Assembly (NCBI GenBank): GCA_000182565.2
Contig: KQ257459.1
Length of the DNA stretch: 64,000 nucleotides
Source of the DNA: Spizellomyces punctatus DAOM BR117
Lineage: Eukaryota
Direction: 5' to 3' (one strand)
Both the position numbers and the translations under genes were made by a program. Numbering within the stretch: the first letter of the stretch is position 1; each line of letters begins with the position of its first letter. Positions 1 through 64,000 of this stretch are shown here, piece after piece. Below the pieces are notes generated by a model that saw only the letters and a list, made by a program, of their open reading frames with translations, had not been told where the DNA came from and did not search any database.

Positions 1-28
1 TGCGAGTTCACCTCGATTTCACCCACCA

Positions 29-1269
29 ATGTCCCTTTTCACGTCCTTCTCACCTGCCTCTCTCGTAGCCTTGAATGTTCTTTTCTTCTATGGGCTTACG
101 TTTTTGACCTATTTTATTATCCATGCATTACCTGTGTCCGCCTTAAGATCTTGCATTCTCTTGTCCATATGCGCAAGCTATCTGGTGACAACGCCATTTA
201 TCCTACCACACCCCGGGCAATATGCTCGTTTGTTCATGACGACAATTGCATGGGTATTTGGTAAGATTGATAAGTGTTTTTATGTAAGGATTCATAAAAT
301 ATTGATTGTAGTCCACGTGTCAGCCCTTCGGACTTGGGAGATCCTCAATAATGCTGCTCTTGAATCATCAATAAAGGGCAACGTCAGGCACTTTTGTGGA
401 TATCTACACGCCTTTGTCGACAGAAAGAACCCGCATCTTCGAGATCCAGGCGAGCGCCGGGAGCGGTTTTTGAGGAGAACGGGAAGGTATGCGCTCATCA
501 CCTACACCACGTGATCAGACCTTGCTTATGTGAGGCTGGTAGGGGCATCCTCAAGCTTGTGGGCTTCCACTTTGCGTCCTGCACCGTTCCGTTCCTCAAT
601 GGGTCTGAAGCTGCAGAATTCTGGGCGGGGACGACTTATTTATCACCTTCTCGATACATTGCAACCGTGCTAGCAGGCCTGATCATGTATTTATGGATGG
701 GCGGTATCGCGGACGTGTTGTTTTCCATCATCGAGTTTCTATTACGAGTTCGTACACGGGACATGTTTGAGCGGCCCTACGCGGCTACATCTCTACGGGC
801 CTTTTGGAGATGGAGATGGAATGGGCCTTTCCAAGAATGCCTGGCAAGGGCCATCATTGGTGGCGGCCCGAACGAAAGAGTGAGATATAATGAAAAAGAA
901 AAGGTGGACGAGGAAAGGAATGACGCGAAACCTCCTTCGATGTCCGCAACCATGCTTGCTGCCTTCAACATATTCTTGCTATCGGGAGTCTTTCACGAGC
1001 ACGTGAACTTTGTTGCATTCAAGGAAGTCTCTGCTCAAAATTGCATGTTCTTCCTGATCCAGTTCGTGGGACTGGCTATGGAGCTGCAGTGGTCTCGAAC
1101 AAAGATGTACAAGTCCTTGCCCAATCCCCTAAGATGGTGTGCGGTGCTCCTCTTTGCTGCATTGTCAGGGTCCCTGTTCGTGGCACCTTACATGCACAAT
1201 GGAGGGTTGAAGGCTTTTCCTTTTCCAGATTTTGGATGCGTTTCATGGTGGCCGCAAATACACCTCTGA
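29..1269 (+). CDS. MBOAT-family membrane-bound O-acyltransferase (wax synthase-like), 3 exons
   Basis: Introns 261-323 and 487-542 (GT..AG) join the two ORFs in frame. Motifs PYAATSLRAFWRWRWN and FLLSGVFHEH (MBOAT catalytic His); many hydrophobic helices. Confidence 0.8.
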
Positions 1270-1327
1270 GCAGCGGGTATATAGAACGTATTTAATATAT
1301 AGCGAATACAATCTAAAGGTAGTTGCA

Positions 1328-2487
1328 CTATTCGACGAATCTGACGACAATCTGATCTGCTATGAACTCGGCAGCTTCGACCTCGGCTTGACTTACCCCC
1401 ATTCGGATCGCCCCTCTGAATAATTCATGTGCGTTAATGAACGGACAGGGCAAGCCTTAAAAAGAGCATACCTTCGATGACTCTCCACCTGCTTTGAAAC
1501 CGCGCCGCCCTGAACCTTCAAGGCTGCGACCATTACCAATTCAGTATCCTTTAAATCCAGAGCATCTCCATTAGATAACACTTTGCCATACGACTCAGAC
1601 AATATAAGTGGCAGAAGGTCTGGGTGGATACCAGATAGGATTGTTTTCAATCTCGTTGCTATACGCCAATGATGAATAACTCGCGATCCGAATGACCAAC
1701 TGGCCTTGTGCATCCCACCTGAACGATTGTATATCGTATCAAACATTTCCTCCCCACGTGCAGTCCAAGCTTGAACATCTGAAAATCCTTCAGGGATTCT
1801 AGAGGCTGCTGTTGTATCTTCCAATTCCTTCCATGCTTCAGGGCATTGTTCCATGGCGGCCGTTCGGAACTCTGTTAAACCATTGATGGCCTTTGACAAA
1901 ATCAACATTAATAGTCTTAACAGCACTGCACTAGGAAATCTCTGCTAACCTTTGGAGTACCCGCAACGGTATAAGCCTGCATCATTCCCAAAAATGCACA
2001 GTAAGTTATTTCTGTGAAATGAAAGAAACCGCATGAAATGGCAAGAACACCAACCTTGAAAATAGCCTCTCTCCCAACTCTGAGAAACCGCACAATCTCT
2101 GAATTATCCTTTGTCGTCACCTCCTTTACCATGACGGTAACAGCAGGCGGAATCACACTAGGCATATTGGCACTGGTTAGTGCGGCACACTAACATACGT
2201 GAATTCTGTTACAACCGAGGTCGAAGCCCGTATATCCAGTATTAGATTAACAGGCCAAAAATCCATACCAAAATGGACCACGAAGATGTCTTCTTCAAAG
2301 GCGCAACTTCGGGTGCAGCAAGTAGACTCCGCACAGCCTCTTCGTTTGGTGTCGGCATGGTCGTCTTCGTGCCCACAATGGGTGTTCTGAGAACATGGAC
2401 TTGCCGTACGCAAATACGTGCAGCTGGTACTAAGTGAGTAAACAATGATGTGGGCACCGGTCGCAGCAGAGGTCGATGCACCACCAT
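1328..2487 (-). CDS. AhpD/carboxymuconolactone decarboxylase-like protein, multi-exon
   Basis: Spliced pieces give REAIFK..AGTPK.INGL, RGEEMFDTIY, HPDL..ILSESYGKVLS, ELVMVAALKVQ..QVESHRRGAIRMGVSQAEV, matching the fungal AhpD-like family. Last exon ends at TAG 1328. Confidence 0.65.
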
Positions 2488-2631
2488 ACTACTCAAGTGG
2501 TATGGTGCATTGCAGGAACTTCGCGGCGGACACTTGGATTGCCCTGGTGGCTTTTGCGGCTTATAGGGGGGCTTGGCTAACGGGTATTATCATTATCACA
2601 TCTCAATCAGATTTAATTCAATATCGTCTAC

Positions 2632-4844
2632 CTAAAAAGCCATCCCCGTCTCATCCATTTCTAACCCATCCTCCTGCGACCGTTGTTTCCTATAATTCCA
2701 ATGCGTAGCTCGATCTTGCCACCACTCTTTTATTCGCGTTTTCACAGCTGCTGGCGACAGTGCAGATAACGATATTGATGTAATCGATCCGCGTATTTGT
2801 GATGGAAGAATGTGGAGTACTACCGAGAAGACTGCCCCGATACTTCTTGTCAAAGTTTGTCCAAGCACTGAAAATTACCCACGGCATTAGTCTCATGGCT
2901 ACTTGAAAGTGAACCACACATCGTGCATACCTTCCCAACCTATTTCCTTGCGCACCACAATCCACCACAGTGGCACTCCACTACCCATAAACACTAACGC
3001 GCCTATGGCTTCCGTGGGGGCTCCCTTCACACTCAACGTGAGGAGGAATATCACAACCACCATGAAAATGGCTGGCATCACCATCCACACGCGGTACGGC
3101 CGTTCCAAATGTGGCTCCTTCCATCGCAAAACAACCAACGCCAAGACCGCAAGGAGATAAAATAGCCAGGCAATCATGGAGTAGAAGTTCACTAATGATG
3201 TAAAAGAGCCGAAAAGAATAAAGATACACGAAAGAACAGACTGGGTGATGAGAGCGTTGAACGGTGTTCGGTACTGGGAATGAATCTTGCCCAGGAAGAG
3301 GGGAACGTGGGATGATCGCGCTGATACGTATGCGACTCGGGCGCCAGAGAAGATTGAAGCGTTGGCCGCACCGAGTGTGGACCCGATCACAATGAGGGGG
3401 ATAATGATCCCGCCAACATGTCCAAATACACGTTTTCCAAAGTCCTAGAAAAGTCGATGAGATCCTGTCACAAATAAAGCTCATAACAGCTATAAACGTA
3501 CCATAGCGATCGTATTCGACTTTACTATGACATCCTCCGGAAGCACGGCATAATATGCAATATTAGCAAGAACGTAACACACAATGACGATAGCTGGTCC
3601 GGCGACGATCGCGCGGGGAAGATCCCGGGCAGGATTCTTAAGCTCTCCAGCAACCATATTTAAGTTATTCCTGGCAGAGCAACAGATTAATAAAATAAAT
3701 GAAGCGATATTGGCATGGGCAGTTTGGCGCATGTCAGCTTCACCCACCTAAAGACAAAAACTCACCATCCATCATAAGCCCATAATGCAGAGTAAAGAGC
3801 AAGGGCATAATCGCCTGCGTTTCTAGAGCCCCCTTCAAAAATCGAAGAATGATGGAAGTTGTGTGATTCGCCATTGGTTCCAGAATTTTTGTTTACCCCT
3901 ATGCCTGCCTCCCCTAGCTTTACTAGCCCAATTGTCCCGATGACCAGAAGCGAAACAAGCTTCAAAACCGTGAATACATCCTGGACGGCTGTTCCCAACC
4001 TTGTCGATATGCAGTTCACGATTGTAAGTCCTCCAATGCAGAGAAGCGCAATAAGCTTGACGAGCCACATGGGTGGATTATCCGCAGCAGACGGGTTGGC
4101 ATAAAGGAGAAGGCGCACCAAATACTCTGCGCATATGACTGTGATGATAGCGACAGACCCCGGTCGCGTAACTGTGACGCCCGTCCAGCTGAATAGAAAA
4201 GCCGGAAGAGACCCATACGCGCGCATGAGGTATGGATGCTCGCCTCCGGAATCAGGTATCGCTGCCCCCAGCTCCGCATAACAGAGTCCACCCGTGATGG
4301 CCAATAATCCTGCCAAAATCCACACTCCCAAAGCTCCGCCTACCGATCCCGTATATGCAAACACTGGTCCGGGAGATGCAAAGATGCCGCTCCCAATGCT
4401 CATTCCAATAATTAACGCGAGACCCGACCAAAATGTGAGGTTCTGCGGGAGTTCAGTTTCCGACTTTGACAGGGTCGACGAGAGCGGTATTAGGTGAACA
4501 GCCCCAAAATCGAAACTCGGGGACGAGGCTTGTCGGGATGAAGGGGGAGGGAAGGGAATACGGTCATTGGGTCTAATGAAAGCAATCAGATGAGTTATAT
4601 ATTGGTGAAAATGTTCCGATAAGAGACGGAATTACGGGAGTAAAGCGTTAATGTCATCGTCAAGGTCGAAATCGTAGTCCAAGTCTAGATCCCCATCTTC
4701 GGCGCTTGGAAAATGATTGTCGCTATCAAAGCTTGACAACCTTTCCAGCAGCGAGTCAGGCTTTGTTGTCCCTTCTGCTAATGGCACAGACTCAGTCTGC
4801 TTCGAGAAGTTGGCAAATTGTTCATTGTCAACGCGCTCGGGCAT
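2632..4844 (-). CDS. APC-superfamily amino acid permease (LAT/Mup1-like), multi-exon
   Basis: IGSGIFASPG, GGLCYAELG..IPDSGGE, ALYSALWAYDGW(NNLN), ELKNPARDLPRAI, LRWKEPHLERPYRV; about 12 TM segments. Confidence 0.9.
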
Positions 4845-5167
4845 AATGTCAACTGAGGCGTTGGCGACGTCCTTGCTTGCATGTGCTTGTCAGCGGATCC
4901 TTTGAACTTGCGTGATGCAGAAGCAATGTTCTGTCCGCCCTCCGGGGTTTCACCACTTGGTCAAATCCGCCAATCAAATCAGCCAACAGTGAGCTTGAAA
5001 GCTCGAGTTCCAGTAGTCTGTCATGCAATGATGCTAAGCCACTGTTGGCAGGCTCACGGCGTGGCCTCACTGGAACCAGCAAAACGCAACCTACATATTT
5101 GTTGATGGCAATAGGAGTGGGAGGACTGTGGATATCTATCAAATACATTATACTTTTATACATAATA

Positions 5168-5719
5168 TCAGATTTGCACTTGAGCAATGACGTGAGTGCA
5201 GAATGGGCATTTCACCGCCCCTGTGGCTGTTGGTATCTGCTTGTAGTAGCACCCTACACACCACTCTGCGTTGCATTGCGAGCAAGTTTTCATCAGGGTC
5301 GTAATCCGGCTGCAATCACATATGCTGCAGCACTTTGTGGGTTGAGATGCGGCTGACACCGTTACAATCTCCATGAGGTGGTCAATTCCGTTGCCCATAT
5401 GGGCCACTCGGAGCTTTAAGCTCTCCATTTCTGCCTTCAAGGTAGCAAGCTGCAGGGCAAGGTTCGGAGCAATCCTTTCCTTCAACGCCCTTACCAATTC
5501 TCGAACCTCCTTCAATGGATCTAATCGTGAGAATATAAGTGTGACTATTACCCGATGCAAAAAAGTTCGCTTTGAAAACTCAAACTCACCGGTTACCAGG
5601 ATTCCAGGGAAGATAGGTTCATCGCTGACATCCCAAGTGAGCTGCTCAGGCGCGAGTGCTGAGGTTGTAGGCGGGTGCTTTTCGCCGATCAAAACGTACT
5701 CTCCTGCTGGCAGCGGCAT
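5168..5719 (-). CDS. Intronless protein with coiled coil and C-terminal all-Cys RING-like zinc finger
   Basis: 183-aa ORF; heptad region LQLATLKAEMESLKLRV; CSIC..CSQC-x4-CVGC..CPFC. Confidence 0.6.
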   Translation of the reverse strand: MPLPAGEYVLIGEKHPPTTSALAPEQLTWDVSDEPIFPGILVTGEFEFSKRTFLHRVIVTLIFSRLDPLKEVRELVRALKERIAPNLALQLATLKAEMESLKLRVAHMGNGIDHLMEIVTVSAASQPTKCCSICDCSRITTLMKTCSQCNAEWCVGCYYKQIPTATGAVKCPFCTHVIAQVQI

Positions 5720-6792
5720 ATCGTCCGTGTATACTAGCCATCCCTAGACTCCACGTTAACAAGGACATCCAGTCCAATTCATCGTGCTTTGATCCATACC
5801 TGCGACTCCTTAACCCCATAACAGACAAAGTGTTTTATCACCAAATTTGCCTTGGTTCCGACCGGAGGAGAAACTACCCCTCTAGCGGTGTGGATAAGAA
5901 TGCTGTGGTCCATTCCAAACTAAATATGTTACTTGTAAGTTGCGGGGGACAACATTTCCCTCGTCGGTTTATATGAGTTCTAATATATTCTTCAGCATAG
6001 GTACACATTTAGGTACACATTTAGACACTCTTGAGCTATATATCTATTGTATCCCGTCCTTTGTTTTTATTCCTCGTGCGGCGTAGATACACATCCAGGA
6101 AGCACTTGCGCTATCTTTGTGCACATACTATATAAAGTACATCTATATCCACGTGACCTTCAGCAGATCTCGACCACTGTGGTCTTTTCTAGTATTCTTC
6201 TCTCGAAGGTTGTCTGGAGCATTCCTCCAAATGCTTTCAAGAAAATAGCCAGCTCATGCGCATATTGTGGATTCCCCATTGACTTTCATTACAACTGCCG
6301 AGTTAGGCAATACCGTTCGCTGGAATACAAGTATTTGATTATCATATTCAGGATGATGTCAAGAACCGCTTTAAAATCGCCAAAAATCATGCTAAATCGA
6401 CCCTGAAACAGCCATGGGCAATGGTAATTATCGACATCAAGATTAATAACAACAGCAACATCAATGGCTTCCAAAGAGATCCTTGTAAACGTTGACTGCC
6501 CCCAGGCCTTTGAGCAACTCGGTGGTATCCTTGGCATTTCAGTTTCCAATCCTTGACTTGCAGGCGTCCCCCAATGTTGAGAACAACTTCGACATCATCA
6601 TTTGTTGCAAATGAATCTTTGGAGACTGTCTCGTCACATTTTGAGTGGTTTCTGGAGGTCGCTCCAAATCACACTAGAACCACCCTAAAAATCGATTTAA
6701 GTGCGATTTTTGGGTTCCTTCACTCTGGCACTTGTTCTTAGGAACGATCGACCAAGGTCGGGAACCTCGTTGGAAGATCTTTGCCACAGATC

Positions 6793-7248
6793 ATGTCCTT
6801 TAAAAGCTCACCTCCGACCACCCTCTACAAGATCCTCACCGTGTCCGAGCATGAGGAACTGCAACTGAAAAACCTGGCTTTTGAACCATATTGGCGTGGA
6901 ACAAGCCTCGACCACACTGACGGATTTATACATTTATCCAATGCCAAGCAAGCTCCCATTGTTGCCGACCGTTTTTACCAGGACCAACCAGAGATTGTGC
7001 TTTTAAAGATACCTTACACACTACTGCAAGATTCAGTAAAGTTTGAGCTCCCTTGTCCGCCTGGCGCGAGTCCGGAAGAAAGATTAAAACTAAAGGAAGC
7101 GGAAAGCAAGGAAGTTGAGAATGGAGAGAGCGAATTGTTTCCTCATCTTTACGGCGAGTTGGATCTGAGTGCAGAAAGTCTCGAATGGGAAATTGTAAAT
7201 AGGACAGAAACCGGGTTTAAAGAGTCAATGTCACGGTTGAAATGGTGA
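6793..7248 (+). CDS. DUF952 family protein
   Basis: LYKIL, LDHTDGFIHLS and FPHLYG motifs; first ATG at 6793. Confidence 0.85.
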   Translation: MSFKSSPPTTLYKILTVSEHEELQLKNLAFEPYWRGTSLDHTDGFIHLSNAKQAPIVADRFYQDQPEIVLLKIPYTLLQDSVKFELPCPPGASPEERLKLKEAESKEVENGESELFPHLYGELDLSAESLEWEIVNRTETGFKESMSRLKW

Positions 7249-7766
7249 CCGGCTACTTGGTTGAGTAGGTGTTTACTTTACCTCCTGCTGTTATGCTGGC
7301 GTAGGATTATGCCCACAAATCTTGACTAGCTAATACAGGTGGCCTCTGGAAGATTTGCGATCTCAAAAGACAGTGTCTATCTATTCGGCACCTCTACAGT
7401 TCGTCATCTGAAGGCGCCTGTTGCTTGATCAGTGAAGGCTGAATGAAACACACAACGTTATGGTGGATACGAGGAGAGCAATGTGCCCCTATGTCACCAT
7501 ATGAGCGTCCATTTTAGCATATAGAGACAGTTCTCAAAGTATCCGATTAGAAGTTTGGTTCATGCCATAGTTTCAACAATGGCTTGCAACTAAAGAGATG
7601 TGGTTATTCAAACTGAATTCAAACTACACAATGACCAGCGAATCCACAACTGTCAAGTAACAATTTGAATGGGCGCCACTTGGGAGGTGCAGAGCACCAT
7701 TGAATCCAGATTCTACCAACGTTCCCACATTCTGACATCAGCCGAGTACAACATCCCATTACTTCT

Positions 7767-9528
<1,762 letters not shown>

Positions 9529-10778
9529 GGCCGCTCAAGTTCGGTTATCTAGCGACGTATGCTGCGAATAGACAAGTTTGTCCGTTCGCAGGCACCCTAA
9601 TTTGCTGAAGGCTCAGGCCGGTGTGCGCAATGGAGACGGGAACACGTAGTGGATAAGCAGACCAGTCTTCAACGTCGTGTGCTGCTTTCCGCCTTGTGTA
9701 CCCAGTGTTGAAGGATACCCGTTTACGTGAGAGGGGGCTGGCTAATTGGCGCACGATGGACTAGATACCCAAAGAGACTTGTCGGCGTATTCAGTATAGG
9801 TCTATATCATGTGCAATGTCATCCGAAAAACAGCCTTGAGGGGCCTAGTTTCTAAAAACAGTTTGGGTGCTATTGTTTTGGCGCTCGGTTTTTTGATTAC
9901 GTTTGCACGATCCTATCGTGTCAATCGGTACCGTCGGGACTCGAAGAGACTACCACTCTACGTAGATGTACGCTGTGATGCTCCTATCAACGAAGAAGAT
10001 GTTGAATACACTTGAATGGTTGTCGCAGATATCCAGCGTTTCTGAGCCCGCACCGCCCACCGTCGTAAAAACGTGCTCGACCACTCCACAATCGTCGAAA
10101 CAAATCTCGGAGCTGAGGAGTCGCGTCTCGTGGTTTACATCATGCTATGGTAAGCGATTGCTCATCTTATCTGCTACAACTCCGCTTTCGGTTCTCCATT
10201 TGTCGTTGTCAAAAACTTGTGCGAGAGGGTTATAGGAAAAGTTGGTAAAAGACAACAGATGTTGCTTGATGGTACTTTCTTGCTCATCTGGTTACTATGT
10301 ATTTTACCCAAACATGTAGCGTCGACGTTCTTGATGAAGATGGTCTGTTGCAAAGGTGTTTCTTTCTGCGAGATTGCGCATATAGCGCATGTCAGTTCGA
10401 AAGATGAGAGTCGTAAAGCACCATATTTTCAATGGAACTGCTATTAAATAGCACTTCCCCGCTTATCTTCTGACTTTTGGTGCCACATCATGCTTGTGCA
10501 CGCTGCCACTATCGCACTAGTCATTGCTATATAATATCGTATCATGAAGACTCTTCGAGCCAACAGGTAAATATAAGAGGATGTAATATGCCTAACGATG
10601 CCTGTTTTGCTCGGATATCGAAATTACAAACTGGTACCTGCATCAATTCTGTGAAAGCACTAGTATCAAGAAACCATTTGTTGGAGCTAATCTCTATCAT
10701 AAATTCAACTACCAGCCATTCTGCTAGCCGGAGCTTAGTCCTATACCTATCATCAGTCTTATATATATGCCTCATCTC

Positions 10779-11776
10779 CTAGTTACTGTAGATATCCTTC
10801 CAACTGAACGTTGAACGCGACTGAGGTGGTTCTAAAGATGGCCAGATCTGATAGTGTGCAGCATAAGAGGTACTTTTGCGAGAAGCAGGACGAGAATCGC
10901 CGTGTAAAAGGTTGCGAACTCCGACCCCTGCAAATGGTTTTAAATTCAAAAAACAGCATAGAAGAGTTCTGAACGAAGCCGTACCTCGGGTCTGAGGGAC
11001 ATTTAGGAGATTGGTTTTACCCCAAGGATTGGTTATGATCCGGCATAGATTGGCATTCACAGACTGAGGGTGGTGATAGGAGTCTTGATATACAGAGTGT
11101 ACGCCTCCTGATGGCGATTTTGACATGCTTCGGTCCACTTGGATGGGCGGAAGACCGACTTGCGTCTCTACATGTCGGGAAGGCATGCGTCAGAGGCAAC
11201 CCAATCAAAGATGTCCGCACAGCGGGGTGCTATTACCATTACATGCGTTCTGATACGTAGACATGTAAGTCATTCGATCCAGCTCGTTCTGCTTTTCGCT
11301 TTTCTTTGGGGGATCCCATATCGTTTCGTTCCTGTCTACTCGGCGATGCGCCCACTACAAATGAAATCTGTTAAATTGATTCCAGAGTCAATTTGGAGTC
11401 ACAGAACCTACTCGCATATCATCGGATGCAACGAGATCTAGGGGCATTCGAGCGGAAGGAAGCCGAGGAACTTTAATCGAGTCCACAACGTCACGGTAGT
11501 CACTCCGGTACGTGGACACCCCTGTCGGTGATACGGCGTCGGTGTGAAGTATTTTTGCATCATGGCACTTGATCTTGCTGGAAGTGCGCATATCCTTTAG
11601 CCGACGTCATGCATCACAATGTTGATTGCTCTTACTAACATCCGCCGACCAGTATGGCTCGTCGGAGCAACTCCTTTGGTCGGTTCATAGTCGTAGACCG
11701 GTTGGATATCCAAGTAGTGTCGTCGTTGCGGTCGAATCGGCTCCGTTAGAGGTTTTGGAACCTGTATTGTAGGCAT
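10779..11776 (-). CDS. Uncharacterised 250-aa five-exon protein with repeated S/T-x-Y-x-x-x-Y motifs (microtubule-inner-protein-like)
   Basis: Manual splice model with exons 11776-11640, 11577-11412, 11354-11237, 11167-10985 and 10927-10779. All four introns are GT..AG, 57-69 nt and phase-consistent; 753 nt from ATG to TAG. Confidence 0.7.
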
Positions 11777-12193
11777 TCTAGTTCCAAACTTGAATGGACC
11801 TCAGTAACCTCCTGTATGCCTGTTACAAAGCGAACTGTATCAAAATGCCGGAACCCCACTGTACGGAATAGATTTCCCCGTCAAATAGACATCGCTTTTG
11901 CTAGTCGTCAGGTCTGATCGGGGTTTTGCAGGGGCGTTGAGGGCGCCAATGGCACTTTTGATTGGCAATCAATCTGGAAAGACATTGCTGTTCCGCGATG
12001 AAGGCGTTTGAAATTGATGGCTGCAAATAGACTCGGAAATTGAGCCCGTTATGCAGCTGAAATGTGCACAAAAAATGGATAACATCCAGAGAAAAAAACT
12101 AAACTTTAAAAAAAATTATTGCATCACATACACATAAAGTTCAACCTTTCCCGAAACCCATCACAATCATAAAATAGGTATCTACAACCCCTC

Positions 12194-13183
12194 CTACGAA
12201 CTCTTGCCCTCAGCAGTGAGCCACTGTTTCTTATGGTCCTCCAAACCAAACCCTTCAGCATAGTTTCCTTTCAATTTAAACAACTGCTTGAAATGGGGTT
12301 TGCAGTAGTATTGACCGTTCATGGAAGCCAGATTACCCATTTTCAAAGTGCTCTTGCAGTGAGCGCATTTGAGACATGTTTTGTGGAACACTGCATTGTC
12401 AATAATTGTTTGTTCCATCAAGTAGACTAGAACGGAAAGAAGATAAGCATCCGTTGCAGGAGAAAATGAATTGGGTGATAGATGCTTACCAGTTTTGCTA
12501 CAGGCCGCGCATTTGTTGTTCACACCAAACTTTGCCTGCTGAGGTGGTGACGACTTCGAAGCACTAGTATTGAAGGAAGGAGCTTGCTGCTGCTTGCTTT
12601 GGACTTCAGGCTTGACTGGGTTGTTGGCGACTGGATTAGCGGCTGCTGGGCTAGTGGCGGCCGCCTGATAGGCTGCCAACCGATTCGCTAAATTCACAGG
12701 AACTGATTCGTCGTTGGTCTGTTCCTGTTCTCTTTGAACTTCCGACTGCTTTTCCTGCTTTTCTACCACGTCATCTTTCCTCAGATCAACCTCGCTAGCA
12801 TGTCTGCTGCTCGCATTACCGCTCGTAGGATAAGGATGAGCCCTAGATGCCGTTAATCTAGTCTTTCCGGCACTCTCAGCAGGCCCCGGTAACTCCTCCA
12901 TGGAAGCACCCTTGAACCTCCCTTTGATATCTGCCAAGGGCCCTTGTTGTTTGTTAGGGGTAACTCCATACCGTGCGATACGATCACGGACGGGCATGAA
13001 TTTGCCAGAATCGTCTTGCTCAACTGCCTGGGCTGGTAGGGTATCCAATGAGCGCGACAAGGAGCGCTGTGATGCATGGAGCGAGCTGCGGGAATTGTAT
13101 GGTGGTGTACGATTGTTGAGAGAGGATTGGCTTCCACTAAGGGAAGAGAAGAACTGAAGACGGGATTGAACAGTGGATGCCAT
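12194..13183 (-). CDS. Protein with a single C-terminal LIM domain (LIMD2/EPLIN-like) and a disordered N-terminus
   Basis: [39 protein letters not shown]; an in-frame intron near 12428-12490 interrupts the LIM domain. Confidence 0.88.
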
Positions 13184-13932
13184 GGCGTGCTTGCTGTGTC
13201 AGACGATCGTAGGCCCGACTATAGAGTGAACGGATAGACTGAAAAAGGAAAGGATATCATATCGTTCTGTTTTATATAAGTGCTGGACACTTTTCGCTGA
13301 CCGAAGCTCTAGAATGCTGAATCGGTGGCAAATTCACGGATCTGGGACAGGTGGACTAGTAATCCTGCGAGGGACTGAACTCGGGCTCCTTGCCGTGGAT
13401 ATCCGCTAATTTACCTGTGAATGGAGAAATGCAGATGAATTCAGGATCACTCAATGGAGAATTACATTTAATTCGGGATCAGTGATGGTTGACTTGTCGT
13501 GGTGACAAAAATAGCTACTCATGCCACCAGAGTCAAAGACCGTAAGCAATGCCTAAACGGGAAGATAAATATTATGCATACTAAAACCAATCAGCGTCAT
13601 TGTGAGATATTTCTGGATGCTGCTATTTATGTTGCGATTGTTGTGTTTAGAGCAAACAAAAACCTAGACCGCTCCAAAAGAAGAAAGGTTTAATAGTTCA
13701 ATCAAGAGCAACAAATTAAGAGAACTATATCGGGGAACAAACAAACGTCGAGAAATTAGCAGATCAACATGTTATGTTTGCTTGTTGTCGTCATGCTTGC
13801 TTGGCTGCTCATTCTATAAAGCCGGGGGTTGTGTCCCAATGCCCTCCCTCTTTCCCGCTACTCTTAATTCTCGCCATTTACTAAAGGATACGCCCGAGTC
13901 CATCTACCTATACCAAGCCCTCGTGAAGAGCA

Positions 13933-14232
13933 ATGCTCACCAAGGTGCAGCTCCTCGCCCTCCTGCTTGCTGGTACCCTAGTCCCATTTGCCTCGGCGGT
14001 ACCCACAACTAGAGCTATTCGAGCCCAAAAGATCCTGCCTCAAGCCTCATCCCGCGAGCTTTACGTCCGACATGCTCAAGAAGAAACTACACCGGACGAC
14101 CTAATTCCCGAGGGACAAGTACCCATTGTGGACATTCCACAGTCGACTGACACCCGTGACAGTCTGGATCCTCCAACCCCTATTCCCCTCGGCGAATACC
14201 AAAAAATGAAAATGTTAAGGAGGGCAAATTAA
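13933..14232 (+). CDS. Small secreted protein of unknown function (99 aa)
   Basis: Signal-peptide-like N-terminus MLTKVQLLALLLAGTLVPFASA; upstream TATAAA near 13816; AT-rich region follows the stop. Confidence 0.6.
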   Translation: MLTKVQLLALLLAGTLVPFASAVPTTRAIRAQKILPQASSRELYVRHAQEETTPDDLIPEGQVPIVDIPQSTDTRDSLDPPTPIPLGEYQKMKMLRRAN

Positions 14233-14388
14233 GTCAGATATTCATGTGACCTATTCTTTATAGTTTGTAGTTTTGTCTTCTGCTGTTACCTTAGTGTTGC
14301 TTATTTTTGCGTAGGTTTAATTTTTGGGGTTAGACGATGTGTATGTACCCGGAGTGATATCAGAATGAATAGATGCAACACTTTGCTG

Positions 14389-14484
14389 GCTAAGACGTTT
14401 TGGAATCGTTTCTACTTTCTTTATTACTCTTACAGCCGCATGATGGGTATTTGTGAAAGTTGCTAGCTAAGACGTTTTGGAATC
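14389..14484. repeat. Direct repeat GCTAAGACGTTTTGGAATC (2 copies)
   Basis: Identical 19-mer at about 14389 and 14466, between convergent 3' ends. Confidence 0.7.
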
Positions 14485-14674
14485 TACGGCATGATAGGGA
14501 TTTGTGAAGGATGTTATGCTCCATGTTCCAATGTCTAATGCCTGCAGGTGTGACATTAACCCGATGAGTAGTTAAGAATGTTTCGATGTTAGGGTAAACA
14601 GAGATATATATATATAAAAAAAATGATGCCACTAATGGCTATGTACAAAAAAATATCAGTTTAAATACAAAAAC

Positions 14675-15882
14675 CTACGCATGCAAATTCTTGTTCTTGT
14701 TACTGCTCCTCCTGATCAATCTCTTGCCTGGATCCTCTGAAGAGGATTGGGCGGTGTCGTATCCCTGTGGATTTTGCAGTCGCCAGTTCCAGGCATCCCT
14801 GCACATGTCCTCCAGATTCTTGATCGCTTTCCATCCGAGCACCTTATGTGCTCTAGCTGGATCGGCAACCACTTCTGCAACGTCGCCATCCCGTCGTGGC
14901 GCGCTCCGGACAGGGATCGATAGTCCCGTGCTTTTTTCCATCGCATTGACCATTTGAAGGACTGATGTACCGCTTCCGGTACCCATGTTAATTATATCCC
15001 ATGCGCCACCTTCGCATGATAAAACATTGGCGTGGCGGAGAGCTTCTACATGTCCTCGAGCGAGGTCGACAACATGAATAAAGTCTCGTACACCGGAGCC
15101 ATCACACGTTGGCCAGTCCACTCCAGTGATTTCCAGATGAGATCGTTCTCCCGTCATAACTTGTAGAACGAATGGCATGAGGTTCCCTGGTCCGCCTTTA
15201 GGGTCTTCGCCAATCATTCCACTCTCATGTGCACCCACCGGGTTGAAATATCGCAGAATGACCCCGGCCAAGGGTTTATGTGCTTCACACATGTCGCGAA
15301 TGATGTTTTCGACCATTAGCTTTGACCTTCCATAAGGATTAGCTGGAGAGGTTGCGTGGGTCTCAGGAATCAACGTGGTGTTCATCTCTGGGGTTCCGTA
15401 TACCGCCGCCGTCGAGGAAAAGACCAACCGATGGACACCGTGGCGGGACATTGTTGTTAACAAGTTGATAGTGCCGGCGACATTCACACGATAGTAGTCC
15501 AAGGGCTTGTGCACGGACTCGGGAGCTGATTTGAGAGCAGCAAAGTGGATCACAGCCCAAATAGGTTGTCGAGCAAAAACAGATTCGAGGAATGCAGAGT
15601 CCAAAAGGTCTCCTTCGTAGAAATGAATCTTGGACGAGGTGAGCTGGGAGACGCGACGGAGAGATTCTTCAGTAGAATTACTAAGATTGTCTATAACCGA
15701 GACTTTGTATCCGCTCTATGGAAAGTTTCCAAAAGTAACATTAACAACATGATCATTCTATACTGATAGAAAATCATTCTTACCTGCAATAGTTCGAAGA
15801 CCGTATGAGATCCAATGTACCCTGCCCCACCCGTAACTAGCACATGGAGCTTGTCGGCACCATCTTGAACTGTCACAGGCAT
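14675..15882 (-). CDS. galE: UDP-glucose 4-epimerase, 2 exons
   Basis: VLVTGGAGYIGSH, VIHFAALK, FSSTAAVYG, YGRSK, LRYFNPVGAH, RDFIHVVDLA. Confidence 0.95.
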
Positions 15883-17130
15883 ATTTGGGTGTATGCTACA
15901 AGGTACAGAGTCCCTGACTTTGACGAGAGAGTGAGTACGCACAACAACCATCATATAAGAACAATTGTTATAGAAGAGCTCTTTCGATGAGGCGCTGGCG
16001 GTCGACTGTTTATATGGTGCGGACTGGGGATCTTTGGAAAGTTATGCGGTTATCTAACGCCTTCTTTTTAATCCGGCAATATGGTTCCTATTGTTGAACC
16101 AAGTGTGATGGCATTTTGTGTACCACGTCATTCAACAATGCCTGAGTTTCGACAATGAATATTGACCGTTGAACAAACACACAAACTACACGAGTGTCCT
16201 CATGCTTGTACCCTCGAAACCAAATTCCACACGTTTTTGACAGTCTTGAATCTATTATTAGGAATAAGATGTAATAAGCCCGATTTTTTTTTGGCCTGCT
16301 GAAAATTGCCGATCGAGAGTGGGGACCCCAAACTGAGTTTTGGACTATTTGTTTGTTTGTATTTTTTTAATTTTTAGAAAGGAAGAAAAAAACAAAACTC
16401 CCCCAGATCGGCTGTAATAAACTCTCATCTTATGAAACCAAGAAACGAATTTCACGGCACATGTTTCCTCCTATCTAAACTTGTTTTCCAAGAGATCGTA
16501 GATGGTGGCTTATGCGTTAGCTGCAAGCACGCCCGTAATAAAGTCTGTTTTATCACCTTCGTTCTTTAACAATCATTAATTGAATTTTCACGATTAGACA
16601 TCTCAGCGCCAAGCCCTAAATAACTTGTACTCTCGATCAGTGCTCTCAGAACATATTATCCCGAAAGAATGAAAAGAAACTCTGCAATAGTTACTCAGCC
16701 AGGCCTGATTCAAATCAACACAAAAACGTGGGAACTACCGAAAATGAAGGCATTTAGATGCAGTGCGGTCCAGCGAATGTAACCACGTTGAGGGGAAACT
16801 CCAATATTGCAAGCCACGTAAAGCCAATTCTGATGATACTTTTGTTCGCTGTGCGGACGGCTAACATACTTCTTGCGTACTTCCAAGTTCAAAAGATGGA
16901 TCACTGCATACACACGCTCAGCTCAGGACTAACAATTCCATGTGGATAGTTCAACCATCTTCTTCTGCTCCGCTTTCCCTTTCCGCCCGAAACCAAAACG
17001 CAAACTGGGCGGAGAAGGTGATCAGCTAATGCCAACGTAAGCGAACGCGCGCAGCACGTGGTCATGGGGTAAGCGAAACGGCCAGAACTTGGCATGCCCT
17101 TGCAAATGCAGATTGTCCGCACCGACCGTC

Positions 17131-18477
17131 ATGGCTGACGAGTACGAATCCGTTCTTCTTGTCATAAGGGAGTGTTATGTTTACAGGTATAGTACCGGTG
17201 TGAAGGCTTGTCTTTTGTCGCTATGGCTCATGAGACAGATTGCTAGGGTTCCTCCGCGTTCGTCAACCCGAGGATACAGGTTGGTTGTAATGAGCCTGTA
17301 GGGTCGGTCCCTGTCACGCATATGCAAAAGTGTGGCTTACTTGCGGCATTAAGAGCATCAGACTGGGATGTGAACCAACATTTGTGGACTGGGCGGCTGC
17401 GGGTCATAGCCAAGGGTGATAATGCTGTTATTCAATTGGAGGTAGGTGTCCTCGTTGACCGAGCGGTAATGTAGTCAATATGGTATTGAAATTTGGTTGG
17501 TTTAGGACGCAAATACAGGTGCGAAATTGGAATATCTCGCTGTGCACCCCCCGAAAGTTGGCCAATCGCATATCTTTCCAATTGTAGGCGACATATTTGC
17601 GGTCTCCCCTTATGATCCCCAAAGCAATAGCGTAGAACCAGTGCTAGACTCTAGCAGATATTTTGTTCTCAGGATCGTTGATCCATCATCCGGTTTGTAG
17701 GTTGCCTCCGGTATTCACCAAGAACATCGCAGCTTACTCTTCTTTTCATCTCTCGATCATAGGTCACCATGCTTTTGTGGGCATGGGATTCCCTGACCGA
17801 TCTCAAGCATTTGATTTTAATGTTGCCTTGCAGGATCACGTAACGTACGTTTCCCATCCTTTCAAATTGCTTGCACAACGCTAAACCGAAATCTTATAGG
17901 CGCGTCAAGCGAGAAAAAGAAAAAGAGCAGCATCAACCTGGCCAACCCCAAGGTCCAAAGTTAGATTACAGTTGGAAAGAAGGAGAAACCATTTCAATTC
18001 AGCTTGGCAATGTAAGTGTTGACATGAGATCTGGACTGAACCGACGTTTCTCTCATTCTTTCAAAATGTAGACTTCAACAAAATCCAAAAGAGCGCCGGC
18101 AAACAACAGCAATGCTAACACACCTATACGTAGGTGTTTGAAGAGCAGCCATGCTTTCTGATACCGTTCACATTTTTAATCTGCTATGTGTTCTGCCACG
18201 GTATAGCCTTCCTACCCCCTCCACCAAGCGCTACAAAGCCAGCTACACCGTTGAAATCACAGCAGTCAATAGCAAGCAAGCCATCACAACCGAATAGCGG
18301 GGACGAGTGGTCCGACTTTACGGATTTCGTGTCATCGTGAGTATATAGGCTCGTGGCACCCCACGGCTCCTCCTCTAATGTTTTACTTTATGCAGGTCGA
18401 ACACGTCGACGGGAAACCAGGCACAGTCGGAGCAGACGACACCAGCAAATGTCCCATCTGGTTGGACCACATTTTGA
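17131..18477 (+). CDS. NECAP: Adaptin ear-binding coat-associated protein, many short exons
   Basis: MADEYESVLLVIRECYVYR.PPR..GYRASDW, VEPVLDSSRYFVLRI, AFVGMGF.DRSQAFDFNVALQDH, LDYSWKEGETI, and terminal GWTTF (WxxF) stop. Confidence 0.92.
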
Positions 18478-18651
18478 TCTTGGTGGTAATAGAACTTGTC
18501 CTCTAAAATACTCTATATGCGGAATATTTAACAGCCGTCGTGCTTTGAGCACGGTTTCGGACTATGAGCATAAGTGCAGATCCAGTCAGCTTGGTAGATA
18601 GGTTCTTCAAAGCATGCTATTTCAAACACAACTACCCGACCTGAGCAATCG

Positions 18652-19599
18652 CTATACTACATTTGTCCTCGCAACCAATGGTTGTGTCGTATCCTGATGG
18701 CACTTGTCAGTCCCTTTAGTAACGCTTCGGTTCCGTCCAGTGTTTTCATATGCGACAAGAACCATCAAGGCACTCCCTATTATGTACAAGGTACTACCCA
18801 CCAACCATGGTACACCTACTGTCCAGAATCCGACAGCACCGTAAAGGAATACACCAGGCCAACTCGCAGCCGCAAAGAGCATGGACCCAAGAGAGTAGGA
18901 TATAGATATGTACGCAGTAGGATTTTGGTAAAGTGGTACAGTCTGAGGCGTGACAATAATTGATGCGAGCGATGCTACAGCACCGAATAGGAAAGACAGT
19001 GAGCCAATCAGACTTGGAAGGTAGATCCCAAACCGCGATAGATATAGCTGTGTCGTTGTGTCCGTCATCTCGGAGGCGTTCATCAGAGGTGAAGAAGGAA
19101 AAAAGGAGAGAAGAGCCTGGATGTCAAAAAAGACGATACCGACCAGGAATAGCAATGTGCTCCACCATGATGGATCTCTCCAACTTGGAGTACTACTGTG
19201 CAACGACTCGGGATACACCTGTCGTAGTGATTTGTCGGGCCTACGTATTGAGTCTGATCTCGAGTTGATGGTTCTACGGCTTGTGCTATACTGTAGGCAT
19301 CTAATCCACCGTCTACAAGATATCAAAAGACTGGGGGACGCAATCACGGTCCATTCGATGCCGATCGCAATAGTAAAGAGAATTGAGCCGATAAGAAAAG
19401 CTAGGTTGGAGATGATGACATATATCGGTACGAGATTTTGGGCAGGCAAAAATGTGAAGCAGGCAAGAATGGAGCTTGCAAGGAAGAGGATGGAGCCGAT
19501 CAAGTAGTTTATGGACGTGAAAAACGGTGTCGTATGCCAAAATTCCGTTGACGATGATACTTTATCTGGGTGACAAGACATTGCTAGAATCAAATCCAT
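18652..19599 (-). CDS. Integral membrane protein with repeated F/Y-x-x-G-S-x-x-F helices (YrhK-like)
   Basis: 315-aa intronless ORF with YLIGSILF, FLIGSILF, LIGSLSF, LGSMLF and LVGSTLY repeats. Confidence 0.65.
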   Translation of the reverse strand: MDLILAMSCHPDKVSSSTEFWHTTPFFTSINYLIGSILFLASSILACFTFLPAQNLVPIYVIISNLAFLIGSILFTIAIGIEWTVIASPSLLISCRRWIRCLQYSTSRRTINSRSDSIRRPDKSLRQVYPESLHSSTPSWRDPSWWSTLLFLVGIVFFDIQALLSFFPSSPLMNASEMTDTTTQLYLSRFGIYLPSLIGSLSFLFGAVASLASIIVTPQTVPLYQNPTAYISISYSLGSMLFAAASWPGVFLYGAVGFWTVGVPWLVGSTLYIIGSALMVLVAYENTGRNRSVTKGTDKCHQDTTQPLVARTNVV

Positions 19600-19798
19600 C
19601 AGTCATCGATAGTTTGTGCCAATGCCAATGACTTGTACTCTTTAATGTGCGCACCTTTGCTGTTGAATCACAAACAAAAGGTGTGGTACTCTTGCCGGTC
19701 ATGGAGATATTCACTCTGCCATCCTTTGTCAAGCGCAAGCTAGAATGTCCCTAGAGATCCCATTACATATGCGTTACATATTTCCAATGGAGAGAAGA

Positions 19799-19898
19799 NN
19801 NNNNNNNNNNNNNNNNNNNNNNNNNNNNNNNNNNNNNNNNNNNNNNNNNNNNNNNNNNNNNNNNNNNNNNNNNNNNNNNNNNNNNNNNNNNNNNNNNN
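19799..19898. other. Assembly gap (100 N)
   Basis: Run of N. Confidence 1.
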
Positions 19899-20547
19899 TT
19901 CAAATGGTCAGGTTATCCATAAACTAAACATGAGTTGCTTGCATAATCCCCTACGTAATGCTTACGTACGTATCACTTTTCGGGAGAAGTGTGCCAAGTG
20001 ATAAACACCTTTTTTTATTTTACTTGCCCTTTTTTGTCGACCGCGTTCGGCCGCAGAAAACGCACACGGGGAAATTAGTCCAGTTGGGAAGGCGAGGAGG
20101 GGGGGAAGAAAGCCAAGTCGGAAGCGATGAATAGTCTCGCATAGGCAAAATAGTTTCTTTTATCACGCTTTACCGCTTCCTTTTTCTGTGAGTTTGCGGT
20201 TCATCACGCTCGTTTGGTTGATATCTTCCCGTTTTTTGACGTTCGTATCAGCACCGCCTCGTTTTGCGCGCGATAGACTCAATACAATTGTATATTGTAA
20301 CGGAACGGTCACTTGCCCTCCGTCGATCCTCTCCCCTCGTGCTATCAACACGAATTCCATTTCCCTTTTTTTTTTTGTCTTGTTGTGCCCATCTGCAAGT
20401 TGGAGGGGAGGGAGATTAGCACCGCCTCCGCGTCCCCGTCGAATATTTAGGTTTCATGCTTTCCTTCTTGTCCCCGTTCTTTTTTACGCCTTCCTAGAAC
20501 ATCAAAGCCTTTTAGACACCGTCATAGCCTTTTAACATACTCATACT

Positions 20548-21501
20548 ATGCGTGTCAACATTTCCAGCGCTCGTGGGCGTTTAGTTCGGAAAGCCGCCGA
20601 ATGCCCACCAAGGGTCGAGGAACAGCCGCAGCTGCTGCTGGTACAGCCGCAGAGGCCAGAACAAGTCTGCTTGCCTGTGGAGCCGATGGCTGAGTTTGAT
20701 TTGTTGGCGGCCGAGTTTGATGCATTAGAGAATGGGCGCCAGTCGTTCCCTGTGGACCCGCACAACGGGACAAGTTCCTGGTGGGGAAGTATTGGTTGTG
20801 ATGAGGTCGATTGGTCGCTCGCTACTGCAGCTGGGTCAGCGGAGCAGCCGCTGCACATGGATGATCCTTGTTCAATAATGGATTTCGATGCAATACTCCA
20901 ACCTGTTGCGTTTCCCGTTATCGATCCTACGCCGTTGCCCATGGACGTTTTCCCCACCCCCGAGTCTCAGTTCGCAGATACACCCCTTTTGTCACTTGGT
21001 CATGAAAACTTTATGACCGACGGGGACTACTTTGGCAACTACACCTCCTCCGTCTCAGAAGACATTGACCTACTCTTGCAAGATCTGGCCGCAGTCGGTG
21101 ACCCACCCGCTATGCCAATGAGCATCGCCAATCCCCTTCTCCAAGCGCCACTAACACCTCCACAAACTACATCTGACAATCGTATCCGCCCACGAACAAT
21201 GACACCGAAACGCTTCACATGTCCGATACCCGGATGCACCAAATCCTTTACCCGAAAATACAATATGAATTCTCACGTTCGATGCCACTCTGGCGAGAAA
21301 CCCTTTATATGCCCCCACTGCCCCGACGTCTCTTTTGCTCGTAAGCACGATCTAAGAAGACACGTTATTTGCTTGCACAATGTCGAGCGCCCATTTGGGT
21401 GTGATCATTGCACACTGAGATTCAATCGGAGTGATGCACTGAAGCGTCATTTGGAGGCGGTGAAGAGGAAGGAGGTTGACAGTAGATTTGGAGAGTTGTG
21501 A
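20548..21501 (+). CDS. C2H2 zinc-finger transcription factor (Crz1-like finger pattern)
   Basis: FTCPIPGCTKSFTRKYNMNSHVRCHSGEKPF, CPHC..FARKHDLRRH, CDHC..FNRSDALKRH; acidic N-terminal region. The true start may be ATG 20686. Confidence 0.88.
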   Translation: MRVNISSARGRLVRKAAECPPRVEEQPQLLLVQPQRPEQVCLPVEPMAEFDLLAAEFDALENGRQSFPVDPHNGTSSWWGSIGCDEVDWSLATAAGSAEQPLHMDDPCSIMDFDAILQPVAFPVIDPTPLPMDVFPTPESQFADTPLLSLGHENFMTDGDYFGNYTSSVSEDIDLLLQDLAAVGDPPAMPMSIANPLLQAPLTPPQTTSDNRIRPRTMTPKRFTCPIPGCTKSFTRKYNMNSHVRCHSGEKPFICPHCPDVSFARKHDLRRHVICLHNVERPFGCDHCTLRFNRSDALKRHLEAVKRKEVDSRFGEL

Positions 21502-22054
21502 CGGATACTGGATGGTAAAATTGTTATACCCTTGGGGATGAGATTGGGGCGCTTGTACAGTTTTCTTTTTTTTTTTTTCACATTCTGATGGGATTCTGGA
21601 TGGTACTGGTTACCTGCTGTATTATTTTTGTTTTCATACTTGTTTTTGTATATTTCATTGGGAGGGCCGGGACCCACGTATGCATTTATTCGTTAGCTAT
21701 ACCTTTAACAACAGCTGTCGCTTTTGACTCTTTGTTCCCAAACTGAAAATGGTCGATCCTAAACCAAATGGCTATTGCCAAAAGCAATGTAGTGACATTC
21801 AAAGAGTTGGATACTTCCCGTCGTCAACTTGCTGAACGTCCGTGTGGTTGGAAAGATCTTTAACTTGCTGAACTTACTCGTTAGAAATCCTGAGTGTTCT
21901 TGGCAAAGCGATTTATTTCCAAACCCGAGAGGCCTCCATCTCGATTGATGAGTAATTCCCAGCACAGACACGCGAGCAACTGCGTCCTCGCGCGACATAA
22001 AATGAGGTTGATGCAAAAAGACATTTCGCCCAACGACATTTGGGCAAAAACGGT

Positions 22055-23698
22055 ATGAGCTCGCCCAACATGAATACTCTCAAGAGATGCCTGGCTGATC
22101 TTCGATTTACAAACTCGTTCACACACCATCTCATTGCTGACGCTCGAACAGCAGGCGAACCATTTGCTCGTGCGCGAACACCTAGCCCCTTCGCCCACAC
22201 GCCACGCCAAGTCTTGTCCGCCCACTTTTCATATGTTGAGCCTGAACCCGCTCCAGACCCTGTTTTGATATCTGTTAGCAAGCCATGCGGGGAGGTGTTG
22301 GGATTGGATCTAGAGGCTATATTGGCTGATGAGAGGGAGAAGGATAGGTTTATTGGATTCGTAAGTGGACGGTATGTGCCTGAAGGGACGAATCCGTGGT
22401 CCATGGCGTATGCTGGCCATCAGTTTGGGTCTTGGGCGGGACAGTTGGGAGATGGGCGTGCGATTTGTCTGGGTGAAGTGACAACAGAGGCTGAACAAAG
22501 GTGGGAAGTTCAGTTGAAGGGCGCTGGATTGACACCTTTTTCGAGGTTTGCGGATGGATACGCTGTTCTGCGCTCGTCGATAAGAGAGTACCTATGTTCA
22601 GAGGCCATGTTCCACCTTGGCGTTCCGACAACCCGTGCATTATCGTTGGTTGGGTCGTCACGACGTGTGCAGCGGGAAACCGAGGAGACTGGAGCGGTGG
22701 TATGCCGCCTGGCACCAACATGGGTCCGATTTGGGAATTTTGAACTCTTTTTGTCGAGAGGGGATATTCCCAATCTTCGCCTCCTTGCCGACTGGGTCAT
22801 CGCACACCACTTTCCTCATCTTGCCGCGCATCCAACAAAGTATTCCGCTTGGTTAACTGAAGTTACTCACCGAACCGCCAAGACCATCGCAAAGTGGCAA
22901 TCCGTTGGATTCTGCCATGGTGTTCTCAACACCGACAACATGTCCATACTAGGTCTCACCTTGGACTATGGTCCGTTCCAATTTATGGATGCCTATGACC
23001 CTCAGTATGTGTGCAATCACAGCGACCATACCGGGCGATATGCTTTTGATGCACAGCCTGGAGTAGGCTTGTGGAATGTGGCGAAATTGGCGTCGGCGGT
23101 TTCACCTTTGGTTGTGGACGAGGAGAACGGTGATAAATCTCGGGCAGAGGACAAGTTGAAAGAGGTTTTGCAATCTTACGCGGGCAAATTTCATGAAGAG
23201 TACATGTCTCTCATGACGAAAAAACTGGGATTAATGTCCCCCCGTCCTGAAGATGTCGAAACGCTAGTCAAGCCTCTCCTAGCCCACCTCGCCACCCTTC
23301 AAGCTGACTATACGCACTTTTTCCGATCCCTCAGTACTGGATTCACACTCGCTCAGTCAGATTCCAAACCGCCCCTATCCGAGCCGCTAGAAGAATGGTA
23401 CAACGCCTATCGAACACGTCTACTCTCTGAACTCGATTCACAAGCGCAAGATGTACTTGTAAAAGCTGACATGGACAGGATGCAAAGAATGAAAGCTGCC
23501 AACCCAAAGTACATACTTCGCAACCATTTAGCGCAGCAGGTCATTGATAAAGCAGAGAAGGGTGACTATGGAGACTTGGAAGCCTATTTCAAAGTTTTAC
23601 AAAGACCTTTCGAGGACGGAAGCGCAGAGGAGGGAACAAAGTTTGCGGGAAGTGTTCCGTCGTGGGCGAAAGGCTTAAAGTGCAGTTGTTCGTCATAG
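22055..23698 (+). CDS. SELENOO: SelO/YdiU protein adenylyltransferase (Cys homolog)
   Basis: YAGHQFG.WAGQLGDGRA, QLKGAG.TPFSR.ADG.AVLRSSIRE, HGVLNTDN, DYGPF, NPKYILRN, C-terminal CSCSS. Confidence 0.95.
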   Translation: MSSPNMNTLKRCLADLRFTNSFTHHLIADARTAGEPFARARTPSPFAHTPRQVLSAHFSYVEPEPAPDPVLISVSKPCGEVLGLDLEAILADEREKDRFIGFVSGRYVPEGTNPWSMAYAGHQFGSWAGQLGDGRAICLGEVTTEAEQRWEVQLKGAGLTPFSRFADGYAVLRSSIREYLCSEAMFHLGVPTTRALSLVGSSRRVQRETEETGAVVCRLAPTWVRFGNFELFLSRGDIPNLRLLADWVIAHHFPHLAAHPTKYSAWLTEVTHRTAKTIAKWQSVGFCHGVLNTDNMSILGLTLDYGPFQFMDAYDPQYVCNHSDHTGRYAFDAQPGVGLWNVAKLASAVSPLVVDEENGDKSRAEDKLKEVLQSYAGKFHEEYMSLMTKKLGLMSPRPEDVETLVKPLLAHLATLQADYTHFFRSLSTGFTLAQSDSKPPLSEPLEEWYNAYRTRLLSELDSQAQDVLVKADMDRMQRMKAANPKYILRNHLAQQVIDKAEKGDYGDLEAYFKVLQRPFEDGSAEEGTKFAGSVPSWAKGLKCSCSS

Positions 23699-23877
23699 AT
23701 TACAGTAGAAATATGAGAGGATTCCAGTTTCAGTATTTCGCTAGCGATTAGAATTCAATACAGCGAGAATCAATTCCAAAAGTGTCTATGTGAATCTGCC
23801 AGTTTTCCCGAAGTCCAACGCATTCAATGGCATAAAAAATGCAAAAGAGCAAACTAACAAACCTCAAGGCGAACGCA

Positions 23878-26075
23878 TCATCTTCCCTCCCCATTCTCCA
23901 CCATTACGCCAGCAATTTTCCCAACACATTTTAATCCCCCCTCACCCCTAAACAAAACAGTTCTGCCAACCACGACCCATTCTGGTTCATAGGCAAATCT
24001 AAATCTAACCCTGGCAGACTCGCTAGTCTTGAGCGATCCGACATTCTCCATCCTTACAATCTTTGCGCCCTGTCGGACAGCACCTACGTAAATGACACCA
24101 TGACAGGACGGTCCGACGGTGGAAGCACAATGTAAAACGTTTAGATCGGCATCAAATTCCCATACCGGAGGGGGAGGTGGAGTCGAGAGGAGAACCTGTC
24201 CTTTCCGGAGTCGAAATGATGGAGGCGGTGTGATGTTGTACGCAACGGTATCCTTCTCATGGAACGAGTCAGATGCATTTGGGTCAGACAAGAACGTAAG
24301 GGCGCAAGACGCAGCTTGACCAGCTTTGATGAGGTTGACAGGACAGCGTTGCCGGTGGATTGAGTTTATACGAACGGGAATGAAGCTCCCACGGTCGGGG
24401 CCAAGGTAGTATGTAGGTTGGGACGTATGTGGGTGCGTCGTGATCCGACCTGAAAGAAGTTTGCCGCCAATGACACATCCAACATCTTATATATTGCCAC
24501 CGGTTAGCATTATCGAGTACAAAATAGACAATATACGAGAAGAATATACCTGGGACGGAATAAATTTCTTCGACTTGATATTCCACCTCCTCTTCCAGTA
24601 GTTGATCGTAGTCACTCATAGGTTTGGGCAGGTAGTTGAAGAAATTGGTGAGGAGGGAAAGGTTTTCTCCTGTCACGCTCGATGTCAAGAAAATTGGAAC
24701 AACTCTGCGGATTTAAATGTAAATTAGCTCACTAGCTAGGAGACATCAACAACAGGCCAAAATTGCCAAACCTTGAATCCAAAAAGCTCGAAACAGAGAC
24801 CACTAAATCGTCCTGATTTTGTATTACAACCGGCACCCTTCTCATTCCCGGGGCTTTCAACAATGCCAAGAAAGACGAAACGGTCCTCTTCAATTGAGGA
24901 GGAGTTGCAATGTCCACTTTTGTAATCACCACAAAGACCGGCACTTTGAGGACAACCGCAATGGCCAAATGTTCTCTCGAAATGTCCGAGACGCCTGTGT
25001 TAGCTCCAATAATCAAGCAGGCATAATCAGGCGCATGACCCGCCAATCCACTGATGGTTGTCTTTTGATACTTTGGATGACCACACATGTCGAGGAACGT
25101 TACAATCTTTGAAGCGGTTTCGCAGATTTGAGCCCACGTCTGGATATTATTGGAGGCGTAGTTAATGAGAGCGCCGTGTGGATCAAAACCGATGATCTGG
25201 TGGGAGATGGAGGACGTCCGGCCAGATTCGATTTCGTGGCGATGACGGAGGAGGTTTAGGCGTGCTTTTCCTCTGCCGTTATCGTTTTCACTATGTGTCA
25301 GGACGCCAAGGAGCGTTGACTCTGGTGGGATAGACAAATGCGGTCAGGTTGCAACCGCTAGAAGCAAAAGACAAAGGTAAATTCAGAAAAGTATGCTCAA
25401 ACTTACTCCCAGCATCGGCACCTCCGATTATGGCCACCCTGATCTCCAGAAAATGCTGATCGTCCGTCAAACACTTTCGCACTAGCACCTCGGCTACTTT
25501 GCGTGCAGGCGTTTCACCGGGGCTTGTTACATCCCGCTCACGTATAATGGACACATCTGCACGCAAAGCTTCTCCCATCTTGCGTAGCGTTGCGACAGAA
25601 CGGTCGAGGTCGTCTTGTGTTAGACCGATAAGCGTGCCCTTATCTGAGACCCCAATTTCGTACATGGCTTCACCATATCCTTCTGCAAGGCTAGAGGAAA
25701 GTAGACGTGACGTCGTTAGAATCCAATGTTGAATAAGGGCTAATACAGTCGGCAGACCTACCGCCATTTAAGCTGGGTGATGAGATGTTCCAGACGAGCA
25801 GGGGGAGGATTAATGAGCTGAAGCTAGATATAGCAAGATGTTAGTACGATGTATATGATTTCCAATAGTCTAAAGCTTACCTTGTACTCAACCTAAAATG
25901 CGATCCAAGAGCAATGAAGCTAATGAGCATTAAATCTCTCAAACCAGCTTATTATGCGACGTACATTTCCTTCTTCAACTTCTGGCGGAAGGCGGGTATC
26001 ATGAACTTTACTCGCCATAAAAGTATTCACGGATGTGGAAGGCGCCATATTCGATGCTTCGTTGAGTCGAAACAT
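23878..26075 (-). CDS. GTPBP1/2: GTP-binding protein 1/2 (translational GTPase family), multi-exon
   Basis: LPPEVEEGN-VEYK-LQL, AIIGGADAG-KSTL, DNGRGKAR..RHRHEIESGRTSSIS, FLDMCGH, TKVD. Confidence 0.92.
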
Positions 26076-26994
26076 GACTGTATTCTTAATAGTAATCCCA
26101 AAAAGGCGGTAGCAAAGTTTTCAAAACGCTTCTGAGCTCAAGCTATATATCGCAACTGCGTTTTTTTTTCGTTATTTTGGTTCAGGTTATTCGAGGTGGT
26201 TTGCGAGCGTAAAATTCCTTCATTGTGGGTTTCAGGTAAAGCAGACCACTACGATTGATATGGAAGGATCGCTAGATCTCGTCCGTGAGAGACAATGAAA
26301 AAAATTCTGTCTGCTGTTTTCTTGGCTTCTTTCTATCACAGATCTCTTTATAAGTGATGCCTGCACCATCATCTACAAGGTTGCTCCGACACCATTTCTG
26401 CAAAGGTAAGGACGGAAGCTCTGATTACGCCAACCACTCCACAACGTGTACGTCATGTGACTCATGTTTGGGTCAAGTCACACTTCAACTGCACGGCTGG
26501 GACTGTGACTGAAAAAGCAACTGGCTTTGAATCTAGGCGAGCTCAACGACTGCGTTGGAAGGAGAGCAGCTGGATGGTTATGGCAGATGAACAGATTTGG
26601 AGAATAAGTTTCATGGCAGCTGGCAGAGACGGCGACTCGCTGCATCAATTAGTCATGTACTCGTTATCATTCCATTTGATCCTTAATGATTTTACAAACG
26701 TCCAACGGGGCGGAGGACACCTCGCTTGATGGCGGAGGAACCGATTCATAATGGTACTACTCGTATTATTCATACGCCCAACCGGCGGTATCTTTTCTCG
26801 CCCGTCTCCCCGCATCGCAAATTACTTTGAAGATTATTCATCATCATTGCGTTTATTCTTACTAAGCATGGCCATGCTTTTGATTGGAAATATGTGACTC
26901 ATTGATGGGCGCATTTTGGGGGAGGATAAATTCAAGGCCACCTTGCAGCCAACCCACATCTTCATCTCGTATTCACAACCCAAACACATACATC

Positions 26995-27496
26995 ATGGTC
27001 AAGGTAGTCACCACAGCCGACGAATTCAACCAGATCATCAAGGACAATGAAATTGTCATTGGTATGTTAATTCTCATGCATTCTGTCGGTCATTGTGCAC
27101 GTTCTAACAAGCTGGTCCCCCGCGCACCTGCACACTCTGTCCATTTGCATGCACTTTTATCTCTCAACAGTTGGTACGTAGCATGATTCAGATGTCGTCG
27201 CTATAACACTTGCTCTCGATCTAATTGCCTGTTAAAATTTGCCAGACTTTCACGCCACATGGTGCGGTCCTTGCAAGATGATCGCTCCCAAGTTTGAAGA
27301 ATTTTCCAAAAAGTACTCCAAGGCTGTTTTCATCAAGATTGATGTCGATGAAGTACCGGAAGTTGCCGAAAAGGCTGGTGTTTCTGCCATGCCTACCTTC
27401 CACATCTACAAGAATGGTCAAAAGGAGGCCGAGATTGTTGGTGCCAACCCTGCGAAGCTGGAGGGGGAGATTTCAAAGTACGCTCACGCTCAATAG
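26995..27496 (+). CDS. TRX: Thioredoxin, with probable 3-nt micro-exon
   Basis: DFHATWCGPCKMIAP, KIDVDE, SAMPTF; exons 26995-27061, 27171-27173 and 27246-27496. Confidence 0.95.
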
Positions 27497-28095
27497 ATGT
27501 GCTTGAGGGACGCTCTTGTTGTTGCTGGGAGGGATCAAGTGTGTATCCGTGCATTGTTTGTATATCTTCATAATTAGCACAGGTGCTGGTGCAAAATGGT
27601 TGTGTGCATGTTTCCATGACGGCGTAAAGCCGAGTACGCTGGTTGTGTTTCTTTAGTACTTTTAACGTCCCTGTCCCCGTTCAACACCTGGTCGCGTACG
27701 CTGTGTTGTAGATATGAAGCCATACTTTGCCAATGTAACGAGTTTGGGAGCTTGAATTTTGTGGTCATTATAAAGAACAAAAGGGATACTTGTATCCGAC
27801 ATCCAAGAGACTGTGGCTTGCTTAACAGAACGACAAATAACCAATACGAGATGGCCACTCTGAATGCCACTAAATGTCAAAGCGCGACGTGATCGAGCCA
27901 ATTGTAGCTAATTCAGATCCCTCAGCACTAGCGTTCGGGGTCGGGTACCCACCTACTGGTTAGAACGAAGGCTTTCAGAGATCGGGATATCGGGACGCCT
28001 GTAGCGTAATGCAGTATAAAAGGTTCATCTCACAGGACATTACCATCTTTTCGACATCTTCAATCAGGACAAACAAACTCTTCCATTCAACCACG

Positions 28096-28335
28096 ATGGT
28101 CAAACTCTTAGCAGTTATAGTCCTTGCGCTCACCGCTACAATCGCGAATGCCGCCAGTTGCGCCTGCGTAAACAAAAAGGATGATCTTGCAATTCTTAAA
28201 ACTCTCACCGAAGGCTGCTGTAAATCAATTCGTGAAAAGAACACTCCTGGCAAGATGGACGGATTCTACTGCTCAAATCCGCCCCCTTCGATGCAAAGCT
28301 GCTGCGAAATCTCCCAGGCGTTCAAATGTATCTGA
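28096..28335 (+). CDS. Small secreted cysteine-rich protein (79 aa, 8 Cys)
   Basis: Signal peptide MVKLLAVIVLALTATIANA; CxC..CC..C..CC..C spacing; TATAAAA near 28015. Confidence 0.75.
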   Translation: MVKLLAVIVLALTATIANAASCACVNKKDDLAILKTLTEGCCKSIREKNTPGKMDGFYCSNPPPSMQSCCEISQAFKCI

Positions 28336-28653
28336 TCATAGTAGACTTTCTTGTATATAAGTATCATATATTTGTAGCATTTTGTGATAAAAAGTGGAAA
28401 ACGAGGCTTGCTAAACACATGAGCTGGGGATTCTGTCCACTGCACAAGTGGTTCGAATGGTGCTAGTGGGGTCGGCAGACTAACTACTGGCCATATATGT
28501 AGAACTAGTGTAAACCCATGCATACAACGCTGACAGAATACCTGAAAAATACAGAAGATGCAGTTCATTATTATTTGTGTCCTATGGAAGTATAGTTGAA
28601 ATCGGACCAGTTGCTCAGCTTGTCCAGTGAATAGGTTGATAGGAGAGTCGCTT

Positions 28654-29025
28654 AGATCCCTCAGCACTAGCGTTCGGAATCGGGTTCCAACTTGTGTTTT
28701 ATGGGATCGGGATATCGGAGGGCGTAGCGTAAGCATTTTAAAAGGTTCAGCTCACAGGGCATTATCGTCTTTTCAGCATCTTCAATCGCACCAAACAATC
28801 TCTTTCATTCAACCACACTGGTCAAACTCCTAGCAGTTACAGTCTTTTGCGCTCGCCGCCAACAATCGCGATTACCGCCCATTGCCGCCTGTGGGGACAC
28901 GACCAAAATCAATGCTAAATTCACCATAAAATGCACTGCTCATCATGTCGGGAAAGATGTGCGCAAATGCGCCCCCTTTTATGCAGAGCTGTTGAGGATC
29001 CGACGGATTCAGATGCATTTTCTGA
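28654..29025 (+). pseudogene. Degenerate tandem copy of the small Cys-rich secreted gene and its promoter
   Basis: Colinear with about 27915-28335 (AGATCCCTCAGCACTAGCGTTCGG; TTCAACCAC..GGTCAAACTC.TAGCAGTTA). ATG replaced by CTG, indels and internal deletions. Confidence 0.8.
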
Positions 29026-29931
29026 TTGAAGTGCGTAAAGTTATCATTGAATTTTGCGAACCTCGAACTGATGAAGCATCACATGACATCTGCAAATCCA
29101 ATCGGTAAAAGTCATTGCAACTGGTTTGAAGTAGCATTTTTATTTAATAATAATGTATGTACTAATGCATTCTTATGGGAATCAATCCTGGAATGAAATC
29201 ATTCTGCCGCTGGGTTGAACCACTCAGAGTTCCGGTCATCTTCATAACCGATTTTCAGTGCATGGGTTGGGCATACGCAGTTCCTTTGGTAAATGAAAAC
29301 AGCGGTGTTTCGATTCCGCAAACGTTGCCGAACGGAGTGCGGCGATGGAAGTACGCCGTGTCGGACAATCGAAGGAACGACCGTGATACGCAACATTTAG
29401 CGTACGACTATGGCCGTGATTTTTTGCCGAAATGCCTTGTTGGAAGAAGCCCTCAAGACAAACTCAACCCTCGCACTTGCTCAATGCATTTTTTGGGTGC
29501 GTTTTTCCCTTGCCAATTTTTTTAAGCAATGTAAGCAGGGGTTTTCGTTCTGTATGACGTAGACAAGCTGCATACTTTAGTCAATAAAGTAAGTAGACTG
29601 TAAATACGTCAGTGACAAGCTTGCACAAGGTTGCGATTTCCTTCTTTTTGCCGTCGCTTGTATGCAAATATGGCGGTTTTTTTCTGTGATATGTCATTTT
29701 AATGTGCGTGAGTGGTGGAAGGACGGTACTGGAACGGCCACTTTTTAAATTTTTTTGCCTATAACTTCTGTGTATCTTCCGTGGGCTATGATGACTGCAT
29801 ATGCAAGACTTTTTAATGTCCGCAAAGAATTTCGGTGAGCAGGTTGACGATGGTTATAAAATGGCATCGACCCAAGAGATCCCTCACCCCCCAGCAAAGG
29901 CAACAATTCCTAACTGCAACAGCAACCAAAA

Positions 29932-30693
29932 ATGCATTTCACAACCATCCTCATACCTGCCTTCACTCTCCTCACCGCCGTCCAAGGCGCCAGCGTACCC
30001 GCGTGGCATCCCCCGGCTCCAACAGACGTCCGCTCACCCTGCCCGGCTCTTAATGCCCTTGCCAATCACGGAATTTTGCCCCGCTCCGGCAAGGATATCA
30101 CACCAAAGCAATACATCGACGCAATGAGCCAAATTGGCGTTGCGGTCGATCTTGGAGCCTCGTTGGCCTACGCGTCTCCTTTCCTCGTTCCAAGTCGTAA
30201 AAACGCCCAAGGCGAGACTGTCTTTGGACTGGATGACCTGAGGAAACATGGTGGAATCGAACACGATGCCAGTCTTACGCGCAATGATTTCAACACCTCT
30301 CCCAATCACGACAACTTTTCCTTCAACCAAACCTTGTATGATCAACTCATTTCCTTGAAAAATCCCACTACCGGCCGACTTGACACGGACTCCCTAGCCA
30401 AGGCTCGGTTCTTGCGCCAATCCGAGTCGAAAGCCACCAACCCCGCTCCAGTCTTTGACGTCAAGCAAGATCTCCTCGCTCACGGTGAAGCCGCATTGTT
30501 GCTTACGGTCTTTGGAAACCAGTTCGATAGCCAGGTACCTGTAAATGTGGCCGAATCGATCCTGGCAAAGGAGAAATTGCCCTTTGAAGAGGGGTGGGTT
30601 CCCGCCAAGCTGCCAGTTGGAATTCTCAAAGTTACGGCAGTTTCGCAGGTGATTAAGAGTAAGGAGGGTGCCTTGGCCAAAGGTGGTCAGTAA
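29932..30693 (+). CDS. Secreted heme-thiolate peroxidase / short unspecific peroxygenase
   Basis: Signal peptide; DVRSPCPALNALANHG (proximal Cys PCP motif); IEHDASLTRND. Confidence 0.93.
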   Translation: MHFTTILIPAFTLLTAVQGASVPAWHPPAPTDVRSPCPALNALANHGILPRSGKDITPKQYIDAMSQIGVAVDLGASLAYASPFLVPSRKNAQGETVFGLDDLRKHGGIEHDASLTRNDFNTSPNHDNFSFNQTLYDQLISLKNPTTGRLDTDSLAKARFLRQSESKATNPAPVFDVKQDLLAHGEAALLLTVFGNQFDSQVPVNVAESILAKEKLPFEEGWVPAKLPVGILKVTAVSQVIKSKEGALAKGGQ

Positions 30694-31040
30694 TTTTCTT
30701 GCTGCACGGAATGTTGAGTATCCGTAGCAGACTTTTAGTTTGGAATATTATTTTCTTTTGTATTCATTTTCTATGATAGAAACTATAATGTACTAGAGCC
30801 TCGATAAAATAAGTAATAGATCTTCCTTTATGAGATACCATGAAAACGATGCAAACCGTTCAGTTGCTGAAGGCTTCTGTTTTTTTACCGTAAAAATCAA
30901 ATTGCATCCAAGACAAGAGGATGCGAACGAGCGCAAAAAATACATTTACACGAAACAAGAAAACTAGGAGATCTTTCACGCCAGAGCCAAAGGTTCCTAC
31001 CGCCTTTCACATCAGACTTTAGGGAATAGTTCACAAACAC

Positions 31041-31789
31041 TTAGAAAGAGACAATTTCTACTAGCCCCAGCAAGCTCCGATAGGGCATCATGATGCCCAA
31101 AACAAGGCACAGGCATGTGAAGACTACAACATCCAGTGGGGTCACTCGGACGGTGTCCTGTTTGGTGAGCGATTGTGATGGATGTTGCGGCGAGGCAATT
31201 GTAGGGGAAGATGCCGTGGTGGTGGAGGGTGAGGGGTGTTTGATTTGTATAGGATCGGAGACACGTTTGCAGTCGATAAAGGTCTCAACTAACCGTCGGC
31301 GGTCCAGGGTTCGCCACTGACCACAATCAGGATGAGTATAGGTAGGCGTGGAGGTCCCAGAGAATATGTTGTGCTTTACCTTTGCTGCATCCAATCCTTT
31401 GGTCTCCTCATCGGACAAATGTACTGTTTGTAAAAGAAACCGATCATTGAGCTGGATCTCCGATTCACTCCTCACTGACAACAGGAATTGACACACATTC
31501 GATAAACATCAGAATCTGCATGAATTTTTATATGACAACAAGTACCTCAAAACTTACCCAAAACATCGACAGATCCTCCACCGACCAAGACGCCCAAAAC
31601 TGGCTTCACCGAGTACCGCGCCGGTGCATTCGTCTTGAGTTTATATCCAATGGCACGTTTACCAGGATTTTGAATAGTGACCTTGGCGATGAAGCCAATG
31701 TTTGACCTGGTGGGCGTAAAGAAGAGATCGGTCGGTATAAGATTTAGCTGTGGTTTGGGAGGATCTGATAGTTGGTTGCGGAAGGACAT
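31041..31789 (-). CDS. MSP-domain tail-anchored protein (VAP/Scs2-like), 2 exons
   Basis: IGYKLKTNAPARYSVKP, DRFLLQ, C-terminal TM VVVFTCLCLVLGIMM. Confidence 0.82.
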
Positions 31790-33106
31790 GACGGGTTGTT
31801 TCTCCGAGGGGGCGATGAGATTGCGTTCGTTTTGCAACAGTTGCGAGTCGTTCTGGGCGATGCCAAGGTATGATGCGGCCGGGAGTCAACTCGTCTTGGG
31901 CGGGAACGAGAGTCGGCACCCGTGTACAGCTTTTTTATCACAGTTCAATCCAAACAGATAAATGCGCGGCGAGGGACAAGATCCTCCCCAACGCAGAGTA
32001 TATATATCTAGCAAAATAAGAAAAAAAAAAGGAATGCCCCAATCATCCGCCAAGCAACCCACAAATCACGCAGGCCAATCTCCTTGCACCGTGATATAAA
32101 TTCTGCTTATATCTCCGGGGGCACGTTCATATTGTTAATTAGCGCCTGGCTATGGATTTGGAACGTCACATTTCGCTTTGTAGCAACACGTGGAGGAGGA
32201 GGGGGTCAAAAATAGGAACTTGTAAAGACCAAGTGAGCGACAACGTGTTCTGTGCTATTGGAAGGGTCACGTATCTCTTTTTGTTGAAAAACATGTGGGG
32301 ACAGAAGCAATAATGACTGGATCTCTTTTCTTTTTTTTTTTTTGGCAGTGTTTCAGAGTACAAAGGATTTTGTATTTTAAAAAGCATGTCTGTTGATGAT
32401 CCATTGGCAGAGTGTGTCCATGGCAGGGCACTTGGGCGGTGGGCTGGATATCATCATTTCTTTTGAAATTTCTGGACAAGGGGCCCTGAAAGAAAAAGAA
32501 AAAAAGAGGTCGGGAAGTATGCCATTGCTAGCTCAGGGTTTTGTAAGTGCAGGCCGCCCATAGCGCTGCTTCTCATATCCTTGGGAAATCAGGTATGATT
32601 CAGACTGAATCGCATGGCAAAATAATACTAGTACAAATACGGTGAAAACCTCGATACGAGTTGCAAGCACGGCCCTCTGGCCCACGTCCTGCCCGAAAAA
32701 GAGTTGACGATATTGCATATTACGGACGACAAACTTCAATCGAAATGCAGTAGCAGTATAACATACATTGGGGAGCGGTATAACACATGGATGATGCTAC
32801 ATCGGAAGTTTTCTGACGAGCAACTTTGGAAAAATTAATGCATTAGGATAAACTATTTCCAAAAATACACGTTCAGCTTACAACCAAAGGCTATTTTAAG
32901 CAAGCATAACTCATACTTTGATGATAGAGCTCAGCACTGAAATGAACCGTCATGAATAGAGGAAAGGGTGAGGAATTGGGGCACAATATGAGGGTTAAGT
33001 TTCTGGAAAAGACTCATGTGGCGACTTGCACTTGTAAACTCGTGAGATATATATTCACTCCCCCAGGTTGCCTTCCACAGTTACCGTTTTGCAAACTGTA
33101 TCAGAC

Positions 33107-33759
33107 ATGGCCAGCCGTCGAGACAGAAGCATCTCCTTTGGTGGGGAACTCTCCCGCCCAAAGCTCGACTCAATTCTTCCTGCTTCTGGGAAGCTTGCTC
33201 ATCAACCAGAAGAAGAACAGGAGGGGTTGAAACGATTCCGAGGGCTTGAAGACCTATTTGCGCACCGTCCTCAAAAGGACGAGCTTATTAATAGAAATAT
33301 CTTGAGACCGGATAATGTGTCGGGAGTCATTCAAGGCGTGCAGGAGCAGTTGAAAAAGCAGATCATTGAGGTAGGACCGTGTCAATGAGATTTCCAGATG
33401 CTGCCTAGCTTTATTTATAACCTTGGGTGTCTCCTTTAAATGTAGGATCACTTGAAAGATAAACTGGTTGCCCGACCAGTTCCTGAAAAACTCATCGAGC
33501 AAAATATTATGAAAGACTCTACGGTTGCTCCTGCATTGCAGGCACCGCAGCAGGATCTCATCAAGAGTCAGCTGCAAGACAGTCTTGGGAGTTCGCTTTC
33601 CAAGGTAACATTTTTGACACATCTTTTGTTCCATTTTTTTTTTTTTTTCAGAAAATGCTGCAGAGGGCGGTATACTGACTTCCAATGTTTTCTCCTCTTT
33701 CTTTCCAGCGACCCAGCGAGAAAGATCTTTCTAAGATCCTTCACCCAACTCAAGCCTAA
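33107..33759 (+). CDS. RPEL-repeat protein (G-actin binding), 3 exons
   Basis: HRPQKDELINRNIL, ARPVPEKLIEQNIM, KRPSEKDL; introns near 33371-33445 and 33605-33708. Confidence 0.85.
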
Positions 33760-34090
33760 AATCATGCTACCCGTTTGCTTTGCTTTTGGACTGTAGTGTT
33801 GAGGTATAGGAATTCATAGAATGACAGTATAGCATTAGCAAATTGTTTGGCGTTAATATCAATAAATTAGTTTTATGGCAGAAACTGGCGATTGAGAAAC
33901 TTCCTGCGGCTATTCTTAGCGCTAGGACGATCATTCCTGCCCCTGCCGTCGTATATATTTACAGTGTTAAAGGAAAGCTCAGAGCGCGATGTATTGCACT
34001 TCATCAAGATGATAAGATAGACACGAACAATCTTAGAACAAGCAACATTATTCAGCGCCTGGGGCGCATGTAACGATTACTATTTTATCC

Positions 34091-37000
34091 TTAATCAGTC
34101 CGCTTTCCATCATTCTTTTCGACCTTCCCTACCGCCTCTTCCATGGTTTGCTCCACATTCTCCTCCAATCCTTGCATAAATTCCTCAAACCCTTCCAACG
34201 AAGCGCCCGTCTGTGTCGCCATCTCCTTCTTGGTTGCAGCGTCCAAAACTCTCTGGCTGGCTCTAACCCAAGCAGCTGGCCCAAACCGACTCTTGTTTGC
34301 GCTCCAAAATACGTCCCAGTATGCGTCTCGCAGTAAAAACAAGAATTGGAGGAATCGCATTACGAGCCAGATGATAAAGAGTGCCAAGAGACCATTTGCA
34401 GGGGACACATTTTCGGTTCGTGCTTCCTCCGCGATAACATCTCCAAGGTTTGCCTGACATACTCCATCCTTCTCTAGCAAGCACTCTCCAAGACCCACAG
34501 CATTGGTCCGAATCAGAGCTGACAGAGCCCAATAGGTGGGATTCAAATATTGAAACCAAGCAATCACATCATAGACGCTCGTGTCCCCCTTCTTGATCCA
34601 TATCCCACTGGCAATGGCCAATACCGCCTGCGAAAAGAAGGCAATACTCCGCGCTTCAGGTCTTCCCAGTCTGGTGCAATAAACAAGTGTGAATAGCGTT
34701 GTTGTGCAGTTGTAATAGACGACAAAGAGTGTCATGGCTGTCCCAATTCGGAGGGAATCTGGATTGCACCCCAGTAAGAAGTATGCAGATATGACGGCGA
34801 GGAAACCTTCGACAGTTGCCATAGCAGTTTCGTAAATTAGACGATGGAGAAAGAAGGAAAGGGGATCGACGGTGCCATTTTGAGAGTCGTAGTTGTAGAT
34901 ATCCCGGTCTTCATAGTAGTCGAAGGAGATGTGAATGTTTTTCAAGGCAGGGAGACCCACGCAGGCTGTAAAATAAAAGTCAGAATCAAAGGACATCTGA
35001 GTAAAGAATGCACAAGAGAAAGCGTACCCAAAGCCAACCCTTTGGTCTGTAGGACAATCGACAAAGCATCATCGCCAGGCCGTCTCTGCAATAAAGCCAA
35101 TATCCATACTCCACATCCAGATATAATCGTCATATTCAATTTACGCGGCACCGGCTTTGTCAACCACCACCTGGAAGTAAGAATCAGCATCTGCTTAAAT
35201 GCGCCCGGTCGGTGCGGGTCCCGCCGTTTCTTCCAGGTTTTTCCTGTAGATATTTGAACTGCCTCCACGGAGAGAGACGGTGCTATTGTAGTTGTCGGGA
35301 TTATAGTGTGCACAGTTTTGGTTAGGCGGGCTGTTCCACTCTCGAGTCTGTCCATAGAGTCTGGGCGACGGAGGGGGATTAACGAGCCTGACCCGAGTTC
35401 GGTTGTAAAAAAAGCACTCGTGCCTTGACCTCTCTCGCCAAGCACTGCATCTGGGCCCGTAGCAATGCCCGTCCCTGCGTCAGCATCAACAGGATCATCT
35501 ATATGTGCCTCCACATCACCAGCACCGTCCAAGTTCCACTGCGCACAAGCCCATGCAGCGTCACGGAGTGCAATCGCGCCTGCAACATCTAGAATCAAAT
35601 CTGCCGGATTGGTCACTGCATCTTCCTTTTCATCTTCCTCTGCCGTACGAAGACATCCTGATGAAGTATTGCGCGTAGCGAGTGCGTTTCGCAACTTGGT
35701 AAAGTGGGCAACGGACTCGTTTGGCGATCCGGAAAAGAGAAGACGACCGTATGTGAGGACGGTGACTTGAGAGAAAAGTTGGAACATCTCGGTACGGGGT
35801 TGGTGGATAGAGCAGATTACTGTGTAGCCTTGTAAAGCAAGTTGCGAGAGGGCATTGCCGACGTCAAGGGACGATTTCGCATCTGAATTAACCAACATTA
35901 GTCAAACAAAGCCCTTCACTGACACCAATGAAAGATCGCCCACCTAATCCTGAGGTAGGCTCATCTAAAAACAAGATACTGGGCCTCCTCAACAAAGCCA
36001 CAGCTATTGACAGCCTCCTCATCTGGCCTCCGGATATACCTCCCTTATTACTTTCTGGACGCTGAATCAAGACATCAGCGCAGGGCGCAAGATTCAAAAG
36101 ATCGAGGAGGCGATTGATGCGACGGACTCTATCCTGGTGCGTTTTTGTTGTTGGTAACTAAGCAGCGGCAATATAGAGCTTCAGTCAAGGAACATCTCGA
36201 TATGATGGAGAAGTCGCTGGAATACCTCTAGCATCGCATTGAACATCATCACTTCACGAACAGTTAAACCGTAGTACGGTGCATCGTGTTGTGCAACAAA
36301 TCCTGTCATTGAACGGAAAGTGGTTGCGTTGAACTCCGCAAGAGGTTTTCCGGCCAGATATATTTTGTCCTGAGTCGTGGTTGCCATTAAACGGCGGTTC
36401 AACTGTTACAAAAGTCAAGCATTAACATGCGAATCTGGTAACAGGAAAGGCGACGTGTTCACGTCACACACCAAAGAAAGCAGCGTCGTCTTTCCCGCAC
36501 CACTAGGGCCCATGATAGCAGTCACAGTCCCAGGTTCACATTTGAAAGAAACCGAATCCAACAAACGTTTTCCTTCGGGCACATCTCCAGCGCGGTAAGT
36601 CAAATTCCTACACTCCAAGACGACAGGTTTAGGTCTCTCCTCTTGGCTCATAGTCTTATATTTTGACATGGCCTCCGCATTTCCCAATTGCATCGCCTTG
36701 CTCATCTCTGTTTCACTTTTGTATACCGCAGCGAAAATGCCGTACAATCGTTGTCGTAGTATTAAACCACCAAGAAGGAGACCAAGTTCCCAAAGCACTA
36801 TGCAACCAATTAAACCAAGGGCGACAGAGAGCTCCGCCGCACTCAGTGCCGAAGCCTGAGCTTTCGCCTCGGTTATGCCAGTCATGGAATAGATGGGAGC
36901 ATACTCGTATCCTTGGGTGTCCCAGAAATCGCAATAGGAGGAAAGGGGATGACTGGCCTCCGATAATGGAGTATAATTGCCTGAGGTTTGGGTGGAGGGG

Positions 37001-38736
37001 TTTGGAAATCGGAGGATGGGGAAGGCTGTGGTGTTACTGGTTGATTGGAGCCAGATGGGGAGATCAGACGTTGTATTCGTGCCGGTAATAAAGACCCGAA
37101 TGTAATCTCGAAGGGCAGTTGTCACTTGTTTGGAAGGGGCTTTGTGAAGAAGAAAATGGCACTGCTTCAGAACCATAAGATGCCGTAGCAACAAACCTAC
37201 AGCAAACGTACCATCGTCTGGCATTTTCATCACAAACGACAAATCCGTCGTATGACAGGCCATATCTTTACAGATGTTGCCCAGTGCATCCTCCGGTCCA
37301 CCCAACCAAGGCGCCTCAAAGACGTACGACCAAACCTCCGCTGCACTTGACCGCACTGACTGCCTCTGGGGACATAAAAACACCCAATCGGTCGTCATTC
37401 GAGTTAGAATCGGTTTCCTGTTGGCAAGGAAGTCTTCAGAATCTCCACCGTACATATGTTGACATTCGCCATCATTGGGTGCATAAAGGGCATTTCTGGA
37501 TACGTAGGCGGCATAATTTTGATGAGTTTTATGGTTGTGATAAACCACACGAACCCGGTCAGGCTTACACAATGACGTTAAAGAGAGGTGTACTGAGGTC
37601 ACCGGAAAGGCCCTGCTCGAGGAATAGGTATGTTTCGTTGGATACCCCTCCAATCTACAGATGATGGGGTGAGATTGAGACACCCATGATCTAAAACAGA
37701 TATGGACTTTGGCCATGCATCATTTACTTACGATGGCCTTAACTCCAATCATATGCACCTCTTGGCTCAATATCTCAAATGGATTCGCTATAACGTCTAC
37801 ACCATCTATAATGGGTGGCATCGTCTTGAACGCGATGTCCGACATTCTCTTCTCTTCCTCCTGCACATGCCCATCCTTTGCGTTCAAAACCTCGCGCATC
37901 GAAGCCTCCTGCAAGCACGTTCGATTGGCACAGCCAAGCCGGCCAGCAACCTTCTGTGCATCTATTTGAGCTTGTCTTGTTGATGACAAGGCCAGAGCTG
38001 GTGGACTCATTAGAATCATCTTGGAGGCGAAATGTCGAGTAGAAGGGTGCGATCGGTGAATGAGAATAGATTGCGCTCCGGCGGATTGACCCATAAGTGT
38101 CAAATCGCTTGAATTACCACCAAATGCTGCAATATTGATGGATACCCATTGGAGAGCAAGCCGTTGATCCAGAATGCCAAAGTTTCTCGGATAAGTCGAT
38201 GGAAGCGTAGGATCTACACCAGTCATATCAAAGAACCCAAAAACTCCCAGCCGGTAGTTGAACGATACAACGATAACATTTAAAGCTTTAGCAAGTTCGG
38301 AGGCATCATAAACGCCCATTCCGGCACCTCCAATCTCAAATGATCCGCCATGAAAGAACACAAGCACAGGCAAACCGCCCACCGCAAACTGGGATGGATC
38401 ATCTATCGGAGTGAACACATTCATAAACAGACAGTCCTCAGAGATACGATCAGGACACAGAACCGTTTGACAAATCTGTGGGCAACTTTCTCGTAGGTTG
38501 AAGGCATCGATCGTTGTTGCATTGTTGAGGAGAACGGCTGGTTCCCATCTCTGGGCGACAGCAAAGCGAATTCCGAGAAAGTCGAACGTGCCTTGTTGAT
38601 TTGCTCTGCCCCGGATTGCGGTACCGGATGGGATGGTAATTGTAGTCGTCGTTCCATATGTCGCTGCAAAACAATTGGCCATCAGGATCAGCCAGATTGC
38701 CATTCGAAGACATTTAGACCGTAGTTTGATGACCAT
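34091..38736 (-). CDS. Type-B carboxylesterase fused to an ABCG (White-family) half-transporter, multi-exon
   Basis: Esterase part: signal peptide, [44 protein letters not shown]. Then a TM helix, [34 protein letters not shown] and a C-terminal TMD. Confidence 0.85.
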
Positions 38737-39582
38737 CGTCCTGTCGTCCCATACACAATGATTGAAGATTGTTTCTGTACTGATGCAATTGACAGGATAC
38801 TTCAAGCAAATCTGCAGTAACTTCGGTTTACCCTCTCATGCCGTGGTCGCTTCCTGAATCCCGCTGGACCGGTTCCTCGCCCGAAACCATCCATATCGGA
38901 CACCCTCACCATTTCCAAAGTAATTTTCGTTACCGCTGAATAACAGACTCCGGTCATTCATGCCTGAAGCGTCAAAGGATCTGCTGTCACAGGCGCACCG
39001 TTTCCCCCTTATTTCCTGCTAGTAACAAAGCCTGGTCAAAGTGGATTCGAGTCATACGGTACTGTAGTCTCGCCGCATGTATAATATCAGAAATGCGATG
39101 CTTTGATACAGATGCGGCTGGATGATTTTTCAGGGTCAAAAGTGATATTATCACGTCGTGTTTCCAACTAACGTTAATTTCGATGGCACCGTGCAAATGT
39201 GGTCATTTCAAGGACGGTGCTGCCACATTGACTGTTATGACTGGATTTAAAATGATTGAAAATATGGATGACTTTCTGATTGTTCCCGATCTGCGAGTGT
39301 TTAAGTTACTAGTGATCGGTCGATAGTGGTAGGGATCAATTTGGGATGCCATCCGGTCTTCGCCAATTTGCTATATGATTACCAACAGATTACAGAGAGA
39401 TATGATTGAACGAGATACTTCCAGTGGAACTACCATCCCGTGGCCATATTTATAATACCCTGTAGTATATTATCAGAAATCAAACATCCTATGTCCTTTC
39501 GGCTATGTACAATCCACAAGCATCACCCTGTTTATCACAGACCTCTCCACCCAACGACTTCCAAGCGAGCAAACTAACACCA

Positions 39583-42500
39583 CTAATCTGGGCCACACAA
39601 CAAGCAAACTCCGCCCAAGATCCATTTCTGTGGTCTTTCCTTTGTCTTGAGGTTGAACGTCCAAATGAACGTTGGCCCTCTTTGCCTTGTCCTATACACA
39701 GGACATTCATATACTCCTTTCGTGTCCTTCTTGTCAATGGGGATTGCCTTGATGTATATAACCGGCATAGCAGGCGTAAGCTCTTTCAGCAAACTCTCCT
39801 GGATCAGTCCAGTGTTCGTGTCCCATCGAGCTCCTTCCATAAAGAGTCCATGGATATAGGCACCCTCCCGAGGTGCACCAGAGAACTCTTCTTTAGACTT
39901 TTTGGTCACGTCCACAGAGAGAATCATTCGGTCCAGCGGCCATTCGTTCTTCCGTGCGGTGGTTTGCATGATGGCGGTTAGGAAAGATTGTGGGTTGAAG
40001 AGACCAGAGAGCCATACTACGGATGGTAGCTGGAATTCTGACACCCAGCTCTCGAGTTCTTTGATACGCTGGAGAAGATCAGCGTACCATGCCGCCAAGC
40101 CTTGAAGGGACTGATATGCTAGCTTATCCCATGATACATGGACAGCATTCATGAACAGAGAGTTCATTAGGGCTTCCATATTTTCAGTGATTGTCAGATC
40201 ACCCTTGAGACCAAGTGGAGTTCACGAATGGACCGTCGAATTTCGGTGGTAAGCATGACATTCGATCGCACTCTTGAAGAGCTACCGAAATATATGGTGT
40301 GCGCTCTTCCACCTTCGCCATGAGCTCCGCTACGTTGAATGGATCTGGAAGTGAGCCAAGGATATCCTCGATGACTTGGCCTACTTTTTCTTCCTTGCTT
40401 GTCGCCGAACCACCAGATGTGTCACGAGGTTGCATTTCCAGGATCGTACGGAACAAGGTATCGGCACTTTTCGTCAACACACCAATTTCGGCGTTTGGAT
40501 GCAGACCGTACAGGTAAGGACTCTCGGATGGCAGGTTCTCATCAATGTAGCGATGGTAATCTTTATGATCCGACGTCGGTGGCATGAGGAATCCAGGTGC
40601 AAGCTCGAAACTGCCTTCAAACATATCAGGCTGAATATATACATCCAGATACGCAGAGCAAAGTCGTCGGTCCCAGTCATCTGAAATGTGCCCACCGTAC
40701 ATGATGTCTCCAAACATGTACCGAAGATCCGTCCATGGAACTTTTGCAAAAGTCTCGAGATAGTTATATAACACGTCGACTGAGATGGTCAGATCACCCG
40801 TGCTGAAGGGATAAGGTCGGTTCCATCCTTGTGTACCAAACTTTCGTCGTTCAAGGATAGCAGCGTGGAAGTAGCAAAGAGCAAAAAGAATGCCTCGGAA
40901 TTCTGCATCCTTAGAGCATCGTTCCAAAGACTCTTGTGTGAAATTGTCGAGAGCTCTGTGGATGTTAGCTTGCATTCCTGTTGGAGGCTCGTTGGTAATC
41001 TTGATGGAAGCTTGGAGAATGGCGGTCGGGATAATGTGATAGGCGGGGTCGCCGGCTGGCTCAGCAGACAGGAATACCCTGAAATCGGGATGAGATCCAG
41101 TTGACAGTGCCTCGAGCTTCTTCTCCAAAACGGGTAGCCACTTTGCTACCAAATGAATGTTTTCCAACATGACCCATCCACCCTGTTTGTAGGCCAAGTC
41201 CAACTTCTGTTCAGCAATCACTTCTTGTCCTTGACCGAGAGACACATAGTGGTAGTTTCCATTGTCTTCTGCAACTCCAAGTGTACGTCCAAGGGCTTCT
41301 ACTTCTTTGACGGGATCGACACCAGGTGAGAGGATGAAGAAGATGGGTGTGGCAGGGCCAGATTCTTCGAAAGACCGTGGAAGCGGCACCCGGGAAGTGT
41401 TAATGTACTTTGATCCCATCTTTTGAGAAATGAAATTCCGAACCGCATACGTCATTCGATCTGGTCGCAAACAACGAAGAATGCAGAGCTTTTGCAGTGG
41501 AGTTTTGTTCTTCCATTCTTGCGGCAGTTTTTCGTTTTCAGGTACCTCCAGCTCACAATACTTCTTCCATTGTTTCGATCCGCCCTCAATATCTGACGAC
41601 AAAGATTTGAATACCTCCATGTTGGACACAGCCTTGACCATTCCCCATGAGCTATCGCTCAGCCAGTCAAATGGGCTTTTCACGTTCACAGCACGAGGAC
41701 CGCGTAAAAGGAAATCCAACTCAGGAAGATCCATGTCGCCTTGACTGATGAGGATTTGGAAAGTCATCTGCGCCAGGAAAATAAGCTTATCCCTCTCGAA
41801 CAATCCTCTCGTGGTGTAAATAAACACCATATGGGTAATAGAGTCAATCAAAGAGTTGACACGTTCTTTAATGTCGTCGCTCTTATCAGCCCGGAAAATA
41901 GCATTTTGGAAAACCACCTTGTATGCGTTGAGCGAATACTGGTACATCGGATGAATTTGCCACAAATCGTTAAGTAAAAAGTAGAGTAGGGATGAACGGC
42001 CAGCCACAGGACGGTACAGCTCACGAGTTTCGTTAATCTTCTTTTCCGTCTTTTTGGCCTCTTCAACCTTCTGCTCAATATCTGTAGCAGTGCTCTTTGT
42101 AATCTCAAGGTTCTCAACCAAGGCAGTGTCCCCAAGGAAGTTACCCTGTGCCGCAGACAATCGAGATAGCAATGCATCTTCAAGCTCAGTTAATTTGATC
42201 TTGAACTCATTCTGTTGCTTGGTTAGCTCAGCTTTTGTTTTCTCCAAATCTGGTCGCTCGACGTTGACCACATCAGCTAGCAACTGGTCTTCAAGACCAG
42301 CTAATGTGACCGTGAAATTGATAAGAGTCGTCTGGGCTTGAATCTCCGGTGGGTAATGGGGATTTGGAAGACGGGTTTGAAGAATGAGCTTGAATTTAGG
42401 GTCATATTCAACTTCCTTGTCTCCCATCTTAATATACCGCCCCTTTTTGATAGTCTCACGACCCAGCAAGGGATTAAGCACTGGATCGATGCTCTCCTGA

Positions 42501-45500
42501 ATATCTTCTATGAGGACTGTGTCTCCAGATGAAACAGCCTTCTCAATAGCATCAAGGTATCCCCTCTGGCCTAAGCGAACGACTTTTAGTCCAGGACCCT
42601 CGCGAGTCTTGATCCAGGTAACACCTTGTAACTGAGGATCAATGATAAGTGGCCATCGTTTGCAACTAGTGACCATCGTCGCGTTTTCGACAGAGACTCG
42701 GTCATTCGGCAGTCCTTCGTTGTTCCACTTGGCAATTTCCGCACTCGACGTCAGAATATCCAAGGGGTCAAGTCCTTCAGAAAGTGAGATTCTGTACGGG
42801 TTGGATTCATCCTTGAGGAATTTGAACCAATAGTCTTGCAGTAGCTCCTCGCGATATCTTTTGCTAAAGCATCCCACATAGGACACAAACGCGGCAGACA
42901 TTAAAACATCACCGGCTAGCGTCTTCTCTTGCTCCTTGAACTTTGCAACAGCTTCATTCCAACGCACATTCTCAGATGCTAAACCACCAACCAATCGGTT
43001 GGCCAGAACGATCGTTTCTTGGGTCGCTCGGGCTTCCTCTTCACACTTCAATTTGTCGGCCGTGGCCTTCTCAAACTGCGCTGTCAATTCCGCCAAGTTC
43101 CGATCCAACTCGGCGATTTTGCTTTGAATTTCTGCCAGACGCGCTTGAGACTCTTTAAGGGTTTCATTTGCCGCCTCAAGCGCCTTACGCTTGGGTTCTA
43201 CATCTCGGTACACATGGTAATAGTTGACAATATTGACGACCCAAGAGCAGAGACCAGCTGCTGCAATAGACTTAGACTTCATAAAGTCTTCGTTGAAGTT
43301 GGGGTCAGAAAGGTAAGGAGCTAGTGCTTCCAGATTGGAGGAATCGATGTTTTCTTTGTCAAAGTTGATCAAATTGTCTAAGAAAGCGTCGACCTTTGCC
43401 ATCATGTTCTTTGAGGCTTTCCAACTCCGATCTTTTGCAATCTTCCCGGGAGGACTCAGCAGGACCATGACGGCTGCTGCTACGTTTACGACCTCCTGTG
43501 AAGGAGAACCAAAGGACTTCAATTCCGTCAAGTTCGCTTTGTTTAGAGTATCCAAGGCACCCGCAGCGGCAGCTAGCGCCGGTTCAGCGGCAGCTAAATC
43601 TTTCTCAGCATCTGCCTGTTTTTCTTGCACCTCCTTGGTAATAGCATCAACTTTCTTCTCTTCCTGTGCGGCAATGGCTTTTTCTTTATTCACTTTCTCT
43701 GTATCAATGCCAACCCTTTCAATCAAGCGTTCAGCTTCTTCGTTCTTGGCTTTCAATTCAACTTCTTGAGAGGCAAGTTTGGCTTTCAAGTCGTCCACTT
43801 GGGCCGCCGTACTCTGCAACTTGGTCAACCCATTCTCTAACCGCTCCATACTTTTAGTCAATGCCCGCGCCTTGTGCTCTAACATCTCCTTGTACAGAGA
43901 AATCAGCGCTAAGAAGGATTTTGGTGTCGTGTAGTTGTACCGCTTTTCATTAATCAAGTACTTTCTAGAAACAGTGTTTACGCTCTGGTGAGCGTATGCC
44001 ATAAACCTCGTCACAGAGTTTTTGAGATCATCCGGAACAAGGTCACTTGTCGCAATGAACCGAGTCGCGACAGACTGAAGAGCTTCCTCTGGCCACTCAT
44101 GGAACCAGTCAATCATCGTACAATTAACAATGGCAGGGAACTTCCGACACCGAGAGCGTAGGGTGTTGCCGACCGGCGAGAAACAAAGGACCACTTTCAA
44201 GTTCCTTCGGACCAGTCTAATGAACAAATCCCAGCACACCTCCCGGGTATCGACCAGTCCCTGAGCCTTTGCTTCATTCCTCATGGCGTTGATAATCGTT
44301 TCCACTTCATCATCTGGGAATAGTCCGGGGATGTTACCGCTTGCCAGCATATCGTTGATGAGGACCAAAAATTTCTCATCAGCGATTTGGGAATCTGTCA
44401 ACAAGAACATGATCTGTAGCTTCTTTATTCCAGTCTTGTTATACAGTCCTGCAAGATCAGTCTTCAAGTCCGTTACGGAGTACCCTTTCTTCAGGGTAAT
44501 CTGGAAGACCTCCATCTGGCTGATGAATGCAGCCAAGCGTGCAAGTGACTGTTTTCCACTACCTCCAACACCGACCAAAAGAGCATTTCCACGAGGAGAC
44601 TCTAGTATTCGGTTGATTCGGCATACATGACTCATCGCATCTTCGAAAAGCACCAAGTTTTGAGCAGCATTCACTTCATCATACTGCATTTGAGCTTCGT
44701 CCAACAGCTTCTTCAATGCACTCCATTCCTTGATTTGACCATATTTCGGGTCACCAATTCCACTGGCAAAGTGGGTAAAGATGACAGGCTCTGCATTAAT
44801 CGCATTTTGATCCATGTCATCAAACGTCTTCTTCACAACTTCTTGCTGGAATTTTTGGAGTTGAGACCTGTCCGTTTCGTCCATTTTATCACCGTATGTC
44901 CTCATTGTCTCGTGTAGGAAGAGGCGAATAAGGTCAATTGGCTCGCGGAGCGTGTCCTTGCTCGCGAAAAGCAAGCCTTGAAAAATGTTGCTCAGATCTC
45001 GGAGATTGAAAATGTAGTGGAATTTGACGGCGGTCGGAAGGAATGTGGCTGCCACCTTCTTGTGAAGTAGAAGAGCAGCCGCTACCAGTTTCTCGCTCAG
45101 CCTTTGAATATTATTGGGGAAACCTTTAAGATGGCCTGTTAAAATCTGCAAGTAAATGCTCTGCAATGAATCAACGCCAGGGAAGTTGACGGCAAACGTC
45201 GCAAAGTGCCTCTGCAGACGTCCGTTTATGGTGAAGCTACCGGCTGTCGGGTTCATGCAGGCAACATACTGACAATTGTGAATTTCCTTCAGTGTTAGCT
45301 TGCTACGATCGTACCAGTGTTTGTAGTCAAGATATTGGCGGAGCAGTGTATGTGGAGATGCAGTGCCGTACTTGTCAACCTCTGGCATGTTCAGGTCATC
45401 CAGGAAATAGATAAGCTTCTTGGTTCCAGGCGGTCCGTAGTTTCTACCAGCCTTCTTTTCAAGTGGTTTTTCGAGAATGGCTTGCAAGGACCAAGCTGTG

Positions 45501-48500
45501 GTATAAAAGTTGAAGGGTACGTTTACAATCAACCTGTCTTCGCCGTACGAGTACAACTTGTCTTGCATTAACACCGTCTTTCCGCATCCGGCGTTTCCGA
45601 CCAGAAGTACCGGTTTACCGTTATCGGCCAGGACATCTAGCATGTACCGTAGGCGGGTTGTTTCTGGGGTGTGCACCAAAACTGCACTAAGAGGCATTTC
45701 CGGGTCATACTGGTAGGTCGGGACGCGATCCGTCCACGGAACGAAGCGTTTTGTTTCGGTTTCCACATAGTAGTCAAAGACCGTCCCTTGCACTGGGAAC
45801 TTTACAGTTTTGAATTCCGAATTCCACCATTTGCTGAACTCCACACGATAATCCACCATCTGATCTTGGAAAACACAACCCCCAAACGCCCAAACTGCGG
45901 CAAAGACAAAGTATATCTCAAACCATTCCTTATCGCACCCTTTCGGAGTGTTCTGCGGTGTCAACAGCCCTTCCAGGAGATTGCAGAGTGTCACGACCAT
46001 GGAAAACTCCTCGACACTGGCCATCTTGAACCGTCCCGATCGACATGCATCCAAACAGATATTGACGTATCTATCGAAAAGCACGCTTAGATTAGACTTC
46101 TCGGCTGCATCTTCCCGCTTGTCCAACCAGGATTGCACAAAAGGATTCCATCCCAGATCAGTGGTATTAAGGTATAAGATACCGGCACGCGAAACGGTAG
46201 CGGGAGTAGCGTACTTCAAATCGCCAATCTCGAAGATTAACCTCATGTTTGGCTTAAGAGGAATACGTTCGTTAGATGCGAGGGTCAACATCTTATTGTC
46301 GTCCATGACCGTGTTCAGAGACTCAATCCAGTTCGGGTCAATGTCACCATCAAGGATCATCCATCGAGGGTCTGTACCAGGGGTCGAGGCCAGTTCACGC
46401 ATGATGCTGGAAAATAGACCATCCTTCCATTCACGAGTTGCAGGATTGATACACCCAAAAAGATCATCAGTACTGACGGCTTTGGGGTTGAGGTCAGAGT
46501 ACACGCATTTCTTCCCCATGTTGACGTAGGTCTTCGCAAGCATCTTCCAGATTTGCGATTTGCCCGTACCACCATTACCGATAATAAAGACACAGTGACG
46601 AACTGCTAGCAGCTCCTCCAGCTGCACAACTTTGAGCACAAATACTTCTTCTGCTTGCAGCCCGCTTTCAAGTGTCGCTTTTCGAATCTGGTCCTCGAGC
46701 TTCTCATCTCTTTTCCGTGCGACTTCTACCTTAGGGAACAAATCGCCAATGAGACCGTGGAATACCTGCAAATCATCGGAGACAATCTTTGGCAAGTTGA
46801 AATCACGTAGTGCACGCATAAGAACATGCTCCTCAGGAACATGAGGGTCGGCACGCTTCAAAGCACCGGCGACGACAAGGACGGACTTGATGGCACGCAA
46901 ACCCCAATCGTAGTGGTCTTGTTTTGACAGCAACTCTTTGTTAAGTTTGTAAAGAGTATTGAACTTCCGCGCCAAGGAGCTGGCTTCCACGAAACCTTCA
47001 GCCATAAGCATGATTTCCATAATGAGCTCCAGGTTGGGCACTACCATCGAGCAAGGACGGAATAGAGCTTTGATATTCTCGGGGAGCTCGGTACGACCAG
47101 CGTATCCAGGGTTCATAGTAATGAAGGCACCAACAGTGGGTGTCAATCCAATCTCCTCTCCCTGGAAGATGAACCTCTTTTTCTTTGCTTTTAAGGCGTC
47201 TTGAATGGATTTCACCTGAGTGGCAATGACAGACAGCACCTCAACAGAGATACGGTTGAACTCATCGAAGCAGCCCCATGCACCAGATTGCGCAAGACCC
47301 TTGAAGATGTTACCGACAGACTTGTAGTCCATCTGCTCGGAACAATTGAAGACGTAAACCATGATACCTAGAGCCTTTCCTAAATCTTTTGTGGTTTCGG
47401 TTTTTCCCGTACAGCAGGTCCAGCTGGCGCACCACCCATGATCAGGTGCAGAGATTGGGTGAGAGTAATGTAACAACGATCTGTGAGCGATGTGACAACG
47501 AGACGAGGCGTATTGCCAAGGTACTCGTAGTTGTAGCGGAACATGGCATCACAAATGTTGATCAAACAATCGTTCTGATCTTCATCCCATCGGAGACGTA
47601 GTTGTGACTGCCATGAGAACACTTGCGCACTGTCCGCCTTCTCGGAAATGAGCTTTGCAACGATATCACGAGCATGGACATCGAGCGTACACACTGTCAT
47701 AATCATCTGACGACTCAATTTGGTCAACTCCCCTTGAATGAGAGTGATCAAGGCAGTCAGTTGATTGACTTGCTTTTTGTAGTAGTCTTTGAGGGAATTT
47801 TCATAGCCTTCTTCCAATCGACTAAACGCCACATTGACTTCCGTCGTCCACCAGATCTGTGTGCCAGCCAAGGTGATCTGAGCAGGATAATCAAATATCC
47901 ACTGCTCACGAGGTTTCTCTTCGTATGCCGAGACAGCCTCTCCAAGAAGTTGTCGAAGCGTTCGTCTCATCATATCCACCAACCGGTTCAGCCACACTTC
48001 AACTGGACCAGTACATTCACAGGGCTCGACAAACTGCACATATTCGTCTTCCCTAGAGTACATTCCAATTGCCGTTTTGGTGATCTCCCCGTTAGGCCCT
48101 TTTTCAAATTCCAGCTGAGCAACACTATCAAATAGCTTTCCAAGGTGAACCGCCACCGCTTGTGGCATATTGCCCTTCGCCAAGATGTCCAACAAGTCCG
48201 ATGCCGACACAAAGTAGAAACGGGGAAAGGCGAGTCGCTTGGTTTCGAGATATTCCGCCAAAGATTTTTCGCACAGAGCCAACTGACCCTGCAGATTTTC
48301 AAGCTTCTCGAAGAGACCTTCTTTTGTACATGCTTCGACGCAATTCGGGGTCTTAGATGCTTCCTTCATGAGGTCCTTGTACGCGGAATCGATAGAGTCA
48401 AACCGCCGTGAGTCCTCGGGGAGCTGAGCACGANNNNNNNNNNNNNNNNNNNNNNNNNNNNNNNNNNNNNNNNNNNNNNNNNNNNNNNNNNNNNNNNNNN

Positions 48501-51500
48501 NNNNNNNNNNNNNNNNNNNNNNNNNNNNNNNNNNNNNNNNNNNNNNNNNNNNNNNNNNNNNNNNNNNNNNNNNNNNNNNNNNNNNNNNNNNNNNNNNNNN
48601 NNNNNNNNNNNNNNNNNNNNNNNNNNNNNNNNNNNNNNNNNNNNNNNNNNNNNNNNNNNNNNNNNNNNNNNNNNNNNNNNNNNNNNNNNNNNNNNNNNNN
48701 NTAGTCGCCCCGGTCCCACCATCACTTTAACATCGTCTTCGAATTTGTGCAATTGAAGGCTAAGCAAATCCTGGAATTTCATGTCCGCGGTCATAACAAA
48801 CGTAACACCCGTTGTCTTCATCAGCTGTTTCCAGTGACGGTCCCTGATAGCGCTGCTACGGAGCTCTCCGACCGCTCTCAACGAGGTTATCATGTCTTTG
48901 ACCATCTGATCAAGGCCGGAATAAACATCCCAGGCCTTGATCTCTTTATCCATTCTTCGAAGCTCTTTGGTAAGGTCACGACAGCGCGTTTCCATTGCAT
49001 CAGTGTCGATGGCGGTCCAAAGCGTGGTCCGCCACTCTTCAAACATGAGAGTCACGAGGGAAACAACGTCCCAAACAGACTTGAGCATCCCAATATCCCG
49101 ACGGCAGTCGCCCAGTTGACGGTAAGTGGGTACATTAAGCTCAAACAATTCGCAAGAGTTCTTTAGAGCTTTAGCTTCGTTCTCCATTGCCAACACGTCC
49201 ATGTGGACAATATCAATGAGTTCATACGCTCGTTCTTGTCCAACATCAAACTTGAATGGCGCCTTTTTGCGGAATTCCTCTCTGAAATTATGGTTGCGGA
49301 CTTCGAACTTGTTGCATTTTTGCTGCAATATGTCCACCTCCTTTGCCTGCAAGGGGGCGACGTGGTCCTTGATGGAGACGGAGAGCTTTTTGACTTCAGA
49401 CCATTCTTCGGGAAGGTCGTTCAACAGCTTGTGAGTCTCCTCCGGCATTTCTACGCCAAACTGCCGTAAGAAGTTGATGGTCTTACGAAGCGGCTCAAAC
49501 ATTCCATCAATGCTTAAAGTACGATGTTTAATCGCGTGCAAAAGTCCCATAGCAGACACAAGTGCGTCGTAGTCTCCTTCTTTAATTTCCCGCTGGAGCC
49601 CCTTTTTGTTGATCTTAACAAACTCGTTGAGCTCGTTCAAGCTCGAGATGGCATCGTCTTGAAGATGTTTGGTCAAAGTGTAACTCCACTTTTTAACCAC
49701 CACGTTCAGGGCTTGCTTAAGCGGTCGAGCATCAATGCGGAACCATCCTTGGAAAATCACTTCTGGTTCAATCCCCATGACCTGTTTATGCAGAGACTCA
49801 AACTTGCGAATTTCGTTTTCAAACTTTTCGAGCTTGCTGGGATGCTCTGGTTCGGCAGCTTTTTCCTCATTTTGGGATTCATCATCCCCTGTTTTTTCTG
49901 ATGTCTGGAGGAACTGTTTCATGTATTCTTGGCGATTCTCGGTCCATAGCCAGGTAAATTGATCATATCCATCCTTGTAGACAACACTCTGTTCCATGAT
50001 CTCTCTCACATGTTCCAGAATCAAAGTGCGCAAACGGATCAAGGTTTGATCACGACGCATTTCACCCAGGTATGTCTCGTTTTCCATGTTCATCTGAGCA
50101 AGCTGGCGTGCACGGAAATCATCTTGATCAGAATCTGAGGCGTAGTCTTCATCGCTGTGAACGTCGCTGTCAGAAACGCCATGCCCCGCTCCTTCAGATG
50201 CCTCGTTTGTACCGTTTCCAAGAGCTGCTCCATTAGCAGCGTCTGGAGTGGCTGGAACAGTAGGTAGGTGTCCTTCACCAGGTCCGGCAACAGGCTCTAC
50301 ATCCTTGGCAGGGGCAACGCGGCCCATCAGAGAGGCACAATCGTAAATGTCTTCTAGAAGGTCGTTGATAATATAGGCCAGACTGTCCTCCGCATCTGAA
50401 AATTTCACAAACTTTGTGAGCTCCAAAACAAATGGACTACTTCCAACTTGGTTCTCACCTTCGTCCATGTTCGGTGTAAACACCAAACTCTCACCCTGAA
50501 GCTCCAATTTCGCCTCCAAAAGTGGTCCTAATTCACCGAGTCTCTCCGATTCCATATTCTGAGTGATGTATTCCAGACTGGTTTTGAGCGTCTTCCAGAA
50601 GCCTTCCTTGACTTGCCCATCAATAAACTCCTGGTACCGAATCCATTCCTCAGACTCTTCATTGGCATGAACAACTTCTCTCGTTTGGGCAAGTAGTCCG
50701 TGGATGGATTGACCATCCCGCTTAATGGAATCGTAAACAGTCGATAACCGGGAGTCCTTCTCCTCCAAATTCAATAGCTTCTTTCCATCTTTGCGCTCAA
50801 CCAGCGGATTGGCGCTCCAACCTTTCATAATCTTTTGAATTTGGTTCAGATTGTTCTTCATCAACTGGAGAACAGAGGAAAGATCTCCAACAGAGGTGCC
50901 AATTTGTCCAATGTAAGATTCAATATCGCCAGACGTCCAATTGAGCGTCGTAAGGGCGTGCTCAATTTGCCCATCAATTTGCCGAATCCGCTCTTCAATA
51001 AGCGGTCTCTCCACCTCCAAGACCCCGGTGCGTATACCATTGTAAGATTTGGTAATGTGGTCAAGTTGGAAGATGTACTTTCGGAAAACATCCGATTTGG
51101 AGTAGACTGCTACGGCAGCTGGTGGGGGCTGCACGGTAAGTGCCTCAAAGTATCGAACTTCTCGGAGAAGGGCAACGACTTTGGGATCAAAATTAACCTT
51201 CAGCAGCCCGTCTTCGCGGACGAGCAGTGGTTTTTGAAGGTTGGTTTCTGACTCGTCGGTGATGGTATCGCTCCAGCGGGTGAAGATGCTACGCTCATAG
51301 TTTTCGAGGGTCTCATACAAGCTCTCGTACTTGGTTTTGACGAGGTTGGCATCTTCAGTGTTCATAGCACTGTGATTAAACTACAAAGAGACGACCGTTA
51401 GATATACGCTTAATCTTGAACAATCAAACCAGTACGTACGCTTTTCAGTTTCTCCATTGCTTTGGTGATACGGTCTTTCAACTCATGGACCCAGGCAACG

Positions 51501-53447
51501 GCACCCGTAACAGGGGCCATATTGTAGTGGATTGGAGGCTGGCTCTTATACTTGTTGAAAATTGCAGCCACATCGTCCAAATCATCCGAGTACATATTCA
51601 ACAAAGCAAAATACTTTTTCTCAAAGTCTTGCTGAATGACTGGACGACTAAGCAAACCGGCAAAAGATTCGAGCAGCCGGAAGCAGGAGTTCAGACCAGA
51701 GCAGTCATCAAAACTCTGGCTGAGGATGGTACCCAAGCGACGATCAAGGTCTGCAATCTTTGCATGAAAATGGCCCAAGTCGATTTCAAACTCGTTCAGG
51801 TTGAGATCCAGGACATCATACTTGAGTTTACTAAATGCCCCTAATGCCGATGTAAACTCTGTAAAAATCTGCGCAACCTGCGAACTTAGAATCTTTCCTT
51901 TCGTCCCTCCTATTTCGATTTTCTCCAGTCGGTTGAACTCGATGATTGTGTCAAATAGCTCCACAATCTGCTGAACGCGCCCCAAGAACTTGTCAAGTCT
52001 CGCAAATACAAGCTTGATATCAAAATTCCATGGCCGCTTTGTTTCTGCTGTCTGTGCCTTGTATTCGTAGTACGTCTGCTTAAACACATCGCAGACGCGA
52101 ATAACAACCTTGAGTCGTTCCGCAGCTTCTTCAGGCTCTGAGCTGAAAAGCTCGGAAGGTTGGATGAAGTTACGGGCTTGCTCTATGATGTCATTACAAA
52201 TTTCTTGGAGGACGACGGTGAGACGGGGAGGAGTGTTATAGTACTTGGAATGCCTCCAGATGAGCACGAGGGTATGCATCATGCCAGGGAATACTTGAGC
52301 AAGCTCTACAAAGTCGTTGACCGAATTCAGTCGTTCTACTGCAGGTCGCAAGGCACGGAGATAGGTAGTAATGTCATTTGCCTCATCCAGCGCTGTTAAT
52401 TATCATGTGAGATTGTGATAAAGATTATTCCACTAAAAGAGAGGCAACATACCAGCGACGACTTCATCAAAAATCATCTTAAAAGCCGGGTAGTAAGTGC
52501 TTTTGCTGACTTCTAGCAGCTTTGAGATCTTTTGGATTTTCTCATCAGTCAGTTGCTGATAAATAGATTTCAGATTGGCCGCTTTGGCTGCCCAAAAGTC
52601 AATCTCCACCATAGGGCCTGGATTCAACCCTTCTTCAAGAGGTGCAGCGGAGCTGCTTTTGATCACCTCCTTAATCTGATGTGTCCAGTCAATTACTGCA
52701 GATTCCAAGGTGTGCAGGACACTCCGATCAACATCCGTGGTCAGACGTGCTCCATGCGGAAGGGGAAGCATTGTTTTGCCCTATAACAGTGAAGTTCTAG
52801 CAAGCAACATATACGAAGAACCTGAACGCCCTATCTACCTTCGATTTGCCTGAGATGACATAGACAGCCCCATTGAGTTGATGGAAGTGGCGCAAGACAT
52901 CATTTGCAACGACTTCCGGCCAAGATTCCAAGTTCTTAGGGTTGGTTAAAAGTGGCAAGTAAACCTCTTCGAGTAACACCGAGAGAAACTCCAAAGGGTT
53001 GGCTGACAGATCCCCCATGGTGAGTTCCGTGTCCAATTTCTCCGTGATAGGTGCTCCCACGTTGTGTTTCAAAAAATACACAGACTTCTTTTTAAGAGAT
53101 CCTGGGAAAGCAATGGCTGGGAAGAGATCTTCCTTTTGTGTAAGATAGAAGAGAATAGTACTGTAGTCCTTGTCAAGGAAATCCACGATGGTTTGCCTAA
53201 ATATCGCACCATCAGCGAGTGCAAAGTCCTGTAAATTCATAAATGGTAGCACTTACACATTTTCCGGTGTCATGAGCATCTTCTTCCATTTGTCATTCTT
53301 GACTTTCAATGCTGTGCAAACCTTCTCTTCAAACCATGCAACACGCCCATCGATATGCACGACAGGTGCAGCAGCATCGTCAGCATCTGCATCCTTCCCT
53401 TTCTTTCCAGGGGTAGTAGGTTTTGTGGCCGTGTCTTCCGCCGGCAT
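39583..53447 (-). CDS. Axonemal dynein heavy chain, outer-arm beta type (DNAH9/11/17-like); contains a gap and frameshifts
   Basis: Tail [76 protein letters not shown]; stalk; terminal [20 protein letters not shown]. Confidence 0.95.
48434..48701. other. Assembly gap within the dynein gene
   Basis: Run of N. Confidence 1.
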
Positions 53448-54256
53448 GACGGACGTGGCGGAACGGCGTAAAGGTCAAACTAACGTGATAATCTCCGTAT
53501 TTGTCGTTGTCGGGAATGTAGGCTATAAAATTGGATGTCTACAACTGGATGGACCAGCATCCACCGTAACAAGTCGTGGGGGCAGATATCGTCCGGCGAT
53601 CTGCAACAGATGGAGGATGAAGAGTTGAATAGAGGACGGGGAGACACGTACTCCGGTATCCCAGCTTGGGATGTGGTAATCAACGCAGCAAGTCCGACGC
53701 GTTCAGATCATGCTTACTAGATGATGCCGCTAACTTTCGACTTTGGGGCTATAAGCGCACTTTACCACCCTTTCATGACTTGGAACTTGTTGGAGCTGGA
53801 GGTAAGAATTTCCACGTTTGTTTGTAAAAGCTGCTCTCCGATCCATGCTCAGCTGCCACAAAAGGGCCGTACTTTTGTCAGTGGTCGGAGCCATTTCCAG
53901 ACAAGGGACGAGTTATTTTTGCTGCACACGCTACTTCAAATTCCTTACGCACAGCTTTTGAATGAGTAGTTGCACTTGTTATTCTATGATTTGTATTGCC
54001 ATGTATAATTGCTTTATCTTAACGGACGCTTTAGAAAACTCCACAGCAAAGGTCCCTTCGTACATAAAATTGAGATTTTATACATATAGTGCATTCCGAA
54101 AATTAAACGTAAGGGGTGCTCGGCACTATTGTAAAGAATTGCCAAATAAAGGTCTAAACTCAAACCCGAATCTCATCTTCTCTGTCTACATCCTTTCCTG
54201 TTGATGGGGCACCAGCAGCAACTGTTGATGGAAATACATCAGATACAATATCAGCC

Positions 54257-56312
54257 TTAAAAAGGAACCAATGTCGTCGCACCTTTATCATCGGGCAAAG
54301 GTAGATTCTTCATTGCCAGCAGGCATCCAAATATTGGTATCAACACACAGAGCGACACAATATTGATTCTCTTTGTAACATATGTGTAAGCATCGCTAAT
54401 ACCGGGATATTCTGCCAAAGATTCGCGGGCGAAAGTGACGTCCCCAAGGATCTCTGATAGCGCATCTGCAGGAATCCCATTGGCGGCAAGTTGGTTTGGC
54501 ATCATGTTGGTCCACATAGATCCTGCAATGGCGCTGCCGATGGCGCCTCCGATTGCCGCGATACTGAGATATATGCCTGTAACGATACCAACATCTAAAT
54601 TTGCAATGGTGAGCCAAAACATTGAACGGACAGGTTCAGCGGTAACGAAGCACCAACCTTGATGAGGGACAGCGGCCTGCGCTCCAACCTGCGTGGCACA
54701 GGTAATCATCCCAGCACCTAACCCAGCCAGAATTTGCGAAAAGACAATTTCGACCGCTGCGTTCTCGGGACCTCTGAAGTTCACCATCAAACCGTTGCCA
54801 ATCATATTGATTGCGACGCCAATATATGCCCAAATGAGAAATCGTTTATGGAACTTCATGACAAGACCGAGAAGAATGGATGACCCCACAGAGGCAAACA
54901 TCCAGCCGTTCGTGATCCATTGCGCCTTGTCAAAGTCAATTCCACGAGTGAGGTAGAGATAGGACGTCAGATATGAGTTGTACAGGAACCACGACATGAA
55001 GATGAAGAAGACAGATAGGAGACCGCCAAGGACGGTACGGTTTTTGATCATTCGAACAGGAACGATGGGGTATGTGGCAAAGTACTTTTCCCAAAAGATG
55101 AGTAGTACGTGCAGAACGACACCAGAAACGATCATTGCAATAACGGATCCTACGGAAATCATATTACGGTTAGACACCGGGGGCAAGCATGCAAAAATCA
55201 AGTGACTCCAAGCATACCACTTCTCCATCCGTCGTCGTAAGATGTCGCTCGTAGCAGCGGGAACAGTATCAAAGACCATGCACCGGCAAGCAGAAGCACA
55301 CCGACGAGATCCATTCCCATAACCAACTCCATAACAAAATTCTTATTCCATTGGATAGCCGGTCGGACTTTGCCGAGTTTTTTTGCTTTGTGCTCAGCAT
55401 GCCACAGTCCACCGATGACCAGAGCTGATACGACGGGCATGAGGATGATCATTATACCCATGGTCCAGCGCCAGTTGTCGGGAAGGAAGGCAACAGCATA
55501 GATGGGTCCAACCCAGGCGTTGATGATGAAGGGAAAGTCGGGGAGAGATGATAGAAAACCGCGATTGGCAAGTGTAGTGGTATCTGGAAAGCATCGTTGA
55601 ATGAGTCAATACTTAAATGCCCTGACAGGTGTACGGACATCCGACAAAAAGATAGCTTACCAGCGATGATCAGCTGTTGCATCATGTAGATACCGGATGT
55701 TCCGATGCTATACAAAACAGATGCTCCCTGTATCCAGCAGAAAATATAAGCAAAGCGAGATTACAGCAGGAATCGGCGGGCAATTTAACTCACCGCAAAT
55801 CCTGAATAGTTTGTTACAAGACACATTGTAATGTATCCCACGATATAGCACACCAGACTAAAAATATAGGCTTCCATACGTCCGAATGTATCGGCAAGTT
55901 TGACGATGGGGAACTTGGATACAGCGTTGATAATTTGGTTGATGATTGGAAGGACGGTTAGCATGGAGTGGGCGGAGAAGGAACTTGTGATAAAAGGCTC
56001 GAGTGTCCAGAATGATTGTCCGTCAAGACTGGAGATGTATGCAACTAATAAAAGACTACAACAGCGGAGAGACATGAGCTATGGGCAATACACAGCCAAA
56101 ACAGCCCATATTGTGACTGTGTTGGTCGCGCTGTATTTTCAGCAGAAAATCTCTTACCCAATGTACATGACCCAAAAGTCTACCTTGCCAAAGGCGGTCT
56201 TGATGGCCTCTACATTTTTGACACCAGCTTGCGTGGGCACTGGTTCACTGGATGTCGAATCCGTGTCAACCATGACTTTGGAGGGTGCATGTTGAAGAGT
56301 TGCTTCCGACAT
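54257..56312 (-). CDS. MFS siderophore-iron transporter (SIT/ARN family), multi-exon
   Basis: SSFSAHSML..INAVSKFPIVKLADTFGRMEAY, IIADTT, NWRWTMG, MDLVGVLL, QAAVPHQDVGIVT..IGGAIGSAIAGSMWTN; about 14 TM segments. Confidence 0.85.
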
Positions 56313-57065
56313 GCTTGCAGACAGCAAAGGCTCAAGACTGGAGCGAGGACTGGGAGCTTGAACTTGGGAGGACCGAGGGTATCTCATCAACTGACCATGT
56401 ATTTATAAAGGATTTCAAAAGTCCCCTTTTCTGGTTTGAAAAGCAAGTAAATGCTCTATTTATTAGATGGTTTATATGGTTTTTTATTTGCAACTCCCTG
56501 CTAGAGCGGGATGAAGATGAAGTCTGAGGATTGGAGAGTAACTTCCGATCACACATCTTTTTTCAATCGGAAGTCTGTCCGGTTTAAAGCTGAAATCCAG
56601 TTGGGCAACGCGTCCGAACGGAAGCCGTCCAATCCGGAATTAAATTTAAAGTTTCGCTCACAAACTTAAACCCGTAATTACATTCACGCGCTAACCTTAA
56701 ATTCCGATCGCCGGAAAAGTGCCGGGGGGTTTCCTGCAAAAGAACTGCCTTCACACGGCCCCGCCCATCATCCAATGGGTTGAGTACGCCAATTTCTGAG
56801 TAAGCGTGGCGTGTAAACGGTCAGGCGGATTGTTTGAAAAGGACCAACACTTTGGAAAAAACCTGGCTGAGCAAGGGGGGCCTGGGATTTACAAGTACTG
56901 CTCCTAGGGGACCTCCCAAGGATACAGGTTATAACTTGTTTTGGGCGCTGGATAGCAAAGATTACCCGCCCGCCATTCGCACATCTATCTGTCCATCTGT
57001 CCAGGATATATAGAATATGATACATGTCCAAATTATATATGACACACTTTCTAGATTACAGTGTT

Positions 57066-60000
57066 CTAGCTGGTCCCTCTCATGTCTATCGTTTGCTGCT
57101 CAACCATAGCCCAATATTTTCCTTTGATTGTCATGAGTTCTGCATGCGTCCCCTGCTCCGCGACCTGGCCCTCCTCGAGAACAAAAATCTGATCAGCATG
57201 TTGCACGGTCGAAAGGCGGTGTGCGATAGCAATAGTCGTACGGCCAATGCAAGCCTTGGATAATGCATCTTGGACGAGCTTTTCGTTTTCAGAATCTAGC
57301 GCAGATGTTGCTTCATCCAAGAGGAGAATCTATAGGACAAAATTTACAAGGTTGTTATGATCGCGGTTTCCAACTTGAATTCAGAGTGATAAAAATCACG
57401 CTAAAGGTACTACTTGCCTGTGGGTCGCGAATTAATGCTCTTGCGATTGCAATCCTTTGGCGTTGTCCCCCACTTAACCTTGCACCCTTTCCCCCACAGT
57501 CTGTGTCATATCCATCTGGCAAGGACATGATAAAGTCATGCATGCCAACGTCTTTGCATACCCTAATCACATCATCCTGCGTCGCATCGTCCCGATCTGT
57601 GCCAAGAAGGATATTGAAGGCGATGGATCCTTGATAAAGCGCCGGTTCTTGGTTCACCAGTGCAATGCGATGGCGATGAGAGCGAATAGGTAGTGTAGAA
57701 ATTGCTTTGGAGTCGACCAGGATTGTTCCACTTGAGGGATCATAAAAGCTGAAAATCGTCATAAATAAGGTGAGGTCTCGCAGATTTTCAATATGAACGA
57801 GGTGGCACACTCACCGCTCGATAAGGCCAAGAACAGTGCTCTTCCCACATCCGCTCCCGCCCACGAGCGCACAAAAAGATCCAGCCTCAACCCGTAAACT
57901 TAGCCCTTTTAGCACCTCGGTGTCGGGGTTGGTGGGGTAGCTGAACCGTACATCATTTAGCTCGACACTACCAGCTCCTGCCACTTCGTTATAGAGTGAA
58001 TTGCTTGTGTCAGATTCGGTGTCAATTTTTGGCCGCATGTCCAGTATACGAAAGATGTTGACCGCTGCGAGCTTGGCTTTGGTGATATCAGGAGCCAATG
58101 AAAACATTTGACCACACGTTTGTGCGCTGAAGAGAAGTGCCGGTAGGACGACAAAGAGCTGTTTTGAAGTTGCTTCCCCTTGACTAACGAGCCGTGAACC
58201 CCACCTTTAAATACGGTTGTCTGGTTAATCAATGAGGACTTGCAGTATACGGAATATCAGAGTTTCATTAACTCATTACCAGTATGCAAGTCCATAGAGA
58301 AGGTAGGAAACCGTATATGCGAATGCCAGCCAAAAGTTCCCCTTCATAATGGTGCGCAAACACCCTGCATAAGCTTCGCGCAACAGTGAACGGTATTGGC
58401 GAAGGACATCCGCCTCCCTTCCGAGGGCTGCCACAGTTTGAATGGCTCCGACAGCTTCACTTGCAATGGCAGACGATCGGACATATGCTGTTTGGTGCAG
58501 TTCCTAATGGAGTCCAAGTTTGATTAAGAAAGGTAACACTTGCTCGTTCACCGGAATGGAAACGCACATAGAAATCCTCCACGATTTTCACCCGAAGATA
58601 CCCAGCACACAACATCACCGGAACAGCCGTAAGAATCACAATTGCAATCTTCCATGACACAACGAGTGCCAGCACGACAGAAATAATCATATTCGTGCTA
58701 ATGGAACAGACAGTGCCAATAACAACGCCAGTAAGGCCGCTAAAATGGTTGCCATCCGAGTCGAGGGTGGCAGTGATGGTGCTGGGCGAGGTTTCCGCTG
58801 ATTCAAAGAACTCGATATCCTGACGAAGCAGATTGCTGGTAGAAGGTTTGTCAGGGTTGGAAAACACACCGCTGGTGGTTAAAGTTTAAGAGCATTGTAA
58901 GAATATCGTACCGAATTACTTTGGCTCGCACGCGATGTACCATAGTTTCCGAGACCCAACCGAACGCAGCTCCACTAACAAAGTAGGCAACAAACTGTGC
59001 AACGCCGAAGACGAGAAACACTGGGATACAGAAAAGAAGAGTTTCGTAAAAACCCCATCATAGACTTATGCGTGACAGAAAGCTTACGAGCACTATAAAA
59101 CTTTGCTCGACTGAGAACATGATCGGGATCTCCGTCCAAGCTCAAAGAATCAACCAAGTTTGCAAACAACACTGCTTCCACTGACGAGGCGCTCCCAATA
59201 ATTACGGATGCTAAGTGTAGAGGGTTAGAACGCAACACTACAGAGGATTAGGAAAGAGTAACATTACCCAGAAGGCCAATGATGATCCACTTTGTTTCGG
59301 GACTGCTCATCCTCGCCACACGTCGCATTAGCTTTGAGGTACCAATACGCCCAATCTTGTTTCCCAATCCTGGTTGATTTGCTTCTTTGTCTACTTCCAA
59401 GATCTTGCAATCAGTTTCATCTGGCTCTTTTACAACGGTAATCTCATCCGTGCTTGCTGATGCTTCGAATGTGTGGAGAATTTTATTGATAGAAAGGTCC
59501 CCATCATCGTTCAAGCCGGAGGCTGAAAAAGACTGAGCCTGCACAAGGTCATAGTATGCTCCCTGACGGCGCATAAGCTCATTATGCGTTCCTTGTTCCA
59601 CAATTTTGCCGTTAGACATGACCATAATGTTATCCGCATTCTTCACTGTCGCCAGGCGGTGTGCAACAACGACTGTTGTCCTTTGCTTTGAAACACGATC
59701 TAGTGCCTGCTGGACCAGTCTTTCACTGCGAGAGTCGAGTGCAGATGTTGCCTTGTCAGAGTTGGAATAGTTGTTTTGATTAAATGTGAAGAGAAAGTGA
59801 ATTCCCCCGTGGCAAACAAGATCATTACCTCATCTAATAGAAGGATTCTCGGATTGCCAACCACTGCCCTAGCGATAGCAATCCTCTGCTTTTGCCCTCC
59901 ACTTAACCCAGCTCCTCCTTCGCCGACAATCGTCTGGTAGCCTTGGGGTAATCCCTTGATGAACTCGTCCACATTCGCAATTTTTGCTGCTTCCAAACAC

Positions 60001-61704
60001 ATTTTTTCCTTGAATTCTGCAGATGCATTTGCAAAGGGTGTATTTATGAGTCCGTGCCCAATGTTGTCAAGAATCGACGCTTGGAAGAGCGTGGGGGTTT
60101 GCATCACGACTCCCATGTGGCGGCGGACACTGTGAACGTTCAAACGTGGGAGTGGTTGATGATCAAGTAAGACAGTCCCGTTAACAGGATCGTAAAACCT
60201 TTGTAAAAGGGATACTAATGGGATGAACGAACTCGGTGATGAGTATCATGATCCCAATCAAAGACCAAGCGAAACGATGTACAGACCAATGGTTGACTTT
60301 CCCGAACCCGAAGCCCCTACAATAGCAGTAATCTTTCCAGGTGGTATTTTCATCGAGACACCATCCAACACGGTAACGTCTGGCCGACTTGGATAGACAA
60401 ACTTTACACTTTTCAGTTCCATCTCACCCAGACAGTCTGTCACCGGTGTGCCAGCGTTGGGCGAAGAGTCGATAGCGGGCGTTCGATCAATGGCGCTAAA
60501 TAGGCGACTGCCGGCGGCCGCGGCGAAGGAAAACGTCTGAATAAATGGTGCAAATTCGCCGACTACAAGGGAACCTGTTCGATAAAGTACCCAACGTCGT
60601 CAACCACCACCTCAGCAATAAAAGGCCGCCATACAAAGGAGTTGCATTATGTAACTTACTATCCAGGACTAGAAAAATAACTGTATACACCGTTCCTGCA
60701 CCCTCCACGCTGTCTCGCACAATCATTTCCGCCCCCTGCCAGAAAGCCAACGCATTCCCGCAATAAGCGACGAAAAATATGCCACCCAACATGACGGCAC
60801 CGGCGACTGCTTTCTTTACCCCCCATTTTTTTCCTATATCGAGATACCCAGTGTATGCACCAGCAAGCCTGTTTTGCGAGTTAAAGGCTTGGACAACACG
60901 GATATTCGAAAACATTTCTTCCGCCAACGACCCGGCGTTGGACTGGCAGTCTGATGCACGAATTGCATATTTCTCAATGAAATTGGTGCAGAGCGTTACA
61001 ACGAGAGTGAAAGCGGGGACAACACAGAGGAGTATGGCGGTCAGACGGGCGTTCTTGGCGAATCCCACTGCAAAGGCTGAGATCAAGTATGCGATGGATT
61101 GCAGGTAAAGTCCGACCTTTTCTGACGTTCCGTTTTGAATTGTCTGAATGTCGGCCGTCATACGGTTGGTAACTTCACCGGGGGTCGTTGTATCAAAGTA
61201 TGCAATATCCTGACCTAATGTTGTCTTCAAGTACTCTTCCCTTAGCTTTCGAGTGATGCGCTCTCCAATCATGCTCCAGCACACTGAGCAGATGTAAGTA
61301 AAGAGGAAAAACGCAATTGTTACACCTAAGAGGATGCGGAGCTTCAAATTGACAGTGTTTTTGAAGTTGGTCGAAGCTTCTGGCGATAGCGGTTCGCCTT
61401 CTTTGATTTCTGCAAACTCGTTGATCAGTTCCCCAAAAACGATTCCCAAGATGGGAAGGGGTGGCCCGGCGGCTAGTCCAGAGAGGGTTCCTATGAGGAT
61501 GAGGAAGTAGTCTGTGGCTGTCGAGTACTTGAATAAACGGAGGTAGCCGAATCGCCCAGCGCCGGAAGTATCAAGACTTTGCAGCGAGTCTTGCTGCTGT
61601 CGAACAATTTCTTGCTCGCCATTAATAGAGACTGGATTGATTTTAATATCTATTGGAGCATTGGCAGAAGGAGGAAAGGACGATGCAGATTTTGAGTCGT
61701 CCAT
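57066..61704 (-). CDS. Full-length ABCB (MDR/P-glycoprotein) transporter, multi-exon
   Basis: TMD-NBD-TMD-NBD layout: [75 protein letters not shown]. Confidence 0.95.
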
Positions 61705-62710
61705 CTTTGTCCAGGAATGGAGCTTTCCTGTATATCTGCGACAAGGTGCACCAAGTACCTACAATTCTTGTACTGGACACGCTAGAGTAAACTCATATAT
61801 GATTCTGCATGAAAATGATAATGTATTGGATCGGTATAGTCATTTGTCGGGAGCCTTGGTGACGACGTCCATCTTCGGAACGTCGCTTTCAAGACGGCGA
61901 CCATTCCCGAGAAAAAGAAAAAAATAAAAAATAGAAGAAAGCGACACTAAAACTTAATCGACCATCGGGAAATGCAAGGTCGAACACGGTGATAAAGTAA
62001 GCTACGACCCGATCGGGGAGCCGCGGCCAATCGCGCATCTGCGGGTTTCAATTGCCTGGCTTTTTCATACGACTTTTCATAGCACCATATTTTTTTCCTT
62101 TCCTTTCCTTGTAACGCATAGTTGTCTTTCAGAGACGGGAATGCAAAAGAAGCAGAAGGAATGAATTCATATGCAAATTCCGATGGCCAGTGGTACTTGG
62201 GGTGAAACTCAAAGTTGCGGTCGGGTTTTTTACTTCCGATGCATTTGAGATGGTTGGACAGATAGTCTTCCAAGTGCTTTCTTTTGACAAGACACGGCCA
62301 TTCGGGCTTGCAGTTCCAATCAGTTTTTGTCAAACCCACACACGAACATACCCCATCTCTGCTTATAGCCAAACTTATTACCTGGTACATTAAAAAGTTG
62401 TTTGTTCAGATCCGTGGGTGTGCAATGGCATTTCAAAGACATCACCCGACATTGTACATCTTGGTTAGCCAGCCATTTTTGCCCACTGGTCGCAATTGAC
62501 TTCATCTTTTCCGGATCTGCTGCGGATGCACATCTCCAATGAAAGCTCATCGCAGCATGATTCTCCAGCAAAAGCATCCAGTTTGATCTTCCGCCATGTC
62601 CATGATGTCGTCTCATGCAAGAGCCTTCAGCTCCAATATTTCACTTCAGCGTTTCTCACCTGCCCTAATCATCCAGTTCTTGATATCTTGCTAACTTTAC
62701 GCCCCGAATC

Positions 62711-64000
62711 ATGTCGTCCCAAACCCAACAAGCGATCAACTATCGCTCTCCTCGCATTTTGACCCAAATTGGATGGACAACTACGAAAGCCCTCAGATTG
62801 GCTTGTATCAATGCATATGGGGACGAAGGTGATGTCGTTGCTTCCATTGCCCATGTCGCTTGGAAGATCTTCGTTGGCAAAATCCCAAAGGTTAGATTCG
62901 ATTTTGTCTCGCTGCAGGAGAAGATCATTGAGAGATGTCATCATTTTCATACTTACAATGTCCAGACTGCTGCATATCGGCACCTAATAGCCAATGCACA
63001 ACAAGAACTGGAGAACAATGCTCAAGGAGAGTGCACTGCGTATGGCGAATGTGCAGCAGATGCAAATGGACGTCCGCTGCAAGCCGCTTTTCGTGTCCTT
63101 CAACAGAATAGTACGGATGAGCCCATACCTAATGTACAGGTTAGAGCGACATGCCAAAAACAAACTTTGAGCACCATACGACCCACCTGCACTCCCCTAA
63201 CGTGTCATTAACATACCGTCTTTCTAGACTCATATCGTGCTCGAAATGCTCCTCAACGAAGACACATTTGAGTTCCGCGCCATCCTCCACTCGGAGGAGA
63301 TTTCCGACGAGGCTGGAATAACAGTCCTGCGCGAATTAACAAACATAATGCGTGAGATCATCGACATACCCGAAGCAGCAGTAAGATTGCCTGCTAACAG
63401 TACCGATAGTGACCTTACCGCGAGCCTGTTTCCAAACCTCACCGGGAAGATCCATCACCGTGGACATACCGTCAGCCTTGACGCAGTTTCGCACACTTCA
63501 TTCATCATTAAGGACTTGGACGGCCACCTCCGAGCCCTCGAAACCACGCCTGAAACGCTCGGTAAAGCCGCTTGGGCAAAGCTTCTTACTCACTACACTG
63601 GGGAAAACGAGGCTGAATTCGGGTTACTTCGGGGTGACAACGACTGTATTGTCCCAGTCCAGCTTTCTCTAGATGAGATAGACAACAATGTGGCCCTACT
63701 GCAAAAGCTGATGGAACAGGAGCAGGTGGCCAGGATAGACTTAATAGATCGTAGATGTGAGACCCTGCTGCAGTATGGAAGGACGCCCACAGCTATCAAG
63801 TCTCACGGGGTGAGTTTTGACCTTTCAGCTCCCAGCATTCGTATCATGCCATCGCTGTGCTAAAGAAATCTTTTAGACTATCCTCCACTTGATCATGCAC
63901 CCAACAGATGAAATCGATCAGTTCAAGCTCACCGTTCATTATAATGAGAAGCTGTTGCCCCGACGACAAGCCATGTTGCTGCTTCAACAATTTGAGCACG
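62711..64000 (+). CDS. 5' end of a probable non-ribosomal peptide synthetase (degenerate condensation-domain segments); runs off the window
   Basis: Exons 62711-63139, 63228-63809 and 63877 to the end splice in frame. AAWAKLLTHYTGENEAEFG and YNEKLLPRRQAMLLLQQFEH resemble the second half of NRPS C domains. No A domain is visible within the window. Confidence 0.65.

What the first reader, a model, noticed from the sequence alone, without database searches (positions are those of the whole stretch)
34091..38736. Carboxylesterase-ABCG half-transporter fusion gene
Seen in sequence: a signal-peptide-bearing type-B carboxylesterase with oxyanion motif HGGSF and an apparently intact triad (GQSAG Ser near 38080, GVSNE Glu near 37635, ACHTTDL His near 37250). 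One exon (36472-37139) reads without a stop from the esterase C-terminus ([14 protein letters not shown]) through a hydrophobic helix ([23 protein letters not shown]) into the ABC Walker [10 protein letters not shown], so the junction does not depend on a splice prediction. The ABC signature, Walker B, H-loop and a C-terminal TMD follow (NBD-TMD order as in ABCG). Established knowledge: yeast Adp1-type ABCGs carry an N-terminal luminal EGF-rich domain at this position. I do not know of a characterised ABCG with an esterase ectodomain. Inference: extracellular or luminal ester/lipid hydrolysis physically coupled to ATP-driven transport, or a sensor-transporter.
Basis: partly seen in the sequence, partly recalled or inferred. 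Interest (0 to 1): 0.92.

Follow-up and report, generated by a model that had tools for sequence, protein, structure and literature searches.

The report
Esterase fused to ABCG transporter, chytrids
This is a real, conserved chytrid-fungus gene that joins an outward-facing, apparently active carboxylesterase to an ABCG-type membrane pump in one protein, a combination that databases list but nobody seems to have studied.

Summary
Window 34091-38736 (minus strand) holds an 8-exon gene whose translation equals the public protein SPPG_09314 of Spizellomyces punctatus DAOM BR117 (1387 aa, "uncharacterized protein"). Its order is signal peptide, type-B carboxylesterase domain, one transmembrane helix, ABC ATPase domain, ABCG-type membrane domain. 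Exon 4 (36472-37139) runs without a stop from the esterase C-terminus through the helix into Walker A, so the fusion needs no splice prediction.

The same architecture is annotated in 12 named chytrid species. Three more species have truncated or split models, and a few metagenome proteins carry it too. The esterase Ser, acid and His are kept in every family sequence that covers them, and the ABC motifs are kept. An AlphaFold model of an ortholog superposes on ABCG2, ABCG1 and AtABCG25.

It is therefore not an artefact and not unique to this genome, but seven literature searches found no description. Most likely the half-transporter dimerises and the tethered esterase acts on the exoplasmic side on what the pump delivers; that step is inferred, not shown. 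RNA data here neither span nor refute the full transcript. Placement in the yeast Adp1 group could not be tested. I rate it a new variant of a known kind, of moderate to high interest.

The parts
34091..38736 (-). Whole coding region of the esterase-ABCG gene (= SPPG_09314, 1387 aa), 8 exons, stop codon 34091-34093
   Evidence: Spliced translation identical to P0001. P0001 is named by its source as an S. punctatus DAOM BR117 protein.
37732..38736 (-). Exon 1: start codon, signal peptide (residues 1-26, 38659-38736), N-terminal 335 residues of the esterase domain with HGGSF (38338-38352) and GQSAG Ser218 (38083-38085)
   Evidence: COesterase E 3.9e-64. GQSAGA aligns with GESAGA of acetylcholinesterase.
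37569..37654 (-). Exon 2: IGGVSNET... with the acid residue Glu342 (37634-37636)
   Evidence: The Glu aligns with the Glu of GVNKDEGSY in acetylcholinesterase.
37212..37495 (-). Exon 3: esterase C-terminal half with ACHTTDL, His445 (37252-37254) and the family-specific Cys439/Cys444 pair
   Evidence: His kept in 25 of 25 and both Cys in 25 of 25 family sequences that cover the site.
37140..37211 (-). Intron 3, 72 bases, in frame and without a stop (GT..AG)
   Evidence: It explains the 93% identity at 100% coverage of the unspliced ORF to P0001.
36472..37139 (-). Exon 4, the junction exon: end of the esterase domain (Cys528, 36931-36933), about 30-residue stalk, transmembrane helix TM0 (residues 563-588, 36751-36828), cytosolic linker, start of the NBD with Walker A GPSGAGKT (36487-36510)
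   Evidence: The strongest hydrophobic 19-mer lies at residues 568-586, Kyte-Doolittle mean 2.35.
35951..36561 (-). ABC ATPase domain (Pfam ABC_tran, residues 652-809; exons 4-6): Q-loop Gln719, signature ISGGQ (36023-36037), Walker B (35960-35977). The H-loop His838 lies just beyond it in exon 7 (35803-35805).
35212..35706 (-). Poorly conserved linker between NBD and membrane domain (residues 871-1035)
   Evidence: Mean identity 0.20-0.21 against 0.46-0.50 for NBD and TMD. The corresponding part of the ortholog model has low confidence (residues 868-893).
34325..35211 (-). ABCG-type membrane domain (residues 1036-1310; Pfam ABC2_membrane 1104-1248) with an extracellular loop carrying Cys1258 and Cys1266 (34457-34483)
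   Evidence: The ortholog model superposes on ABCG2, ABCG1 and ABCG25 with TM-score up to 0.85 of the target.

Best explanation
**What it is (about 0.95 sure).** One expressed-type gene of the chytrid Spizellomyces punctatus encodes a 1387-residue membrane protein. A signal peptide sends a complete type-B (cholinesterase-like) carboxylesterase domain to the exoplasmic side, meaning the cell surface or the lumen of an organelle. A short stalk and one transmembrane helix follow. Then come, on the cytosolic side, an ABC ATPase domain and a six-helix ABCG membrane domain. Like other ABCG half-transporters it should work as a dimer, which would place two esterase domains over the outer mouth of the pump.

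**How it most likely works (inferred, about 0.4-0.5).** The ABCG part uses ATP to move a lipophilic ester, or a lipid that is acylated, from the cytosolic leaflet to the exoplasmic side. The tethered esterase then hydrolyses or trans-acylates it as it emerges. Export and processing of the cargo are thus coupled in one polypeptide.

**Shown:** gene structure, domain order, topology signals, conserved catalytic residues, family distribution, ABCG fold.

**Inferred:** dimerisation, direction of transport, that the esterase substrate is the transported molecule, and the cellular location.
For: **Gene and junction**
- The spliced translation is identical to P0001.
- The junction exon is open from the esterase end to Walker A.

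**Domains**
- COesterase scores 247 bits, ABC_tran 98 bits and ABC2_membrane 38 bits, all above Pfam cut-offs.

**Conservation of the fusion**
- 12 named chytrid species have both an esterase and an ABC domain in one model.
- Three more species have truncated or split models that still carry the esterase tail and the helix: P0023, P0007, and P0254 with P0132.
- ENA and Logan metagenome proteins P0009, P0251, P0256 and P0249 carry the junction.
- The tree of the NBD-TMD part groups members by order, which fits old vertical descent.

**Selection on all three domains but not the linkers**
- Mean pairwise identity is 0.38 for the esterase, 0.50 for the NBD and 0.48 for the TMD. The stalk, helix and linkers give 0.16-0.20.

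**Catalytic competence**
- Ser is kept in 21 of 21, the acid residue in 22 of 22 (21 Glu, 1 Asp), His in 25 of 25 and the oxyanion Gly-Gly in 21 of 21 sequences covering each site.
- Ser and Glu align to the catalytic residues of acetylcholinesterase.
- The H-loop His is kept in 22 of 22. Walker A Lys is kept in 23 of 25 and the Walker B Asp in 24 of 26, the misses lying in fragmentary models.

**Topology**
- The N-terminus is hydrophobic in P0001 and its orthologs.
- Seven N-x-S/T sequons lie in the first 513 residues, and Cys528 is kept in 24 of 25.
- The strongest hydrophobic segment is 568-586, followed by RQR.

**Fold**
- The AlphaFold2 model of ortholog P0251 has pLDDT 80.2 and pTM 0.70, with a long helix at 477-516.
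- Its C-terminal ~630 residues match ABCG25, ABCG2, ABCG1 and ABCG5/8, with E down to 5e-27.
- The best sequence matches in the PDB are Cdr1, Pdr5, ABCG2 and ABCG25.

**Established knowledge (not from a call)**
- Characterised ABCG proteins mostly move lipids, sterols and hydrophobic compounds towards the exoplasmic side. That is the side where this esterase sits.
Against: - No experiment or expression data here links the two activities.
- The only RNA run that could be laid is 3'-biased with 60-base reads. It gave no splice joints and almost no depth over the junction, so a full-length transcript is not shown by reads.
- The direction of transport is unknown, and some ABCG proteins mediate uptake.
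- The catalytic His is assigned by motif (H-x-x-D/E-L-x-F/Y) and conservation. HMMER's ungapped alignment to acetylcholinesterase puts the enzyme's His five residues upstream, on the family's Cys439, and no coordinates were available to check the triad geometry.
- The residue before the Ser is Gln, not the usual Glu (18 Gln, 2 His, 1 Trp of 21). The effect of this on activity is unknown.
- Nothing identifies a substrate. The esterase profile scores about equally against acetylcholinesterase (236 bits), butyrylcholinesterase (about 218) and bile-salt-activated lipase (213).
Confidence: 0.5

Rival explanations
1. Scavenging and uptake. The surface esterase hydrolyses external esters, such as steryl, wax, cutin-type or acylglycerol esters from pollen, algae or skin. 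The ABCG part then takes up or inserts the released sterol, alcohol or fatty acid, by analogy with the yeast ABCG proteins Aus1 and Pdr11 that mediate sterol uptake (recalled knowledge).
For: - The topology and conserved triad are the same as in the best explanation.
- The family occurs in saprotrophs and parasites.
- It is multiplied in Quaeritorhiza haematococci, with four proteins: P0032, P0033, P0245 and P0246.
- Bile-salt-activated lipase (cholesterol esterase) is among the best structural-database matches of the esterase profile.
Against: - Most characterised ABCG proteins export.
- Nothing here indicates the direction.
- The esterase profile matches cholinesterases slightly better than lipases, so a sterol-ester preference is not indicated.
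Confidence: 0.2
2. The ectodomain is not a cargo-processing enzyme. It serves as a ligand-binding, adhesive or regulatory module, as in cholinesterase-like adhesion proteins such as neuroligins. Or it is simply an esterase anchored at the membrane by a transporter whose substrate is unrelated.
For: - A COesterase ectodomain followed by one transmembrane helix is the layout of cholinesterase-like adhesion molecules (recalled knowledge).
- Related fungal ABCG proteins carry a non-enzymatic EGF-type ectodomain at this position (PMC2848647 passages; PMC9426558 passage).
Against: Non-catalytic cholinesterase-like proteins have typically lost the Ser (recalled). Here Ser is kept in 21 of 21, the acid in 22 of 22, His in 25 of 25 and the oxyanion glycines in 21 of 21 across deeply diverged orders. 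That argues for retained catalysis. It does not exclude an unrelated substrate.
Confidence: 0.12
3. Artefact: two neighbouring genes (a secreted esterase and an ABCG) merged by misassembly or gene-model error, or a decaying pseudogene.
For: - Some orthologs are annotated as split or truncated models: Entophlyctis P0254 and P0132, Fimicolochytrium P0007, Blyttiomyces P0023.
- Read data here do not span the junction as RNA.
Against: - The junction is inside one exon with an unbroken frame of 222 codons.
- The split or truncated models still carry the esterase tail and helix on the ABC side, or the helix on the esterase side.
- The fused form recurs in independent assemblies of 12 named species and in metagenomes.
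- The frame is intact over 1387 codons.
- A DNA-like contig of an independent run covers 37103-37857 without any difference.
Confidence: 0.03

Closest known systems
Yeast Adp1 (YCR011C) and the fungal 'Adp1-related' half-size ABC-G group (Group VII of Kovalchuk & Driessen 2010; clade V of Winski et al. 2022)
   Same: - The layout is the same: a soluble N-terminal exoplasmic domain, membrane anchor, single NBD, then TMD.
- Both are fungal.
- The 2010 paper counts six Group VII genes in S. punctatus (passages).
[quoted passage not shown]
   Different: - The ectodomain here is a carboxylesterase with an intact triad, not EGF repeats.
- 'Esterase' occurs 0 times in the 2010 paper.
- No protein named ADP1 and none with an EGF Pfam domain was among the best 120 hits of either NBD-TMD search. 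Those lists are crowded by two-NBD proteins, so phylogenetic membership is untested.
ABCG half-transporters with solved structures (human ABCG2, ABCG1, ABCG5/G8; Arabidopsis ABCG25, ABCG16)
   Same: - NBD-then-TMD order.
- Walker A and B, signature and H-loop motifs.
- ABC2_membrane domain.
- Fold match of the ortholog model with TM-score up to 0.85 of the target.
- Sequence E about 1e-40.
- Extracellular-loop cysteine pair.
   Different: - They lack the N-terminal signal peptide, ectodomain and extra transmembrane helix.
- Identity is only 19-24% in the structural alignments.
Type-B carboxylesterases and cholinesterases (acetylcholinesterase, butyrylcholinesterase, bile-salt-activated lipase, liver carboxylesterase, p-nitrobenzyl esterase)
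   Same: - Pfam COesterase over the whole domain.
- Profile hits of 236-211 bits.
- HGG oxyanion motif, G-x-S-A-G nucleophile elbow and a Glu acid.
- C-terminal Cys in the C-x-F-W context.
   Different: - GQSAG instead of GESAG.
- An extra conserved Cys pair just before the His, and a shorter loop after it.
- Covalently joined to a transporter.
Cholinesterase-like adhesion molecules (neuroligin, gliotactin, neurotactin); comparison from recalled knowledge
   Same: A COesterase-fold ectodomain tethered by a short stalk to one transmembrane helix.
   Different: Those proteins lack the catalytic Ser and end in a short cytoplasmic tail. This one keeps the triad and continues into an ABC transporter.
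Peptidase-containing ABC transporters of bacteria (bacteriocin exporters with an N-terminal C39 peptidase); functional analogy, recalled knowledge
   Same: A hydrolase fused to the N-terminus of an ABC exporter that processes the exported cargo.
   Different: - The peptidase is cytosolic and acts before transport.
- The ABC fold and the kingdom are different.
- Here the hydrolase is on the far side of the membrane.
Plant cuticle export (ABCG11/ABCG32 with the extracellular GDSL-type cutin synthase CUS1); functional analogy, recalled knowledge
   Same: An ABCG exporter delivers acyl-ester precursors that an extracellular esterase or acyltransferase then processes.
   Different: - They are separate proteins.
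- The enzyme belongs to a different hydrolase family.
- No evidence here for a polyester product.

Membership tests
Type-B carboxylesterase/lipase family (Pfam PF00135 COesterase) | Profile match over the full domain above the curated cut-off | tested here: met
   P0001 residues 32-497 match profile positions 4-492 of 515, with 247.4 bits against a cut-off of 27. The window's exon 1 alone gives 217.9 bits.
Type-B carboxylesterase/lipase family (Pfam PF00135 COesterase) | Nucleophile Ser in G-x-S-x-G and the oxyanion H-G-G motif | tested here: met
   GQSAGA aligns with GESAGA of acetylcholinesterase. Ser is kept in 21 of 21 and Gly-Gly in 21 of 21.
Type-B carboxylesterase/lipase family (Pfam PF00135 COesterase) | Acid residue (Glu) of the triad | tested here: met
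   The Glu of GVSNET aligns with the Glu of GVNKDEGSY in acetylcholinesterase. It is Glu in 21 and Asp in 1 of 22.
Type-B carboxylesterase/lipase family (Pfam PF00135 COesterase) | Catalytic His | tested here: inconclusive
   The His of CHTTDL is kept in 25 of 25 and fits H-x-x-D/E-L-x-F/Y. The printed HMMER alignment is ungapped there and offsets it by five residues from the enzyme's His. A search with exon 3 alone found nothing in the PDB. No coordinates were available to check the geometry.
ABCG subfamily of ABC transporters | NBD precedes the TMD; ABC_tran plus an ABC2_membrane-type TMD | tested here: met
   ABC_tran spans 652-809 and ABC2_membrane 1104-1248.
ABCG subfamily of ABC transporters | Intact ATPase motifs (Walker A, Q-loop, signature, Walker B, H-loop) | tested here: met
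   GPSGAGKT, Gln719, [16 protein letters not shown] and IHQPR are present in P0001.
ABCG subfamily of ABC transporters | ABCG fold | tested here: met
   This was tested on ortholog P0251, not on the window's own protein, which exceeds the 1200-residue limit. Foldseek E is 5e-27 to 1e-20 against ABCG25, ABCG2, ABCG1 and ABCG5/8, with target TM-score 0.72-0.85. The model has pLDDT 80.2.
ABCG subfamily of ABC transporters | Half-transporter that works as a dimer | not testable with these tools
   There is one NBD and one TMD per chain. Dimerisation is inferred from the family.
Adp1-related fungal ABC-G group | Exoplasmic N-terminal domain and a membrane anchor before the single NBD | tested here: met
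   Signal peptide, ectodomain and helix 563-588 precede the NBD.
Adp1-related fungal ABC-G group | EGF-like repeats in the ectodomain | tested here: not met
   The only Pfam families in residues 1-560 are COesterase and related alpha/beta-hydrolase models.
Adp1-related fungal ABC-G group | NBD-TMD groups with Adp1 in a tree | not testable with these tools
   No Adp1 sequence could be obtained. None was among the best 120.

The most novel reading that the evidence does not exclude
This would be a eukaryotic ABC exporter that carries its own cargo-processing enzyme on the far side of the membrane. The ABCG dimer flips or extrudes an ester lipid or ester pro-metabolite. The tethered esterase pair then de-esterifies or trans-acylates it at the exit. 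The purpose could be to build or remodel an extracellular lipid or polyester layer of the chytrid wall, or to activate a secreted compound only outside the cell. I know of no such 'export-coupled trans-side catalysis' described for any eukaryotic ABC transporter.
Probability: 0.3. Interest if true: 0.8.

Novelty: new variant of a known kind. Interest (0 to 1): 0.62.

Why it matters
ABC transporters with a catalytic domain on the exoplasmic side are, as far as my searches and recall go, undescribed in eukaryotes. A natural covalent link between an esterase and an ABCG pump points to a shared substrate. It therefore offers a direct handle on what an orphan ABCG family transports, a long-standing difficulty that includes yeast Adp1.

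The family is confined, in everything these searches returned, to Chytridiomycetes. That group includes the salamander pathogen Batrachochytrium salamandrivorans and an algal parasite with four copies. The family may therefore bear on how chytrids handle host or environmental lipids.

S. punctatus is a non-pathogenic chytrid for which genetic transformation has been reported (recalled, not checked here), so the hypothesis is testable.

Tried and rejected
- **RNA runs.** No RNA holder was listed by the look-up of sequencing runs.
- **Reads laid on the gene.** Four runs were laid. X6 and X7 laid nothing. X1 gave one unspliced, DNA-like 755-base contig (37103-37857). X5 (RNA, about 6 in 100 of the run read, 60-base reads, 3'-biased) gave no joints, so splicing and transcript continuity could not be read.
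- **Complex prediction.** The esterase part against the membrane domain of ortholog P0251 gave 'no answer' (score 0.00). The controls were not run and the alignment was not used (collected). This is not evidence either way.
- **Whole genome.** None is held for this window, so paralogs in S. punctatus and the other Adp1-like genes could not be examined.
- **Adp1.** The third used a 692-residue NBD-TMD piece to shut out full-size transporters by length. It still returned mostly 1000-1200-residue two-NBD proteins and no Adp1.
- **Exon 3 alone against the PDB** found nothing.
- **ESM Atlas** gave only generic ABCG and generic COesterase clusters.
- **Literature.** Seven searches found no paper on the fusion. 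The four papers that hold both Pfam names are insect detoxification-gene inventories by their titles and abstracts.
- **Rejected: gene-model artefact.** See the rival explanations.
- **Rejected: fungal-lipase (Candida rugosa type) affinity.** No such entry was among the 60 best PDB hits listed.


Full report
**1. What is in the sequence**

On the minus strand between 34091 and 38736 there are long stop-free frames. Piece by piece they match Pfam COesterase (E 3.9e-64), ABC_tran and ABC2_membrane. The frame 36415-37719 carries the esterase C-terminal part and the first 33 positions of ABC_tran in one reading.

I derived eight exons with GT..AG introns of 61-77 bases. Their joined translation is letter for letter the public protein P0001. 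The exons are:
- 38736-37732
- 37654-37569
- 37495-37212
- 37139-36472
- 36402-36226
- 36157-35944
- 35882-35028
- 34965-34091

P0001 is 'uncharacterized protein SPPG_09314 [Spizellomyces punctatus DAOM BR117]', 1387 aa. The window is therefore from that chytrid or a near-identical strain.

It contains the end of the esterase domain, a stalk of about 30 residues, the hydrophobic helix and Walker A. The fusion therefore rests on no splice call.

Intron 3 (37140-37211, 72 bases) is in frame and stop-free. This is why the unspliced ORF was 93% identical over 100% of its length to P0001.

**2. Domains and topology**

Whole-protein Pfam gives:
- COesterase, residues 32-497 (4.4e-73)
- ABC_tran, residues 652-809 (9.7e-28)
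- ABC2_membrane, residues 1104-1248 (2.1e-9)

The N-terminus ([14 protein letters not shown]...) looks like a signal peptide, and orthologs have comparable hydrophobic N-termini. This is my reading, since no signal-peptide predictor was available.

Seven N-x-S/T sequons lie in the first 513 residues. The strongest hydrophobic 19-mer of the protein is 568-586 (mean 2.35), followed by RQR. Together these put the esterase on the exoplasmic side and the NBD in the cytosol, giving 1 + 6 helices.

**3. Catalytic residues**

- GQSAGA aligns with GESAGA of acetylcholinesterase.
- The Glu of GVSNET aligns with the Glu of GVNKDEGSY.
- The His of ACHTTDL fits the family pattern H-x-x-D/E-L-x-F/Y. HMMER's ungapped alignment, however, places the enzyme's His five residues upstream, so I call this assignment probable, not proven.

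On a 27-row family alignment (A3), I counted only rows that cover each site:

| Site | Kept |
|---|---|
| Ser | 21 of 21 |
| Acid | 22 of 22 (21 Glu, 1 Asp) |
| His | 25 of 25 |
| Oxyanion Gly-Gly | 21 of 21 |
| Residue before Ser | Gln 18, His 2, Trp 1 of 21 |
| H-loop His | 22 of 22 |
| Walker A Lys | 23 of 25 |
| Walker B Asp | 24 of 26 |

The misses in the ABC motifs lie in fragmentary models. Four of the 27 rows (P0247, P0248, P0250, P0254) are esterase-only fragments whose fused state is unknown or, for P0254, inferred.

**4. Distribution**

The junction piece, searched against proteins of 598-2000 residues, gave 22 hits at E <= 1e-3 among 7999 scored candidates. The top eleven were chytrid or metagenome proteins. 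All but one of them (the truncated P0007) carry COesterase plus ABC domains.

The NBD-TMD search added Rhizophlyctis, Homolaphlyctis (source label 'Hompol1'), Polyrhizophydium, Gorgonomyces, Quaeritorhiza and Blyttiomyces.

An exhaustive HMMER scan of 1.84 billion cluster representatives with the junction piece found:
- 403 proteins at E <= 1e-3, mostly Walker A matches
- 24 at E <= 1e-10
- 7 at E <= 1e-30

Of ten further hits that I scanned with Pfam:
- three were full fusions (P0245, P0246, P0251)
- two were junction fragments (P0256, P0249)
- four were esterase-only fragments
- one was an unrelated two-NBD ABCG

By their records, P0245 and P0246 are also Quaeritorhiza haematococci.

In all, 12 named species have both domains in one model. 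They are S. punctatus, Powellomyces hirtus, Geranomyces michiganensis, G. variabilis, Thoreauomyces humboldtii, Batrachochytrium salamandrivorans, Boothiomyces macroporosus, Rhizophlyctis rosea, Homolaphlyctis, Polyrhizophydium stewartii, Gorgonomyces haynaldii and Quaeritorhiza haematococci.

Three more species have truncated or split models:
- Blyttiomyces P0023 starts inside the esterase, on a 3.8-kb contig.
- Fimicolochytrium P0007 starts just after the esterase but keeps its tail and the helix.
- Entophlyctis has a 'partial' esterase-plus-helix model (P0254). It also has an NBD-TMD model that begins right before the NBD (P0132). Both are on contigs of the same length, 78434 bases, which most likely means one gene split by annotation.

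Orders looked up were Spizellomycetales, Rhizophlyctidales, Rhizophydiales and Chytridiales, plus two incertae sedis genera, all Chytridiomycetes. The orders of the other genera are from recall.

A maximum-likelihood tree of the NBD-TMD parts used 25 rows and 668 columns. I left out P0005, P0010 and P0028 as near-duplicates or defective models. Members group by order (SH-aLRT 98-99) and sit far from two arthropod 'white' proteins. Two short rows that I had put in as outgroups (P0141, P0212) fell inside the family.

Mean pairwise identity among 11 long members:

| Region | Identity |
|---|---|
| Esterase | 0.38 |
| NBD | 0.50 |
| TMD | 0.48 |
| Stalk, helix, linkers and tail | 0.16-0.20 |

All three domains, but not their connectors, are under constraint.

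**5. Fold**

The window's own protein is too long for the folding tool. I therefore folded ortholog P0251 (1191 aa, metagenome, lacking about 60 N-terminal residues) with alignment A3. The result had pLDDT 80.2 and pTM 0.70, a 40-residue helix at 477-516, and NBD and TMD mostly above 90.

Foldseek against the PDB returned ABCG25, ABCG2, ABCG16, ABCG5/8 and ABCG1, with E from 5e-27 and target TM-score 0.72-0.85 over about 630 columns. By sequence, the nearest solved proteins are:
- for the transporter part: Cdr1, Pdr5, ABCG2 and ABCG25
- for the esterase: acetyl- and butyrylcholinesterase, bile-salt-activated lipase, liver carboxylesterase and p-nitrobenzyl esterase

No one esterase class stands out.

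**6. Expression**

Only one RNA run with raw reads could be laid (X5). In it the neighbouring plus-strand gene shows depth 227 and poly(A) tails after 33884. First mates therefore read the RNA sense strand.

On that reading, the minus-sense depth of 5-7 over 33977-34330 is the 3' end of this gene at a low level. The body has almost none, and no joints were listed. This fits a 3'-tag library. It says the 3' end is transcribed, but it says nothing about the full length.

**7. Literature**

- Kovalchuk & Driessen 2010 (PMC2848647; passages read) put six S. punctatus genes in the Adp1-related Group VII. They describe Adp1's EGF-repeat soluble domain and never use the word esterase.
- Winski et al. 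[quoted passage not shown]
- Searches for the locus tag, for carboxylesterase with ABC, ABCG or chytrid terms, and for the two Pfam names together found no description of this fusion.
- Supplements, which may list this gene in the 2010 inventory, were closed.

**8. Interpretation**

The fusion is real, old within Chytridiomycetes and constrained in all parts. The esterase looks catalytically competent and sits on the side to which ABCG proteins usually deliver substrates.

The simplest mechanism is export, or flipping, of an ester-containing lipophilic molecule followed by hydrolysis or trans-acylation at the exit. Hydrolysis outside followed by uptake, and an unrelated or regulatory ectodomain, remain open. 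The location (surface or organelle lumen), the substrate and the direction are unknown.

**9. Verdict**

This is a new variant of a known kind: an ABCG half-transporter of Adp1-like layout with an enzymatic ectodomain. It is already visible as unnamed models in public databases but is undescribed in the papers I could search.

Noticed in passing
window 34508-35038 and 36632-37162, plus strand: In RNA run X5, reads whose first mate lies on the plus strand reach depth 18-28 at 34685-35038 and 1.5-4.3 at 36632-37162. By the strand logic taken from the neighbour's poly(A) tails, these are antisense to the esterase-ABCG gene. They could be an antisense transcript, or internal priming at the A-rich stretch near 34965-34980.
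   Followed up: partly
window 33038-33884, plus strand: A small gene with an RPEL repeat (Pfam, E 1.7e-6) converges on the 3' end of the esterase-ABCG gene. It is highly covered in X5 (depth 227) and has a poly(A) site at about 33884.
   Followed up: partly
window 37140-37211, minus strand: Intron 3 is 72 bases, in frame and free of stops. Retaining it would insert 24 residues shortly after the catalytic His without breaking the frame.
   Followed up: yes
window 40199-52399, minus strand: Directly upstream lies a very large dynein heavy chain gene. It has motor domains AAA_6 to Dynein_C and an N-terminal part that matches the axonemal DYH2-5-8 coiled coil. This fits a flagellated fungus.
   Followed up: partly
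window 22001-23698 (+), 29914-30693 (+), 14675-15715 (-), 60496-61758 (-): Other neighbours are SelO protein adenylyltransferase, a family-2 (heme-thiolate type) peroxidase, an NAD-dependent sugar epimerase/dehydratase and an ABC-B-type membrane domain. No functional link to the finding is apparent.
   Followed up: no
P0032, P0033, P0245, P0246 (Quaeritorhiza haematococci): This species has four family members. Two carry consecutive locus tags (HK102_009773 and HK102_009774) and the same longest-contig length of 18922 bases, which suggests a tandem duplication. By its name and my recall it is a parasite of the lipid-rich alga Haematococcus.
   Followed up: partly
P0254 and P0132 (Entophlyctis helioformis): The esterase-plus-helix part and the NBD-TMD part are annotated as two proteins, on contigs of identical length (78434). 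This is probably one fused gene split by the annotation.
   Followed up: partly
hit lists: No Batrachochytrium dendrobatidis protein appears among the family members, although a B. dendrobatidis ABCG of another type (P0075) is listed and B. salamandrivorans has the fusion. The gene may be lost or badly modelled in B. dendrobatidis. The lists are capped and length-limited, so this is only a lead.
   Followed up: no
P0027 (Polyrhizophydium stewartii, 1981 aa): One model adds ankyrin repeats and a protein kinase domain in front of the signal peptide of the esterase-ABCG. This is most likely a merge with the upstream gene, since the shorter model P0028 starts at the signal peptide.
   Followed up: partly

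Follow-up and report, generated by a model that had tools for sequence, protein, structure and literature searches.

Ferrichrome synthetases have been classified into Types I–VI, which contain one to four complete modules together with T-C units lacking an A domain (PMC2644324). Their clade is described in papers as restricted to Dikarya, and PMC10192304 ascribes a non-linear domain organization to all members. A hexamodular ancestor of these enzymes is a hypothesis of Schwecke, cited and supported in PMC2644324. Two other fungal systems are relevant for comparison. Sid1 of Acremonium persicinum (ASP2397/AS2488053) is colinear; it has six A domains and non-small backbone residues, and three of its modules are dedicated to hydroxamates. 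According to PMC10192304, its evolutionary origin differs from that of the ferrichrome family. Ascomycete clusters combining SidD/NPS6 with SIT and ABC genes (PMC6563098) have NRPSs with one to two modules which work iteratively. The main text of PMC8887899 holds no passage on siderophores or NRPSs.

Judging from its sequence, the locus analysed here probably represents a hydroxamate-siderophore module from a Spizellomyces chytrid, made up of three genes for an NRPS which was rebuilt to six modules, an ABCB pump and a SIT importer; we assign this reading a probability of about 0.7. The locus occupies the end of the window (the whole stretch of 64,000 nucleotides) and an extension of the contig. 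The ABCB gene is positioned head-to-head with the NRPS gene and the SIT gene adjoins, so that the side-by-side arrangement of an SIT/ARN-type MFS gene, an ABCB exporter and a divergent NRPS gene given in the original prediction was confirmed for all three. This arrangement had been considered the left edge of a siderophore cluster. While the NRPS gene does continue beyond the window, the cluster consists of these three genes only, and a Pfam search downstream revealed squalene synthase as the next recognizable gene. The assignment to a flagellated fungus is also supported: a gene for an axonemal-type dynein heavy chain is located next door, and the NRPS orthologue P0241, from a Spizellomyces species, is 90.7% identical over 6977 residues, with 15 of 15 pocket residues identical in each of the six A domains. 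In two other species, SIT and NRPS accessions are two apart on one contig; in Rhizophlyctis, the matches to SIT and NRPS are on separate contigs.

The gene for the SIT-family siderophore-iron importer contains introns and is located on the minus strand at about 54160..56387. Its exons match MFS_1 in Pfam, and the protein P0418 (596 residues) could be placed on the window at 54163–56387. The gene extends past position 54257, the last intron (54222–54282) being spliced out in 18 RNA reads, and poly(A) starts near 54040 with a 3' read pile of depth 57. In the Atlas, the protein comes closest to the cluster ‘MFS siderochrome iron transporter 1’ (score 1.00; TM 0.87) and the 25 homologues include named SIT/MirB proteins, which by sequence and fold bears out the SIT/ARN-type identity. 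A search with a SIT exon against solved structures gave no match. SIT siderophore-iron transporters have 14 transmembrane helices; a crude hydropathy scan of P0418 indicated 11 segments. A spacer (56388..57065) containing three CCGAT words, delimited by the ORF map and the 3' read pile, comprises the sequence upstream of SIT as well as the 3' end of the ABCB transcript.

The ABCB gene (57066..61704, minus strand) encodes a full-size exporter. Pfam hits in the exon-level ORFs are in the order ABC_membrane, ABC_tran, ABC_membrane, ABC_tran, and P-glycoprotein is the best relative of solved structure (E 1e-62 in a PDB search). The proposed ABCB exporter is thus confirmed as a P-glycoprotein-like protein of TMD-NBD-TMD-NBD type. 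RNA 3' reads support its transcript with a pile of depth 30 in the bin 56812–57212. Both transporter genes are transcribed. The RNA library is 3'-biased and the stretch examined did not include the 3' end of the NRPS gene; runs X1, X2 and X5 consist of unspliced contigs and are uninformative on expression.

Based on gene orientation, the region 61705..62710 is a divergent and probably shared promoter of the ABCB and NRPS genes. HGATAR is the promoter motif of SreA-type iron regulons. The window contains 155 HGATAR sites compared with 159.6 expected and thus shows no enrichment; one site is located upstream of SIT, and the three in the divergent promoter are no excess either. The word CCGAT occurs 15 times across three promoters (4.7 expected; p=0.065 after correction), with six copies in the divergent promoter. 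Repeats in those promoters examined are unremarkable.

The window holds the first 1.3 kb of the NRPS gene (62711..64000, plus strand) with introns at 63140–63227 and 63810–63876, the gene model being supported by motifs, an N-terminal profile and the orthologue P0241. The two NRPS ORFs in the window have no Pfam match and lack HHxxxDG; they score 53 bits against a profile for the half-C stretch at the N-terminus of ferrichrome synthetases. The condensation-like motifs on which the gene had been called an NRPS therefore belong to a degenerate half-domain only, although the gene is indeed an NRPS. A doubled N-terminal half-C stretch was considered as a mark of the lost module 2, but this is not supported: its second half is equally similar to many C-lobes and N-termini, while its first scores only about 5 bits. 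Beyond the window, the gene continues as (A-T-C)x6 to G000:C10:394659 (window-equivalent 84659). Twelve GT-AG introns can be removed to give a single stop-free frame, and the resulting protein is intact, with 7049 residues from 13 exons and six complete modules, in which the A3, A5, A7, A8, A10, GxDS and HHxxxDG motifs each occur six times. The original prediction was to be abandoned if A or T domains were missing downstream of position 64000; A, T and C domains, six of each, are present there. The protein ends after C6 without a thioesterase, and C6 groups with terminal C domains (support 100).

All six A and all six C domains belong to the ferrichrome-synthetase clade with NPS2, Sib1 and Fso1 (support 100 for A, 98 for C; A tree of 111 and C tree of 152 rows, outgroups of 28 A and 25 C rows). 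Among the suggested SidC/SidD types, the enzyme is thus SidC/NPS2-like and not SidD-like. With NPS2, SidC, Sib1 and Fso1 it also shares a cyclizing terminal C domain, a hydroxamate-type pocket, the N-terminal half-C stretch, and a SidA and an acyltransferase in the genome. In contrast to them, it occurs in a chytrid, it has six A domains rather than one to four, its modules are not one-to-one orthologues of theirs, and A-less T-C units are absent, so that there is no apparent need for inter-module loading. Six complete modules do not fit any of the architectures Type I–VI (PMC2644324). Sid1 shows the same colinear layout, but the chytrid enzyme is placed inside the ferrichrome family. The locus also differs from the ascomycete SidD/NPS6 clusters in that its two transporters are found with an enzyme of the ferrichrome clade and the cluster contains no acyltransferase.

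SidA and the acyltransferase, which had been expected near the NRPS, exist in the genome, but as one fused gene outside the cluster. A single ORF on contig C8 matches PF13434 (E 8e-101) and PF13523 (E 4e-51), the latter being the only PF13523 match in the genome. It is located beside a second ferrichrome-type NRPS, which lacks transporters. The fusion enzyme would make N5-acyl-N5-hydroxyornithine, probably the acetyl form. Domains A4, A5 and A6 have the identical pocket code DVFDVGAIGK, which differs from the FgNPS2 hydroxamate code (Table 2 of PMC2644324) at 2 of 10 positions and equals that of the A domain in module 6 of P0419 from Saitoella coloradoensis. A1 has a bulky I301 and D240, as in the Gly-type module 3 of NPS2. 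We infer hydroxamate-type pockets for A4–A6 and a glycine-like one for A1, bearing in mind that the 10-residue code failed for ferrichrome synthetases (PMC2644324). A single-sequence AlphaFold model of A3 (pLDDT 32) was discarded. The NRPS may then work colinearly with one A domain per residue: A1 would load a small, Gly-like residue, A2 and A3 two other residues, and A4–A6 one hydroxamate each, before the terminal C domain cyclizes the chain. The predicted product is a cyclic Gly-X-Y-tris(hydroxamate) hexapeptide.

A2 and A3 leave room for doubt about the number of hydroxamates. All of A2–A6 fall within the hydroxamate A clade (support 91–93). On this alternative reading, five of the six modules would come from hydroxamate-loading ancestors. 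If A2, A3 or both still loaded hydroxamate- or ornithine-type residues, the secreted ring would carry four or five metal-binding arms rather than three. The literature searched does not contain such a siderophore class, and its synthetase would be the first fully colinear member of a family that would predate the chytrid–Dikarya split. A2 and A3 retain G301, A322 and I330, and about 10 of 15 positions agree with Dikarya hydroxamate pockets; hydroxamate codes vary widely among characterized enzymes. However, A2 has gained E278 and L299, which are also seen in A1 domains of Gly type, and the shift of its code coincides with the triplication described below; in Rhizophlyctis, the pockets of the A2 and A3 orthologues are clearly different (5.5–6.1 of 15). 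Only a single hydroxamate-making gene was found in the genome, which gives little reason for three codes loading one monomer. Fe(III) is saturated by three hydroxamates. We regard additional arms as unlikely.

For the tris(hydroxamate) product, the transporters suggest secretion and reuptake: ABCB would export the hexapeptide or its breakdown products and SIT would import the iron complex. Alternatively, the product might be an intracellular iron store, as is ferricrocin according to PMC10192304, or an antagonistic siderophore mimic like ASP2397, to which X and Y residues that are not small would be a parallel. ABCB would then serve self-protection or the export of breakdown products, and excretion of siderophore breakdown products has been attributed to AbcB (cited in PMC4692070). 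This is rather improbable, as exporter and importer are co-located with the NRPS, a linkage conserved in two other species, and a storage form could come from the second, transporter-less NRPS.

The original prediction considered both horizontal acquisition and ancient retention. Introns and trees favour the latter, and ancient fungal inheritance is preferred over bacterial transfer. A homologue search with the A domains gave mostly bacterial proteins. Among 20 named matches of another search, none is from Mucoromycota or Zoopagomycota, so that the distribution looks patchy. Nevertheless, acquisition of the NRPS or the whole cluster from bacteria or Dikarya is very unlikely. The A-domain search, limited to 2975 residues, adds up the scores of several A domains; multi-module bacterial proteins swamp it and make it uninformative. 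In the tree, the 9 rows from bacteria and Mortierella are outside the ferrichrome-synthetase clade (support 100). A phase-0 intron is found at the identical C-domain position in every module, and the exons of the C8 paralogue break at the same position. GC content is flat at about 0.47–0.50. Relatives are found in ten chytrid genera and span four chytrid orders. Chytrid module-1 A domains branch outside the group of ascomycete and basidiomycete ones, and placing all A domains of chytrids in one clade is rejected (p=2e-4).

The layout of six complete A-T-C modules, three of them hydroxamate-coded at the C-terminal end, resembles the hypothetical hexamodular ancestor, but according to the trees its modules correspond to 3, 4, 5, 6, 6, 6 of the ancestor and not to 1–6. 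That this ancestor has been kept module for module (A1–A3 = Gly/Ser/Gly, A4–A6 = hydroxamate) is hardly tenable: the architecture is exactly as predicted in PMC2644324, the three C-terminal codes are identical and A1 with module 1 alone is not rejected (p=0.56), but one-to-one orthology with Dikarya is jointly rejected (A: dlnL 127, p=3.6e-6; C: dlnL 137, p=2.7e-4), as are the groupings of A2 with module-2 domains (p=0.02) and of A3 with its Dikarya counterpart (p=6e-5), C3–C5 cluster together, and A2 and A3 lack the pocket residues of NPS2 modules 2 and 3. A grouping of C3 with Dikarya C3 is not rejected (p=0.62, the reference being a poor quick tree).

A model in which two front modules were lost and the last hydroxamate unit was triplicated is not rejected by the AU test (p=0.33 for A, 0.27 for C; LG+G4 with one search per tree, the model having been framed after the first tree was seen). 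The grouping of modules was the same in a quick mixture tree. The highest identities are those between A4 and A5 (58%), between either of these and A6 (53%), and among C3, C4 and C5 (41–43%); they do not divide the modules into two similarity groups 1, 3, 5 and 2, 4, 6. We infer that the NRPS is secondarily six-modular, rebuilt by duplication, and not the predicted ancestor preserved. It would descend from modules 3–6 of the chytrid–Dikarya ancestral enzyme; ancestral modules 1–2 would have been lost, the [C5-A6-T6] unit would have been triplicated, and a change of pocket would have followed in the A domain of module 4, which was thereby freed, and perhaps in that of module 5. Within the module-4 clade, the A4 code was compared at 9 positions: all five domains from the duplicated lineage deviate from it at 2–5 of these, seven of eight from other chytrids at 0–1. 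Module-5 codes vary also in chytrids without triplication, so that a switch in A3 is weakly supported. Gene conversion could be an alternative source of the triplication-like pattern.

A layout in which each of six building blocks has a complete module of its own, although long predicted, appears not to have been reported for the ferrichrome-synthetase family. Other parts of the ancestor are kept by Dinochytrium, Gaertneriomyces, the C8 paralogue and Saitoella. Chytrids and Saitoella retain an individual A domain for each of modules 4, 5 and 6. This gives direct comparative support for the predicted ancestor, which, if inheritance was vertical, predates the chytrid–Dikarya split. The opposite process would have occurred as well: a colinear six-module line was rebuilt by duplication, freeing former hydroxamate domains for a change of substrate. 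A new siderophore structure is predicted, and the enzyme may serve as a colinear control for studies of inter-module loading in a genus for which a transformation method has been published (PMC7213984).

The original prediction placed a SIT-type MFS gene, an ABCB exporter and a divergent NRPS-like gene side by side, and this trio is present at the right end of the window, which spans G000:C10:310001-374000. The SIT-family importer (54160-56387, minus strand) was defined by ORFs, homologues and placement of the protein on the window, and the full-size ABCB pump (57066-61704, minus strand) by ORFs, Pfam and structure relatives. The NRPS gene, divergent from the ABCB gene, starts at 62711 on the plus strand and continues beyond the window (gene model, Pfam). 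Both transporter genes are transcribed. In a single 3'-biased RNA run (X7; 953 reads placed from roughly 6% of it; the NRPS 3' end lies outside the stretch covered), a read pile of depth 57 marks the end of the SIT gene, with its intron at 54222-54282 crossed by 18 spliced reads and poly(A) near 54040, and a pile of depth 30 marks the ABCB 3' end. Downstream of the NRPS gene, a short ORF region is followed by squalene synthase; the cluster thus comprises three genes. It is real and intact.

Squalene synthase (L003:6086-7177) and a Zn2Cys6 transcription factor (L004:3285-5876), both on stretches read outside the window, lie 3-13 kb past the NRPS; nothing found links either of them to the cluster. 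An axonemal-type dynein heavy chain gene (39583-53474, with an assembly gap near 48400-48700) precedes the SIT gene. ORFs at 34091-38835 look like a carboxylesterase and then an ABCG half transporter, and the long single ORFs at 22001-23698 and 29914-30693 may be like SelO and a heme-thiolate peroxidase. A second SIT-like gene in the genome (G000:C1:89068-90810) has 35-46% identity to that of the window.

The condensation-like motifs noted within the window proved to be a degenerate C-terminal half-condensation domain of the kind that opens other ferrichrome synthetases at their N-terminus; Pfam gave no match to this in-window part. The A-T-C modules sought past the window end were found in the forty kb read there, with six AMP-binding, six PP-binding and six Condensation domains in order. 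With twelve predicted GT-AG introns removed, a single frame uninterrupted by stops encodes 7,049 residues as c-(A-T-C)x6, and in this predicted gene model the core motifs are complete in every one of the six modules. Every C domain carries, close to its end, a phase-0 intron at a matching position; modules 4 and 5 share an additional intron at the A10 motif. The N-terminus (62711-64000) may contain a pair of half-C stretches, both interrupted by a phase-0 intron where C domains have theirs, and this region is about twice as long here as it is in most relatives. The enzyme belongs to the ferrichrome-synthetase clade but lies outside its six described architectures.

Of the 1,809 proteins matched by a T-C query, 120 were listed; all rows of that list that gave an organism name were fungal, and many were labelled SidC, NPS2 or ferrichrome synthetase. 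In an unrestricted search, the top seven of the best 150 matches (organisms named for 24) were all chytrid proteins: P0241 of Spizellomyces sp. 'palustris' (90.7% identity, same architecture), P0242 of Rhizophlyctis rosea (six modules, 41% identity), and proteins of Phlyctochytrium arcticum, Nowakowskiella, Gaertneriomyces, Dinochytrium and Powellomyces. Together with Thoreauomyces, Fimicolochytrium and Cladochytrium, ten chytrid genera from at least four orders are represented among the matches listed. Six complete modules within the ferrichrome clade occur in three of the best 150, counting the query itself alongside P0241 and P0242; further six-module rows score lower, and the three placed in trees all fall outside the clade. 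For both S. palustris and P. arcticum, the SIT and NRPS proteins come from one contig and their accessions differ by two, but in Rhizophlyctis they lie on separate contigs.

The importer alone is not new, as PMC10500206 already reports chytrid SITs; likewise, the clade was known outside Dikarya, since PMC7466969 describes Basidiobolus and Conidiobolus A domains that belong to the SID clade. No description of a chytrid ferrichrome synthetase or a six-module family member was found in the literature covered (main texts, with few subscription journals), and no siderophore or NRPS passage turned up in PMC8887899. The gene could still appear in the tables of genome-mining surveys.

All A and C domains of the query belong to the ferrichrome clade, yet their order is not 1-6. 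In the trees, A1 clusters with Dikarya A3, A2 with the first hydroxamate domain of other chytrids, A3 with the second, and A4-A6 with each other and Saitoella A6; C3-C5 cluster together, and C6 joins the terminal C domains. Models were compared on 63 of 139 A rows and 61 of 177 C rows, after removal of most outgroups, of near-duplicates and of two long degenerate A rows. The order 3, 4, 5, then a C5-A6-T6 unit three times, framed after the first trees, was not rejected (0.33 for A, 0.27 for C). Short deep branches and two single-clade tests that came out not rejected count against it, and gene conversion would look similar to a triplicated unit. In its favour, the module-4 code is off consensus in five of five members of the duplicated lineage, as against at most one change in seven of eight others; the five count as one event, since kin share labels. 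One-to-one correspondence with the Dikarya modules, taken from the literature, was rejected (p-AU 3.6e-6 for A, 2.7e-4 for C): the enzyme is not the predicted six-module ancestor preserved. Dikarya traces of that ancestor are P0419 of Saitoella coloradoensis (ATC x4, TC, ATC; five A domains, that of module 6 kept) and P0319 of Lipomyces, with a remnant of the module-6 A domain. A single clade of all chytrid A domains was also rejected (p=2e-4), so the module duplications predate the chytrid-Dikarya split or reflect an equally old transfer. Of the proposed horizontal origin or ancient retention, retention is favoured, and a bacterial source is argued against by shared introns, flat GC and presence in four orders.

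By alignment, the pocket codes are DVFDFIAISK (A1), DVYELGAIGK (A2), DVSDIGAINK (A3) and DVFDVGAIGK (A4, A5 and A6). The last is identical to that of the sixth-module A domain of P0419 and two residues from the FgNPS2 hydroxamate code (PMC2644324, Table 2), a source that itself calls the pocket code unreliable for ferrichrome synthetases. The A1 pocket is crowded, much like the Gly pocket in module 3 of NPS2. A2 and A3 still agree with hydroxamate domains at about 10 of 15 pocket positions, but A2 fits A1 domains of the Gly type just as well; judged from sequence, both substrates are ambiguous. Module-5 codes vary widely among chytrid enzymes.

The expected ornithine monooxygenase and acyltransferase exist in the genome, not in the cluster but fused on contig C8. 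The one strong monooxygenase match is joined to the genome's only Acetyltransf_8 domain in an intron-less ORF (ornithine N5-monooxygenase plus GNAT acyltransferase, C8:77430-79556; L007:1444-3573). Head-to-head with it lies a second ferrichrome-clade NRPS (G000:C8:57707-76016; L010-L012), apparently of five modules and interrupted by a 1.8-kb assembly gap (58793-60621). Its gap-free stretches match P0130, labelled Spizellomyces punctatus, at 96-99%, and its codes are, in order, Gly-type, Ser/Ala-type and three hydroxamate-type. Multi-module NRPS genes at G000:C5:19500-38100 and C8:1401600-1415500 have far lower ferrichrome-profile scores. CCGAT, a possible regulator site, occurs 3, 6 and 6 times in the three siderophore promoters (56388-57065, 61705-62710 and L012:1300-2459), 15 against 4.7 expected (corrected p 0.065, not significant).

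Most likely, the fusion enzyme would supply a single acyl-hydroxyornithine to both NRPSs. The cluster enzyme would build Gly-X-Y-(hydroxamate)3 module by module, its terminal C domain cyclising the peptide; the ABCB pump would export the product and the SIT retrieve the iron complex, presumably under iron control. The C8 enzyme, without transporters, may make a ferricrocin-like storage form. In the chytrid proteins P0244, P0246, P0247 and P0252, A domains have decayed at differing modules, being either reduced to remnants or missing. Lined up, these enzymes offer natural stages through which the rise of inter-module loading could be followed.
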